In this document: in pieces, positions 1-64,000 of the stretch
How positions within the stretch are numbered: the stretch's first letter is position 1
How the letters are laid out: every line of letters begins with the position of its first letter
From: Paragordius varius
Taxonomy: Eukaryota; Animalia; Nematomorpha
Reading direction: 5' to 3'
Assembly: GCA_964247055.1 (NCBI GenBank)
Contig: OZ176051.1
Location: forward strand, 8,804,001-8,868,000
Length of the DNA stretch: 64,000 bases
The notes under the pieces: model-generated
What the model was told of the DNA's origin: nothing
What the model saw: only the letters and a program-made list of their open reading frames with translations
Database searches by the model: none
Made by a program: the position numbers and the translations under genes

Positions 1-7
1 TATAGAT

Positions 8-2311
8 ATGATTGAATCCCAACTTCCAATTTACTTTATATCTTCCTCATCACAATTACATTCTTCGATTACATCAACAATTACTGACTCAATATACCTT
101 ATTAATTTAAGTCAGACTTATAAAAATATTAATTTGCTATCGAGTGTATCAAATATTCATCCCTTTTTTGATACCACTATTATATCAAACCCCAAATTTT
201 TGACCTTTCTTACTCAGCGGGGCATTGGCTTATCTTCTTCTGTCCCCAAACAATCACTTATATACCTTAATCAATTTGCTAATACACCTATACTTTTAAA
301 TACACCCCTTCTATCTGAAACATTTTTATCACAATTGAAAACAATATCGAACAAACAGAATTTGTTAATATCGGTATCAAATGAACGAAATGTCAACAAA
401 TTAGTCAAATCTATCTTACCTTCACAATGTGCTATCACCATTGATATAGCTCAAATGTTACGCTATAATGTCGTTGTGTCTGCTTTATATCGTAAATTTA
501 TCTCCACTAACGTCACGGGGATCGTTTTAACAACTAGTGCGCTCATTCCAACAAACTCTTTGTTCTGGCACAAAAAGATTGTATCATTGGCTCGTCGTGT
601 TTTAGATATGTTTACACAAGAGTTTGGCATGTCGATACAACATATCTTTTTTGCTATACCTAATTTTGCCGTTTTTTCTTCTCCTAATGCGTTATTACAG
701 GTATTTTTTATTTGCCTAGCAATTATTGACCATATTGATATAAAACATGTGGAGAAAATTGACACTTTGGATAAACAATATTTTTGTTGCGTAGTTATGT
801 TCCTTATTGATATATAATTTACCAAAAATTAGTTATTTTCAATGAACAGGTAATTGCTTTAATTACTTGAAATATTTAAGATTGTCTTAAATAGGCTGTT
901 GAAAATATATTGAATAGTATTTTCAGGGTAAAGTATTATGATTATTGTTAACTTAGTATGTTTTAAAAAAAATTATCAGCTTTTAAACATATTTTAAATA
1001 ATCTAATCCTGTATAGCCCGGCTTGTAATTAAATTTTTATATGATTACTAGCGTAAATCTCGGGCTGTACATTTTTATATGATTATTTCATATATTTTAT
1101 ATTTTTTATATTATACTATAGTTGAATGAATTGCTGGAACATGAATTGATTAAACCTTTTACGGGTTTAAAGATTGGAGCCGATGTGTCGGATTTTTTGT
1201 TATCGGGGCTTTGTGATACTCATGTTTGGTCCATTCTTTCACCCATCATGGCTGTACACAAGGCTCCTGAAATTGAGTCTTCTCACTTGTCCGATTCACT
1301 TAAGAAAGATGAAACAAAAAACTGCCTCTATATCAATAGCAGTGTATACGATGCTTTTACCCATTTTTCTACTCTTGTTCGACCGGATGACGATACACTT
1401 CCTAACCTTTACCAGGCTGCCACGTCAAATGTCAACACCAGCGGAAATTTGGCAGTTTCGCTAGTTGTACCCAGCTCACTTAACCGTGTTAAGAAAGATT
1501 GTAAAAGTAGTTTTGAAAATATTCACTATGATGTCTATGGCCACACTGGATTCGATGATACAGACAAAATTTTTACAAAGCTATCCTTGAGTTCTGATAT
1601 CACCGATAAAGATTGGCTTCATATCCATTGTTCAACTATTCGCCATGATGGTCAACTTTTGACTGGTGAGGAAGAAAGTGACAACACTATGTTTTTTGTT
1701 GATGATTTGAGCGAACTATCTAAGCCTAGGTTGCGTTATGATTCTGCCATTCCTACACTATTCTATGCCCATGAATTAGATAAGTAAAAGCATTTTATGC
1801 CATAATTTAAAACATTTCGATTTAATATATTTAATTTACATTTTATACGGGTTTTAGAAACAAAATACTTTCAGTTATGCAACCACATTTCATCGTTCAG
1901 TCTTACCATATACCTAACAGTGATTATATGGAGGAGGATGAGCTTTGCCAATTTGGATGCGTTAAAAATGTATCATTTGATTGCGACATCGATCCTGTCC
2001 TTACGCCTTTTAGTATGCAAAATATGAATTGCAAAAAGAATTTGGAAGTAATACAAAACAAAGAAAATGTTGATTACTATCAACATTATGATACATTATA
2101 TGACGGTACTTTTGACACCCATGATGATGTTGGAGAGTATGAGTACCAACTCGAAGTTTTGTTGGAATATTTGTTTTCCACTCTTGACGGTGTTAACCGA
2201 ACCAGTAACACAGTTGCCATGGTAACAGCTAATGACACAGATGCAAGTAATCACAGCGTGCCATCACTGATTAGAATGGAGGATGAGATTTGTATCATGA
2301 AACATCTTTAA
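8..2311 (+). CDS. Ornithine decarboxylase-like (antizyme-inhibitor-like) protein, predicted catalytically inactive; join(8..700,1122..1783,1858..2311), ~602 aa
   Basis: Phase-compatible GT-AG introns: CAG|GTATTT at 700/701 to TATAG|TTG at 1121/1122, and AA|GTAAAA at 1783/1784 to TTTTAG|A at 1857/1858. Collinear blocks match the ODC fold recalled from human ODC: DSIYLINL~DAFYVADL, IHPFFDTTIISNPKFL~VTPFYAVKCNDSKAI, VPKQSLIYLN~VPPERIIYAN, IVSLARRVLDM~AISDARCVFDM, GLKIGADVSDF~GVRIIAEPGRY, LYINSSVYDAF~YYVNDGVYGSF, VYGHTGFDDTDKI..KDWLHI~IWGPTCDGLDRI..GDWMLF. Confidence 0.72.
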
Positions 2312-3426
2312 TCACATTTTTTACGTTATTCTCTTTTTCTGACCATAAAGTAAATTGGAGAGTTGGGTTCATAACCCTACATAAAAGAACAAACATTGAA
2401 CATATTTAAATATTAATTATATTTTAGATTGTTTTAGCTAAAAATTTCTTTTTATGAAGTTTACATATTAAACCCAATTCGACATGAATGTGATTTTAAT
2501 TTTCATTATTATTGCAAATCTTTCAACTTATGTTTTAATATTTAACCATACATTAATTTATATTAAAGCTAAAATTGTTCCAAATTATCTTAGATAATAA
2601 ATAATTTTAATTTACATATATATTTTTAAGTACACAACGTAAGTATGATAAGGGTCTGAATTTTTTGCATGTTGGATTAATTATAGCCATATACCTATTG
2701 ACCTATTTAATTTGACAAAAGTTGAAAAAAATAGATTTTTTTGTTCATAATTAATGGGTTATCGCTTAGCTTCGAAAAAACCGGGTTTTTGAACTAAAAC
2801 TTTGATTAGATTCACTTTTACAGGTCTTTTTCTAACTTCGGTTCCAGATTTTGACAACCACCTTGGTTCGTTTTATATTATTTAAGGGGCCACCTCGGTG
2901 TCGTTTAATATCTTAACCTACCTCACTGGTTTATATTCGATACCCCTAGATTGCCTTATATTTTCAAAAATAATTTTGCAATATTTGTTAAAATGACCTT
3001 TTTTCGAATTATTAAAGGTACATAATAGTTAATACATGTTTATCTCATTTAATTTTTGCTTTTAATATCTAATGTAATTGTTACAAATAGAAAACAACTA
3101 TAAAATATTCTCAAATCATTCATTTAATGTTATTTTCCGCTCTCTTCGAAAAATGTATCAGTGGTAGCTTTAGTTCATGACTCGAGTCATTTTACATGCA
3201 AATCATGTTTAATTGACCTTTGAAATAAAATTTAAGTCGTTGGCGACTCCAGACTGTTAAATTAAATATTTTTTTCAACATGCAATGTATATAACCATTT
3301 AAAACTTGCACCTGCCTAATATTCATGCACCAAAATATAAAAAAATATATCAATAACATTGCGTTCAAAATTGAAGGGGATGGGGGGGGGGGGGTAGGAA
3401 AATAACATGATGAAATATATATAATA

Positions 3427-5589
3427 CTAGCTGGCCCTGTCACGCTTCGTTATGACGTAGTCTCATTGATAATTATTCTTGAAAAAGAATGTTTTTAATT
3501 ATTCTTTTACGGGTTTTTGCATAGGCTCAAATATTGTTTCCTCGAAATTGACCTTATTTAAACTATCCCTTATTAAAGTAAATCGACTTTCATTGGATTT
3601 ATTTTAAGATTTTCGTCTTGAAATCATGGTTAGAAGTTTTATTTTGAAAATGTGTTCACACAGATGGGATCAAGGGATATTTTGTGGTCCCTTTTTAAAG
3701 GAAAGAATGATATTATACAAATTCTCCAAAAATGTGTTTAACTGAACTCGTATGGCTCCCTATTTTTTAAAATTAGCTCCAAAACCACTCTAGGTGTCTC
3801 AGTTTTAAACCGGTAGACCCCTACCCATCGACCTATATGGAAAAAACGCTAAGTTAATTTCTTTGCCTTTATAGGGCAAATTGCTTTGATACCAGCGTCT
3901 CATGGCTTATTCAAAAAAATACCTCAACACCAACCAATCGTTTTATGATGGCGTATTTTTAGGGCATAAAGGCCCCAAATTAACGGCTAATAAAAACGTC
4001 CGACCTTAATTTTTTACCTAGTTACGGGTAATATTTCAAGCAGTTGCGCAGTTTTTGGCGGGTAGCTTCTTGCCCAGGGGTAGGTATGAAAAAGCGTAAT
4101 TATCATGGATTTTATATTTTTCATTCTCATAGGTTTTCTGAAATTTGGCTCCAAAGGCATGCTGCATAGATATGGTGACGCATATTTACGCGGGTATCCC
4201 TATAACCAGGGCGAAAAAAGCTCGATTAAAATTTTTGCCTTAATTCGAGTAATACCTGGAATCATAATTGATTGCATTATTGCCTTAAAACCAAAAAGTC
4301 ATTATATGTTGGCGCATTTTTCACGGCAGGGGCCTAATTAAGGATTATAATAACACCACTCTACTTAAAATTTGCCTTTTTACGGATATTTCAGGCCCTT
4401 ATTAAACTTAAATGGCCTGATAAATTTTCTAAAATTTGATTCCAAAGTCACGCTGTATCGATATGGTGGGTTGTAGGCGGGTAGCCCCCTACCCAGAGGC
4501 TAATATAAAAGACTAGGTATCATCATTATCCATATCTTCTAAATAGTTTTTGGAAGAATGGCTTTAAAACTAAATAATAGTTCAATGATAGCGCATTTTT
4601 AGGGCGTAAAGCGCCTAATTAACCGCTAATTTAAAAAACCGCTCGACTTAAATTTTTGCCTTTTTAAGGGTAATAGTTAATGCCTTTATTGAACTTATAT
4701 GGCTTGATAAGTTTTTTGAAAATTAACTCCTAAATACACAATTTCGATAGGCGCAGTTTTAGGCGGGTAGCCCCCTACCCAGAAGCTGATACAAAAAAGC
4801 GCTTTAACAAAAGTTTTGCCTTTATACTGAGAATACCTGGAATCATGATTGATTATATATGCTCTCATTAATTTTTGGAATTGCCTCAAATCCGAATAAT
4901 CACTGGTGGCGCGTTTTTTAGGGTATGAAGGGCCTAATTAACGGCTAATTTTAAAAAACCGCACAGGCTAAAATTTGCCTTGTTACGGGTATTATTTTAT
5001 GCATCTATTGAACTCATATGACCTGATAGGTATTTTTAAATTTAGCGCAAAAAGCACACTATTTTAATATGAGTCAGTTTTTAGCGGATATCTACCCAGC
5101 AGCTATTATCAAAGAAACGCTTGACTAAACTTTTTGCCTTTTAACAGGGAATACTTCGATTCCTTATTAAATTTTACGGTCTTATACTTTGGGCGAAAAA
5201 TAGAATCAAAAAATTATTTTGGACTTATTTGGAAAAATGGCATTTTACGGGGGAAGCGGGTAAAAAGAGCGCCTAAATTAAAAAAGCGAGCCGACTATGT
5301 TCTGCGCATTCGAAACTAGGTAAACAAAAATCATATTTAAAACTGAATGGTCCAACACGTTCTCCGGAAAATTGTCTCAAAGACACGATTTTTGTGGACT
5401 TCTGTTTTCAAAAAGACCCGTTTTATACACGGGGTGGGCCCGAACTGGGGGCTAATTCAAAAAAAGGGCGAAGCTATTGTCGGGGCATTCATTATTGATT
5501 ATATTTTTTCGACATTTTGATTTGGATGGGTCTACCGGTTCGGAAACAGATCACAAAGCCACCACTTTCCATTTTTATAAATATATAGA
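3427..5589 (-). mobile_element. Non-autonomous Helitron with internal ~160-bp satellite
   Basis: On the minus strand it starts A|TCTATATATTTATAAAAATGGAA (5589) and ends with hairpin GTCATAACGAAGCGTGAC followed by AGGGCCAG-CTAG|T (3427). No TSD, A|T insertion, no Rep/helicase ORF. Confidence 0.78.
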
Positions 5590-5811
5590 TGATAGGAAAA
5601 TTATCAGTAATATCATGGTGCATTTAAAAAATACATACACTTTTATGGTAGGTGCTACATATCAGAAAATGGCAAAATTTCCGCTTAAATAAAATTTTTT
5701 GGGGAAAGCTAGAGGCTTCATTCCATCACTAAAATATATTATACACTACGTATACAGTTTGCATTTTAATGGTTGCTTAACTATAATTAAGCGATTCGCA
5801 ACACAGTAGTG

Positions 5812-8523
5812 CAGGGGTGTCCAACAGGTGGTTCCGGAGCCACTTGGGTCTCTTTAAAAAATTGAAAAATATTTTTTGCAAAAAGTTTAATTTTTGAGTG
5901 GCGATGTATAATTTTATAAATTTTTAAAAAAGTAAAAATTTTAAATTGATTTTCATAATTAATTGAGCAAAATATTTTTAAAACGAATATTCCATTAAAA
6001 AATTAATTTAAAGTTAACATAAAACTAAATGTAGATCAATAATGCTTTTATTAGGTGTTTTTTCGTATATAAAAAATATTTGGTTTTATTAACTTTAAAT
6101 GCCTAAATAAAGGCAGTATTAATTTTTTAAATGGCATTTAAATAAGGTTCTGATATGAACATAGTCTGCAATTATGATATTACCATATTCTTCAATTGAT
6201 TAATTTTCTCAGTGATATTAAAAGAAAAAAGTTTGATAACCTTATTTAGTTCGAATCCTCTTTATGATAACTCTGCAATAAAAAAAATATTAATTTAATT
6301 TATTGAATAAAAATTTTTGTTAACATTTATTTGAAATATCAATAGATATTTAAATTGTTTATGCTTTAAAGCAGATTTTATAATAATCTAGCCAGCATCG
6401 TAAAAGGAATATCAAATCTAGGAACGCAGTGCATTTTTTTATTGATCTTTTTTATGACGTCGAATTTTATTTGAAACAATTTTAAATTCCCCGGTAGCTT
6501 TTTCTGTATTTTTTAATATATTTAAAATTGCTAGCTCACGCTTCAGAGGAAATTTAGTGGGGTATAGTTGTCTTCTGTGAAAAAATTCATATAATCTATA
6601 TATTTATAAAAATGGAAAATGCCGGCTTGTGATCTGGTACAGGAAAACCGGTAGACCCATTATTCAAACTTCAAAAAAATATAATCATTAATGAATGCCC
6701 CGACAATAGCTTCACCCTTTTTTTGAAATAGGCCCCCAGTTCGGGCCCACCCCGTGTGAAAAACGGGTTTTTTTGAAAACAGAAGTCCACAAAAATCGTG
6801 TCTTTGAGACAATTTTCTGGAGATCGTGTTGGTCCATTCTATTTCAAATATGACTTTTGTTTACTTATTTTCGATTGTGCCGAACATAGTCGAGTCACTT
6901 TTTTAACTTAGGCCCTCTTTTTACCCGCGCCCCCCGTAAAATGCCGCCTTTTTCAAAAAACAAAGTCCACAAAAATATTTTTTTAATCGATTTTTTGCCT
7001 AAGGTATGAGACCGTAAAAGTTCAATATGGATTCCACGTATTCCCTGTTAAAAGGCAAAAATTTTAGTCCACCGTTTCTTTGATGATAGCTGCTGGGTAA
7101 GGAGCTATTCTCTAAAAACTGATTCCTCATGATACTTTGTGATCTGTTTCCGGAAAACCGGTGAGCCAATTCAAATCCAAATATCGAAAAAATATAATCA
7201 TTAATATATGCCCCGACAATAGCTTCGCCCTTTTTTGGAATTAGGTCCCCAGTTCGGGCCTACCCCGTGTGAAAAATGGGTTAAGTCAATTTTTTGGAGA
7301 ACATGTTGGACCACTCAATTTCAAATATTATTTTTGTTTACTTATTTTTGATCGCGCTGAACATAGTCGACTCACTTTTTTGATTTAGGCCCTCTTTTTA
7401 CCCGCTACCCCCGTAAAATGCCATTTTTTTCAAAAAAAAACAAAGTCCATAAAATAATTTTTTGATTGTATATTTTTGTCCAAGGTATGAGACTGTAAAA
7501 ATTCGATAAGGATTTTTCGTATTCCCTTTTAAAAGGCAAAAATTTTAGTCAAGCGTTTCTTTGATGATAGCTGCTGAGTAAGGAGTATCTATCATATGTA
7601 TAGCATGTTAAAAGATATTAAAACATTATTTATGGTAATCTATATATTTATAAAAATGGAAAATGCTGGCTTTGTGATCTGGTACAGGAAAACCGGTAGA
7701 CCCATTCAAATCCAAACTTCGAAAAAATATAATCATTAATGAATGCCCCGACAATAGCTTCGCCCTTTTTTTGAAATAGGCCCCCAGTTCGGGCCCACCC
7801 CGTGTGAAAACGTGTTTTTTTGAAAACAGAAGTCCACAAAAATCGTGTCTTTGAGACAATTTTCTGGAGATCGTGTTGGTCCATTCTATTTCAAATATGA
7901 CTGCCGTAAAATGCCACCTTTTTCAAAAAACAAACCACAAAAATATTTTTTTTAATCAATTTTTTGCCTAAGGTATGAGACCGTAAAAATTCAATATGGA
8001 TTCCACGTATTCCCTGTTAAAAGGCAAAAATTTTAGTCAATCGTTTCTTTGATGATAGCTGCTGGGTAAGGAGCTACCCCCTAAAAACTGATTCATCATG
8101 TAACTTTGTGATCTATTATCGGAAAACCGGTAGACCCATTCAAAACCAAACTTCGACCCCCCCCCTCCCCCCCAGAAGTCCGAAGGGCTTTCTCGGGCTG
8201 CGTAGCAGCACGAGATTTACGCTAGTACTCGAATAAACATTTATTGTATTTTTAATACTTATGCTTTTAGCATGGCAGAAATATTCAAAAATTATGTTTA
8301 ATTTCATGCAGTTCATTAATTATTTTTGTTTTAAACATATTATTTTATTTTAACAGCATATTTAGGAATATTATAATATTTTTACTAGTTATTTGTTATT
8401 TATATAAAATCTATATATATTGTTTATATAATAAAATTTTTTGGAACTTATGTGATATATATTAATTCAAATGTGGCTCTTCGAAAATATGGCTCTTCAA
8501 GCCATTTGTGTTGGACAGCTCTG
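5812..8523. mobile_element. Non-autonomous hAT (Charlie-like) element containing a nested Helitron
   Basis: TIRs CAGGGGTGTCCAAC / GTTGGACAGCTCTG, flanked by an 8-bp TSD CAGTAGTG (5804-5811) / CAGTTGTG (8524-8531), a 7/8 match. Confidence 0.78.
6595..8225 (+). mobile_element. Composite non-autonomous Helitron (two 5' ends, at 6595 and 7639)
   Basis: A|TCTATATATTTATAAAAATGG starts at 6595 and 7639. The 3' end is CTGCGTAGCAG hairpin + CACGAGATTTACG-CTAG|T at 8225. Internal satellite is shared with 3427-5589. Confidence 0.78.
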
Positions 8524-8904
8524 CAGTTGTGTATGGAAAAAACAACAAAATGTTAAATAAACAACAACTTTTTTCTTTGTTTCCATATACTAAGTTGCGA
8601 ATTGTCAACTATGGTAGGATATAAGCAACCATCAAAATGCATCGGCAAAACAATATTTTCAAAAAATTTAATTTTCAGATCTGAGTTCTGAAAGCCCCAA
8701 ATTTTTATGAAATGCGATAATCATCTTAAAATAAACGCAGATATGCCGGGATTGCGAGATAAAAATTTTAAATATAGGCTAAATTTTAATATCAACTAAA
8801 ATTATTTATTAAAAAATGCCTACTTAAGTCAAAAGATTAATTTTTAGCAACCTGTTGAACGGTACCTCACACTATTGTGAGTCATTGGAAACGGTTTAAA
8901 AATG

Positions 8905-10941
8905 CTTTCCAGAAAACCGGCGGACCCATTTAAATCCAAATGTCGAAAAAATCAATCATTAATGAATGCCCCGACAATAGCTTTGTCCTTTTTTTGAATT
9001 AGGCCCCCAGTGACCCACCCCGTGTAAAAACGTTTTTTGTGAAAACAGTCTACAAAAATCGTGTCTTTGAGACAATCCGGAAAACGTGTCGGACCGTTCG
9101 ATTTCAAATATGATTTTTGTTAACTTATTTTCGATTGCACCAAATATAGTCGGCTCGCTTTTTTAATTTAGGCCCTTTTTTTACCCCCTCCCCCAGTAAA
9201 ATGCCATTTTTTCAAATAAACAATCCACAAAAATATTTTTTTATTTCTATTTTTCGCCAAAAGTATGAGGCGGTAAAAATTCAATAAGGATTTCAGGTAT
9301 TCCCTGTTAAATGGCAAAAAATTTTAGCCAAGCGTTTTTTTGATGATAGCTGCTGGAAGGAGATACCCGCTAAAAACTGACTCATATCGAAATATCGTGC
9401 TTTTGGCGCTAAATTTTAAAAACTTATCAGCTCTGAGTTCAATAGCTGCTTAAAATACTACCCGTAACAAGGCAAAAATTTAGGTCGTGCGTTTTTTTAA
9501 AATTAGCCCTCAATTAGGCCCTTCAGTGCACTGTAAATGCGCCACCACAGAATGATTTATTAGTTTTGAGACAATTTTTCCAAAAACTAATGAAAGCTTG
9601 TGGAATCAATCATGATTACAGATATTCTCCGTAAAAAGGCAAAAATTTTAACAAGCGCTTTTTTGTATCAGCCTTTGGGAGGGAGCTGCCCGCCTAAATG
9701 CGCCACCATATCGAAATCGCGTTGTTTAGAAGTTAATTTTCCGAAAACTTATCAGGCCACATAAGTTTAATAAGAGCCTGAAATATTACTCGTAAAAAGA
9801 TAAAAATCTAAGTCGAGTGGTTATTTTAAATGACCCCTCAATTAGGCCCTTGCCCCGAAAAATGCGCCACTACAGAATGACTTTTTAGTTTTGATGCAAT
9901 TTTTCAAAAATTCTACGAGAGGATATGTAATCAATCATAATTCCAAATATTACCCGAATCGAGGCAAAAATTTAAATCGGGCGTTTTTTTGTTTCACTCC
10001 TGGTTAGCGGGCTACCCGCGTAAAACTGCGTCACCATATCGATACAGCACTCTGGAGCCAAATTTCAGAAAACCTATGAGACAAATAGGAACAAATGAAA
10101 TCCAGGATAGTTCCAAATATTCCCCATACAAAGGCAAAATTTTTGCCTAACGCTTTTTTTATACCTGCCCCTGGGTAAGAAGCTACCCGTCAAAAATTGC
10201 GTTACTATATAATTGCGTTTGTTTTGGAGCTAATTTCAGAAAATTTATTAAGCCATATGAACTCATTAGCTTGAAATATTACCCGTAAATAGGTAAAAAT
10301 TAAGGTCGGGTTTTTTTATTAGCCGTTAATTTGGGGCCTTTATGCACTAACCATCATATAACGATTTATTTAGTGTTAAGGTATTTTTTCGAATAATCCA
10401 TGAGACGATGGTATCAAAGATGATTCCAAATATTTGACCCATAAAGTCAAAGAATTTAACTCAGTGCTTTTTCCATATAGGTCTATGGGTATGGGTCTGC
10501 CGGTTTAAAACTGAGACAACATATAAAAATGGCGTGGTTTTGGAGCTAATTTACAAAAAAAACTCAAGAAGCCATACGAGTTCAGTCAAACACATTTCTG
10601 GGGGATTATATTATATCATTCTTTCCTTTAAAAAGGGATCAAAAATGATTTACTTATTATACCCCTTGATCCCAGCTGTGTGAACACAATTTCAAGATAC
10701 AACTTTTACCTTGATTATGTAAAGCGTAAATCCTAAAATAAATCCAATGATAGTTGAATATTAACTTTGATTAGGGGCAGTTTAAATATGGTCAATTTCG
10801 AGTAAACAATAATTGAGTCTATGCAAAAACAAGACATTCTTATTATTAAATATTTTATTTTTTTCATTACCTCTATTCATTGCAATTAAGAATAATTATG
10901 AGTGAGACTACGTCACAGCGAAGCGTGACAGGGTCAGCTAT
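8905..10941 (+). mobile_element. 5'-truncated non-autonomous Helitron with ~160-bp satellite
   Basis: Reverse-complement homologue of 3427-5589 over its length. Ends GTCACAGCGAAGCGTGACAGGGTCAGCTA(T). The motif AAGGCAAAAATT recurs at roughly 160-bp spacing (about 9312, 9471, 9637, 9799, 9962, 10131, 10291, 10445). Confidence 0.72.
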
Positions 10942-11322
10942 TATATTATAAAAACAATGTAATTTAATGCTGGTGAACATTTCTATCACCTCAGATTAAA
11001 TTATTTGTTCGTCTTCAATTATGTTAAAGAAGTTTTGTGTTTTTTTTTACAAAAATTTACCCAATTGAGGCATCCTTTAAATTAAAATTCTCAATCTATA
11101 GAAATGTTCACCTCATTGAATTATATAGAAAAAGTTTTTTATAATATCAAGCGTTTCTAAACTATTTATATAATGACTAAATAGTATGAAATACGCTTTT
11201 ACAAAATTTTGCTAAAAATTAAACTTTTATAAATAATATGCATTTTTAAATAAATAATTTTAGTTGATATCCAAATTTTACATTATTTATAAATTTTATC
11301 GCATCCCGGCACATTTGCGTAA

Positions 11323-12433
11323 CATTCGATTTAAATTGGGGTATCTAAATATTCCAGACAATATTTAAATTGATATTTTTAGAAAACTACTGAAAGAAAC
11401 GGCTCCAATTTAAATTTATGCTTCTATCCTAATAAAAATTATATAAATACGCCAAAATATCTAAATAATATTTAGTTTTGGAAAAAAAGTTCCGTATGAA
11501 ACTAATTGGACGCCATTTTTATTTTACAATTTTCAAAATATTGTGTTTAACACTTGGATACATCACATCATTTTAGTTCTTCGATTCAAAGGTAGTTAAA
11601 TACCCCAGGCCTGTTTAAAAATAAATTAAAAAATATGGAAGGAATAAAAGGCATAAATGCACTTATATAACATTAATTAACCGAAATATATAAAAAATTT
11701 TATTCAAAAATACTTGATATTACTTATTTTAAGCTAAAACCGAAGGGTAAAAAGTTAGTAACGTGACATGTGTGCAATGGTAAAATTGAAAATACAATAA
11801 AAACCGCTTTTTCTATTTCTATAAATGTAATTTAAATGAAAAATTAGCTTTAATTTTACCCTTAAAACTAAATGAAGACTTTATTTTGCAAAAATTTTGT
11901 AAAATAAAAATGGCGTCGAAGTAGTTTTACATGGAACATTTTTTTCAAAACACAATTTTATATAGAAATTTTGGCATATTTTTTTTATTGGATAGAAGCA
12001 TAAATTTAAATTGGGACCGTTTCCTTCACTAGTTTTTTAAAAATCCAAACTGAAATTAAGTCTGGGGTATTTAGATACCTCAATTTGCGAAGTGTTAATT
12101 GATTCTAAGCCTAAAATTAGATTTACTTAAATTACATTTAACATTGATATAAACAGAAAAAGTGGTATATTTTGCATTATTTTTGTATTTTGCTTATGCA
12201 CACATGTCATCTTGGCTATATTTTTACCTTTCGGTTTTACTCCTGAATAAGTAATATATATTTTTGAATAAATTTTTTTTTAAATTTTGGTTCATTAATG
12301 TTATATAGGTGCAAACTTTTGCCATGATTTAATTTATTAAATATTTTTTAAAATATTTATATTTAAACAAGTCTGATCCATCTAACTACCCCAATTTGAA
12401 TCAAAGGACTAATGAATGCGTTGTATCCAAGTG
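11323..12433. mobile_element. piggyBac-family MITE (~560 bp) containing a second copy of the same family
   Basis: Ends (AA)CATTCGATTTAAATTGGGG... and ...GTATCCAAGTG|TTAA (12434-12437) match the termini of the piggyBac elements at 44105 and 52116. Confidence 0.7.
11551..12094. mobile_element. piggyBac-family MITE, nested copy
   Basis: TTAA|CACTTGGATAC ... GCGAAGTG|TTAA, with a TTAA TSD on both sides. Confidence 0.8.
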
Positions 12434-14094
12434 TTAAGAGAACTAGGCAAGATTATTTTTAATATTGTTTTGCTTTTTATATACAGTTTATGATTTATTT
12501 CAATATTTTTGGAATGAAGCCTCTAGCCTACACCAAAAAAGTTAATTTTAAAATGTGCTCAAATTTTGTCATTTTCTGATACGGAGCACTTACCACAAAA
12601 GTCTACCTATTTTTTTTAAATTCTCTCGTAAGGTAAAACTAAAAGCACATGATAATTCTGATACATTTTCCTATCAGAATATGTATATTCATTTTATATT
12701 TTTTGTGGACACTTTATAATGACAAGATAATTTCTAATAAATGTTAGGGAAAAAATCAGACATCGATGAGTCCATAGCTATAAAAAAGTTAATTTAATAA
12801 CTTTTGCATTTTCTGTCCTTTTGCTTAATTTATTTATTGTAATTTAGCCATAGAATCCAAATTTTTAAAGTTTTTAAACATGCGAAATGTACCATTTGCA
12901 CTTCAAAAGTATCCTTGAACACTTCCGGTTGGTCCTTGAACAATTTGTCCTTTAACTTTTTGTTTTTAACATTTATCAGTCTTTTAACCTATTTTCTCTA
13001 TTTATTATAAACTATATATCAATATTAATTTTAAATCATTCAAAAACTGTATAACTTATTCATTTCCTGAAATTATTTCATTAGATTTTATTGTACATAT
13101 TTGCTGAAATTAATATTTATTTTAAATCAATTGTTTTTATTTTGGTTGCAGTTGTCTCTGTAAAAAGATATAATACTTATTAGGCAAATAAAGTTATATT
13201 TAAATTAAAACGACCATATAATATGTTATTTACTAGATTAAGCTTTAAGGTACAAAACTCCCCCGATATATTATAGCCAATATAAAAATGGAAGCGTAAT
13301 GAAGGCACAGCCCGCTGGTGTTTTTAGTATAAAAATAAATAAATCTATTTAATAGGATTTTGTTGTATTTTATGGTAACTTCCCAAAATTTAATGATATT
13401 CAAATTATAATCACTCTGGGATATAACCCTAAATGGTAATAGAGTGTTACAAAATTTAAATAATTAATTCTGGTTCTGTTGTTATTTACCACAAAACTTA
13501 TCTTTAGATGTAGGCTACGAAAGTCACAACGTTTTTGCTCTTTCAAGAACTGCAACAAATTTTATGCTCTTGTCTAGATGTTACAAATCTGTAAAAATAT
13601 AAGCGTTTATATCTAATACAGGAGAACAATGTTTGATAATTAAATTAAATAAAATAACTTTCATGTTATCGACAAGATTAAGTTATGGGATATAAAACTA
13701 CCCCATGAATCCGGACAAAAAAATTTATTGATGTTTAGTTAGTATTTGTTTATATTTTCATTTATTTAATTTCCCTTGTTTAGGTAATTTATATAAACAA
13801 TAGCACAAATATAGCAATAACACATATTTACAGAATATTTGTTTACACTATATTACTTAATGCTTTAATTTTATTAATTTAAAACATAGAATTTATATTA
13901 ATGCCTCCGGTTATATTTTTGGGTTCGTAGTCACACCCAAAAATTTATGTTAATTACTCAATTTCTTTTTCATAGAATGCACATAATCAATAGTATAGAC
14001 AAAAGATCAATTAAATCTATAAATAATTTACGTATGTTACATATGTAGCCCTAAGCATTCATTTGTATTGCATTGTAAACCGCTTTTTAAACTA

Positions 14095-17000
14095 ATGGAA
14101 CAAATAGGTTACTTTTTTTTAATATTAATCAAATATAATGACAGATATAAAATATTATTTTAGATTTAGGGAAAACAGTTTATATACTTGAAAAACTCCT
14201 AAAAAATAGCGTGCTTTCTCCTGAAATTAAACTTGAAATTTCATTACTCTTGAACATTTGCAAAAGCTCGAGGTTTTATGAACTAATTGGTACTAAATTT
14301 TGTATAATATCAACAAAATTTTTTTATTATATTGTTGTAATTGTAATATAGAATTACAAAATTCTCTACAAAAATATTTGGAAAATTACGTTAAGAACAA
14401 GAAAATTTCTGATCATATTGAATATAGCAACCACTATTTAAACGGCCATAATCATGGAAATCGCCCAACCTCAACTGATTTATCGTTAAAACTATCAGAC
14501 ATCACATCTTGTTCGCATAATGGATCTTTAAACAATACTCTGAATCATGATGATAGCTTTTTACCAGAATATATATCGGCATTTAAACAAAAATATTTGT
14601 TATATGCTCATCCATCTGCTTCTTCTATTTCTAACATCATTCGAAATGCGGAAAATATCAATTTTGATGAAAATCGAGGAGAAAACGACTACTTAAGAAA
14701 TGGAGGTGATCAATTGTCTGTAGCAGCCAGTGAATTAACTTTGAGCAACAAAAAAGTTTTATGCGATCAGATTGTTGAAGATTACGAAAATTACGTGTCA
14801 AGTCTACAAAACCCAATTCCACCCTTAAAAAATATATCAAATCATCGCCCTGAAACACAGGTATCAGCTCCGATATTTTGTGGTTCAAACGCGACTATAT
14901 CTTGTACGAATGATGAAAAGGTTAACATAAAAAATTTAATAATTGTGACAAAAAGATTATTAAAATATAATTCTTTTTTTCGTTTATCTGTAATATGGCT
15001 AAAGGCTAAACATGAATACGTTTGATTAATGTAGGGTTCTTATGCAAACATGACAAACAAATTTTTATTATAGGATATACCTAAATATCTAATTATAAAA
15101 TAATTTATTTTAACGTACAAAATATATATTTATATAATATATATAATATACATTATTCAAAATCACTTTTATTCCTTCATTAGGAGAGGCCATTGACTTA
15201 CTAGTTAATTTTATTTGCTTAGGATAACCTCTTTAGTTAAAAATCAACGTATATTATATGCCAAATATTTGAAATTCCTTTCATATAAGAAACAATATAT
15301 AAATTATGAAACAGTTATATCCCTTAAATATTCCGAATATGTTGTAAAAGCTTAATATATTGTTATCAAAAAATATATTATACTATTCTAATTCTTTATA
15401 ATGGCAAACCGCTCTAGGGCCCTTTTTTATAGTTTATATGCCCATTATTTTTTTAATTCTTAATTTTGTGATAATTATACTTTACAAACCATTATGTCAA
15501 TGTAAAAAGCAAATTTCAAGACTAATTTTACCAAAGGTACAATAAACTATAATGTATATCAAATGATGTCCAATATTTTGTTTGTCATTTTTGAAATAAC
15601 TTATTTTTACATGTTTTTCTCCTGATGTTTAAACTAAATTTTATGTTGCAACTTTAGATATGGAAACATTATTTTTATAAAGTTTGAGAAAATTATTTAT
15701 ATAAAAAAATCCTTAGGGTGCTCTTTTGTGTTCAGTAAATTATTTTCAAATCCTTAGTGTCGCGTTTCGTATTAATATAATAAAGGACGACGTATTAAAA
15801 AAGGTGTACTCACGTAGAAAAAAAATCAAAAATTATAATTTTAGCTAATATCGAAAAAAAAGCAACAAACAAAATATATTAATATTTAATAATATAAAGA
15901 GGTAGATATATATATATATATATATATATATAAGTTTATATATACAGGTAGTATTTGTCTATATTTTGAGAAATACTTTTACACATTGTACATTGTTTTT
16001 TTTGCATTTTTTGCACACATTGTATTGTATTCATATATTTTTATTCAATACATTTTACAATGAAAATATTATATTATATTGTTTATTGAATTAATTTAAT
16101 TTTGATACAATATTGATTTATTTTTGACAACACTTTTTTTGCTTAAAAATTGTACCAATATGCGAAATATAAAAAAGGCTATTCTGTGTGGCGGTAATGA
16201 AGCGGTATATAATCTCCGATTTTCTAAAATATATATTTTTTTTAAATTTATGAACTTTCAGTTTAATGTTTTTCATATAATCCAATATTTTTTAAAAAAT
16301 AAAATTATAAATTAACACACGTGTGTATAATGTTTCCGATAAAAACATAATTTTATCGATTATTTTAGCCAATGCATTTTTTCTCCTTTTTAATTTGTTT
16401 AAAAAATAAACTATTCACTTTTAGCGCATTTTTTCACACGTTTAAGTTTTTTTTCAAAAAAGCGGTCTAACTTAAATTTCTATTAACAGAATTCCAAATT
16501 TTTTTCTCCGCCAACAAGCTCTAGCGATGAACACGAATCAAATGATCTAGATAACAATAACCCTTCAGCTAATAAAACAGTGTTGTATCCAACTACCTCC
16601 ACCAATTTAACCCATAAATCATCCGTTGATCTTTTAGCCGCATTTAAAGAAAGTCCGCCACCCCTTAAAAAACGACAAAGCAATCGAATAAAAGGCAATA
16701 GAAAAAAGAAAGATTTGACCAAAACAAACACGGTAGATGGTATTTTGGATAAAAATATCGACTATAGTGTCGCTTCTAAAAGTGGTTTTTTCCACAGCGT
16801 TAAAAGTTTGAATAGCCGGAGCAAAGAAAATTTGTTACAACTATTTGGTAAAACACATGTAATCCAACAAGATTCACCATCTGTCACCAGCAATATTCCT
16901 CCATATTCGAATGGATATGGCAGCGATTGCAAACTTGATTCAAATAATCAAACTGTGATAGAAGAGGAAAAATACGGCGATAAAAAAGAGCATAAATGTA

Positions 17001-19454
17001 AACGTAAGGTTCATCACAGCCATTCTCATAACTCTAAACACAATAATGACAGTAGTAGGACAAACTCCTTCCAAAATAAAACATCAACCAAATCTAACGG
17101 AAGTGTTACGCACAATGTTATAAAACGTAATTATTCATCACGTTCGATTAACCTTAACAATAATGTTATCACTAACGAGCTATCTAAGTTGCAAAAACAA
17201 GAAGAAGTAACAACACCAGAATCAATTACACCAACTATTGAAAATTTTAATCCTTCACTAATCTTTGACGCGATTACCAATAATAAGCTAAACAACCATG
17301 AGCATTTGGTAAAAAGTAATAAGCCTGAAATAATTGATGATTGGTGCAAGGAAATAACTGGAGAAAAATTAAATCTCAATGTTAATCCCACTAAAAATAA
17401 GAATGGTAGTAATGTTGTTGTTATTCGTGATGAGAACACAACTCACAAAACAAAGAATAATGGTGAAAACAAAAATCTATCATGTCTAAATAAGGATATT
17501 CCATCTCAACAAATTTTGAATAATAATAATTATTATAATTGCAAAAACCAACGAAACCTTGATCCACCATGTTCCCTTCTTGTAAATGGCTCTGGAAATA
17601 CGATTGTTAGCGATGATTCTGATAAAACAAATACTACTACTTTAAGTTCTTCATCTAACTTATCACAGGCTACAAATAACGGAACACAACAAAACCAAAG
17701 TACATCAGATAGCTATTCGATAGAATCTAGCACCACGGATCTTAATAACTTGCCTAATAAAAATGTATCATCGCCTAACCAAAAGGGTTTAATTTCCAAT
17801 GGTACTAATATGAAAACAATTGATAATACTGTAACATTTGAACAGCCTAAAAACTATCAACCTCGTAATAATCTATTGATCCCTAAAACAACAGTAATAT
17901 CGCCTATTTTTTCATGAATATTAGTTTTTATATACATATATATATTTGCAACAAAAATTTAGTATGCAATATTTTATTGAATTTTTTTGACTTTACAACT
18001 TATAAATTCAAACACTGAGAATATTAAACTCTTTAGAAATTACTTTAATTTATTAAACTTTAAAATAATTTTAAATTATTATATTTATTCGATAGCATCA
18101 TATATATTATTTTTTCCTATCACACTATTACGTGTTGTTTGTGGATTATTACAATTCATTCACAATTGCCTTTTTTTGATTACTCACCTCTTTTTTCTTT
18201 CTTTTAACTTTTTATATTTGTAAAGGTTTGAAAATACCTGCCACTATACTATAAACTCGGAAGTAATATAGTTTATGAAATAAATAATTTAGGTCATTCC
18301 ACTTCTTCTTTGGCTTACATACCATGGTTGCAATTTTTTTATCAATAATATACTTATTTTGAATAAAATTCAATATTTCGAAAACAGGTTAACATTAACA
18401 TTAGATTTATGAAATCGTCTCTTTTCTCCTTTTTAGGATAGGATTTTAATCTCATAATTGAATTTTTTACCATTAACAAGTTTTGATGCAATTATGTTAA
18501 AAAAGTTTTTATAAAATCTGTCTAGGTCAATGTGTAATTTGTGGTCATGAAATATATGATAATTATGGTTTCTACATATACATTATTTTCTGACGCTTTT
18601 TATTGTTAAAATAATTTAATTGTTTTATATTTAAATCAATTTTAAAAATCTGATATATTTTATATTTTGTTGTAAATCTAGTTTAATTTTGTGAACACCG
18701 TAAAAACACTCTATATTTCGGATTTTTGAAATTAAAAATAGGACTGATAAAACATTTAACAAATGTTAAAGTTTATAGCCTTTAACCGTTTTAGGGCTAT
18801 TTCTGTGAATGACCCTAATTTTGAAAAGTTGAGATGATAGATTCAATAAATGTATTCTGGGATGACTTATTCACATCCGCATATGATTCGTATACTAAAT
18901 ATTTATTTAAATTGATAAATATTGATTTACGAGTCAGGGTTGGATTAGTTTGAAATTAATTACTTAAAGTTAAGAATGCCTTGCACTATGTATAGCGAAG
19001 ACACTTGCAGTAAAAATTGATATTACAGACAAAACGTAAAAACAAGACAAATATATTTTGCCAAAGACAACCATACCTTTTAAAAACCTAAACTTTCCTC
19101 TTATTATTTAATTACATTTTATACATATATAATTGATTGTATTACCAATTTGCAATTTAATACTTTGCAGTTATAAACAATGAGTGTTATATTTTAAAAA
19201 TCAAGTTAAAAAAGTTGGCGGTCTTTTAGAAAAAGCCTTTGTCTTTTAGTTTTTTAATTTTCACTCTGTATAATTTCTTTTCTGTGTATTTAACTAACTA
19301 CCCATTTTGAGGCAAAATTGAATAAATCCTTATACTATCCGTATATAAATGATTAAAATTAAAGACAGTTTTGGATATATTAGCATCAAACTTTATAAAT
19401 GATAAATAATTTTTTTTAAAACATATATTTAATGGTCAAACATATTTTCAGCAG

Positions 19455-19504
<50 letters not shown>

Positions 19505-22500
19505 GACATTGATAATGGTTGTCACTGTGTTTTTTTTTTTGCAATACGCTTTTACATAAATATATTTTTTTCAAGGTTTCGTTTAAATTAAATTATCGCT
19601 TTTTTATTGTTGATTATGTCCTAATTAACATGCCATCATTTAAATAATATAGTATATTCCTATAAATCAGGTAACTAATGAATTATTAAATTCAAAAATC
19701 CTCCATCAAAAAGTACCACAAAGCACAAATATCAACAATAATAATTTTGAGAATAAATCACATGATAATGCTTATGTTATAAATTCCTCATCGCCCACTG
19801 ATAAAACTAATCGCTGTATAAACGATTACAAATATGAATTGAATGGTTATGAAAACACGAAACCAATTGAAAATGGTAATGCTAAAACAATTGCAAATAT
19901 GGGAAAAGCTTTGGTAAAAAATTCATCTAACAATTTTTCGGAACCTGTTGTGGTAGGATGGGAATATCATTGTATAACGCTTAAAAAGGTAATTTGTTAT
20001 AAAAATTTTGTAAAATCCTTATTATATTTTGTCTGTGGACGTGTGCCACCTTTGTGGAAAAAATATGCCATGTTATTCGCATTATGACCCATTTTTTGAA
20101 AAAAAAATAATTTTTTTAATATATTAATCAATATTCAGCTTTTATATATACTTTGTATAATTATTCTACAAATAGTTCGAAAATGATTTTAAAAAGATTT
20201 AATTTCTTTTAGTGCCTTAATCGAAAATATGCATTCCGCTAGCATTTATAGCCGCTCTCTATATTACTTCTTAATTTTTGAATTTTTTTGCATTATTAAT
20301 AGACGGAAGGCAAAAGCCTAGGTTTTAGTATAACTGGGGGACGTGATAATCCCACGATACTTAAATTGGATAGCTCATCAGTCTCATTTTTCAGCAACAA
20401 TGGGGACAAAAGTGTTTTAACTAATTTGGACAATTCACCTTTAAACCATACTCAAACGGTTGAAATTGATGTTGGTCCGGCCATTATCGTTACAAAGCTT
20501 ATAGCGGGTGGAATGGCCCTTAATGATGGTAGATTAAGGTAATATTTTACCGGTTTCGAGATCATTTTTATATATGCACATTAGAAATTAAAATTTTTTA
20601 AAAAAAAATACGAAAAAGTAAAAAAAGTAATTATTTAAATTTTTTTTAATATTTTGAGATAATTTACAAAATAAGGAATATGAATGTGTAAATTGATAAA
20701 ACATTTAATTTTATATTTTATGTAATCCTACTGGTTATAAGGTATCAAAAAAATGGTTTACTTTACCAATAAAATGTCTCTGTTTTGTTTTTATGCTTTT
20801 ATTCTTATGATTTTGATTTTACTAATAACCACTCAACCTCTTTTCAATTATCGTTTTTAAAATAGAATTAAATGTATTTAATCTGATTAGTTAATTTAGT
20901 TTTGGCTTATATGACATGCATTTCCATTTTTTGTGATAACACTTTATGACTGCAAATTATTATTTTTTTATAACCAGTCAGACCGGTTATAAATAATTTA
21001 TTTAGCCCTCAATAACCCAACCCTAGTCAAATGGAAAATTAAAAGTTCATTATAGTTAATTTATTATAATAGCCATGTATAGACGTTTGTAGTTACTCTT
21101 AATAATATGTTTATAATTTTTTTATATTGTTTTAACATAAATATATAAAACTTTCTTTATTTTATTAACAAACATTTGCTCGTTAGTTAAATCGTTTATC
21201 ATTACTCTATATATGTTTAGAATAAATGATATCATTGCTCGTGTTAATCATGAGGATTTAACTGACGTTGATCATGACGAAGCCGTTGAAACGCTTAAAA
21301 AAGCTGGGAAATGTGTTAATTTGGTATTAAATATATTTTTTTTGAAACTATATTTTAAAAGTTACATTAACGATTTTACTTGGTTGGAGGAATAATAATT
21401 GATTTAGCTAAAAGTTATTGTGTTTTAACTTTTTGTAGGTATTTTATCATAAATATAGTATTTATGTTTTCATATCTAACTTTTAATATATATTTGCAAT
21501 TTACTTTCCATATAATATAAATTGGTAAAAAGGTTTTTTAATTTTTGAAGCATTAATAAAAAATTTTCATATAATCTTAATTCAATTTTTAAATTGTACA
21601 ACATTTTTTTCCATGCATATAGCTTGTCAAACGTCCCATACTTATATGCCCCAATCAATCTGTCGTTTGCCTAAAGAAAGGAAAAACCGGTAAAATTTAC
21701 ATAAAATATTTTAAAGTGTTTCTCAAATAGTAGAACTTTTTAAATAAATCTATAAATATTTCAGTAAGTTGTCTAAAGCTAGGTAAACCATTTATATTGC
21801 GACTTAATTTTTTTATAACGTTTTAGGTTTGGGTTTTAGCATAAGTGGTGGATATGACAATGAACAGTATTGTGGCGATCCCAGTATTTTCATTGCTAAA
21901 ATTATACCAGGCGGTGAGGCTGATCTTAATGGTCGCGTACATGTCGGCGATAAAATTATTAAAGTAAGTAAGGATTTTTTGAAAAATGAAGCAAATTCAA
22001 ATAGAAATATTAAAAAGGAGTAAGGTAAATTTGGTATATTTTTACTTAAATTAATACTTACTTATTACCTTTCCTTGTGAAAAGTTGTTTTTTAAGAAGA
22101 AATTTAATATTTTTAATTAAATCAATTATACTTATTCTTCTTTGCAAATGGTTTTATTTTTGGCAAAAAACCTGCAAATATATATTATGTGAAAGAAAAA
22201 GTATCTTAAAAAAATTAAATAATTTGGTGTTTTAATTAAATTAGCTTATTACCTCTCAAGTTTCTCTTTTGAGCTTAAACCTATAATTTGGAAAGTTTTT
22301 TAATATGCCTTAATATGTGTATGAAAATTTATCTTTATCAATAAACTTTGTAAATTTTATTGCCAAGTATTTCAACAATTAATGAACAAATTTTTTATAA
22401 AAATAATAGTTTTGATTTCCATCATATTTTCCAATTAAATTTTAATAGAATCAAACAAATACAATACATCAAAATTATTTTTTCAAATACAATTTAACTA

Positions 22501-25500
22501 ATTTATCTTTTATGAAAGAATAACAGTATATATATCGTTTTTGTCAGCTTATTAAATTTGGCCGCAATTATGGTTGTTTCATTTATGTTAATAAATTTTA
22601 ACGTATTTTTTTCGATATATTGATAATTCCTTTTTTATTTATATAGATATTAATAATAAATTATCTAGCAAATTATTTGAATCTTAATTTTTTTTTCATA
22701 GGTGAATGAACATGTCTTAGATTGCGTGTCTCATGATGATGCCGTAACCATATTAAAAGCCTTACCCCAAGATAGTTTAGTTAATATGCTTATAATGACC
22801 CCTGGAAATATTAATTCACTCAATTCCAAAAACGGCAGTAATGAAATTAAGCTTCAAAATAATCAACCCAATATAATTTCATCTGATAAAAATGGTCAAT
22901 CAAATGATAATAATAATTTTAATGTGGATGCAGAAATGGAAAAAACAGATATAATTGATTTAATTCAAAATACATGCAACAATGTTATTGGAGCCGATAA
23001 GAATCGAAATTTTGAGGGGAATTATATAAATCACAAGGAAACGAGTTTAAGGTTTGTTTTAAAATCATAATTTTTTAAATAAACATATATATTTGAATAA
23101 AGTTTACTCATCGTAAATGGAATTCCAAATGTATATTATAGTGTCTACAATTTTAATTAATATAAATGATGCCCTATTATGTGTATAATTTTTTAGCCCA
23201 CAAAACAATCATCAACCGCCATTAACGGTTAAAACGCAGGGCTTACAGCTCATATCACCAATGTCCACAGCCAAAAAACATAAGTTAAAACTTAAATAAA
23301 ATTGTTATAACAGTTGTACAATTCGTAATATAATGATAATCGTAAATTAAATAGAAAATAAATTGACGGATACAGAAATTATAAACGATATGTGAAACCC
23401 TTTCGTCAATAGTAATCATGCTAGTTAGCACTCATGAATACGACGCAACTATTTGACTTGGGGTTTTCACATATCGATTTCGTATATATATCCAACTTTG
23501 CAATTTGGTAATGCAGTTGGGAATTTAAATTAAATTTAATTAACATGCAAATTAAACTGAAAATTTGAATAAACTGAAAATAAATTCTGTTTAACCCTAT
23601 TTTATTAAATATAGAATTATTTATAAACCAACTGACAAAAATCTAAAAACATTAAAACGCAAAGTTATTAATTATTTTTTGTCGCAAAATATATATTTAA
23701 AAGCGTAAAATAAAAAATTTTACTATCATATAATATATTTTTAAAACTTGTGTTTTCAAAGTTAATAGGCGCAAATTTATAAATAATTCCCAAATTCTTA
23801 CTTTTCTAAGAGTGCTAGAAATATGTTTTATTTTATATTTTAAATTAGGGATATATAGTGTAATTTTGATTCTTTAATTTCTGATATTTACCATTTAGAC
23901 ACAGATCTCCTCTCATAAATGAATTACGGCAAAAACTTAATATTACTGAAGGGGATAACATTTCCGATACACCAACAGAAAGCAAAATCAATATAAATAA
24001 TAATAATAATACTTTTAATCCAAGTAAATTTAATAAGCACAGTAAAATTTAAAATTATACGCGCGTAAAAATATAATTTTTTTTCAATATTTTTGTAAAC
24101 CTTAATATATCCTATAAAAATTATTTTAATACAATCAAATACATAATTGATTGTGTTACCAATTGGCATCTCTATTTTATATTTTTTAGTTTAAAAACAA
24201 TCAGAGCTTTATATTGTTGTCTTTTATAAAATATTTGTCTTTATATTTATACAATTTGTCCGTACAATTTCAATTTTTACTGTGATAAGCAATATATAAT
24301 AATAATAATACCATTGAAAAATTTTACGGTAATGTACTTGATTTTAGATTTAAATCGATTTTTATGCACGCTTTAGATATGAATCACAATGTATGCCCTA
24401 CATCATCAACAGCCATTCTAGATATATCCCCGAAGCTATTACGTAAATTAGAGAAAAGGTATTTTTTTAATTAAGTATTGAACAATATAATTTTCATATT
24501 TGTTTTATATCTAAAAAATATATGATGTTATATTTGTTAATTCTTCTCATTAACTTTTAATTTACCTCTTTTTTTTAATATTTGGTCTCTTATTTAGTTA
24601 ATCAGCCCAGCTAATTTTAAATTATTTTTGTATTTAGCTTTACGTGCGATAATTTTTTTTTAATTTTTTTAAACATAAGAATTATTAATCATTGTTTCAA
24701 TTTTGACCATTTTTGTCGACTAAAATTGGTTTACTTTAACAATGAATATAATCATCTATTGGTAAATCAATATAAAATGATATTTTATTTTATTAATAGA
24801 TTAAAGTTACATTTTATAATCAATCTTAGACTTTATGATTGATTGATTAATATAATTTGTGCTGAAATTGCTTGTTAAAATATTATAACAACAAATTTAA
24901 TTTCGAGAAGTAACTTTTTTCTTAAATTTATGGCAAATTAAATTGGACATTATATTATATATATATAAAAACCTTTTCTGTTTAACATGGTAGGCAGTCA
25001 AAATTTTAAACGAAACACCTTATAAATATAAAATTGTCCTATAAATTATCATTAAATGCATTAAAGTCAAATTATTTTATTAACAAATTGTTTATATTTT
25101 ATATACACGCCTGAAGAAACTGTATTATATGGTAATGCTTAATGAAAATAAACCAAAGTAAATAATTACACTAAAAATAAAAAGTGAGATATGTTAAACC
25201 CTTCGTTAATAGTAATTGCAGACCAGTTCTTATCATTTTAAGTTTTATATCATGTTTTTAAGTATCCCAACACCATTTCCCGGTATCAATATATTAATAT
25301 ATTATTACTTTAAAGTTAACATTTGCCTAATTGTGAAATGTCCTCACATTATTTTCAACATTTTCATATAATTACTAAAATCGGGAGTGCCAAATAATGG
25401 CTTCGCGGAGTGGATTTTCGACCAAAACGGCGAGCCTGATTTAAAAAAACATGGGGGGGGGGGGGGGGGGGGGCATTAAAAATATTTATAAGATTATATA

Positions 25501-28500
25501 CAAAAAAATGTTAAAAAATAAACTTTATATAAAAACTATTTAATGCATAAATTTTCACAAGCTGGCTGTAGAAATACAGGATTTATTCAAAATATCAATT
25601 TTAGTAATATTTAATTTATATTATAAATTGCAATATCTTTGTGTGAATTATCGGGTAGAGTGTTGGACAGCACTGGTATAAAATTACGGTGTTAAGGCCC
25701 AAAATGTTAATGTCTAGGTTAAATTGAATTTTTTAAACTATATATTTTAATTGGCATTAAAAAATTTTGTTAATAAATAATATCTGTATATATATATATA
25801 TACTACGGATACAATTTCCTTAAATTTTAATTTTATCATTCATTATTCATATCCATATAGGTTTGATAAAAATGATATCCAACGCGTGGTTTTGCACCGA
25901 GAAACGAATGGCACGGGCTTAGGTTTTAACATTGTTGGAGGTGAACCCATATTTAACCCTACAAACTCTAAAGGATCTGTATCTGGTACATTTTTTTTCC
26001 AAATTTATTACTACAGTAAAAATTAAAAATATACGGTGAAAAAGTTAAAAAGTTAATTGATTTTGAGATAGACAAGCATATTTTTATTTCATATTATTTT
26101 ATGATACTCGATTTTATATACCACCATAATTATATTAGTTAGATGGAAAAATTATGAATTAATATTTGACGGTTATCCTTATTTAAAAAAATGATAGTCT
26201 CATATTTCTTACATTCCATATATTATCGATTTAGATGTGCTAAATTACTTTAGCGTATGGCGTAAAACAATGTCAGTCCATAAAAGAATAAAATAATGTT
26301 TATATAAAAAACAGGAAGGATATGTGTATATAAAACGATATTGTTTTTAAAAATACGTTTTCTTATTCTTTGATGGACTAACATTATTTTATGCCCTACG
26401 CTATTGTATTCATACAGATACAAATTGTAAATTTAAATTTATAGGTTTTTGGGGTATTTTTATAGCCCATGTTACACCAGGAAGTCCAGCTTATTTAAGC
26501 CAAAAACTTCGAATTGGCGATCTAATACTTGCAGTATATGAATTTTTTATATATCTGATTGTTTTATATTCAGTTATGTCAAAATGTTTATCAATTTAAA
26601 AATTTCTTTTTTTCCTATTTTAACTGTTTTTAATTTCGTGATTAATCTAATAATTTATAAAAAAAATTTATTATTAGACAGAGGATTTTCACTAAAAAAT
26701 TTTAAGGAATTAACTTAAATGCCAAATATGTAAATTGAAATAATTCTATGACACTTTAAATTATTCATAATTGGATGCCTTTTTGTAAAGTTCCTTTAGA
26801 ATTCATGACTTTATTGGATTTTTGATTAAAAATGTGTTCGGACAACATTGTATCATTTTTTTCTCAACACATCTTTGGCAAAAAATCTTTAAATGTTGAA
26901 AATTATTGTTGACAAAATTAAGTTGTTTGTGTCGTTTGACAGATTTATGTATAAACAGTTTTTTTGTTACTTTTTCTTGTTGATAAGATATATTTAAACC
27001 AATCTTAGTTTATTAAAGTGTTTTTATTTATTATATAGGTTGATGAAAACGATTTAACTCAATGTGATCACAAGAGTGCCGTTCAGTATCTTAAGAATGC
27101 TGGGAATATTGTAACACTTTACATTACCCATAAACCGAATGGTATAATATTAAAAAATATATATATAATGATATTAATTATAATTTCCTAAATATGTTTG
27201 TTTGAAGTGATGTTGATTTTTTAACAAATTTATTGTGTTAAGGGGAATGTTTCCATATAGGAATGGCAGACAGTTTTATGTTTAATAATATTCATCACTT
27301 TAATTTAATTAATTTTTGACCCTTAAGTATCATGAAACTAGGCTCGTATTTCCATTTAATATTGTCTTGTGCTCTTTTCTATGTTTTTTGGAATTTTACA
27401 AGTCTGTTTTTTCATATATTATTATAATAACCGCTTAGTTGTTAAAATATGGTTATAAAATTTACGCCATTTTTTGTATTTTTATTATTTTTTCATTTTT
27501 TATATAATAAAAGAGCATATTGGACAAGACCTTTAATAATTCATTTTCAATAATACTTTTTTTTATTCTGCGCCTAAAAACCCATAAAATTCGTGTTTTT
27601 AAATTCTCATCTTTTACAATATTAATTAAATGTATATGCGTTTTTTTCCCAATAATTAATTATCTTATATTCATCATCAATTATTAATATTATATAGTTT
27701 TGAAAAAATTATTATTAAACATTTACAAGATAAGTGTTAAGAATGCAAAAAATTAATTATATATATACATAAATATATAAGGATTAAAAGAAGTTCTTAT
27801 AACACTTGTTTACTACCATTCACACATTTTATGGATTAATCATATCTCATGGGACCAATTTATATTATAATAGCTACATTTTTTCACTAACTGGTGTTAA
27901 AAAATTTTAAAGTATTAATGTAAAAATAATGAGGATTATCATATATTAAATAATATGAAATGCAAAATTTTGCAATATATATGTATATATATATATATAT
28001 ATATATTCAGTAATGCATTGTGTAAACTTTAAGAAAACTAACGGTAAAATATTTAATATAATCTTTGGGGAATTTTATTTTGGCATTGTTTCAAAAAAAT
28101 ATTTGAAAATTGTGGCGTTATTAAATTGTGTAACATAAAATTTTAATTAAACATTTTTTTTGAGCAAATATTTGATTTTCACCTTTATTAATATGTATGA
28201 TAATATATTTTTTTAATATTTGCATATTATAACTTCCTGTTACATATAAAAAAATAAAAATATTTAATTATTGATTTTTATATTATTTTACTTCATTTGT
28301 CTTTGTTTTATGTATTTATTGCCTATTATTAATTTTTATTGTTTTTTTTCTTCGATGTTTTAAAACAAAAAGAAAATAATTTTGTTATTAAGAGAATAGT
28401 TTTATATATAGCACATATCTATATTAATTCGTTTAATTATTTGAAGATATTTATTTTTAATATATGCTCACAAATATAATTACTCATATTTCAACAAAAT

Positions 28501-31500
28501 AATTTTAATGTTTGTCTTTTCCCATATATTTTTATTTCCACATATAATTATTATATAAGCATTGTAAAATCATTACCGCGCCCATTAAATATAAGGTGAT
28601 TCCTGTTGTCACAAATAGGTAATTTTTTTACTGATTCATAATATAATTTTATTGATAAAAATGTTTAAATTTTAAATTTTAGTAATTATAAAGGAGGAAA
28701 ATTTAAATTGTAATACTTTTAATAGTACTAATATATTTATCTTTGGAAAAATTTACTACCCGATTTTCGGATTTATTTTGTTCATAAGAGGTAGATTAGG
28801 TTAAAATAAATTTTTATTTTTGGATATTATTATCTGTATATGCGTAAAAACTTATATATTTTGTTTTTTTATATTAAATTTCTTATTTTTTTATTGAGAT
28901 TCTTGAAACTTTATGCATATATTTTTGACCTTGAAAACATCTCTCTAAGAATGTAAAAAATGGTCAAAAATAATATTTACATTTTAATAAGGCAGTATAG
29001 TAATTTATAAAAGGATCAATGTTTTCAAATCTACCATACATCATATTACTGATGTTATTCTGCTAATTTTTATATATTTAACTTTTATTTGTAAAATATT
29101 TCAATAAAAAACCATGAACTGTAATATATTAACCATTTTTTAATTTTAGTGTTACTTATTTTTAATTCCAGAATATCAAGAATATGAATCCCAAATGAAA
29201 CAACTTGAATGTAATGGCTATTCATCTAGTACCAATAAAACATCATATTTAAACACTTCACCCAAAGATAATATAAATGAAGGACTTCAAAATATTTCCA
29301 TAAACAATTATAATAATGTTACGCAAGATTGTATTCTTTCAAAAGGTAAAATTATTTTTTTATTAGCATTTTATTTTTATTCTTTGCCGATAACAAATGA
29401 TATATTAATATATATTAGGTGATCCTATAATTGAAAAAATGTCCATAACAGAAGCTAAAAATGGTCACATTGCTATTCAAACAACTCCAAGTATAAATAT
29501 TAAAGTTTATGCAAAAATTAAAAAATTTAATTTAATTTTTTACGTTTCTAGTGATATATGGTAATATATAAAAACAATTTCAATTTTATTTTGATTAAAA
29601 TTAGAAATTTTTTTATTATATAAAAAGAAAAATTTTACCATATCGTGTAGCATTAATTGTTAAAAAGTGAAAATTAATTTTTGGATTTTTTTACGGTAAA
29701 TAAGTTCGGCAATATGTTCTTTAAAAAAATTTGCTCTTTTTTATACGCAATATATGATATTATTATAAATATGTTAAAAAAATGTAATAGAATTCTGATA
29801 TTGCTTTGAAAAAAACACATTTTTACATTTGTTACATAATCCAAAAATTTATATGCTAAATATAAATCATTTGTAAATTTTATATAAAACTTATTTATTA
29901 ATTTATCATTGTTTTTTTATAGTTTTGTCACAATCTAACGCAAAGGCTTCAAGTTCTTCCATATCAACAACAATGTCAAATGAAACTATATCCCACAATA
30001 CCAATTCTCTCAATAAAAATGATAAATGTCATCAAAATAGTATTATGAGTGGTAGCTTACGTATTGCACCACAAAAAAGATCTCTTTATGTTAAGTTAGT
30101 ACTTTTTTAGTTTTATACATTTTTAAAATATCTTTATACAAAAATTTTAAACATGATAAATAGTTTATATATTACTAATTTTTTTTTCTACCTTAATTCA
30201 AAGCTGAGGTTTAACTTATTTAGTTTATTTTAAGGATATATAACATTTACATTATTATCCAGTATTGACATGTGGCTCTACACTATGGTAAAACTTTTTT
30301 GATCTAGCATTTTTTAAATATATAATTATTATTAATAAAAGACGATTTCATACAATTCATATTTTTTCAATTAATTTAGATTAAAAATTAACATTACAGT
30401 ATGCATTTAAATGGTAGCTTATTTACACTACAGTAGAGCGATTTCTATATAGGAGTGTATGGAAAAAAGAAGGGAAATAATTGTTTATTCAACATTTTGT
30501 TGATTTATCCATACACTAGTGTATTACGAATTGGCTTATTAAAGTGTGAAATAAGCAACATCAAAAGGAATACTGTATGTTGCGGAATTTTTATACATTT
30601 ATGCAAAACACTGTGTCAATTTTAAAATTCCCATATCTATTTATATTTATTTTTATTTCCTTATCTTTCTTTATACGTAAATAAATATTTTTTTAATAAA
30701 AACGGATATTTCCTTTATATAATTGCTTAAATTTTCAGGATGGTAGCCTAAAAGCAAAACTTATTTATAAACTCTACACCCGTATACAAAAATTTTTTAG
30801 CCTGTGCGAAAATACGAAATAGTATTATTAAAATATTAATTTAAGCAATTTTAAATCGGAATCACATACGAAATTTCTAAATTATATAATTAAATTTTAT
30901 TTTTAGCATAGCCAAAAAATAATACATTTTCTCCAAATACTTATTTTGAATATTATTTTTTCCAATCTACCATTCTTTTGTATATGAAAAACTATTTTTT
31001 TATAACACGCAACTTAATAGTTCAGACCTAACCTTTTTAAACTTGTTATATTTTTTTATCATATATTCTTCAAGCTTTTCTCCAATTATTTGTTTTTAAC
31101 CCACTTTAATTTTATTATCAAAATATTTTATTTTATAACTCAATTTTTAACTTTATTTTATACATAGTCAAAATATAACTCATTTATTCCAGTAATTTCG
31201 TTTTTGAACCCGTTTATAAAGCTTTTTAATCCATTTTTTTGGTTCCTTTTTAAAGCGTTAATTCTGACACTTTACATGGTAGATCAGATGGTATCCCTTT
31301 TTAAAACTTATTTTATCAAATTATTTTGCGCCTTATTCGTAAATTTTTAACATTTCATTTTTTTTCAAATATTTATCTAATTTAGAGCACTATTTGATTA
31401 TGATGCTGAACGTGATAGATCAGACCTACCGGGTCCTGGGCTTACTTTTTTTGCTGGTAATTTAATCCACGTTTCAAATGCCAGCGATGAACATTGGTGG

Positions 31501-34500
31501 AGAGCACGTCGACTGTTAGCTGGTCTCGATTATTTTCCTTACGATACGCTACATGCCTTTAATAAACCCGTTTTTAATGCATCCGCTACTGAGTAAGTTT
31601 TAGAGATTTATAGTTTTAATGCGTTTTCGTAGGATTTTGGAATATTTAAAACGAAATACATGCTTTTATCAAACCCATTTTTTATGCCTTTGAGTAAGTA
31701 TTTTGTGTGTTTTTAGGATTTTGACAAACTTTTTAATTAAAACATTTTTTAAATCAAAATTTTAACGAACGATACGCTATACATGCCTTAAATAATTCTG
31801 TTTTTGAATGCCTCCACTTCTGAGTAAGTTTTTATTTTTTTAAAAAATTTTTATAGAGGGTTTGTAATAAATTAGTTATACAAAATAAATTAAAACTTCA
31901 TTGGAAGTCAAAAATAATTTCATAAAGTCACCTTTACATTAACCTGTTTCTTTCTAACCTAAATGAGGTTTTTGCAATGTTAAACGATGTTGATCTGTCC
32001 TCTTTAAAAGGAAAATTTGTCCTTTAATTTTCATGGTTTTGTTAATTTAATATTACTGTATTGTCAGAAATTATATGAATGATGAAATTGATAATCGGAT
32101 GCATGGTACCCTAACCACTCCTTCCACCATTGGTTTGATACCAAGTTTAAACAGGTATTTTGCTAATAATTATATAGTAGAATATATTTCCATATTAAAA
32201 AAAAGAAATAAATTAAAACGTTTTAAAAAATATTAATATTGTATATTTTTAAATTTCAAATTATTTATCTTAATTTTCATTGTGATAAAATAAATAATAT
32301 TAAATATTATTTACACTTATTATATAGCATTATGTCTTTTTCGATTCAGGTATATACAATCGTCAAAAAAATTTTTTTACAAAAATATAATTTTATGACG
32401 TTAGTCGACGTGAATGCCCCCACTTTACCTCACCATTTGCATCATTTATTTAACCTATTAATTTAATATAATATCATATACTATATAACAATATTCCTTA
32501 AAACTAAACGACTTTAATATAAATATATTTTGGTCATTGGGTTTTTTAACCTTTTTACACATCTAATCTTGAAATTATATAAGCTTTGTTGATGTTTTGA
32601 ATAAATCATTCCTGTTATAACCAGTAGCTAACTTATTATTTTTCTAAATAATAGTTAATGTGTTTATATTTAAGTTCGCCAAATCAATATATATATATAT
32701 ATATATATCTAAATTTTAAATGGTTATTTTTTTTATTTTAAGGGTAAGACGGAAAGAAAAATATCGGAACAAAAGCGTTAAATTTAAAGGGCAAAGTCCG
32801 CCCAAACGTATTACATCACATTCTACTCAGGGTATAAATAACATTCATGAATTGCTTGATAATTCGTACGAGGATAATCGTTTCCAAAACGCTAATAAGG
32901 TAAAAATACTTATTTATTACCATTTTATTTGGGCTACCGCGTAACCTTTTAAAATAGCCCGATGAATAATTTTATTTATTTTTTCTTAATAGAATCTGTA
33001 GGAATATATTAAAATCGGAGATATACGAAAATAGTAAAGAAATGCCATTTTTATTTAAGACTACTAAATTATTTATTCTAAATTCTCTCTACTACCTATA
33101 TGATTGCGGTTGCTAAATATAAAATAAGGGTGTTACCTGTTTACTTGTCAACTCCTTTCGACAGCCCTAATATAGTTTATATAAAAGATTAGAAATGGTT
33201 GTATGTTTTTTTTTAATAAATGACATTATACTTTTTCCCCTATATATTTCTAGTTTATATCCTATCATTAGTTTCTTATCCGTTTTTTTCGATATCATAG
33301 CATGATAATAACGAAACAAATTCGTATACAACCAAAAAATCCCAAAATACTATTCATGATAACAGTGATAAAAGGGAATCCGATACTAATACACCAATCG
33401 TCAATGGGCACAAAAGTGGGAAATATATCAAGAAAAAAATTAGTTTAAATGCCATATCAGCTTCAACGCATCATTTAAATAGCTTATTATTTGGTGGAGG
33501 TGGTAGAACAAGTGTAGACACACATGGTAAAAAGAAATTTTCATTCACCAAAAATCGAGATTACATCCTTAACAATGATACTGATGTTAATGATACAAGC
33601 CTGCGAAACGAATACATAAACGGATGTGAAATGGTTGATGGACCTGAAAGTATACTTAAACAATTTATATAGTCCTCATCATATGGCTTAATAACCGACC
33701 CTTTTTTAAACAAAATAAAATTGATTTTTTTCAGTTTCAGTTTTTTTCGATATATATAATATATATACATATATATATATATATATTAGGGCATTATGTC
33801 GGCTTCAATATTTTCACCAACTTTTTATTAACTTTAAACGAAAGTATGTTAAAAAAGTGCATAATGATCAACTATTTAAAAGTTTTACAAGCTATTTATT
33901 TTATAGCTTCTTTAGAGAGGGATCAATATATGAAATTTACGGTTTATGTAATGATAAACAATTACAATTCTTTTTGGGAATATAAGTGTTTATATAATAT
34001 ATATATATATATAAAGAAAGTCAATACTGTTTTTGTTTCTGAGCTTAAGTCAATTGTTTGTCGAATGGTTTTAAAATATTAACAGTATTTTTTATATTTA
34101 TTAAAGTAATAAACATTATCAAATGAATAAAATTTCTTTTATTGACTTAAGTTTTTTGGAACCGTAGTCGAGATTAGAAATTATTTTTAAACCGTTTTTA
34201 AATAATGTTTGATGAATTTGCTAATCGCTGGATAAAAATATTTTTTATATCTTAATATAGAACAAGCCTCAAACACCGTTAGTGATAGTGAACAAAGTTT
34301 AAACAGTAACAATTAAACATTCATATTTATATATATAATTAATTATTATATTTATAAAAAATGTTAATTAAATAGAATTAACTGACTCTCTACCTTGTTC
34401 ACAAAACGGTGGATATTTTGGGAAAGCATCGCTTAATGATATAAGTAGTCTTGGGACAAACAATAGTTTTACTATGCCTTACCAACCTGTACATCTTGTG

Positions 34501-37327
34501 CCTAGTAATTAACACGATATTCATAAAAATTTTGGTCGAATTTTTTTCATATACAAACAATAACGTAAAAAATTTCGATAAATGAGTTAATTGTTTTCTA
34601 TAACGGAATATAACGTTAACATTTGTTAGAAAAAACGATTATATATTCCGTTAATAACCATATTACAATGCGCATTGATTTATTTAACAAAAAGATTCCT
34701 GCTTATTTATTTATATTTCGAAAAAATTCTTAAGCTGATTATAAACTATGATAACCAATGTTTTAGTTCAAATTTAAGTTTTCTTGAAATGACTAATATA
34801 TTTATAAATAAAACCATATTTTTTAACTCTTTTTTAATATACCCATAGATTTGGGTTGCATAATAAGTAATAAAATAGTATATTGAGACAGTCAATTATA
34901 TATTTCAAAATTGCAATTACTGTGGTTACAATAATCACTGGATAATTATTATTTTACGTTTTTTCTTTTTTAATTTTTACTCAATCATACATTATTAACT
35001 AATTTATTTTGTTTAACGTGATTTAGTTGATTACAAACGTCCAATCATTATTTTGGGTCCTTTCAAAGATCGCATCTCCGATCAGTTAATTCAAGATTTC
35101 CCTGAAACATTTAGCAATTGTGTCCCACGTAAGATATTAAACCTTCAAGGCGTTAATATATAAAGTTAAATTTGTTTTTAAGTAAATACCTGTAATTTTA
35201 TGAATTTATAACAGTAAAATCTAATTTGTATGCCCAATGAGAGAGTATGGGGGTTTGAGTATCTTGAACTTTTAAAAAACTCATCAAAATTTTAAGGCTT
35301 ATACCAAAAAAATTTGTTTTTTACATTTTGTCCTTTTAAATTATTAAAAATATAATTTATGAAGACACAACTCGTGCCCCTAGACCAGGTGAGGTCGATG
35401 GCCAAGATTACCATTTCGTAGCGGGTGGGATAACTCACATGGAATGTTTGATTAAACAAGGCCTTTTCATAGAAGCCGGTCAGTTCAATGGAAATTTGTA
35501 TGGAACATCGCTGGAGGCAGTGAGAGATGTTGCATTTATACAGGTTACTTTTTTTTAAACGTTATTATATTTTAATTTATAATTTAATGATTTATTGTGT
35601 TTAAAGATTTGTACATGGGCAAATGTAGAACAATTGATTTTGTTTTTTAAATGTTTCGATACCATCATTAAATTAGTAAAAATTTAAGAAGTTGCAAAAT
35701 TAAACTATTCAAAAGTTTGTTTATGCCATTTATATTTTAGCTATCATTCCGTAAAGAAATAATTATAATGGCAAACGTTTGGTCATACTAATCAAATATT
35801 TAACCATTATTTATTACTCTTGCACAAATTATTTTGAACCAATAGATTAGATTTACATCTTACTATTTAATTTATAAAATCAATTTTTGTAATTAACAAC
35901 GGCTTTAAACTAAATAATCTTGTGACTTGTAGTTTTAAGTTAAGATCATTAAAATCGACACAAAGGGACTACTTTTTTACATTTTATTTTACATGAATCG
36001 ATAATAAAAAAAATTAACACAATTATAATTAGGTAAAAAGGCGTAAATTTTTAATTAAAAAATAATAATTTTTTTTATATACAATTTACTTCAAATTCAC
36101 CCTTAAACAATTCAAATCTTGAACAATTCAAATATCATTCAACAATAATTCACCCTTAAACAATTCAAATTCACCCTAAAATAAATTAGGTGTTTTTTAA
36201 GATTAAAATTATATAATTTTAAAAAAATGAAATTTTGTTTGCCATTAAATTATACTGAAAAAATAATAAACTAAGCCATAAATATATATTTCATATTAAA
36301 ATGAGTTATAATAGCCTCGGAAAACACTTTATTAATTTTAAGGGTGAATTTGAATTGTTCGAGGGTGAAGTTGAATTTGGGTGAAGTTGAATCGTAAATG
36401 GTATATAACTTATTTTGAATTGGATAAATAGGAAAAACATTGTTTATTGGATGTGAGTGGGAACGCTATTCGACGCCTAGTAGCCAACGATATTTTTCCA
36501 ATCGTGATTGGTATAAGGCCCCTATCCCACGAATCTTTAATGTATGTAACTTACTTTTTTTACGTCTAAATTTTTAAAATTGAAAGGGATATAGTAGGGT
36601 TTAAATAGGTCTTTCCAGAAAAAATTGCATTATATGTATGATGGATTCTCACCACAGATCAAAAATTTATTATTTGAAAGCGTGAAGAAAAAATTTTACA
36701 TTTCATTATCGAAAAAAACCATAAAACTTTGCAAACATTATGTATTATTTTCAAATTATACCGCACTAACTAAAATTAGTTTTAATAAAAAACTTAGACA
36801 AGTAACTAATTAAATATTATGCAGGGAACTCGATCAAGAAATGGATGAAATGGAAGCCCAGCATACGTTGGAAAAGGCCGAAAAATGTCTCATCGAATTC
36901 GAACAATATTTTAACTGTAATATTTTATTTAATTATTGTAACTTTATTGTTTTTTGAGAAGAAAATGCGTATTTGGGATTTTGATTATATGTTAAAAAAC
37001 TGTTATGATGCATAAACTACGGCCCACATATAATGTGATATTAACATGATGATATTAAAAATAAATAAAAAAAATTGTATAAATATCGATAAAAAATTAT
37101 TGTTTTCGACTATTAAATATCATCCATATACTCTTGGGCCGTGAATTTTTTTCCGTAACTAAATTAATGGCTAAAAATTGTAAAAACATATAATTTTTTT
37201 ATACTTCGAAACTTTTTTAGGTGTTATACCAGCAGATACCCATGCTCAAATGTACAGAGATGTATGTGAATGTATTAGCAAAAATAGTGAACTTAAGATT
37301 TGGCAAGAATCCAGGGAACCATTATAA
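14095..37327 (+). CDS. dlg1: Discs large homolog (MAGUK: L27, PDZ1-3, SH3, HOOK, GK). Exons: 14095-14107, 14164-14289, 14352-14920, 16490-~17830, 19671-19988, 20303-20538, 21221-21323, 21623-21689, 21827-21963, 22702-23051, 23197-23283, 23899-24023, 24377-24458, 25861-25985, 26445-26533, 27039-27141, 29172-29345, 29419-29490, 29923-30094, 31386-31592, 32068-32154, 32743-32899, 33301-33649, 34261-34305, 34376-34504, 35027-35128, 35365-35543, 36432-36541, 36825-36916, 37221-37327
   Basis: The exon chain stays in frame across GT-AG introns. Motifs: [120 protein letters not shown]-terminus IWQESREPL*. Donors of the two long low-complexity exons (14920 vs 14860; 17830 vs 17893) are uncertain. Confidence 0.95.
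19457..19500. repeat. (TA)n microsatellite (others near 15906, 27980, 32690, 33770, 41780, 41970, 50075)
   Basis: Perfect TA dinucleotide run. Confidence 0.9.
25403..25423. repeat. Poly-G run in a Dlg intron
   Basis: About 20 consecutive G, within a degenerate hAT-like segment ending GTTGGACAGCACTG near 25674. Confidence 0.8.
30395..30580. mobile_element. Hairpin MITE remnant related to the palindrome centre at 5760/8590
   Basis: TACAGTATGCATTTAAATGGTAGCTTATTTACACT mirrors AGTGTGAAATAAGCAACATCAAAAGGAATACTGTA. The centre AGTGTATGGAAAAAA...TTTATCCATACACT resembles 8530-8590. Confidence 0.5.
36080..36403. mobile_element. TA-flanked MITE with TAC(C)ATTT termini and internal AATTCAAATTCACCC repeats
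   Basis: TA|TACAATTTACTTCAAATTCACCC ... GGGTGAAGTTGAATCGTAAATGGTA|TA. Confidence 0.65.
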
Positions 37328-37832
37328 TAAAGATATTTTTTGTCTACAAACCAAATTTTAAAACATTGTCAACAAATTCGATCCTTATTTGCATATGATT
37401 GATATTTTTAACAACTGATAATTTTTGTTATACCCCGATATAGATATTATATTTTACATACCATTTTTTATTGTGTATAAAATATGTATTTTTAATTATT
37501 TAAATTATAACATTTTTTAGTTTTTATAAAAAAAAACATTGTATCCAATATTTTTATTGTAGATAGCAACCATACCATCTATTACATATATTGTAAAATA
37601 AATTAATTATAAATTTATTTGTTTAATAATTGTATTAAAGATCGCTATTTTAAATGCATAGTGAAATATAAAAAATTAAATATTGTGAGGAAGACGAATT
37701 AATATTTTACTAGATGCATAGAGATTGCACAAAGAATATCAAAACAATAAAAATATTTTGTTTAAAAGCAAAGTTGATAATTAAAAATAGTATAATTTGA
37801 AGACAATGTAAAAATATTTTAAAAAAAACATA

Positions 37833-40800
37833 TTATACCACCAAGAATTCAAAATATTTTATATTATAAATGGGGTATGGGCAAAATTCCATACCAAGAC
37901 TTCCACCATAAATTTCGGATACATTTTTATTTGCTTTTAACGGTTTTGAGGTCTCATTTTTTGTGGCATTTTCTTTGGATAACGTTAGCATTAAATGTAT
38001 TTCTTCATCAATATCCGGTTCCTCCCAAGGCTTTTTGGGCTGCCCAATTTTTTGGGCATAAAAATTGTCCTCAATAAATTCTAACATTTCTGCCTCCCGA
38101 AAATGCCGATTGTGATAATCTAAAACCTCCTGTTGATGTTGAATATATATGTATAAAACTCTATTCATTTTCAGTATAGGGAAATGGTGAATGAGGTTAT
38201 ATTTCCAACAATTTTTTACGGTAAAAATTAATTATGAAATAAAATATGAAAATTAAACGACTAAACTACCTTGATTTTTTCATTAAATTTTATCGTGCGA
38301 AATAAGGTATAGAGATGTAAATTTATACCTGACAATTATATAATTAAATGTAATAATAGAGGTAGTGCAGAACAAAAAAATCAAAACATTTTCTCCATAA
38401 AAAGTTATAGACTTTTCCTTTCTATGTTTTTGCTTTATAATTTTGATAATCAAAATATTTATAAATCATAGATTCATATATTAAATACCTGTCGCGGTAC
38501 GAAATGCGTTTGATTAACTTGACCCGTTGAAAGATAATACTTTTTATTGTTAATCATATCCGTGTTAAAGGGATCAAGTACAAAATAGCATGCTACCATT
38601 TGTGCAGCCATTTTAAGGGCCCCTACTTTGTAATACGAATATTGCAAATAATGATAATGGCTCCGCAAATAATCATCCATAAAAAGTATGCGACTTTCCT
38701 TGGGCAGATTAGATTCATTTTCCAATATAGATGAGGAGGAGTCTTTTTGATGGTCACTAAAATATTCTCCTTTTTCTGTTTTTTGATCTGCTACTACATT
38801 ATCATGTGAATCAGGTAATTGTTCCCCAGGGATGGTATTTAACTGTTTAATACATTGGCGATTACATTTGAGTCGTAGGGCATATAAATCTAAGTATACA
38901 GTAAGAATTAAAATTATCTTAAGAAAAAATATTTTTATTAAGCAAACATATTGTATATAATTTTTAATTTTAATATTATAGTGGTTTTGGGGTTGCAAAT
39001 AAGAAATAGAAATACAAAAAGCTAGTACGGCATAAAAACAGAATTAAGTAAAAAAAACTAAATTATTCTATACTTTTTGTATAATTAATATATATATATT
39101 ACATGTGTTGGCCAATTTATATAACTATAAACCAAAAATGAGAACTTACTGTTATATATTTATTAAAATCCTGGGTTAATATATATTATTTGTTAAAAGA
39201 ACTATTAGTATGGAATTTGTTATTCTACGACAAAATGGAAAAGTATAAACACTATTTTTTACTAAAACAACCATACTTTTTAAATCTTAATTTATTTAAA
39301 TATAAATTTTTGTTCTAAACTCTAAAGTATAAAATAAAGATGTATATTAATAACACAATCAATTACATATTTTATGATTGTTAAATGATTTTAATAAGAT
39401 ATTAATGTTTGAAAAAGTATGGTCATCCTTAAAAAAATTTGTTTTTATATTTTTATGTTTGTGTCCGTATCATTCAATTTTAACTGTAATATGAATTTTA
39501 TTTTATCCTGATAAAATTTTAATTTCTTTACTTTTCATATAATTTAAATTGAAGAAAAGAATTATACTTGCAATCGTTGTTATGAAATCGTAATTAAAAA
39601 TGTGTTTATAAGGTCCCAGGCAATGTAATCGACACTCTTTATCACGTTGGTAATAATGGTGTAACGCTTCCTCAAAATAATCTATGGCTTCCAACCAATT
39701 TTCGGACAAATATGAGGTAAGCCCATTAAAATAAAATTCCTAGCAAAAAAACAAATTAAGTTAATATGAATAATAATAAAAACTGATCTCTGTTCTTAAA
39801 TGGTCCAAATAAGATGTTACTAAAAAATTTATATTTATTTAAAAACGTGTCATATAAAATAAAAAGTGTGTGAACTGTTTCGGACACTATAAGGGATGTC
39901 CGTCGTCAGCATTAAAAAGAATAGAAATGGATTGAATAACTGTTGTCTTTTATATATAATTTTTAAATTTATTCCATTAAAATAGAATAATTAGTTATAA
40001 ACATTAGTCACTACTGAGAAAGATTGAAACCATGTCAAATGAACAATTTATAATATTTACAACATACACCTAAGTTATAATGGAAAAAAAGGGAAAAAAA
40101 GCGAGGGATCTACAACTCTGAGTTGAAAACAAAAGAGTCCATATGAGATTAATCATCAAGAAGGACTTTCCATGTATCACACTAATCTTTTGTCCTTATT
40201 CTAAATTTTTTTCACTTGAGAATTTCTAATTCTCGCGTAAGTCTTTGATTATTATTAAAAATCTTAATGCAACCAATATTGTCAAAAGAAACGTTACGGT
40301 TTTCCTTCCAACAATGTTCTGCAATAGAGCTTTTAAAATCGCCATTTCTTAAGCTATATTTGCGTGTTTTAACTTTACTTGCGGTGCCGATATCCTAACC
40401 ATACTCGCATGTAACTTTATACGCGGTTGAATTTAATTTGGATTTATTCTTATTTTATAAAAAAGTTTTAAATTTAAACCTAATTTCAAACCCACCCCAA
40501 TGCAAATTACTTTAAAATGCGTGCAATGCGATCTGTGATATTTTATAAATACGGAAATACAAAACTCATAAGTTTAAATACGTTTTTATTATTGTAAAAT
40601 TGCCCGATAAGCGTCGTTTGCTGAGTATCCATTTTTTAAAAAGGTTTGAACAAAACCATCTGTGTTACATTTATGCGAGGCTTTCCACATCCAAACTTAT
40701 TAATAGCTCGGTTTCAGCTATGTGCATATCCTTTATATAAATCTATAAATTCAAAAGAGTTTTTTAATTCGTTCTTTAAGAAGGTTTGTAAATATTCGGC

Positions 40801-41776
40801 TAAATGTTGTGCTAAAGAATACAAGGATGAATTTTTGGTGGGAACAATTGGACGCATTAAGCCATCCGTTTAATGCGCATAAGATATCACACATACTTGG
40901 CTTAATAGGACATTGTGCAATACAAATTACATATGAACATCACTCACAAAAACGAAATTTTTTAAAAAATCAAATTTTTCGCGAGTTCAAATAAACGGAT
41001 AATATGAATAAAAACATAACAGATGGTTAGCAAACGACATTAATCAGGCAATTTTAGCATTGAACAATAATAAAAATAGAACTAAAAATGATAAGATTTT
41101 TATTTCACTTCAGCATGTAAAAAATATTAGATCGCATTGCACGCATTTAGAAGCAATTTGACATTCGGGTGGAGTTGAAACTAGGTTTATATTTAATACT
41201 TTTTTTAAATTAATCCCATATGGACTCATTTGTTTTCACCTCAAAGTTGTCAATCTCTGAGGGTTTTTTTCATTTTTTTTCCATTAATACTAACTTAAGT
41301 GTATGTTGTAAATATAATAAATTGATTGTTAATATAGTTTCGATGCCTCTCAGTGACAAATGTTTTAACTAATTGGTGGGCTGGACATATTGAAATTCTT
41401 AAAATACCAGCAAAATCCGGCCGACCGCATACCTCATGGCTCAACACAATAACAAAAGATCTCGAATCGCTTAATTTAAATCTAGAATCAGCCAGATCAA
41501 AAAAAATTGGAAAAAAAAATAAACGGGTGTACCGCTATTTAATAGCAATTCCCCATATATATGATGATGATATAAAGATAACAGTTATTTACTTATGCTT
41601 ATTTATAGTGTCATAAATCGTTTGCACCTTTTTATTTATTTATTATTTTATATGACACGGTTTAAAATAAATTTCCATATATTTTTAAAATATTCACGTG
41701 TCTACATTAAAAATTACTACAAGATATTAATTAATTGATTTTTATAGTTTCTGTATCCTTGTTAACAATTATTTTT

Positions 41777-41811
<35 letters not shown>

Positions 41812-42543
41812 GATGATATTGTGCCTCAAGATTGCGAAAACTTTTTTTGGAGTGCGGTAAGCCTTGGTACAAAACCAAATTATTTCTCATAACATCATCG
41901 TCTGGGTTGTGAAGATAAAAGGTGTAAGCATGCGATATTGCGGAATCAATATGACCTATCTGGCAAATACATATATATATATATATATATATATGTATAA
42001 TAAATTCAACCATTCATAAAAAACAAATTAATGCATAATATATATGTTCGATTATTTTTATTTGACACAAAACATTGAGGATTATCTTTTTTAATTAAAA
42101 TAAGCATATTCTAAACCTAAAATTTTTTAGGTAAAAATGTTTACTTTGAAATAACAATACTGTAAATATTCATGAATTTTGTGATTTGAAATCAAATCAT
42201 CTGTAGCTTCATGGGGTACTAATGGACGATGTAAAAATATTTGATTACGACACCGAACTAAGCACAATGTTTCATTAAGTAAACCAAAGTAAAATGTATA
42301 TTCTTCAAAAATATTATCATCCTCATATAAACACGCCGAATAACATTTCAATAAAGTATCTTTAAAATATTTGTAATCTTCTAAAGCACGACGCATAAAT
42401 GAAATACAGTGTGGCCAATTTTGATCATAATAAGATTCCACGCCTCGTTTGTATAATACATGGTAAGTTACATCGGGATAATCAATTAATGCAAAAATAC
42501 ATTGAAAAAATAATATAAGCAAAATTGTCATACCAAATAGCAT
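37833..42543 (-). CDS. CRTAP: Cartilage-associated protein / SC65 (leprecan family, no dioxygenase domain); complement join(42145..42543,41810..41959,39568..39739,38489..38889,37833..38129)
   Basis: Signal-peptide-like N-terminus. Leprecan motifs YKRGVESYYDQNW..MRRAL, CxxxC pairs, YLQYCYFK, AYTFYLHNPDDDVMRNNL, NWLEAIDYFEEAL, HYHYLQYSYYK, FVPRQEVLDY. All intron phases are consistent. CRTAP versus P3H4/SC65 orthology is unresolved. Confidence 0.85.
40170..40440 (-). pseudogene. Penelope-like retroelement GIY-YIG endonuclease fragment
   Basis: Minus translation AYKVTCEYG*DIGT...KSSIAEHCWKENRNVSFDNI resembles the PLE VYxIxC..YIGxT...SAxAEH motifs. Confidence 0.65.
40670..40880 (-). pseudogene. 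Penelope-like retroelement reverse transcriptase fragment
   Basis: Minus translation DGLMRPIVPTKNSSLYSLAQHLAEYLQTFLKNELKNSFEFID, then a frameshift to LLISLDVESL, matching the PLE RT motifs RPIV..Y.LA.YL..KNS..F and SLDVESL. Confidence 0.72.
41370..41575 (+). pseudogene. 3' fragment of an RTE-like non-LTR retrotransposon
   Basis: WAGHI...KSGRPHTSWLNTITKDL matches the WxGH..GRP..W.D...DL C-terminal motif. It is followed by a (TGA)n-like tail near 41563. Confidence 0.65.
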
Positions 42544-42607
42544 ACACTCATAATTTTAAATTTATTACTGCTAGCTTATAAGAAATTATAATAATAAAAT
42601 ATATTTG

Positions 42608-43404
42608 TTAAATTTCAATATCATCATCAAATGTTTCTTCAGGAAAATCTCCAACAATCACACATTCAGGTCTAACAAAACCTCCATATTTATTATCGCA
42701 AACAAAATATCGTTTTCCATTTACGCTATTATATTTTTAGAAAATAAACCTTCCATCATTTTTCCCCAATGGCTCATCATATTTAACTCCTACCCAAACT
42801 CCAGGCTTGAAATCAGTGTTTCCTGCAATGTTTTTAAAAAATAAACCTGTGTACATTATAGTTCCAAGTTTTGTTAGACCATTTATAATAATTTTACATC
42901 TATCACCAATGTTCATGTTTTTTAAAAGATTAATTTTATTAGAATCATTCTTATCACCGCTTATTTTGTTATAGCCCATTTCAGCTAGGAATTTCCTAGC
43001 AGAATCTAAAATATAATATAAAAATACTGGGCCTATTTGAGTATTCTTGATCTGATATTTCAAGTTTGGGAATAGCGTTTAAGTCATCATATATACCTTT
43101 TTTAATCGTATTATCAGTAACCTTATATAAAAAGTGTATAAACTTCTATATCAATATTTTCTATCGTATCGGGTATGTAATCAGCCAATGTTTTAGTAAT
43201 ATTTAAATCGTCAAACCAAATAGTACCATCTTTTTTCAATATTTTGATTTGCATATTATCTAAGGTAGCGCCTGTGATAAAAACCAATTTTTCCTGATCA
43301 AATTAATATAAAACTACTTTAAGCTGATTAATTGTCAGATTTCTTTCAACCCTTTTGTTATAAAAATTGTTAGAAAAATTGGTCCGTATATCGAGTGATA
43401 ACAT
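42608..43404 (-). CDS. TBCB: Tubulin-folding cofactor B (Ubl + CAP-Gly); complement join(43318..43404,43144..43293,43028..43121,42847..43005,42750..42822,42608..42725)
   Basis: Spliced product LTINQLK|[10 protein letters not shown]|[17 protein letters not shown]|NSARKFL..GTIMYT|[24 protein letters not shown]|[27 protein letters not shown] aligns to TBCB. This needs five GT-AG introns of 24, 22, 22, 24 and 24 nt. The start could instead be the in-frame ATG at 43431. Confidence 0.93.
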
Positions 43405-43867
43405 AAGGAGAAAAGACTGTAAAATCGTCATATGATTTCGGATAAAAATTTGTTGATAACAACCGTCCCAATAAAAATATCGTTTATACCGGGAAAACAA
43501 ATTATTTTAATCAATAATACTTAATATATGTGGACGTGATATTCGCTGATATCATCCATGTCTTTGCAAAATTTAAATCATTTATATATATTAAAATTTT
43601 TGGTTTTTAGGGTAGTTTTGTATTCACGGAGTTTTAACATTTTGTTAAATATCCATTACATTTTGGGCTGATTTTATATCCCAGAGCTTAAAGATATATT
43701 TAAATGTATTAAAGGTTGTTTTCCGAAAATTTAATTATCAACTATCTTGTCCAATTATTTATAAAAATGGTTAATATTTTCAGTTTTCTAATTCCTTGAA
43801 CAGATAGTAAACGGCTCCATCAAAATTTTTTACAGTCCGTTTAAATTTAAACAAATAACAACATTAA

Positions 43868-44100
43868 CACTTCGATTCAAATTAAGGTATCTAAATACCC
43901 CAGTAAATTTGAGTTAGGATTTTTAAAAACTACCGAAGGAAACAGTCCCAATTTAAATTTATGCTTTTATCCTAATAAAAATTATATAAATATGCAAATT
44001 ATCTAAATAAACTTTTGTTTTGAAAAAAAAGTTCCAGGTCATACTACTTCGACGGTATTTTTATTTTACATAATTTTTGCAAAATATCGTCTTTTTATTT
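43868..44100. mobile_element. Half of a piggyBac MITE (CACTTCGATT end), cut at a TTAA by piggyBac copy A
   Basis: TTAA|CACTTCGATTCAAATTAAGGTATCTAAATACCCC followed by MITE internal sequence up to the TTAA at 44101. Confidence 0.7.
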
Positions 44101-45348
44101 TTAACACTTGGATTCATCACATTCACTTTAGTCCTTCGATATAAATTGGGGTAGTTAAATACCCCAGGCCTTTTTAAAGCAAATAATTTACTAAACACCT
44201 ATTGTTTTTAAGTTCTATCGCTTATTTTATATTTATTAATGCCTAATCAACTAAATACAACAGGATATTTACATTTTAATTCAAGTCACAACATGCTTCA
44301 GACAATCGATTTACAAATATCTATTATTTATGTTTAGCATCGCCATAACAGAGAGAAAATATCTTTAAAAGTAAGTTTTTGCAATTTATAGGCTTATAAA
44401 GACATATACTTGAATAACCTTATGTAAGATATTGGACAGTTATTGAATTCCGAGACGCAACTATAAAATTAGTCTTATAAATTTTGTAAAGAGATGTGCT
44501 TAAGCTGAAAACATACCACCTACTTTCTGAAGTAAATTTTACATTTAAGTTTACTAAAAAATAGAATTAATATCATGAAAGAAACAGAATCATATACACC
44601 AAGATGGTTTTGTCAACAGGTCATCAAAATTTATATAAATTATGATCTCCCAGAATTACAGAATAATGTTTTATTTAATGCTTTATATCTAATTATGTAT
44701 CTTTTTTATTCTTTGATATCAAATAAATTAAGCATTTTATTTTTTAGAAGTATGTTTATTATTCAGGTCAGTTAAACTCAAACCCCAGCCCGGGCATCTT
44801 ATTTCAATGCTATAAATTATTATATTATTTTTGTGTTTGTTTAAAAAATAATGCAATCTTTCTTAATTCTAAACCTTTCCATAAAATTTATGTGGTTTTG
44901 CTCATATTTTGATAATCAGATTAATCAAAATTGGTGAAAATTGCTATGTTATTCAAATTATGTAATATTTATCGGCATTATATTGTCATCGGTAAAATAT
45001 ATATTCGGCTAGTTGGTGAGTATTGAAGATTATACGATGGATAATCACATTCCGATTAACTGGATCAGTTATATATGTTTATGAAATTTAATCTCCACAC
45101 ATTTTATTTAAATTATTTTCATAGTTTATGCAAACAATTCAACAGCTAGCTCAACATTAGTAAACTTATCTCATAAAAGAATTATGGAGATAACAAATAC
45201 AAGAGACTTTCCTTTTGAAACAACCTTTTCAATAAACATATTTTAAGTCATGAATGTTGACTATGTGCTCAAGTTCAGAAAAAAATGATAATAAAAGTTA
45301 TTTGAATACTCATTTATTAACGTTTTATATAATATACAATATAAAAAT

Positions 45349-46891
45349 TCAGCAATTATTGCAATAAATTATTGTTTTTCTGTGGTTTTTGCACACCGCA
45401 TTTTGGCATACTTGGCAAAATATCACGGATTTTTTGTCCACAGATCTTGGACACAAATAGCACCTTGTATGACATATAAGTATGTATACCTTTTTGGCAC
45501 ATTAATATTATTCTGTTCTAAAATTCCCATCTTTTCTAAAGCCGAAAAAAATGATTTTGTTAACATTTTTTGTTTTTCTTGCAGACCCGAGGCAAGTTTT
45601 TTACTGAATTTCGTCCAAAAATAATCGTCGAGATAATTTATTCGTCCGATTATAATTGTGAATAAAATGTGGGCATTTACGCCTGCAATGTCAATAATAT
45701 TGAAAAACAGGCGTAGTGGCCATCGCTAACTGCCTCGTGATGCATACTACCTAACATGTAAACGGTTTTCTTTGGTCGCCTTATAGGCTACTAGAGTTAG
45801 ATCTTCATGAAATCCATGAACTGAGGCATAAAGATCGCTTTTTTTAAATCAAAATCACAGGGTATTTCTGGCTTGTTTGATCTCAATGTGCCTAATTAGA
45901 GATTATAAATATTTTTCATTATTAGACAAAAAATTATACCCACTAACGTCAACTGTTTATTCAATAATTCCTGTGCTAGTGGTATCGAAGTGAAGTAATT
46001 ATCAGTAGTTATGTTGTAACCACTGTGAAGGGGTTTCGTTAACTGTATAGCAACATTTTTTGCTAAGTTTTTACAAACGGATCCATCCGTCGATTTACCG
46101 GTGTATAAAACGCCATTATAACAATAACCATTTTCGGAGTCGCACAATAAAACAATTTCAAACCATACTTATCGGGTTTATTTGGATAAATTCTAAAGGA
46201 GCGATTCCCTATAATAAATAAAAAATATATACCCTTAAGACCAAGCAATTGTTCATCGATTGTTAGGTAATAACCAGGATCATATAAATTTCTTGAAGTA
46301 TAAAAAGGTTCCATATTTCAGATATCGCTGCACCTTTGACAAGATTCTAGTGTCTCTTGTTTCTTTATTATCAAAACGGAGATGTTTAAATATATTAAAA
46401 AATCTGGTGTAGGTCATGGTTGCCCCATTAAATGGATCAGATCTTTGATCGTAAAACAATTCTCTCAAAGGGACCATGTATGATTTGCGGACGCCCATAG
46501 CAATCAAGATACCTAAATATTTATATAGATAATATACCTAAAAAGGCATCAAATTCCTCCATATTCAAATAATTCCACGTGTCCGATTTGGCGTATTCAT
46601 TGGTATAGTTTATGATTAAATTTTTAATGTCATTAGTTATGATAGAATTGAATATCGTAAGGGGGTCCTGGATAATTCATTGCCCGGGATTAGGATTATG
46701 TTGGATTGCTTGATTTTAGTAGGATTTAAGTGTTTAATCCAAACAAATGATTTAGAATAAGCCAAATTTTCTATTATATTAAAATCTAAATAAATTTTTT
46801 TATACCTGAATCCGAAGATGAGGAGTCACTATCTACATCATCACTTAAAATATCTCGGCTACTATCAAAATTATCAGAAAATTCTTCCATA
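45349..46891 (-). pseudogene. piggyBac transposase pseudogene with micro-introns (copy A)
   Basis: Reverse complement of 52426-53970 with the same frameshifts; it lacks the CCA codon of the PGP motif. Confidence 0.88.
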
Positions 46892-47172
46892 ACAAAAAAA
46901 TAAATTCTTCGTATCAAAAAATACTTTAAATGATATCTTTGCAGGAAGTGGGATTGTGCAAACTTTAAAAATAAAATGTATTCTGGTAAAAAAATTCAAA
47001 AATAATTCTGGCGCCAACCAATTTGAGATGAGAATTTTTTTCAAAACTGAATTTTATTTGGATATTTTGGTTTAATTATATATTTTATATTGGGATAGAA
47101 GCATAAATTTAAATTAGGGCCATTCTATTGGGTAGTTTTTTAAGAATACCAATTTAAAAATGGTCTGAGGTA

Positions 47173-48592
47173 TACCATTTCCCAGTCTAAATAAACGTTT
47201 TCCCAGTCAATCGAAACGTTTTCCCAGTCAATCGAAACATTTTCCTAGTCAATCGAAACGTTTTCCCAATCAATCGAAACATTTTCCCAGTCAATCGAAA
47301 CGTTTTCCCAATCAATCGAAACATTTTCTCAGTTAATAAAAACATTTCCCCAATCAATAAAAACGGTTTTATTTTTGATGATAAATATCAAAACAAGATA
47401 TAAAAATAACTTTTAACCATTAGCGTAATATTGGGATATTATTTTTTTATAGAAACACAATTATTTAATGACAATTTTCCAAGTATATTCCAGTGGACAA
47501 TCATTAAGACTTATTCTTTTAAAATTATATTTTTGGAATTTGAGATGTTTTTAAGATAATATTTTTTATTTTATTTATGGTTCGCATTATTTGCGGCTAA
47601 CTAACAAAATCTATAGTTACGGATGAAATATTAAAAATAAAAATAATATACCATTTTTATCTCAAAGGTCATTTAACACTTCATATTGGATCTTAAACAA
47701 TAAATTTTACCCTAATTTTATAATATTTATCATTTGGTCATCGGGTTCCCAACGCGGCGTGCCGAGTATCTCTGTGCGGCCCACTAAAAATTTAGAAATC
47801 CATATGCAAAAATATGCCCACAAAATCTTATTAATATTCATATTTCTTACGAATTTCTCTGAATGAGGCTAGTAAATTGGTAACAAATTAAAAAAATTAC
47901 TAAATTTTTGTATTTTACAGTCTTATGTCTAATCGAAAAATTATTTATGAAATATATCGAATGCGGAACACCGTGCTTTTTGAGTAATGTGGCCCGCGAA
48001 GCCATTCGGTTGGACACCTCTGTTTTAGTCAAATATCTTATTAAATATTTTTAAATTTAGATATTTTTTCCGACAGTATTTTTATGGAAAAACTTGACAT
48101 TGTAAAAACTGTTTTGAAGCGTTCGGCAAATATTAATGCGAACCATCAATAAAATAAAAAAATCTTAAAAACATCTCAAATTACAAAAGATATAACTTTT
48201 AAAGAATAAATCATTAATGATTGTCCACAGGAATATACTTGAAAAATTGTCATTCAATAATTGTTTTTTCATGAAAAATAATATCCTAATATTACCCTGA
48301 TAATTGTTAAAAGTTAATTTTATGTCTTGTTTTAATATTTATCATCAAAAATAAAACGGTTTTTATTGACTGGGAAAACGTTTTTATTGATTGGGAAAAT
48401 GTTTTTATTGACTGGGAAAATGTTTCGATTGACTGGGAAAACGTTTTGATTGACTGGGAAAATGTTTCGATTGACTGGGAAAACGTTTCGATTGACTGGG
48501 AAAATGTTTCGATTGACTGGGAAAACGTTTCGATTGATTGGGAAAATGTTTCGATTGACTGGGAAAACGTTTATTTAGACTGGGAAATGGTA
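47173..48592. mobile_element. Foldback-type MITE (TA TSD, Tc1/mariner-like target) with ~420-bp arms containing 21-bp tandem repeats
   Basis: GG TA|TACCATTTCCCAG ... CTGGGAAATGGTA|TA TTTAG. The empty site GGGGTATTTAG in copy B shows a TA duplication. Repeat unit is CCCAGTCAATCGAAACGTTTT. Confidence 0.85.
47739..48022. mobile_element. hAT-like MITE in the loop of the foldback element (second copy reversed at ~49228-49505)
   Basis: Ends (C)GGGTTCCCAAC ... GTTGGACACCTCTG, with a GCGGCCC subterminal motif, like the hAT at 5812. Confidence 0.55.
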
Positions 48593-48744
48593 TATTTAGA
48601 TACCCCAATTTGAATCGAAGTGTTAATGTGACCAGATATTTTGAACTTTGACGCAGTACAAAATTAAAACATACTTTGCCTGTTTTTACACCATCGGTGT
48701 AGTTTATTACACAGTTTCCACAAAAAATATCCTGATGAAATATA

Positions 48745-50076
48745 AACCATTTCCCAGTCTAAATAAACGTTTTCCCAGTCAATCGAAACATTTTTCCAAT
48801 CAATCGAAACGTTTTCCCAGTCAATCGAAATGTTTTCCCAGTCAATAAAAACATTTCCCCAATCAATAAAAACGTTTTCCCAGTCAATAAAAACGGTTTT
48901 ATTTTTGATGCTAAATATCAAAACAAGAATATAAAAACAACTTTTAACCATTATTAGCGTAATATATGGAGATAATTTTTAATTAAAAACACAATTATTG
49001 AATGACAATTTTTTCAAGTATATTTTAGTGCACAACCATTAATGACTTATTCTTTGAATGTTATATTTTTGGAATTTGAGTTAAGATAATATTTTTTATT
49101 TTATAGATGGTTCCCATTAATATTTGCGGAACGCTTCACAATAGTTCTTAAATATGTCCGGTTTGTCGATAAAAATACTGTTGGAAAAAATATCAATATT
49201 TAATAAAAAGGATATTTGACTAAAAACAAGGGTATCCAACTGAATGCTTCGCGGGCCGCATTTTTAACTCAAAAAGCACACGGTTCCCCATACGGGTATT
49301 CACATATTTTTTCGATTAATAAGACTGTAAAATACAAACACAATATAACAAATTTTTTTAATTCATTACCAATTTAATAGATTCATTCATAATAATTGCG
49401 TAAGAAATATGAATATTACTAAGATTTTGGGGCATATTTTTGCATATGGTTTTCCAATTTTTTTGCTGCCCGCACAAAGATACTCGCCGCCTTAGGCTCC
49501 CAACCAAATTTTAAATATTATAAAATTAGTGTAAAATTTATGTTTAAGATCCAATATAAAGTGTTAAATGACCTTTGTGATAAAAATAGTATATTTTTGT
49601 AAATTTTATTAATTCCTCCGTAACTATAGATTCTTTAGATTAGCCGCATATATTAATGCGAACCATCGATAAAATAAAAACTCAAATTCCAAAAATATAA
49701 AATTTAAAGTATAAATCAATGATTGTGCACTGGTATATACTTGGAAAAATTGTCATACAATAATTGTGTTTTTAATTAAAAATAATATCCTAATGTTACG
49801 CTAATAATGGTTAAAAGTTATTTTTATATTCTTGTTTTGATATTTATCATCAAAAATAAAACCGTTTTTATTGACTGGGAAAAAGTTTTTATTGATTGGG
49901 AAAATGTTTTTATTGACTGGGAAAATGTTTCGATTGACTGGGAAAACGTTTCGATTGACTGGGAAAATGTTTCGATTGACTGGGAAAACGTTTCGATTGA
50001 CTGGGAAAACGTTTCGATTGATTGGGAAAATGTTTCGATTGACTGGGAAAACGTTTATTTAGACTGGGAAATGGTA
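48745..50076. mobile_element. Second copy of the 21-bp-repeat foldback MITE, loop in opposite orientation
   Basis: TA|AACCATTTCCCAG ... CTGGGAAATGGTA|(TA)n, with the same arms and 21-bp arrays as 47173-48592. Confidence 0.82.
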
Positions 50077-50521
50077 TATATATATATATATATATATATA
50101 TTTTTTCTGATAGGAAAATATTAGGATTATCATGGTGCTTTTGGTTTTTTTAAGAAAGTTATTTACCATTTTGAGGTATAATATGGCAAAAGGTGCTAAA
50201 TTTTTTCAAATATATTTGTTGGTTAAAGCTAAATGCTTTATTTCAAAAAATATCACTAAAATATAACATAAACTACAGATAAAAGCACAACAATATTTTT
50301 AAAAAATTTAAATTTTTAAATGTAAGCTCTGAAAGTCCCAAAATTTTTGGCATTTTTCAAATGGGCGTCTCTTTTGAAACAAACGCAAAAATTCCGTTGT
50401 GCATAATTTTAAATATATGCTAAATTTTGATATCAACTATATATTTTTTTTTAAAAATGCATACTTTCAAAAATTTAATTTTTAGGAAAATTTTGTTGAA
50501 GCATACTTCATACTATCTTAA

Positions 50522-51096
50522 CACTTCGATTCAAATTGGGGTATCTAAATACCCCAGACTAAATTTAAATTAAATTTTTTAAAAAACTACTGAAGGAAAC
50601 GGTCCCAATTTTAATTTTGCTTCTATCCTGATAAATATTATATAAATATGCCAAAATATCTTGATAAAATTTAGTTTTGAAAAAAAAGTTTCACCTCAAA
50701 CTACTTCGACGCCATTTTTATTTTACAAAAAATTTGCAAAATATCGTCTTCCTTTAATTTTAAGGGTAAAACTAAAGCTTATATTTTATATATATTACAT
50801 CTAACATTAATAGAAATGAAAAAGCGGTTTATTTTGTATTATTTTTTAATTTTACAATTTGACACATGTCACGTTGACTAAATTTTTACCTTTCAGTTTT
50901 AGCTCAAAATAAATAATATCAAGTATTTTTGAATAAATTTTTTTATATATTTCGGTTTATTAATGTTATATAGGTGCAAAATTTTGCCATGGTTTCGATT
51001 GCTTCCATACTTTTTAAACTATTTGATTTTAAACAGGCCTGGGGTATCCAACTACCCCAATTTGAATCAAAGGACTTAAATGAGTGTGTTGTAGTG
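50522..51096. mobile_element. piggyBac-family MITE
   Basis: TTAA|CACTTCGATTCAAATTGGGGTATC ... GTTGTAGTG|TTAA. Confidence 0.8.
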
Positions 51097-51889
51097 TTAA
51101 TGCATGATGGAAACGATATAAACGGTTGAGATGTTATAATATTATATATATATAATTCGATAAGGCTAATTTCCAAATCAGAATTTTGATTAAAATATTC
51201 GTTCGTTTTTAAATTTATGTTAAATAAAAATTGTGTTTCTCTACAAAAATTCACCAAAATCTGTACAAACAAACCTTTAAATTAAAATTCTAAACCTATA
51301 GTAATGTTCAAAATCATCGAATTATTTAAAAAAGGGGTTTTATTATTCTTAAAGCGTTATACCGTTTCCATCATGCTTCAAAATAGTTTGTAGTACGCTT
51401 TAACAAAATATCTCAAATTTGTTTATGAAAAAAATAAAAAAACTAATAAAAATTAAAGTTTAGGAAAAAAATTAAGAAATATCATACACCTAATGAGTGT
51501 AGAAAACGTTAAAACTCTTAGTTTTTGAATCGAAAAAAAGTTATTTCGAAATTATATGCCATATATGATAAATTTTAAATAATATGTTACGGGAATAACT
51601 ATTTTCTTTATAATTTTCGGTTCAATAATAATAACAAAAAATGAACTTTCTACACTTGATGAAACATAAAATATCATATTTATTTTGTTAATTTTAAATT
51701 TTGAGGCATCTCTTTTTGCGGGAGCCCTGAGTGAAAGCGCCATTAGGCTGAATCTTACGGTGGAGCCCGATATTTATAGTTTCGCCCCTGCGCGAAAGGC
51801 TGCAATATAAAAGGGTTTGACCGATCCAAAACCCAATTTTATGTATAATTCGAGCAGAAAATAAAATAATAACCAATTAAAAATAGGCC

Positions 51890-52111
51890 AATCTTAGGTA
51901 TATGGAAGGAATCGAAACCATGGCAAAATCTTGCACTTATAGAACATTAATAAAGCAAAATATATAAAAAAATTAATCAAAAATACTTGATATTCCTTAT
52001 TTTGAGCTAAAATCGAAAGGTAAAAATTTAGTCAACGTCACATGCGTGCAATGGTAAAATAAAATAATACATAATAAACAGCTTTTTCTATTTCTATCAA
52101 TGTTATATGTA
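51890..52111. mobile_element. Other half of a piggyBac MITE, cut at a TTAA by piggyBac copy B
   Basis: ATATGGAAGGAATCGAAACCATGGCAAAA...CTATTTCTATCAATG matches the interior of the MITEs at 11551 and 63454, and stops at TTAA 52112-52115. Confidence 0.65.
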
Positions 52112-52425
52112 TTAACACTTCGATTCAAATTGGGGTATCTAAATACCCCAGACCATTTTTAAATTGGTATTCTTAAAAAACTACCCAATAGAATGGCCCT
52201 AATTTAAGTTTATGCTTCTATCCCAATATAAAATATATAATTAAACCAAAATATCCAAATAAAATTCAGTTTTGAAAAAAATTCTCATCTCGAATTGGTT
52301 GGCGCCAGAATTATTTTTGAATTTTTTTACCAGAATACATCTTATTTTTAAAGTTTGCACAATCCCACTTCCTGCAAAGATATCATTTAAAGTATTTTTT
52401 GATACGAAGAATTTATTTTTTTGTT

Positions 52426-53970
52426 ATGGAAGAATTTTCTGATAATTTTGATAGTAGCCGAGATATTTTAAGTGATGATGTAGATAGTGACTCCTCATCT
52501 TCGGATTCAGGTATAAAAAAATTTATTTAGATTTTAATATAATAGAAAATTTGGCTTATTCTAAATCATTTGTTTGGATTAATCACTTAAATCCTACTAA
52601 AATCAAGCAATCCAACATAATCCTAATCCCGGGCCCAAATCAATTATCCATGACCCCCTTACGATATTCAATTCTATCATAACTAATGACATTAAAAATT
52701 TAATCATAAACTATACCAATGAATACGCCAAATCGGACACGTGGAATTATTTGAATATGGAGGAATTTGATGCCTTTTTAGGTATATTATCTATATAAAT
52801 ATTTAGGTATCTTGATTGCTATGGGCGTCCGCAAATCATACATGGTCCCTTTGAGAGAATTGTTTTACGATCAAAGATCTGATCCATTTAATGGGGCAAC
52901 CATGACCTACACCAGATTTTTTAATATATTTAAACATCTCCGTTTTGATAATAAAGAAACAAGAGACACTAGAATCTTGTCAAAGGTGCAGCGATATCTG
53001 AAATATGGAACCTTTTTATACTTCAAGAAATTTATATGATCCTGGTTATTACCTAACAATCGATGAACAATTGCTTGGTCTTAAGGGTATATATTTTTTA
53101 TTTATTATAGGGAATCGCTCCTTTAGAATTTATCCAAATAAACCCGATAAGTATGGTTTGAAATTGTTTTATTGTGCGACTCCGAAAATGGTTATTGTTA
53201 TAATGGCGTTTTATACACCGGTAAATCGACGGATGGATCCGTTTGTAAAAACTTAGCAAAAAATGTTGCTATACAGTTAACGAAACCCCTTCACAGTGGT
53301 TACAACATAACTACTGATAATTACTTCACTTCGATACCACTAGCACAGGAATTATTGAATAAACAGTTGACGTTAGTGGGTATAATTTTTTGTCTAATAA
53401 TGAAAAATATTTATAATCTCTAATTAGGCACATTGAGATCAAACAAGCCAGAAATACCCTGTGATTTTGATTTAAAAAAAGCGATCTTTATGCCTCAGTT
53501 CATGGATTTCATGAAGATCTAACTCTAGTAGCCTATAAGGCGACCAAAGAAAACCGTTTACATGTTAGGTAGTATGCATCACGAGGCAGTTAGCGATGGC
53601 CACTACGCCTGTTTTTCAATATTATTGACATTGCAGGCGTAAATGCCCACATTTTATTCACAATTATAATCGGACGAATAAATTATCTCGACGATTATTT
53701 TTGGACGAAATTCAGTAAAAAACTTGCCTCGGGTCTGCAAGAAAAACAAAAAATGTTAACAAAATCATTTTTTTCGGCTTTAGAAAAGATGGGAATTTTA
53801 GAACAGAATAATATTAATGTGCCAAAAAGGTATACATACTTATATGTCATACAAGGTGCTATTTGTGTCCAAGATCTGTGGACAAAAAATCCGTGATATT
53901 TTGCCAAGTATGCCAAAATGCGGTGTGCAAAAACCACAGAAAAACAATAATTTATTGCAATAATTGCTGA
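52426..53970 (+). pseudogene. piggyBac transposase pseudogene with five micro-introns (copy B)
   Basis: Motifs IPGP, EEFDAFLG|ILIAMG, RFFNIFKHLRFD, YLTIDEQLLGLKG|NRSF, NKPDKYGLK, ITTDNYFTS, LVG|TLRSNKPEIP, FFNIIDIAGVNA, and Cys-rich tail PKR|CYLCP..CQVCQNAVCKNH..CNNC*. It has several frameshifts and appears to lack the YN..GVD third-Asp region. Confidence 0.9.
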
Positions 53971-55213
53971 ATTTTTATATTGTATATTATATAAAACGTT
54001 AATAAATGAGTATTCAAATAACTTTTATTATCATTTTTTTCTGAACTTGAGCACATAGTCAACATTCATGACTTAAAATATGTTTATTGAAAAGGTTGTT
54101 TCAAAAGGAAAGTCTCTTGTATTTGTTTTCTCCATAATTCTTTTATGAGATAAGTTTACTAATGTTGAGCTAGCTGTTGAATTGTTTGCATAAACTATGA
54201 AAATAATTTAAATAAAATGTGTGGAGATTAAATTTCATAAACATATATAACTGATCCAGTTAATCGGAATCGGTTGTGATTATCCATCGTATAATCTTCA
54301 ATACTCACCAACTAGCCGAATATATATTTTACCGATGACAATATAATGCCCATAAATATTACATAATTTGAATAACATAGCAATTTTCACCAATTTTGAT
54401 TAATCTGATTATCAAAATATTAGCAAAACCACATAAATTTTATGGAAAGGTTTAGAATTAAGAAAGATTGCATTATTTTTTAAACAAACACAAAAATAAT
54501 ATAATAATTTATAGCATTGAAATAAGATGCCCGGGCTGGGGTTTGAGTTTAACTGACCTGAATAATAAACATACTTCTAAAAAATAAAATGCTTAATTTA
54601 TTTGATGATCAATAAAAAAGATACATAATTAGATATAAAGCATTAAATAAAACATTATTCTGTAATTCTGGGAGATCATAATTTATATAAATTTTGATGA
54701 CCTGTTGACAAAACCATCTTGGTGTATATGATTCTGTTTCTTTCATGATATTAATTCTATTTTTTAGTAAACCTAAATGTAAAATTTACTTCAGAAAGTA
54801 GGTGGAATGTTTTCAGCTTAAGCACATCTCTTTACAAAATTTATAAGACTAATTTTATAGTTGCGTCTCGGAATTCAATAACTGTCCAATATTTTAAATA
54901 AGGTTATTCAAGTATATGTCTTTATAAGCCTATAAATTGCAAAAACTTACTTTTAAAGATATTTTCTCTCTGTTATGGCGATGCTAAACATAAATAATAG
55001 ATATTTGTAAATCGATTGTCTGAAGCATGTTGTGACTTGAATTAAAATGTAAATATCCTGTTGTATTTAGTTGATTAGGCATTAATAAATATAAAATAAG
55101 CGATAGAACTTAAAAACAATAGGTGTTTAGTAAATTATTTGCTTTAAAAAGGCCTGGGGTATCCAACTACCCCAATTTATATCGAAGGACTAAAGTGAAT
55201 GTGATGAATCCAA

Positions 55214-56242
55214 GGGTCGGGTGATAAAATTTTTTTGACTTGACTTGCAAGTTTTTCAAGTCATGGCTTGCTTTCATGTGATAAAAAAAATTTAACATTA
55301 CACGACTTAAGTCAAGCAAGAAAACTTGATAAGGAGAAAAAATCATATGTTAAAGTAAAACTTAAAGATTTTGCAAGTGTGGTGTAGGGCACACTTGACA
55401 GATTTAAAAATATGGATAAAATTATTTTGGAAACTATTTATATAAAAAATTTAGGTTTTATATGTAATTCAAACCTTTGTTAATGCTATAAATTGTTAAT
55501 TTGATAATTTTTGGCTAATTAATCTATTCATTGGGTGGATACAAAAGAGGATAAATTTATAGAAAAACTCTGTTAATATTAAATAACATGGCACATAAAA
55601 ATATGCTAAATATATCAATTCCGTGACCGCAACAAAATTGGATTCTCGAAAATTTCTTAAAATTAATAATTAAATATTAATCTTGTAAAATTTCAAATCT
55701 TCGTTTACTAAAAGCAAAACTTATTTATCCAATGTAAAGAATTTATTTCATCATAAATTTATTTCGAATGTAATGTTTATAATCAATTAAAAAGAAATTA
55801 TGTTATATTGTATAAACATCTTCCCATTATATTTGCAACTAGACTCCAAACAAAATAAGTAGTGTGGTATAATAATGGAAAGTGTTTTAAGGGCGAATGG
55901 CTTCATCAATCTAAAATTATTACCAGCTCACAATTTAGAAAACTCTATAATATTATATAAGATACGTGCCAGTGAGTTTGAAAAACTTCAAAAGATGCAT
56001 ATTGTATTTTTTGTTTATTTTTTTGTGCCTTATTTCATAAATTTTAGCTGAAAATGATCAAAAAAATTTCCATAAAATTCGAATTGGGTGGCAAAAAACT
56101 GTTACATTCATAAGCAAAAGACTTGACTTAAGTGTTTTTTTTATCACCGATCTTCAAGTGTACACTTGCTGGCTTAAGTAATCTTGCTAAACTTGCCACG
56201 CTTGGCTTACAAGTCAAGTGCGACTTTTTTATCACCCCACCC
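55214..56242. mobile_element. Non-autonomous TIR element with a 3-bp TSD (PIF/Harbinger-like)
   Basis: TIRs GGGTCGGGTGATAAAA / TTTTATCACCCCACCC; TSD CAA (55211-55213 and 56243-56245); subterminal GACTTG/CAAGTC repeats. Superfamily is inferred only from the GGG terminus and the 3-bp TSD. Confidence 0.7.
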
Positions 56243-56834
56243 CAAGTGTCTTAGACTCAAGTACAGCTCCAAAACACGATTGAAACGATCAGATTTATTA
56301 AAATCAAAATATAACAAGTTTTGTTGATATGTAGCCAAAAAGTATTTAAAACTTACATTTTTTAACTATAACACTGGACAACAAATTTTTCTGCCACTCG
56401 AGTTTTTTACATTTTCTGATATTTAGTTTCATTTTAACAGTAAATCTGAAATAAAAATTATAACTCGATCGAAGAATTTTGTATAATATAATTTTTGTAA
56501 TTATGCGCCCTCTTTATCAAAATTTTACTAAAAAATGTTTTCCTTTGAAAATATACAAGTAATGCCCATTTGTAATATATCATTTGAAAGAATAATAAAA
56601 CTCTATAAAATGCCTACTAATATGTTTTACATCGACAGTTAATTTACCATATTTAAATTAATATCGTTAAAAAACTACTGAGAGAAACGACTACTATTTT
56701 AATGTCTGTTTCTTAATGTAGATTATATAAATAAGACGAAATATCTAAATAAGATTTGTTTTAAAAAACTCCATATCACACTGCTTCTACGCCATTTTTA
56801 GTTTTTTATTTACAATATTTTGTAAATATTTTAA

Positions 56835-57327
56835 CACCTGGATACATCATAATCATTTCAGTCCTTCGATTCTTATTAAGGTCGTTGGATACCCCGGGCC
56901 TGTTTAAAATTAAATAATTTAAAAAAATATGAAATGAATAAACATGGCAAATGTTTGGACATATATAACCATAATAAACCGAAAAATAAAAAAATCATTC
57001 AAAAATACTTGATATAACTTATAAGGTAAATTTAGTCAACATGTCATGTGCGCAATAGTATAATTTAAAAATATATAAAAACCGTTTTTTTTATTTTTAT
57101 CGATTGCGGATGAGATTTAAAATTAATTAGATTTATTTTTAGATTGTGCAAAGTCAATAAAAATGGTGACGAAGTAGTATGATATGGAACTTTTTTTTCA
57201 AAACAAAATTTTATTGGCTCATTTATATTTTTATCAGGATAAAAGCATTAATTTATATTGGGACCGTTTCTTTCAGTAGTTTCCTTAAGCATAGTCTGGG
57301 ATATCTAGATACCGCAATTTGAATCGA
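56835..57327. mobile_element. piggyBac-family MITE, nested copy
   Basis: TTAA|CACCTGGATAC ... GTCTGGGATATCTAGATACCGCAATTTGAATCGAA. Confidence 0.7.
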
Positions 57328-57458
57328 ATTATTTTTAAAAATTAAAGTTTATTGTTTATTTAAATCACATACATTGATAGAGAATAAGTGGTATATTGTA
57401 TATTATTTTTAAATTTCGCTAATGCACATATGTCATACTAAATTTTAAGCTCAAGTAA

Positions 57459-60284
57459 TCTATATATTTTTAAAAATAGAAAGTGGTGGCTTTGTGATCT
57501 GTTTCCGGAAAACCGTAGACCCATTCAAGTCCAAATTACGAAATATAATCATTAATGAATGCCCCGACAATAGCTTCTCCGTTTTTTTTGAATTAAGCCC
57601 CCTTCGGGCATACCCCGTGTAAAAAACGGTTTTTTTGCAAAAAGTCCACAAAAAAACGTGTCTTTGAGACAATTTTCCCGTGTTGGACCATTCGATTTCA
57701 AATGATTTTTTTTTATTTATTTCGATTGCGCCAACCATAGTCGTCTCGCTTTTTTAATTCCTCTTTTTACCCGCTCCCCCCGTAAAATGCCATTTTTTCA
57801 AAAAAAGTCCACAAAAATAATTTTTTGAATCAATTTTTCGCCCAAAGTATGAGACCGTAAAATAAGGATACCAAGTATTTCCTCTTAGAAGGCAAAAATT
57901 TTAGTTAAGCGTTTCTTTAATGATAGGTGCTGGGTAAGGAGATACCCGCTAAAAACTGACCCCTCACATAGAAATAGCGTGTCTTTGGGGCTAAATTTCA
58001 AACAACCTCTCAGGCCATAGGAGTAATAACTGCTTAAATATTACCCGTAACAAGGTGAATATTTAAACGGTTTTTTAATATTAGCCGTTAATTAGGCCCT
58101 TCACGCCCTGAAAAATGCGCCACAATAAAATGATTTTTTAATTTTGAGGCAATTTTTCCAAAAACCAATAAGAGCATATGGAATCAATTATGATTCCAGG
58201 CATTCGTAAAAAGGCAAAAATATTAATCAAGCGCTTTTTTGTATCAGCCTCTGGGTAGGGAGCTACTCGCCTAAAACTGCGCCACCATATCTAAATTGCT
58301 TTGTTTATCAGGCCATAACAATCATCACAAATAACACTGTAGTATCCTGCTTTTTCAATCTCGTATATTGTTTTGAGGAATAGACAGTTATAATCAGACC
58401 ATTAATATCATATAAGAGTCACGTAGATTAGCAATAGCGAAAAAGGAAATTGTTTCATGATTTAAAAATTATACGCTTTTCGATCTTTTTGAGATTTATG
58501 TATAATTATCAATCAGTCTTTATTGATCTTAAACATAAAATCGTATTAGTTTATTGTTTTATTATTTATTTATTTATCATATGTATAGGATATTAAAAAA
58601 TATATGGATAAAAAACATTATTTATGGTCATCTATATATTTATAAATGGAAGGTGGTGGCTTTGTGATCTGTTTCCGGAAAACCGGCCATTCAAATCCAA
58701 ATATCGAAAAAATATAAACATTAAATTAGACCCCCAGTTCGGGCCCACCCCGTGTAAAAACGGTTTTTTTTAAAAACAGAAGTCCACAAAAATCGTGTCT
58801 TTGAGACAATTTTCCGGAGAACTTGTTGAATCATTCAATTTCTAATATGATTTTTTTACTTATTTTCGATTGCGCCGAACATAGTCGGCTCGCTTTTTTA
58901 AATTGGGCCCTCTTTTTACCCGCTCCCCCCGTAAAATTACATTTTTTTCAAAAAAATTGTCCACAAAAATAATTTTTTGAATCTATTTTTCACCCAAGGT
59001 ATGAGACAGTAAAAATTCAATAAGGACTCCAGGTTTTCCCTGTTAAAAGGCAAAAACTTTAGTCGTGTGTTTCTTTTATATTTCTGGCCGGGTAAGCAGC
59101 CGCTAAAGACTGATCCGTCATATCGAAATAGTGTGCCTTTTGAGCTAAATTTCAGAAACTATCAGGCCATATGAGTTCAATCTGCGCTTTTAAATATTAC
59201 CCGTAAAAAGTCAAAAATAATTAAGCGGATTTTTTTATAAATTAGCGGTTAAATAGGCTTTCAAACGTCTTTTCTATATTAACCTCTGAGTAGAGAGCTA
59301 CCAGCCTAAACTGCGCCACCATATCCAAATTGCGTTGTTTAGGAGTTAATTTTAAAAAATCAGGCCATATAAGTTTTATAAGGGCCTGAAATATAACCCG
59401 TAAAAGGAAAAAAATTAAGTCGAGCGTTTTTTTTAAATTAGCGGTTAAGGCCCTTTACGCCCTGAAAAATGCGCTATCATTGAACTATTATTTAGTTTTA
59501 AAGCAATATCTCCAAGAAGTTATCGAAACATATGGATGAGTGATGATTTTAGGTACTTTCTATATAAAGACAAAAATTTTGCCCGACGCTTGTTTATACC
59601 TGCCTCTGGGTAAGAAGCTACATGCCAGAAACTGCGCCACTATATAGGAATTGCCTTGTTTTGGAACTAATTTTCAGTAAACTTATGCCATATGAGCTCA
59701 TTTAAAGTTCGAAACATTACACGTAACTTGGTAAAAATTAAGGCCAGGCCTTTTTTAGGACGTTTATGCCCTAAAAATACGCCATCCTATAATGATTATT
59801 AAGTGTTGAGGTATTTTTTTGAATATCCCATAAGACGATGGTCTCAAAGATGATTCCAAATATTTTCCCTATAAAGGCAAAAAATTTAACTTAGCGCTTT
59901 TTCCATATAGGCCTATGAGTAGGGGTCTACCGGTTAATTGAGACGCCATACAAAAATGGCGTGGGAGCTAATTTTCAAAAAGCTTAAGAAGCCATACAAG
60001 TTCAATAAAGGCTAAAAATATTACCCATAAAAAGTTAAAAATTATTGTAAGGCAGCTTTTTCCGTTACTTGGGGCCTTTACACCAGTAATCAATATATTA
60101 GTATGAATGCACAGTTTTGAAACTTAAATGAAGCACCGTTTTGAAAATTTTATAAGATCATAGGTATTAAATAATGTTTTGAAATATGCACATATATGGA
60201 TCTTATTGATCTCTTTTTTCAAATAGCCCCCCAGAAGTCCGAAGGACTTTCTCAGAATGCGTAGCAGCACGAGATTTACGCTAG
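57459..60284 (+). mobile_element. Composite non-autonomous Helitron (5' ends at 57459 and 58631)
   Basis: A|TCTATATATTT starts, ~160-bp satellite, and 3' end GCGTAGCAGCACGAGATTTACG-CTAG|T, the same as at 8225. Confidence 0.78.
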
Positions 60285-60644
60285 TATCAAATATTTTTGA
60301 ATGAATTTTAGATATCCGTTCATTAATGTTATGTAAGTGCAAACTTTTACCATGGATTTATTCCATATTTTTTGATAATATAATTTTAAATAGATGATAT
60401 CCAACGACCATAATTTAGGACTGAAATGAATGTGTTGTCGTGTTAAGGAAAAATTATCGTTCATGGAAATTTTATAGACAAAGACCGTGAGGAAAACGAT
60501 TTATATCTATTGTAGAAAATACATGTTTAGAATAATTATTAGATATATAGTTTACAAATATTTTAGAGTCCCATTTTTGAACAATATATCTATTGGCCAT
60601 TAATTAATTTTTTCGAAGCCTGATGTTTATAGCTTAAAATGCGG

Positions 60645-60676
60645 CCCGCACATCCATTTATGTTGGACACCCCTAT
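60645..60676. mobile_element. Isolated hAT terminus
   Basis: TGCGGCCCGC...GTTGGACACCCCT; the partner end was not found. Confidence 0.4.
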
Positions 60677-63453
60677 TCTAGAAAAAATTAAGATAGCTTA
60701 TTTTGTAACCAATAACTAAATAGTAACTGATAAAATGTTTAAAAAACTTTTAGTTTTTATTTACATGTTTTGACCATAACACAGTGTCCACAAACTAAAA
60801 CCAAGATTTAATATGTATATTCTGATTGGAATATGTACCAGGATTATCATGGTGCTTTCTTACGGAAGATTGTTATTTAAACTTTTGTTAAGTGCTCCAT
60901 AGAAGTGGCTTATGTAAATCTAGCTGAATAAAAGGTAGCTCTACCTTGAATCAGATCCATAAACACCAAAATGAAAAAGAAGTCGATGCTCTAAGATGAA
61001 GAGCTGTAATCTGAATCTGTAATGCACGACGCTATTACAAGATTAATTTAAATTGCATTAATGAAACGACCGATACCGGCACTAAAAAACATGGAAAGTG
61101 ATTTTACATACGATACTCCGTCTTACACAGCAAAATCAGTAAAAGGCATAAAATCGCTTCGGTAAAATTTTTTCCCGTATCGCTGCGCTTTACTGCAGGA
61201 TCATCTTCTATTATGTCTATGCAATGGGGCATATGCCCGAGCAGAACCTCAATAATTTTGAAGACTTTGAAGCTTAACAAATGGTTTTTAATGGGCGAGT
61301 AGAAGCCTGACAATTTTTATAAAGCATTTATTAGTTTCTACAAGCTGTTTTACCAAAAAAATGGTCTTATTACCACATCTAGTATAACACTAGACAACAA
61401 ATTTTGATTTTTTTAGTGCAATTCTTCTAAATTTATATTCATTTCATTTAAATACATAAATAGTATATCTAGAAAAAATTGGTCTAACCTAAGAACTTTT
61501 TTTATTAGGCTTAATAATTTTGGCCTTAAATTATCATTAAACTCGAAATTTTTAATATTAAAAGTTTTAGATCTAAAGCATGTATTTTATATCATTCAAA
61601 AGAGCGCAGAAGACTGAATCTTTCGAATGGAAGTTGTCATTTAAAACAATCTCTAAAAGTTATTTGGCTTTATATCAGTATAATCAACCCTAAATTAGTC
61701 AATTTTCTTAGACAAACTAATTTAAAAATCATATAAATTATTTAATATAATTATTACGGTTACATTATTATAAATTTAAAAAATCTTTAAAAAGCTTTTG
61801 GTTTCTTTTTTAAAATAACTTTTTACCTTGTGGATTAAGAATGCATAGTTATAACAATTTATATAATGGCTATAAAAGATCAATTATACCTTAACCAATA
61901 TTATAATCATTAAAATTTTGAAATTATAAGCCTTCTAAACAAATTATTTAATATTAATATGATGGTATTTTTTTGAAAAGGAAAAATTAAAAATGGCTGT
62001 TTTGAATGACATTATAGCAATAATTAATTTTTTGTTTTATCTTTTTTAGACATTCACTGCCATCTTAACAAAATTTTAGTTTTCATTAATTGGTTTAAAA
62101 AATACATCAATTAAGAAAAAGGCTCTCGCTTCGCGGGTTTGTCGCTTCCTATGTCCAATATTAACCATCTGTGTAAAACATATTAGTAGGCATTTTATAA
62201 TTTTTTATTACTCTTTCGAATATTATATAACAAATGGTCATTTTTTGTATATTTTTATTTCATATTTATTGTTAAAATGATATAAAAATCATAGTGGCAG
62301 AAATTTTTTTGTCTTTATCATTATTTATTAAATTCTTTTTTTGTAATAAGTCAAGATTGATGAAATTAACATAAATATAGTACTTTTAATTATTATATGA
62401 TTAGCATTTATTTAATTCTTGTAGATGTTTAAAATGGAAAATATATGGCAAACTTGACTTTACAGAGATTCGCGTGGAATAAGGTACTGTTTTTGATAGG
62501 TTAAAAAAATATACCGGTCTGAATCCATTTATATTCAGTCATTAGCGGACACGTATAAATGATGGCCAAAATTAAACTTATTTAACAAAAATGGTAACCC
62601 AATAGCTCATTTGAGTGATTTAAAATCAAATAATTGGAAAATTTATTATATTTTCTTACAATTTTTTATCCTTATAAGTTTTATATAATTATTTTAATTA
62701 TTTTACATCGCATGCATACATATTTTTTAAAGATTGTCCTTTTACATGCAAGTATTTAAAGCAAGCCAAATCTACTAGCCAAGTCTCATGCCTTTATTAT
62801 AACTAAAATTATACTTAAATATAAATAACCATTTTTTGTTTAATATTCAATTATCATTGAATGACATTTATATTATTTGATAATGATATATTTTACGCAT
62901 TACCTTCGTTATTTTAAATCCGAATCGTTGAGTTTTGCGCCAAAAAATTAGATAAAATATTGGCAAAAACAGCATTTTCGTTAATTTTTTCAGTATGACT
63001 CACTGAATTTTCTTAATAATTTTGCAAAAAAATATTGATTTTAATTACGATATGTTCTCATTCCAAATAAAATACTAAATTAAACGATAATGTGATTAAC
63101 TTTTATTGCAAAAAAGGTTATAATCATGAATGAGTAAAAGTATAAAAGGGCAAACATTTATCTATGTTGATTTTATATAAAATATATCTTTATTATGCAA
63201 TTGATAGATATTCCTAAACTTCTAGCGGTAATACTTTTTATATAGTGAACTTTTTAGACAATTCATGTTTCCTTTAATCATTCATTCTTTTCGACACGAT
63301 GTGTTGATGAGTTTTTAACCACGATTGGGCTTTTTTATGACAGCACACATGGTTAAAATTAATTAATATTCTTTTTTAAATATTACTATAGGATGAGTAT
63401 AAATACATTGCTAGTTTTGCTTAAAATATATCCAGATAGTAATTTACAATTAA

Positions 63454-63969
63454 CACTTGGATACAACACATTCATTTTAGTCCTTCGATTCAAATTGGAG
63501 TAGTTGGACACCACAGGCCTGTTTAAATCTAAATATTTTTAAAAATATGGAAAAAAACGAAACCATGGCAAAATTTTGCACTTATTTAACATTTATAAAC
63601 CGGAAAATATAAAAAAATTTATTCAAAAATACTTGATATTACTTATTTTAGGGTAAAACCCAAAGGTAAAATTTTTATCCACGTGACATGTGTGCATTGG
63701 CTTAATTGAAAAATACTACAAAATAATACACTTTTTCTATTTCTATCAATGCTATATGTGATTAAAATAAATAATTTGCTTAAATTATACCTTTAAAAAT
63801 AAATATAAAACTTTTTTTTCAAAACGAAGTTTAATTTAGATTTTAGCTTATTTATATAAATAGGACAGAAGCATATTTAAATTGGCACCGTTTCCTTCTG
63901 TAGTTTTTTAAAAATATTTAATTAAATTTAGTCTGGGGTATATTATATACCCCAATTTAAATCTAAATG
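63454..63969. mobile_element. piggyBac-family MITE
   Basis: TTAA|CACTTGGATACAACACATTC ... GTCTGGGGTATATTATATACCCCAATTTAAATCTAAATG|TTAA. Confidence 0.8.
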
Positions 63970-64000
63970 TTAAGGGCAGTGACATTATTATAGAAAAAAA

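Follow-up and report, generated by a model that had tools for sequence, protein, structure and literature searches.

Candidate Ultra-Short Introns at Ancestral Positions in the TBCB Gene of the Horsehair Worm Paragordius varius

Introns of less than 30 nt in animals have long been regarded as annotation errors, and a minimum intron length of 30–40 nt is a common default in gene finders and spliced aligners. The gene for TBCB, a conserved tubulin chaperone, in Paragordius varius raises the question of how such a view applies to a gene from which five segments of only 22–24 nt have to be removed before its protein can be read. Are these segments spliceosomal introns that have become very short, how would they be recognised, and is their small size a property of this gene or of the genome in which it resides? 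The gene is located in a window of 64,000 nt (by which we mean the whole stretch of DNA that was analysed), which is eukaryotic and AT-rich (about 20–34% GC).

Gene model and identity of TBCB

Reading of the sequence, together with exon-wise translation, yields a complete TBCB gene of 235 codons, which is comprised of six exons on the minus strand (43431–42608). When the five segments are cut out a reading frame of 708 nt is obtained, ending in a TAA stop codon at 42610–42608. The lengths of the exons are 114 nt (87 nt if counted from a second ATG), 150, 94, 159, 73, and 118 nt, the last including the stop. The parts of the gene, in the order of transcription, are as follows:

43318–43431, minus strand: exon 1, 38 codons; residues 11–38 align to residues 12–39 of the TBCB from Ptychodera
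43294–43317, minus strand: putative intron 1, 24 nt, GT..AG, phase 0; in-frame TAA if retained
43144–43293, minus strand: exon 2, 50 codons; ubiquitin-like domain (Ubiquitin_2)
43122–43143, minus strand: putative intron 2, 22 nt, GT..AG, phase 0
43028–43121, minus strand: exon 3, 94 nt
43006–43027, minus strand: putative intron 3, 22 nt, GT..AG, phase 1
42847–43005, minus strand: exon 4; linker and start of the CAP-Gly domain
42823–42846, minus strand: putative intron 4, 24 nt, GT..AG, phase 1; without in-frame stop
42750–42822, minus strand: exon 5, 73 nt; GKNDG motif; CAP_GLY profile positions 21–42 (E = 7e-8)
42726–42749, minus strand: putative intron 5, 24 nt, GT..AG, phase 2; in-frame TAA if retained
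42608–42725, minus strand: exon 6; CAP_GLY profile positions 44–64; aligns to Ptychodera residues 212–249, reaching the C-terminus

A preliminary description of this DNA had placed five introns of these lengths at these coordinates, and this placement is borne out, as all of the segments begin with GT and end with AG and their removal is needed for the TBCB frame. Exon 1 contains a second in-frame ATG at 43404; the start at 43431 is favoured over it because the N-terminal length then matches that of the Ptychodera TBCB.

The assignment of this gene to TBCB, which had likewise been proposed, is supported by several lines of evidence. The domain order, viz. an N-terminal ubiquitin-like domain, a C-terminal CAP-Gly domain bearing the GKNDG motif, and an acidic tail, is that of TBCB, and the protein is colinear with residues 12–249 of the Ptychodera TBCB. 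In six-frame profile searches of the genome the locus scored 62.5 bits with CAP_GLY and 24.9 bits with Ubiquitin_2; the first of these matches reads through one TAA, which is located in intron 5, and the second also through one TAA, which is located in intron 1. The best PDB matches to the different pieces of the protein are the TBCB chains 1tov, 1whg, and 1lpl. All comparisons were made exon by exon, except that intron 4, which is a multiple of three in length (3n) and free of stop codons, allowed exon 4, intron 4 and exon 5 to be used as a single query. For this piece the top PDB matches were the CAP-Gly domains of the C. elegans protein F53F4.3 and of mouse TBCB, and the only gap relative to both of these structures corresponds to the 8 residues that are encoded by intron 4. 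The junction between exons 5 and 6 is similarly defined: in the Pfam CAP_GLY profile position 42 is the last to be covered by exon 5 and position 44 the first to be covered by exon 6, and in 1lpl_A exon 5 stops at chain residue 59 and exon 6 picks up at 61–62, the gap in both cases being one split codon. In the PDB chains of TBCB exon 6 aligns from the directly following residue through to the C-terminal tail. No significant Pfam or PDB match was obtained for exon 2 alone or exon 4 alone, as the conservation of TBCB is poor in these regions.

The N-terminal half of the gene model was examined with the aid of a sequence from a mite. A word search with the 84-residue piece encoded by exon 4, intron 4 and exon 5 gave one candidate, which led to the oribatid-mite-like metagenome contig ERZ25067825:ctg179510_3x_l in ENA. 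The TBCB in this contig is intronless and has been gene-called as two overlapping frames (1030–1068), a split that is most likely due to a one-base error at 3x coverage. In this protein exon 2 corresponds to residues 40–87, with its last residue at 88, and exon 3 to residues 89–119, and residues 32–38 line up by eye with the end of exon 1; the alignment is contiguous across introns 1–3. A further word search, which was seeded with the N-terminal half of the mite protein, led to annotated full-length TBCB sequences.

The gene is present in a single copy. In the genome (110.6 Mb) the ubiquitin-like exon 2 matches nothing but itself, CAP-Gly domains were found at only four loci by the six-frame profile search, and the remaining Ubiquitin_2 matches are polyubiquitin arrays. 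An intact TBCB elsewhere, which according to the preliminary description would, together with retention of the segments in transcripts, have turned this locus into a pseudogene, was searched for in the genome and none was found.

Intron positions in other TBCB genes

To what extent the five segments correspond to introns in other species was examined using four annotated TBCB loci, for which the exon–intron structures were set by an exact match of the spliced translation to the annotated protein. The structures of these genes are as follows (position as amino acid residue, with the phase in parentheses, and intron lengths):

Ptychodera flava (hemichordate): 5 introns at residues 39 (0), 87 (0), 118 (1), 186 (1), and 210 (2); 191–2071 nt
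Glandiceps talaboti (hemichordate): 5 introns at the same five positions and phases as in Ptychodera; 424–943 nt
Euwallacea similis (beetle): 3 introns at residues 40 (0), 130 (1), and 202 (2); 55–99 nt
Oppia nitens (mite): no introns in TBCB

When the exons of the P. varius gene are placed upon the Ptychodera protein, exon 1 reaches up to residue 39, exon 3 extends from residue 88 to residue 118 plus 1 nt, exon 4 ends at residue 186 plus 1 nt, exon 5 ends at residue 210 plus 2 nt, and exon 6 covers residues 212–249. The position and the phase (0, 0, 1, 1, 2) of all five tiny introns thus match those in both hemichordates, and exons 3 and 5 are of the same length (94 and 73 nt) in the hemichordate genes. 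With Euwallacea similis two of the five positions are held in common, those of introns 1 and 5, the latter corresponding to the third intron of the beetle. The middle intron of the beetle gene (residue 130, phase 1) was also considered as a counterpart of intron 3 and rejected, the offset between them being about 5–12 residues in a poorly aligned linker.

The agreement of every junction with a Ptychodera intron in both position and phase, as seen in these alignments, points to a common origin and cannot be due to chance. Because the codon and phase are identical to those of the hemichordate introns, the five tiny introns appear to be ancient spliceosomal introns that have shrunk. The hemichordate genes, which are alike in domain order and in all five positions and phases, differ from the gene described here in that their introns measure 191–2071 nt (Ptychodera) or 424–943 nt (Glandiceps) as compared to 22–24 nt, and those of the beetle TBCB, at 55–99 nt, are also longer. 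The introns of TBCB would thus have been cut about 10- to 90-fold in length without a shift in position by even one base. All five segments show the features of U2-type introns, viz. GT–AG termini, a frame colinear with the orthologues after their removal, and positions and phases in common with those of orthologues. Upon comparison with the U12-type donor (ATATCC or GTATCC; branch site TCCTTAAC), no fit was seen among the five TBCB donors.

Splicing machinery, intron architecture and competing explanations

The preliminary description had suggested a survey of the U2, U2AF, and SF1 components, and this survey revealed one canonical set of them. At least 35 gene copies for U2 snRNA score above threshold, many of them on contig C3 (0.26–0.53 Mb), with the canonical GUAGUA branch-binding box. 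About 14 copies of U1 were detected, mostly on contig C6 (0.58–0.63 Mb), many of which are degenerate; their 5' end carries ACUUAC. The genome also contains one SF1 locus (SF1-HH) and a series of exons for a U2AF65-like protein (U2AF_lg). The genome search for the U12 snRNA was blank, and as its control was also silent this result is uninformative. As the spliceosomal gene set is single and canonical, both the tiny and the long introns must be handled by one spliceosome, in agreement with the earlier suggestion that a single spliceosome deals with both extremes of size. The snRNA genes are grouped in large clusters, and U1 reads AUACUUACUUGG, in which position 9 has changed from C to U and would be able to pair with either A or G at exon position −1.

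The five introns consist of 79–91% A+T and 46–64% T, with T-rich positions 3–11. At 22–24 nt they belong among ultra-short animal introns (<30 nt), with donors beginning GTA or GTT followed by a T-rich stretch, and acceptors that have only the AG in common. The donors are GTTTAT in three of the introns, and GTAGTT and GTATTT in one each, and their pairing with U1 extends little beyond G+1, U+2 and U+6. In all five introns A residues are present at +12 to +16, with the AG located 6–11 nt further on. Introns 1 and 5 contain motifs resembling TAAT or CTAA; at 33% A and with five to seven introns, neither these motifs nor the A residues at +12 to +16 can be told apart from what base composition would give. 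The statement in the preliminary description that such introns leave no room for a normal branch point plus a polypyrimidine tract was overstated with regard to the branch point, in view of the T content of each intron and the A residues at +12 to +16, whereas room for a separate pyrimidine tract is indeed absent.

These features suggest a manner in which the introns could be spliced. The ordinary major spliceosome would recognise them across the intron, by means of a weak 5' site consisting of GT plus A or T, and of a first half that is rich in T. The branch point would be provided by at least one A at about +12 to +16, with the AG lying 6–11 nt downstream and no separate polypyrimidine tract being involved. 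A length of 22–24 nt is probably close to the shortest that the host spliceosome accepts. Intron 4, whose 24 nt would add 8 codons, could be retained in some of the transcripts.

Other explanations for the five segments may now be considered. If the gene were a decaying pseudogene, or if the assembly were faulty, the segments would be insertions or errors, and four of the five do disrupt the frame if kept. However, random insertions are not expected to be GT..AG five times, each time at the codon and phase of a hemichordate intron; the conserved motifs are still present in the exons, the stop codon is intact, and the genome is without a second copy of TBCB. We regard this explanation as extremely improbable. 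Another possibility is that the segments are removed or skipped without a spliceosome, by somatic DNA elimination of the ciliate type or by ribosomal bypassing, and in its favour the internal eliminated sequences (IESs) of ciliates and mitochondrial bypass elements are in a similar range of lengths. Against this, the segments end in GT..AG and not in TA..TA, they are placed at ancestral positions of spliceosomal introns, and the canonical snRNA and SF1/U2AF set in the genome speaks against removal by other means. Furthermore, for the 20–27-nt introns of myxozoan animals RNA splicing has been shown by long reads (PMC13644364, Mol Biol Evol, 2026). Removal without a spliceosome is hence scarcely to be credited.

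A different question is whether the stop codons within these introns are maintained by selection, so that unspliced mRNA is degraded by NMD, as in Paramecium, where tiny introns show a deficit of 3n lengths and a signature of stop codons. It had been noted earlier that two of the three 3n introns contain an in-frame stop, and that this is the pattern expected from NMD surveillance. The count itself holds, an in-frame TAA being present in introns 1 and 5 (24 nt each), but the signature does not: in composition-preserving shuffles a stop occurred in 54–73% of cases per intron, and the probability of two or more stops in three introns is P = 0.69, i.e., the number observed matches chance. Moreover, intron 4 is free of stops, and 3n lengths are seen in three of the five cases, with no visible deficit of them. 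Selection of this kind is accordingly an unlikely cause of the stops; TBCB does not display the Paramecium-type pattern, and five introns are far too few to speak for the genome as a whole. The interpretation that we prefer, with a high degree of confidence and on the basis of sequence comparisons, is that the segments are five U2-type GT–AG spliceosomal introns of a functional, single-copy TBCB gene, which would be ancestral to bilaterians and would have shrunk in place to about 22–24 nt.

Distribution of tiny introns and comparison with known systems

To what extent tiny introns are confined to TBCB can be examined in the genes around it. The relevant features of the window are as follows:

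20303–37324, plus strand: Dlg-like MAGUK gene with PDZ, SH3, and guanylate-kinase exons; partial model
37836–42543, minus strand: CRTAP/leprecan-like gene; TPR_leprecan profile pieces 3–119, 108–170, 171–214, and 250–307; PDB matches to P3H1/CRTAP
52782–52806, plus strand: intron in a piggyBac copy, 25 nt, GT..AG, phase 1; 9 kb from TBCB

The introns of the CRTAP-like gene measure 185 nt (42144–41960), about 2 kb (with transposon-like ORFs inside), about 650 nt, and about 300 nt. In the Dlg-like gene the spacing of exons ranges from 180 nt to several kb (180–900 nt or more in the part encoding SH3 and guanylate kinase), which implies that its predicted introns are longer than 100 nt. The earlier observation that the neighbouring genes are unlike TBCB in this regard is thus upheld, the first intron of the CRTAP-like gene being exactly 185 nt and the Dlg exons lying at least 180 nt apart. 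A PEX1-like gene at the start of the window has one intron of about 74 nt.

For genes elsewhere in the genome, intron sizes were estimated from the distances between successive HMM matches in six-frame searches. In this sample, which is small and biased against short exons, the genes for CCT chaperonins have 31 introns of 67–1263 nt and those for proteasome subunits 8 introns of 102–3321 nt. One proteasome gene that was read by eye has introns of about 66 and 79 nt. Additionally, a proteasome beta gene contains a 27-nt GTAAGT..AG intron (C1:6948961–6948987); for the next donor in this gene no tiny intron resolves, and the gene probably mixes tiny and longer introns. In TBCB, which was picked post hoc, all five introns are tiny as compared to one of the 42 introns sized in the CCT and proteasome genes. 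The introns of these sampled genes do not have a median below 30 nt, as would be the case where ultra-short introns are prevalent. The joining of ORFs across GT..AG segments of 15–100 nt in 264 kb gave 18 junctions as compared to 19–30 for decoy dinucleotides, i.e., no excess, and as the clusters obtained by this procedure are mostly repeats it provides no estimate of abundance.

The preliminary description had proposed a regime of intron lengths that is bimodal by gene. The clustering of tiny introns in TBCB (5/5 as against 1/42) supports this proposal, but the separation is not strict, in view of the 27-nt intron in the proteasome beta gene and the 25-nt intron in the piggyBac copy. It could be argued that tiny introns are scattered independently of genes, and that the five in TBCB represent a selection effect without any regime by gene. 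TBCB was indeed selected for its extreme appearance, and in the proteasome beta gene a single 27-nt intron precedes the donor mentioned above, which is not accounted for by any tiny intron. However, only one of 42 sized introns in the CCT and proteasome genes is shorter than 30 nt, all four introns of the CRTAP-like gene are at least 185 nt, and a single genome-wide frequency makes five of five in one gene very unlikely against such a background. In Henneguya a clustering of short introns has likewise been published (PMC13644364). Gene-independent scatter is therefore rather unlikely. Tiny introns look like a minority class in this genome, clustered by gene but not absolutely so. The shrinkage of introns would then have been uneven among genes, with compact ones such as TBCB having all of their introns at the floor, and with neighbouring genes keeping their introns or expanding them, often through the insertion of transposons.

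Introns of this size have been described from a few other lineages. In a survey of 51 animal genomes Dicyema japonicum and myxobolid Myxozoa were the only animals found to have introns shorter than 30 nt, and further lineages were predicted to follow (PMC13644364); Nematomorpha are not mentioned in this study. In the literature searched, which excludes Cunha et al. (2023), intron sizes were not found reported in papers on hairworm genomes. The myxobolids (Henneguya salminicola, Thelohanellus kitauei, and Myxobolus spp.) resemble P. varius in having GT–AG introns of 20–27 nt at conserved positions in the AT-rich genome of a parasite (PMC13644364). Their introns, like those of TBCB, have a 5' site of about GTa and a 3' site that is down to AG, preceded by a few A residues, together with canonical U2 and U2AF, and their short introns also cluster with short neighbours (PMC13644364). 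This reduced architecture is described for myxobolid and dicyemid introns alike, and in both the distance from the A residues to the AG grows with intron length (PMC13644364). There are also differences: ultra-short introns are the majority in myxobolids, with a median of 22–27 nt (PMC13644364), whereas in the P. varius sample they are an apparent minority and the others range from about 66 nt to 3.3 kb; the TBCB donors have T and not A at +3 in three of the five introns, unlike the myxobolid GTa, and the lineage is ecdysozoan. Dicyema japonicum is, similar to P. varius, a parasitic bilaterian in which ancestral positions have been kept and lengths have gone down to the mid-20s, but its shortening is genome-wide (PMC6736024; PMC13644364), whereas the gene adjoining TBCB has kb-sized introns bearing transposons. 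Ciliates (Paramecium, 20–30 nt; Stentor, 15–16 nt; Nyctotherus) have introns of the same size class, with an AT-rich interior and a canonical spliceosome (PMC2633312; PMC13644364); they are protists with uniform intron lengths, unlike P. varius.

The nematomorph affinity of the genome rests on one gene, an intronless PP1 gene located 10 kb beyond the window. The outstanding match is Gordionus sp. m RMFG-2023 (84% identity, with 98% of the query covered), a protein that belongs to the Gordionus montsenyensis assembly GCA_954871325.2, the other PP1 matches listed having at most 72% identity. The Gordionus locus around PP1 is without any other gene. The GC content of about 27% is close to the 26.9% of the G. 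montsenyensis assembly, whereas the P. varius assembly, at 110.6 Mb, is smaller than the 200–300 Mb of published hairworms. Judged from the gene structures described here, P. varius is a third animal lineage with putative introns below 30 nt, the new element being their coexistence with long introns that are seemingly commoner. Neither the ancestral positions nor the published ultra-short introns of two other animal lineages had been noted in the preliminary description. Whether horsehair worms represent a third independent origin in animals, with a discrete class of minimal-length introns that fills whole genes and is not the norm of the genome, is a matter on which we find the balance to be even.

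If this were the case, one spliceosome would routinely use two modes of recognition in one nucleus, and introns would collapse gene by gene, through deletion or selection that is linked to expression, chromatin or transcription. Such a genome would also provide a natural system for studying what sets the minimum length of introns. The occurrence of introns below 30 nt would be extended to an ecdysozoan parasite in whose genome long introns also abound. In practice, a minimum intron length of 30–40 nt would break or miss genes of this kind, and it could inflate the apparent loss of genes in hairworms.

A number of other observations were made in this window. The TBCB stop and the ATG of the CRTAP-like gene, which is on the same strand, are separated by 64 nt (42543–42610), and a signal-peptide-like start follows this ATG. 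With this spacing, and with an AATAAA located about 15 nt before the ATG, the 3' end of TBCB must overlap the 5' end of the CRTAP-like gene. The two genes may form an operon-like pair; a search for the nematode SL1 RNA was blank and its control was silent as well, hence this search is uninformative. In the introns of the CRTAP-like gene, long (TA)n microsatellites abut exon 2 on either side (41780–41820 and 41965–42000, minus strand). In the Dlg-like gene, some 40 extra residues interrupt the PDZ domain of the first PDZ exon (20303–20539, plus strand), after the GG..NP loop and before the strand that follows it; they could be either inserted coding sequence or a 3n intron free of stops. An open frame of 476 codons (16487–17914, plus strand), which lies upstream of the PDZ exons and is of low complexity, rich in serine and asparagine, and without a Pfam match, may be a large N-terminal exon of Dlg or a separate gene. 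Lastly, a piggyBac-type transposase is present in two inverted copies (45295–46995, minus strand, and 52321–54024, plus strand), in which the DDE_Tnp_1_7 pieces lie in shifting frames, and minisatellite arrays are located between these copies at about 47169–47413, 48310–48978, and 49786–50150.

Follow-up and report, generated by a model that had tools for sequence, protein, structure and literature searches.

Can a piggyBac transposon remain mobile when its transposase gene is split by several micro-introns? Multiple introns have so far been a mark of piggyBac domestication, the mobile elements being described as intronless but for the single intron of Pokey. Mobile piggyBacs are said to lack introns in the transposase domain (PMC3902484), and multiple introns are listed only for the domesticated genes PGBD5 (5–7 introns), PiggyMac (2), and TPB2 (12) (PMC5381638). 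Here we examined a transposase gene at 52426–53970 of a 64,000-nt stretch of Paragordius varius DNA (the window), for which a first-pass annotation had proposed that a piggyBac lineage acquired the micro-intron architecture of its host. We consider it probable that a piggyBac gained five short U2-type introns while autonomous in this host lineage, and that the two copies in the window, A and B, come from a decayed sub-lineage.

The element belongs to the piggyBac superfamily on the grounds of PF13843 homology, TTAA target sites, terminal inverted repeats (TIRs) with subterminal repeats, and a Cys-rich domain. Three exon pieces of copy B match PF13843 (E = 9e-7, 2e-4, and 2.5e-12), and the T. 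ni piggyBac structure 6x67 is also matched at the level of exon pieces (E = 7.5e-8). Copy B, whose features are on the + strand unless noted, begins at a TTAA (52112–52115), followed by the left TIR (52116–52162), which starts with CACTTCGATTCA and overlaps a subterminal repeat with a GGGGTA..TACCCC palindrome. The decayed transposase gene (52426–53970) has six exons and at least six frameshifts. It keeps the first catalytic Asp codon (53062–53064, in TIDEQ) and the second (53316–53318, in TTDNYF), the latter opposite the CDNWF motif of T. ni piggyBac (6x67). The last exon (53857–53970) encodes the C-terminal cysteine-rich domain and ends with the stop codon; AATAAA at 54002–54007 is, by its letters, a possible polyadenylation signal. 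The right subterminal repeat and the inner part of the right TIR lie at 55143–55213 (− strand).

That right TIR is split by an unrelated element of 1029 nt (55214–56242) with GGG..CCC termini and a CAA duplication, after which the terminal GTG follows at 56246–56248, with no TTAA there. The termini of the insertion are of the GGG(T)CGGGTGATAAAA type and its duplication is 3 nt long; it is possibly PIF/Harbinger-like. Copy A (44101–48626, − strand) is inverted relative to copy B, has TTAA at both ends, and is 99.0% identical to copy B over 3079 nt; its transposase (45349–46890, − strand) has the same five introns and lesions. In its left subterminal repeat sits an unrelated TA-flanked element of ~1.4 kb (47171–48592) with 21-nt tandem-repeat arms. 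This ~1.4-kb element is present in two copies, 83% identical, at 47171–48592 and ~48740–50080, each with long inverted arms of 21-nt tandem repeats. Each piggyBac copy has one terminus broken by another element. The earlier description of the transposon as TIR- and TTAA-bounded is fully right for copy A only, as copy B has a split right TIR and a TTAA on the left only. The element ends read CACTT(C/G)GATTCA, and the subterminal inverted repeat (45 nt, 80%) overlaps with the TIR on the left but lies at a distance from it on the right.

Five GT..AG segments had been proposed as introns of the transposase gene, and all were located in the sequence of copy B on the + strand. Probable intron 1 (52511–52545; 35 nt, or 20 nt with the acceptor at 52530) is in phase 1 within the unconserved acidic N-terminus, where a frame change is needed, and its acceptor may be 52530, 52545, or even 52608. 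Intron 2 (52782–52806, 25 nt, phase 1) splits the Gly codon of FLG|IL and has a 9-nt boundary repeat. Intron 3 (53087–53110, 24 nt, phase 1) is in frame without a stop. Intron 4 (53380–53427, 48 nt, phase 1) contains an in-frame stop and lies inside V-G-T. Intron 5 (53830–53855, 26 nt, phase 2) lies in K-R|C, where the Cys-rich domain begins. Three of the four phase-1 introns split conserved Gly codons. All five segments of copy B are identical in copy A.

The segments share a donor signal. Every one begins with GTATA after a G (5/5), as had been pointed out, and GGTATA occurs in 52426–53970 five times, at the five segment donors and nowhere else. Its mean expectation from dinucleotide shuffles is 0.48, and none of 2000 shuffles reaches five. 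GTATA alone is not significantly enriched in 52426–53970 (shuffle mean 2.1, P = 0.06). The contexts were also said to be mostly of the AG|GT proto-splice kind, which was not borne out, as AG|GT is found at only two of the five sites and G|G at four. GC content is 9% in the segment interiors vs 31–36% in the exons. In introners (intron families derived from transposons), new introns resemble one another and carry terminal repeats; by eye, the five here have only GTATA and AT-richness in common. In GT..AG ends, host-like donor, and composition, they have the properties of U2-type introns.

Each exon piece was aligned separately to a profile of 34 full-length piggyBac homologs. At introns 2–5, the flanking exons are contiguous on the profile columns with zero extra residues between them. 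At intron 2, columns 141 and 143 are the last of the upstream exon and the first of the next one, and the split Gly takes column 142. Read through, intron 3 adds exactly 8 residues at the R/K-G-R motif that follows the first catalytic Asp, and intron 4 adds exactly 16, including a stop, within V-G-T. Intron 5 falls at K-R|C on column 524 with a frame change, and the Cys-rich domain (53857–53967) occupies columns 524–558. Among the 31–34 homologs covering the columns of introns 2–5, none has an insert of 4 aa or more there. The profile comparison that the first-pass annotation called for is in favor of introns at these four sites. Its claim that removal restores canonical spacing stands for introns 2–5, but no open frame results in copy B when exon-by-exon frames are followed with the five segments removed. 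Judged on sequence, introns 2–5 are very probably genuine introns.

Relatives of the transposase had been taken as single-exon, and every homolog locus checked is indeed uninterrupted at these positions. Seven loci are single ORFs with codons continuous at the intron 3 and 4 positions, some of their contigs possibly being derived from RNA. One of the loci (L006) is an entire element bounded by TTAA and TIRs, with CACTC ends of a related kind; likely TIR pairs are also seen at L001 and L003. At an eighth locus, L001 of the mite Oppia nitens, the catalytic core is uninterrupted; the predicted introns of this locus were rejected as counterparts, being confined to the N-terminal low-complexity part. 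The closest known homologs are only about 55% identical. A protein homology search with a 70-aa exon piece returned nothing, and a two-row alignment of that piece with a homolog, used as the query, found distant piggyBacs only. The tree from this one 70-aa exon was unresolved, and so we claim no donor or horizontal transfer. With homologs this distant and a tree of this kind, gain of the introns is argued by parsimony.

Copies A and B are dead and non-autonomous. Mapping on the profile places necessary frame changes near 52980, 53022, 53170, 53478, 53552, and 53593, with further ones probable near 52625, 53685, and 53712. A deletion of ~120 nt, with its junction at 53593–53594 (+), has removed profile columns ~387–425 (about 40), including the third catalytic Asp motif (GGVD). 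Two of three catalytic Asp residues and at least six frameshifts leave a dead transposase, and since one end of each copy is damaged as well, neither copy is autonomous. The frameshifts and the third-Asp deletion are common to both copies, indicating that a dead sub-lineage was copied in trans. Assembly error was ruled out as the cause of the frameshifts because both copies carry them and contigs of other samples show 0 differences. Transposases of such a kind will be mis-annotated as dead pseudogenes.

The flanks of copies A and B differ and their similarity stops at the element termini, suggesting that they arose by transposition; segmental duplication was ruled out as their origin, as similarity ends at the element ends. 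The different flanks of the two copies, together with internal-deletion derivatives that keep introns 2 and 5, support that the family was mobile while carrying introns. Accordingly, the view of a lineage that stayed mobile, with two copies and many MITEs, is upheld for the family but not for copies A and B themselves, whose transposase is dead and whose ends are damaged. Neither is this a PGBD-type domesticated gene, which would be single copy, lack TIRs, and keep a conserved open frame; here there are two copies with TIRs and frameshifts.

Among thirteen public sequencing runs, none found to contain the stretch is recorded as RNA. The order of intron gain and decay was addressed with contigs from runs X1, X3, X4, and X5, compared over window positions 42100–47150, all of which behaved as genomic contigs. 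X4 and X5 are from sample S3, a different individual. X1 has the decayed core, identical over 719 nt, and X3 likewise shows 0 differences where it spans the deletion point. An S3 contig over copy B positions 52768–53592 differs by 17 substitutions and 17 gap letters, for a net gain of 17 letters. None of the 24-, 25-, and 48-nt segments can therefore be lacking, and introns 2–4 are present. Beyond this, the contig runs into 113 letters that do not align, beginning no more than 2 nt from the deletion point. Intron 5 is crossed by further S3 contigs that show no 26-nt gap. On the simplest reading of these contigs, S3 would have a less-decayed copy with introns 2–5 and the catalytic segment deleted in A and B. 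Because this less-decayed copy keeps the introns, the introns appear older than the decay. An intact autonomous copy with the same introns had been suggested as a check; A and B are dead, the S3 copy is a candidate, and a fully intact copy is something we infer.

In S3, a single contig covers the transposase core (window 45727–46551), at about half to two-thirds of the host single-copy depth. An insertion that is polymorphic and hemizygous, and that would hence have moved recently, may explain this, though contig depth is a poor measure. Run X3, labelled as another organism, contains this genome at low depth (about 3–6) and the decayed copy with 0 differences, and may come from an infected host or a mixed sample. 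Internal-deletion joints (e.g., copy B 52828–53717 and 52826–53813) leave introns 2 and 5 outside the deleted part, and no intron-matching joint was found among 15 of 197 joints. In the run contigs, small indels and a common substitution lie within introns 1 and 5. Contig depth, which does not equal copy number, rises from a low level over the core, through the transposase ends, to the termini, where it is thousands-fold higher. This pattern is consistent with a small number of full-length copies, more numerous deletion derivatives, and a great many MITEs.

Would such short introns be usual for this host, whose genome has a GC content of about 27%? Lying 700 nt from copy A, a TBCB-like CAP-Gly gene (42611–43420, − strand) is interrupted by five GT-AG introns (24, 22, 22, 24, and 24 nt), which makes micro-introns plausible in this host. 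The gene next to it, leprecan/CRTAP-like and running from near 42550 on the − strand, appears to mix short and kb-scale introns. The proposal that a piggyBac lineage acquired the micro-intron architecture of the host agrees with all of this, as the segments behave as host-type micro-introns, the relatives are single-ORF, and the introns predate the decay.

Other explanations deserve weighing. The segments could be decay insertions, AT-rich filler in a dead copy that is intron-like by resemblance only, as might be expected of a heavily decayed copy in a genome of about 27% GC where GTATA alone is not enriched. This we find hardly credible, since GT..AG ends occur with G|GTATA at all five segments (0/2000 shuffles), the remaining lesions are deletions rather than insertions, and the less-decayed S3 copy retains the segments. 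The introns could also be genuine without having been gained by this mobile lineage in this host: they may descend from a piggyBac clade with introns that has escaped sampling, or have been acquired in a domesticated host copy (cf. PGBD5 and PiggyMac) that was later re-mobilised. Against this stand the marks of a mobile family: its TIRs with TTAA, insertions at more than one site, and, besides deletion derivatives, MITEs that share these ends; the intron sizes match the unusual class of the host, and all homolog loci checked are uninterrupted at these positions. Such an origin is thus unlikely, even with the multi-intron piggyBac genes of the literature being domesticated (PMC5381638, PMC3902484) and no close relative having been found to polarise the change.

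A regulatory role is conceivable as well. As in the P element, where regulated splicing of the transposase is established, tissue-wise retention of intron 3 or 4 would yield an inactive or repressor protein. If retained, intron 3 (stop-free and in frame) would add 8 aa directly behind the first catalytic Asp motif. However, chance alone would put a 24-nt AT-rich intron in frame in a third of cases, and two TBCB introns of the host are likewise put at 24 nt; the switch is highly unlikely.

Returning to intron gain in an autonomous element, the following course can be envisaged. The transposase gene would have gained five short U2-type (GT-AG) introns when the element was still autonomous in the host lineage, probably Nematomorpha. 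An intact copy would be transcribed and its five introns removed by the host spliceosome. The resulting DDD transposase with its Cys-rich domain would then cut and paste TTAA-flanked elements, deletion derivatives, and MITEs, by the established cut-and-paste chemistry of piggyBac. Copies A and B, with frameshifts and the third Asp deleted, would represent a decayed sub-lineage copied in trans, their ends struck later by other insertions. Alternatively, the introns might have been longer when gained and shrunk along with host introns, to which the 35- and 48-nt ones would fit.

The manner of gain is suggested for one intron. The direct repeat at the intron 2 boundaries, from which the first-pass annotation derived intron birth by proto-splice duplication, is real and 9 nt long (TTTAGGTAT). 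Boundary repeats of introns 1–5 are 2, 9, 2, 2, and 5 nt, vs 0–4 nt for the host TBCB introns. On a small null set, a 9-nt repeat has a probability of about 0.0005 when any G precedes and of 0.014 when the sites are AG|G. Repair of a staggered break with AT-rich filler would leave such a repeat, as would duplication of a proto-splice site, and birth of the latter kind is suggested for this one of the five introns only. As a general mechanism, proto-splice duplication was ruled out, the other four repeats being 2–5 nt.

Compared with the IFP2-type piggyBac of T. ni (PF13843, DDE_Tnp_1_7), the element shares the TTAA site, a short TIR with a subterminal repeat, a longer right-end spacer, an acidic N-tail, a DDD core, and a C-terminal Cys-rich domain. 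It differs in having five introns, loss of the third Asp region, frameshifts, and at most about 55% identity to known proteins. Like PGBD5, PiggyMac, and TPB2, it has its transposase domain divided by several introns; these three are host genes that were domesticated, whereas here TIRs, TTAA, several insertion sites, and non-autonomous derivatives are found. An intron in a mobile piggyBac has precedent in Daphnia Pokey, which has one GT-AG intron of 68–84 nt confirmed by RT-PCR (PMC3575242, PMC3849761). Pokey targets 28S rDNA and has that single intron, in contrast to five introns of 24–48 nt here.

Spliced transposases are common in other DNA transposon superfamilies, as in the P element, Ac, and Tc1, with introns of ordinary sizes, whereas three of the five here are below 30 nt. 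Glomhopper, a mobile CryptonA, likewise has its recombinase mRNA spliced by the host (PMC13465315). The likeness of the present element to P, Ac, Tc1, and Glomhopper would be this dependence of a recombinase mRNA on host splicing, across different superfamilies. Introns below 30 nt have been reported in only two animal lineages, myxobolid myxozoans and Dicyema japonicum (PMC13644364). Both are parasitic, as is the lineage here, and have these introns in host genes, whereas the present ones belong to a transposon of a different animal. The literature searched, outside which most subscription papers lie, yielded no description of a TIR-bounded piggyBac carrying several micro-introns.

Five introns where all checked relatives are uninterrupted would be polarised instances of animal intron gain that can be dated, and the process might be seen midway among copies of differing age. 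Why the introns persisted is a matter of speculation, neutral fixation in a vertically inherited family and protection from silencing being equally open. In human cells, introns shield transgenes against HUSH (PMC8770142), and in C. elegans they impede nuclear RNAi (PMC5554785). We can only tentatively entertain that several unrelated DNA transposon families in this worm each gained several sub-30-nt introns while autonomous. If they did, they would test whether introns shield transposons from silencing and whether introns peculiar to one host stop horizontal transfer, and would point to active intron gain or to selection for resembling host genes, e.g., in escaping silencing of intronless RNA. 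A transposase that needs 24–26-nt introns removed would probably fail in hosts with an ordinary spliceosome. Such introns, if genuine, would tie transposons to hosts whose spliceosome handles them, cutting off horizontal transfer.

About six MITE-like copies with the ends of the element are present in the window, 68–88% identical to its terminal regions. Those with a different interior of ~220 nt lie at 11320–12440, 43864–44030, 50518–51093, 56646–57330, and 63450–63976. Some of the MITE-like copies look nested or rearranged, and one is ~450 nt upstream of TBCB. Another abundant repeat family, with internal units of ~160–500 nt, occupies 5200–10550 and 57500–59850 of the window.
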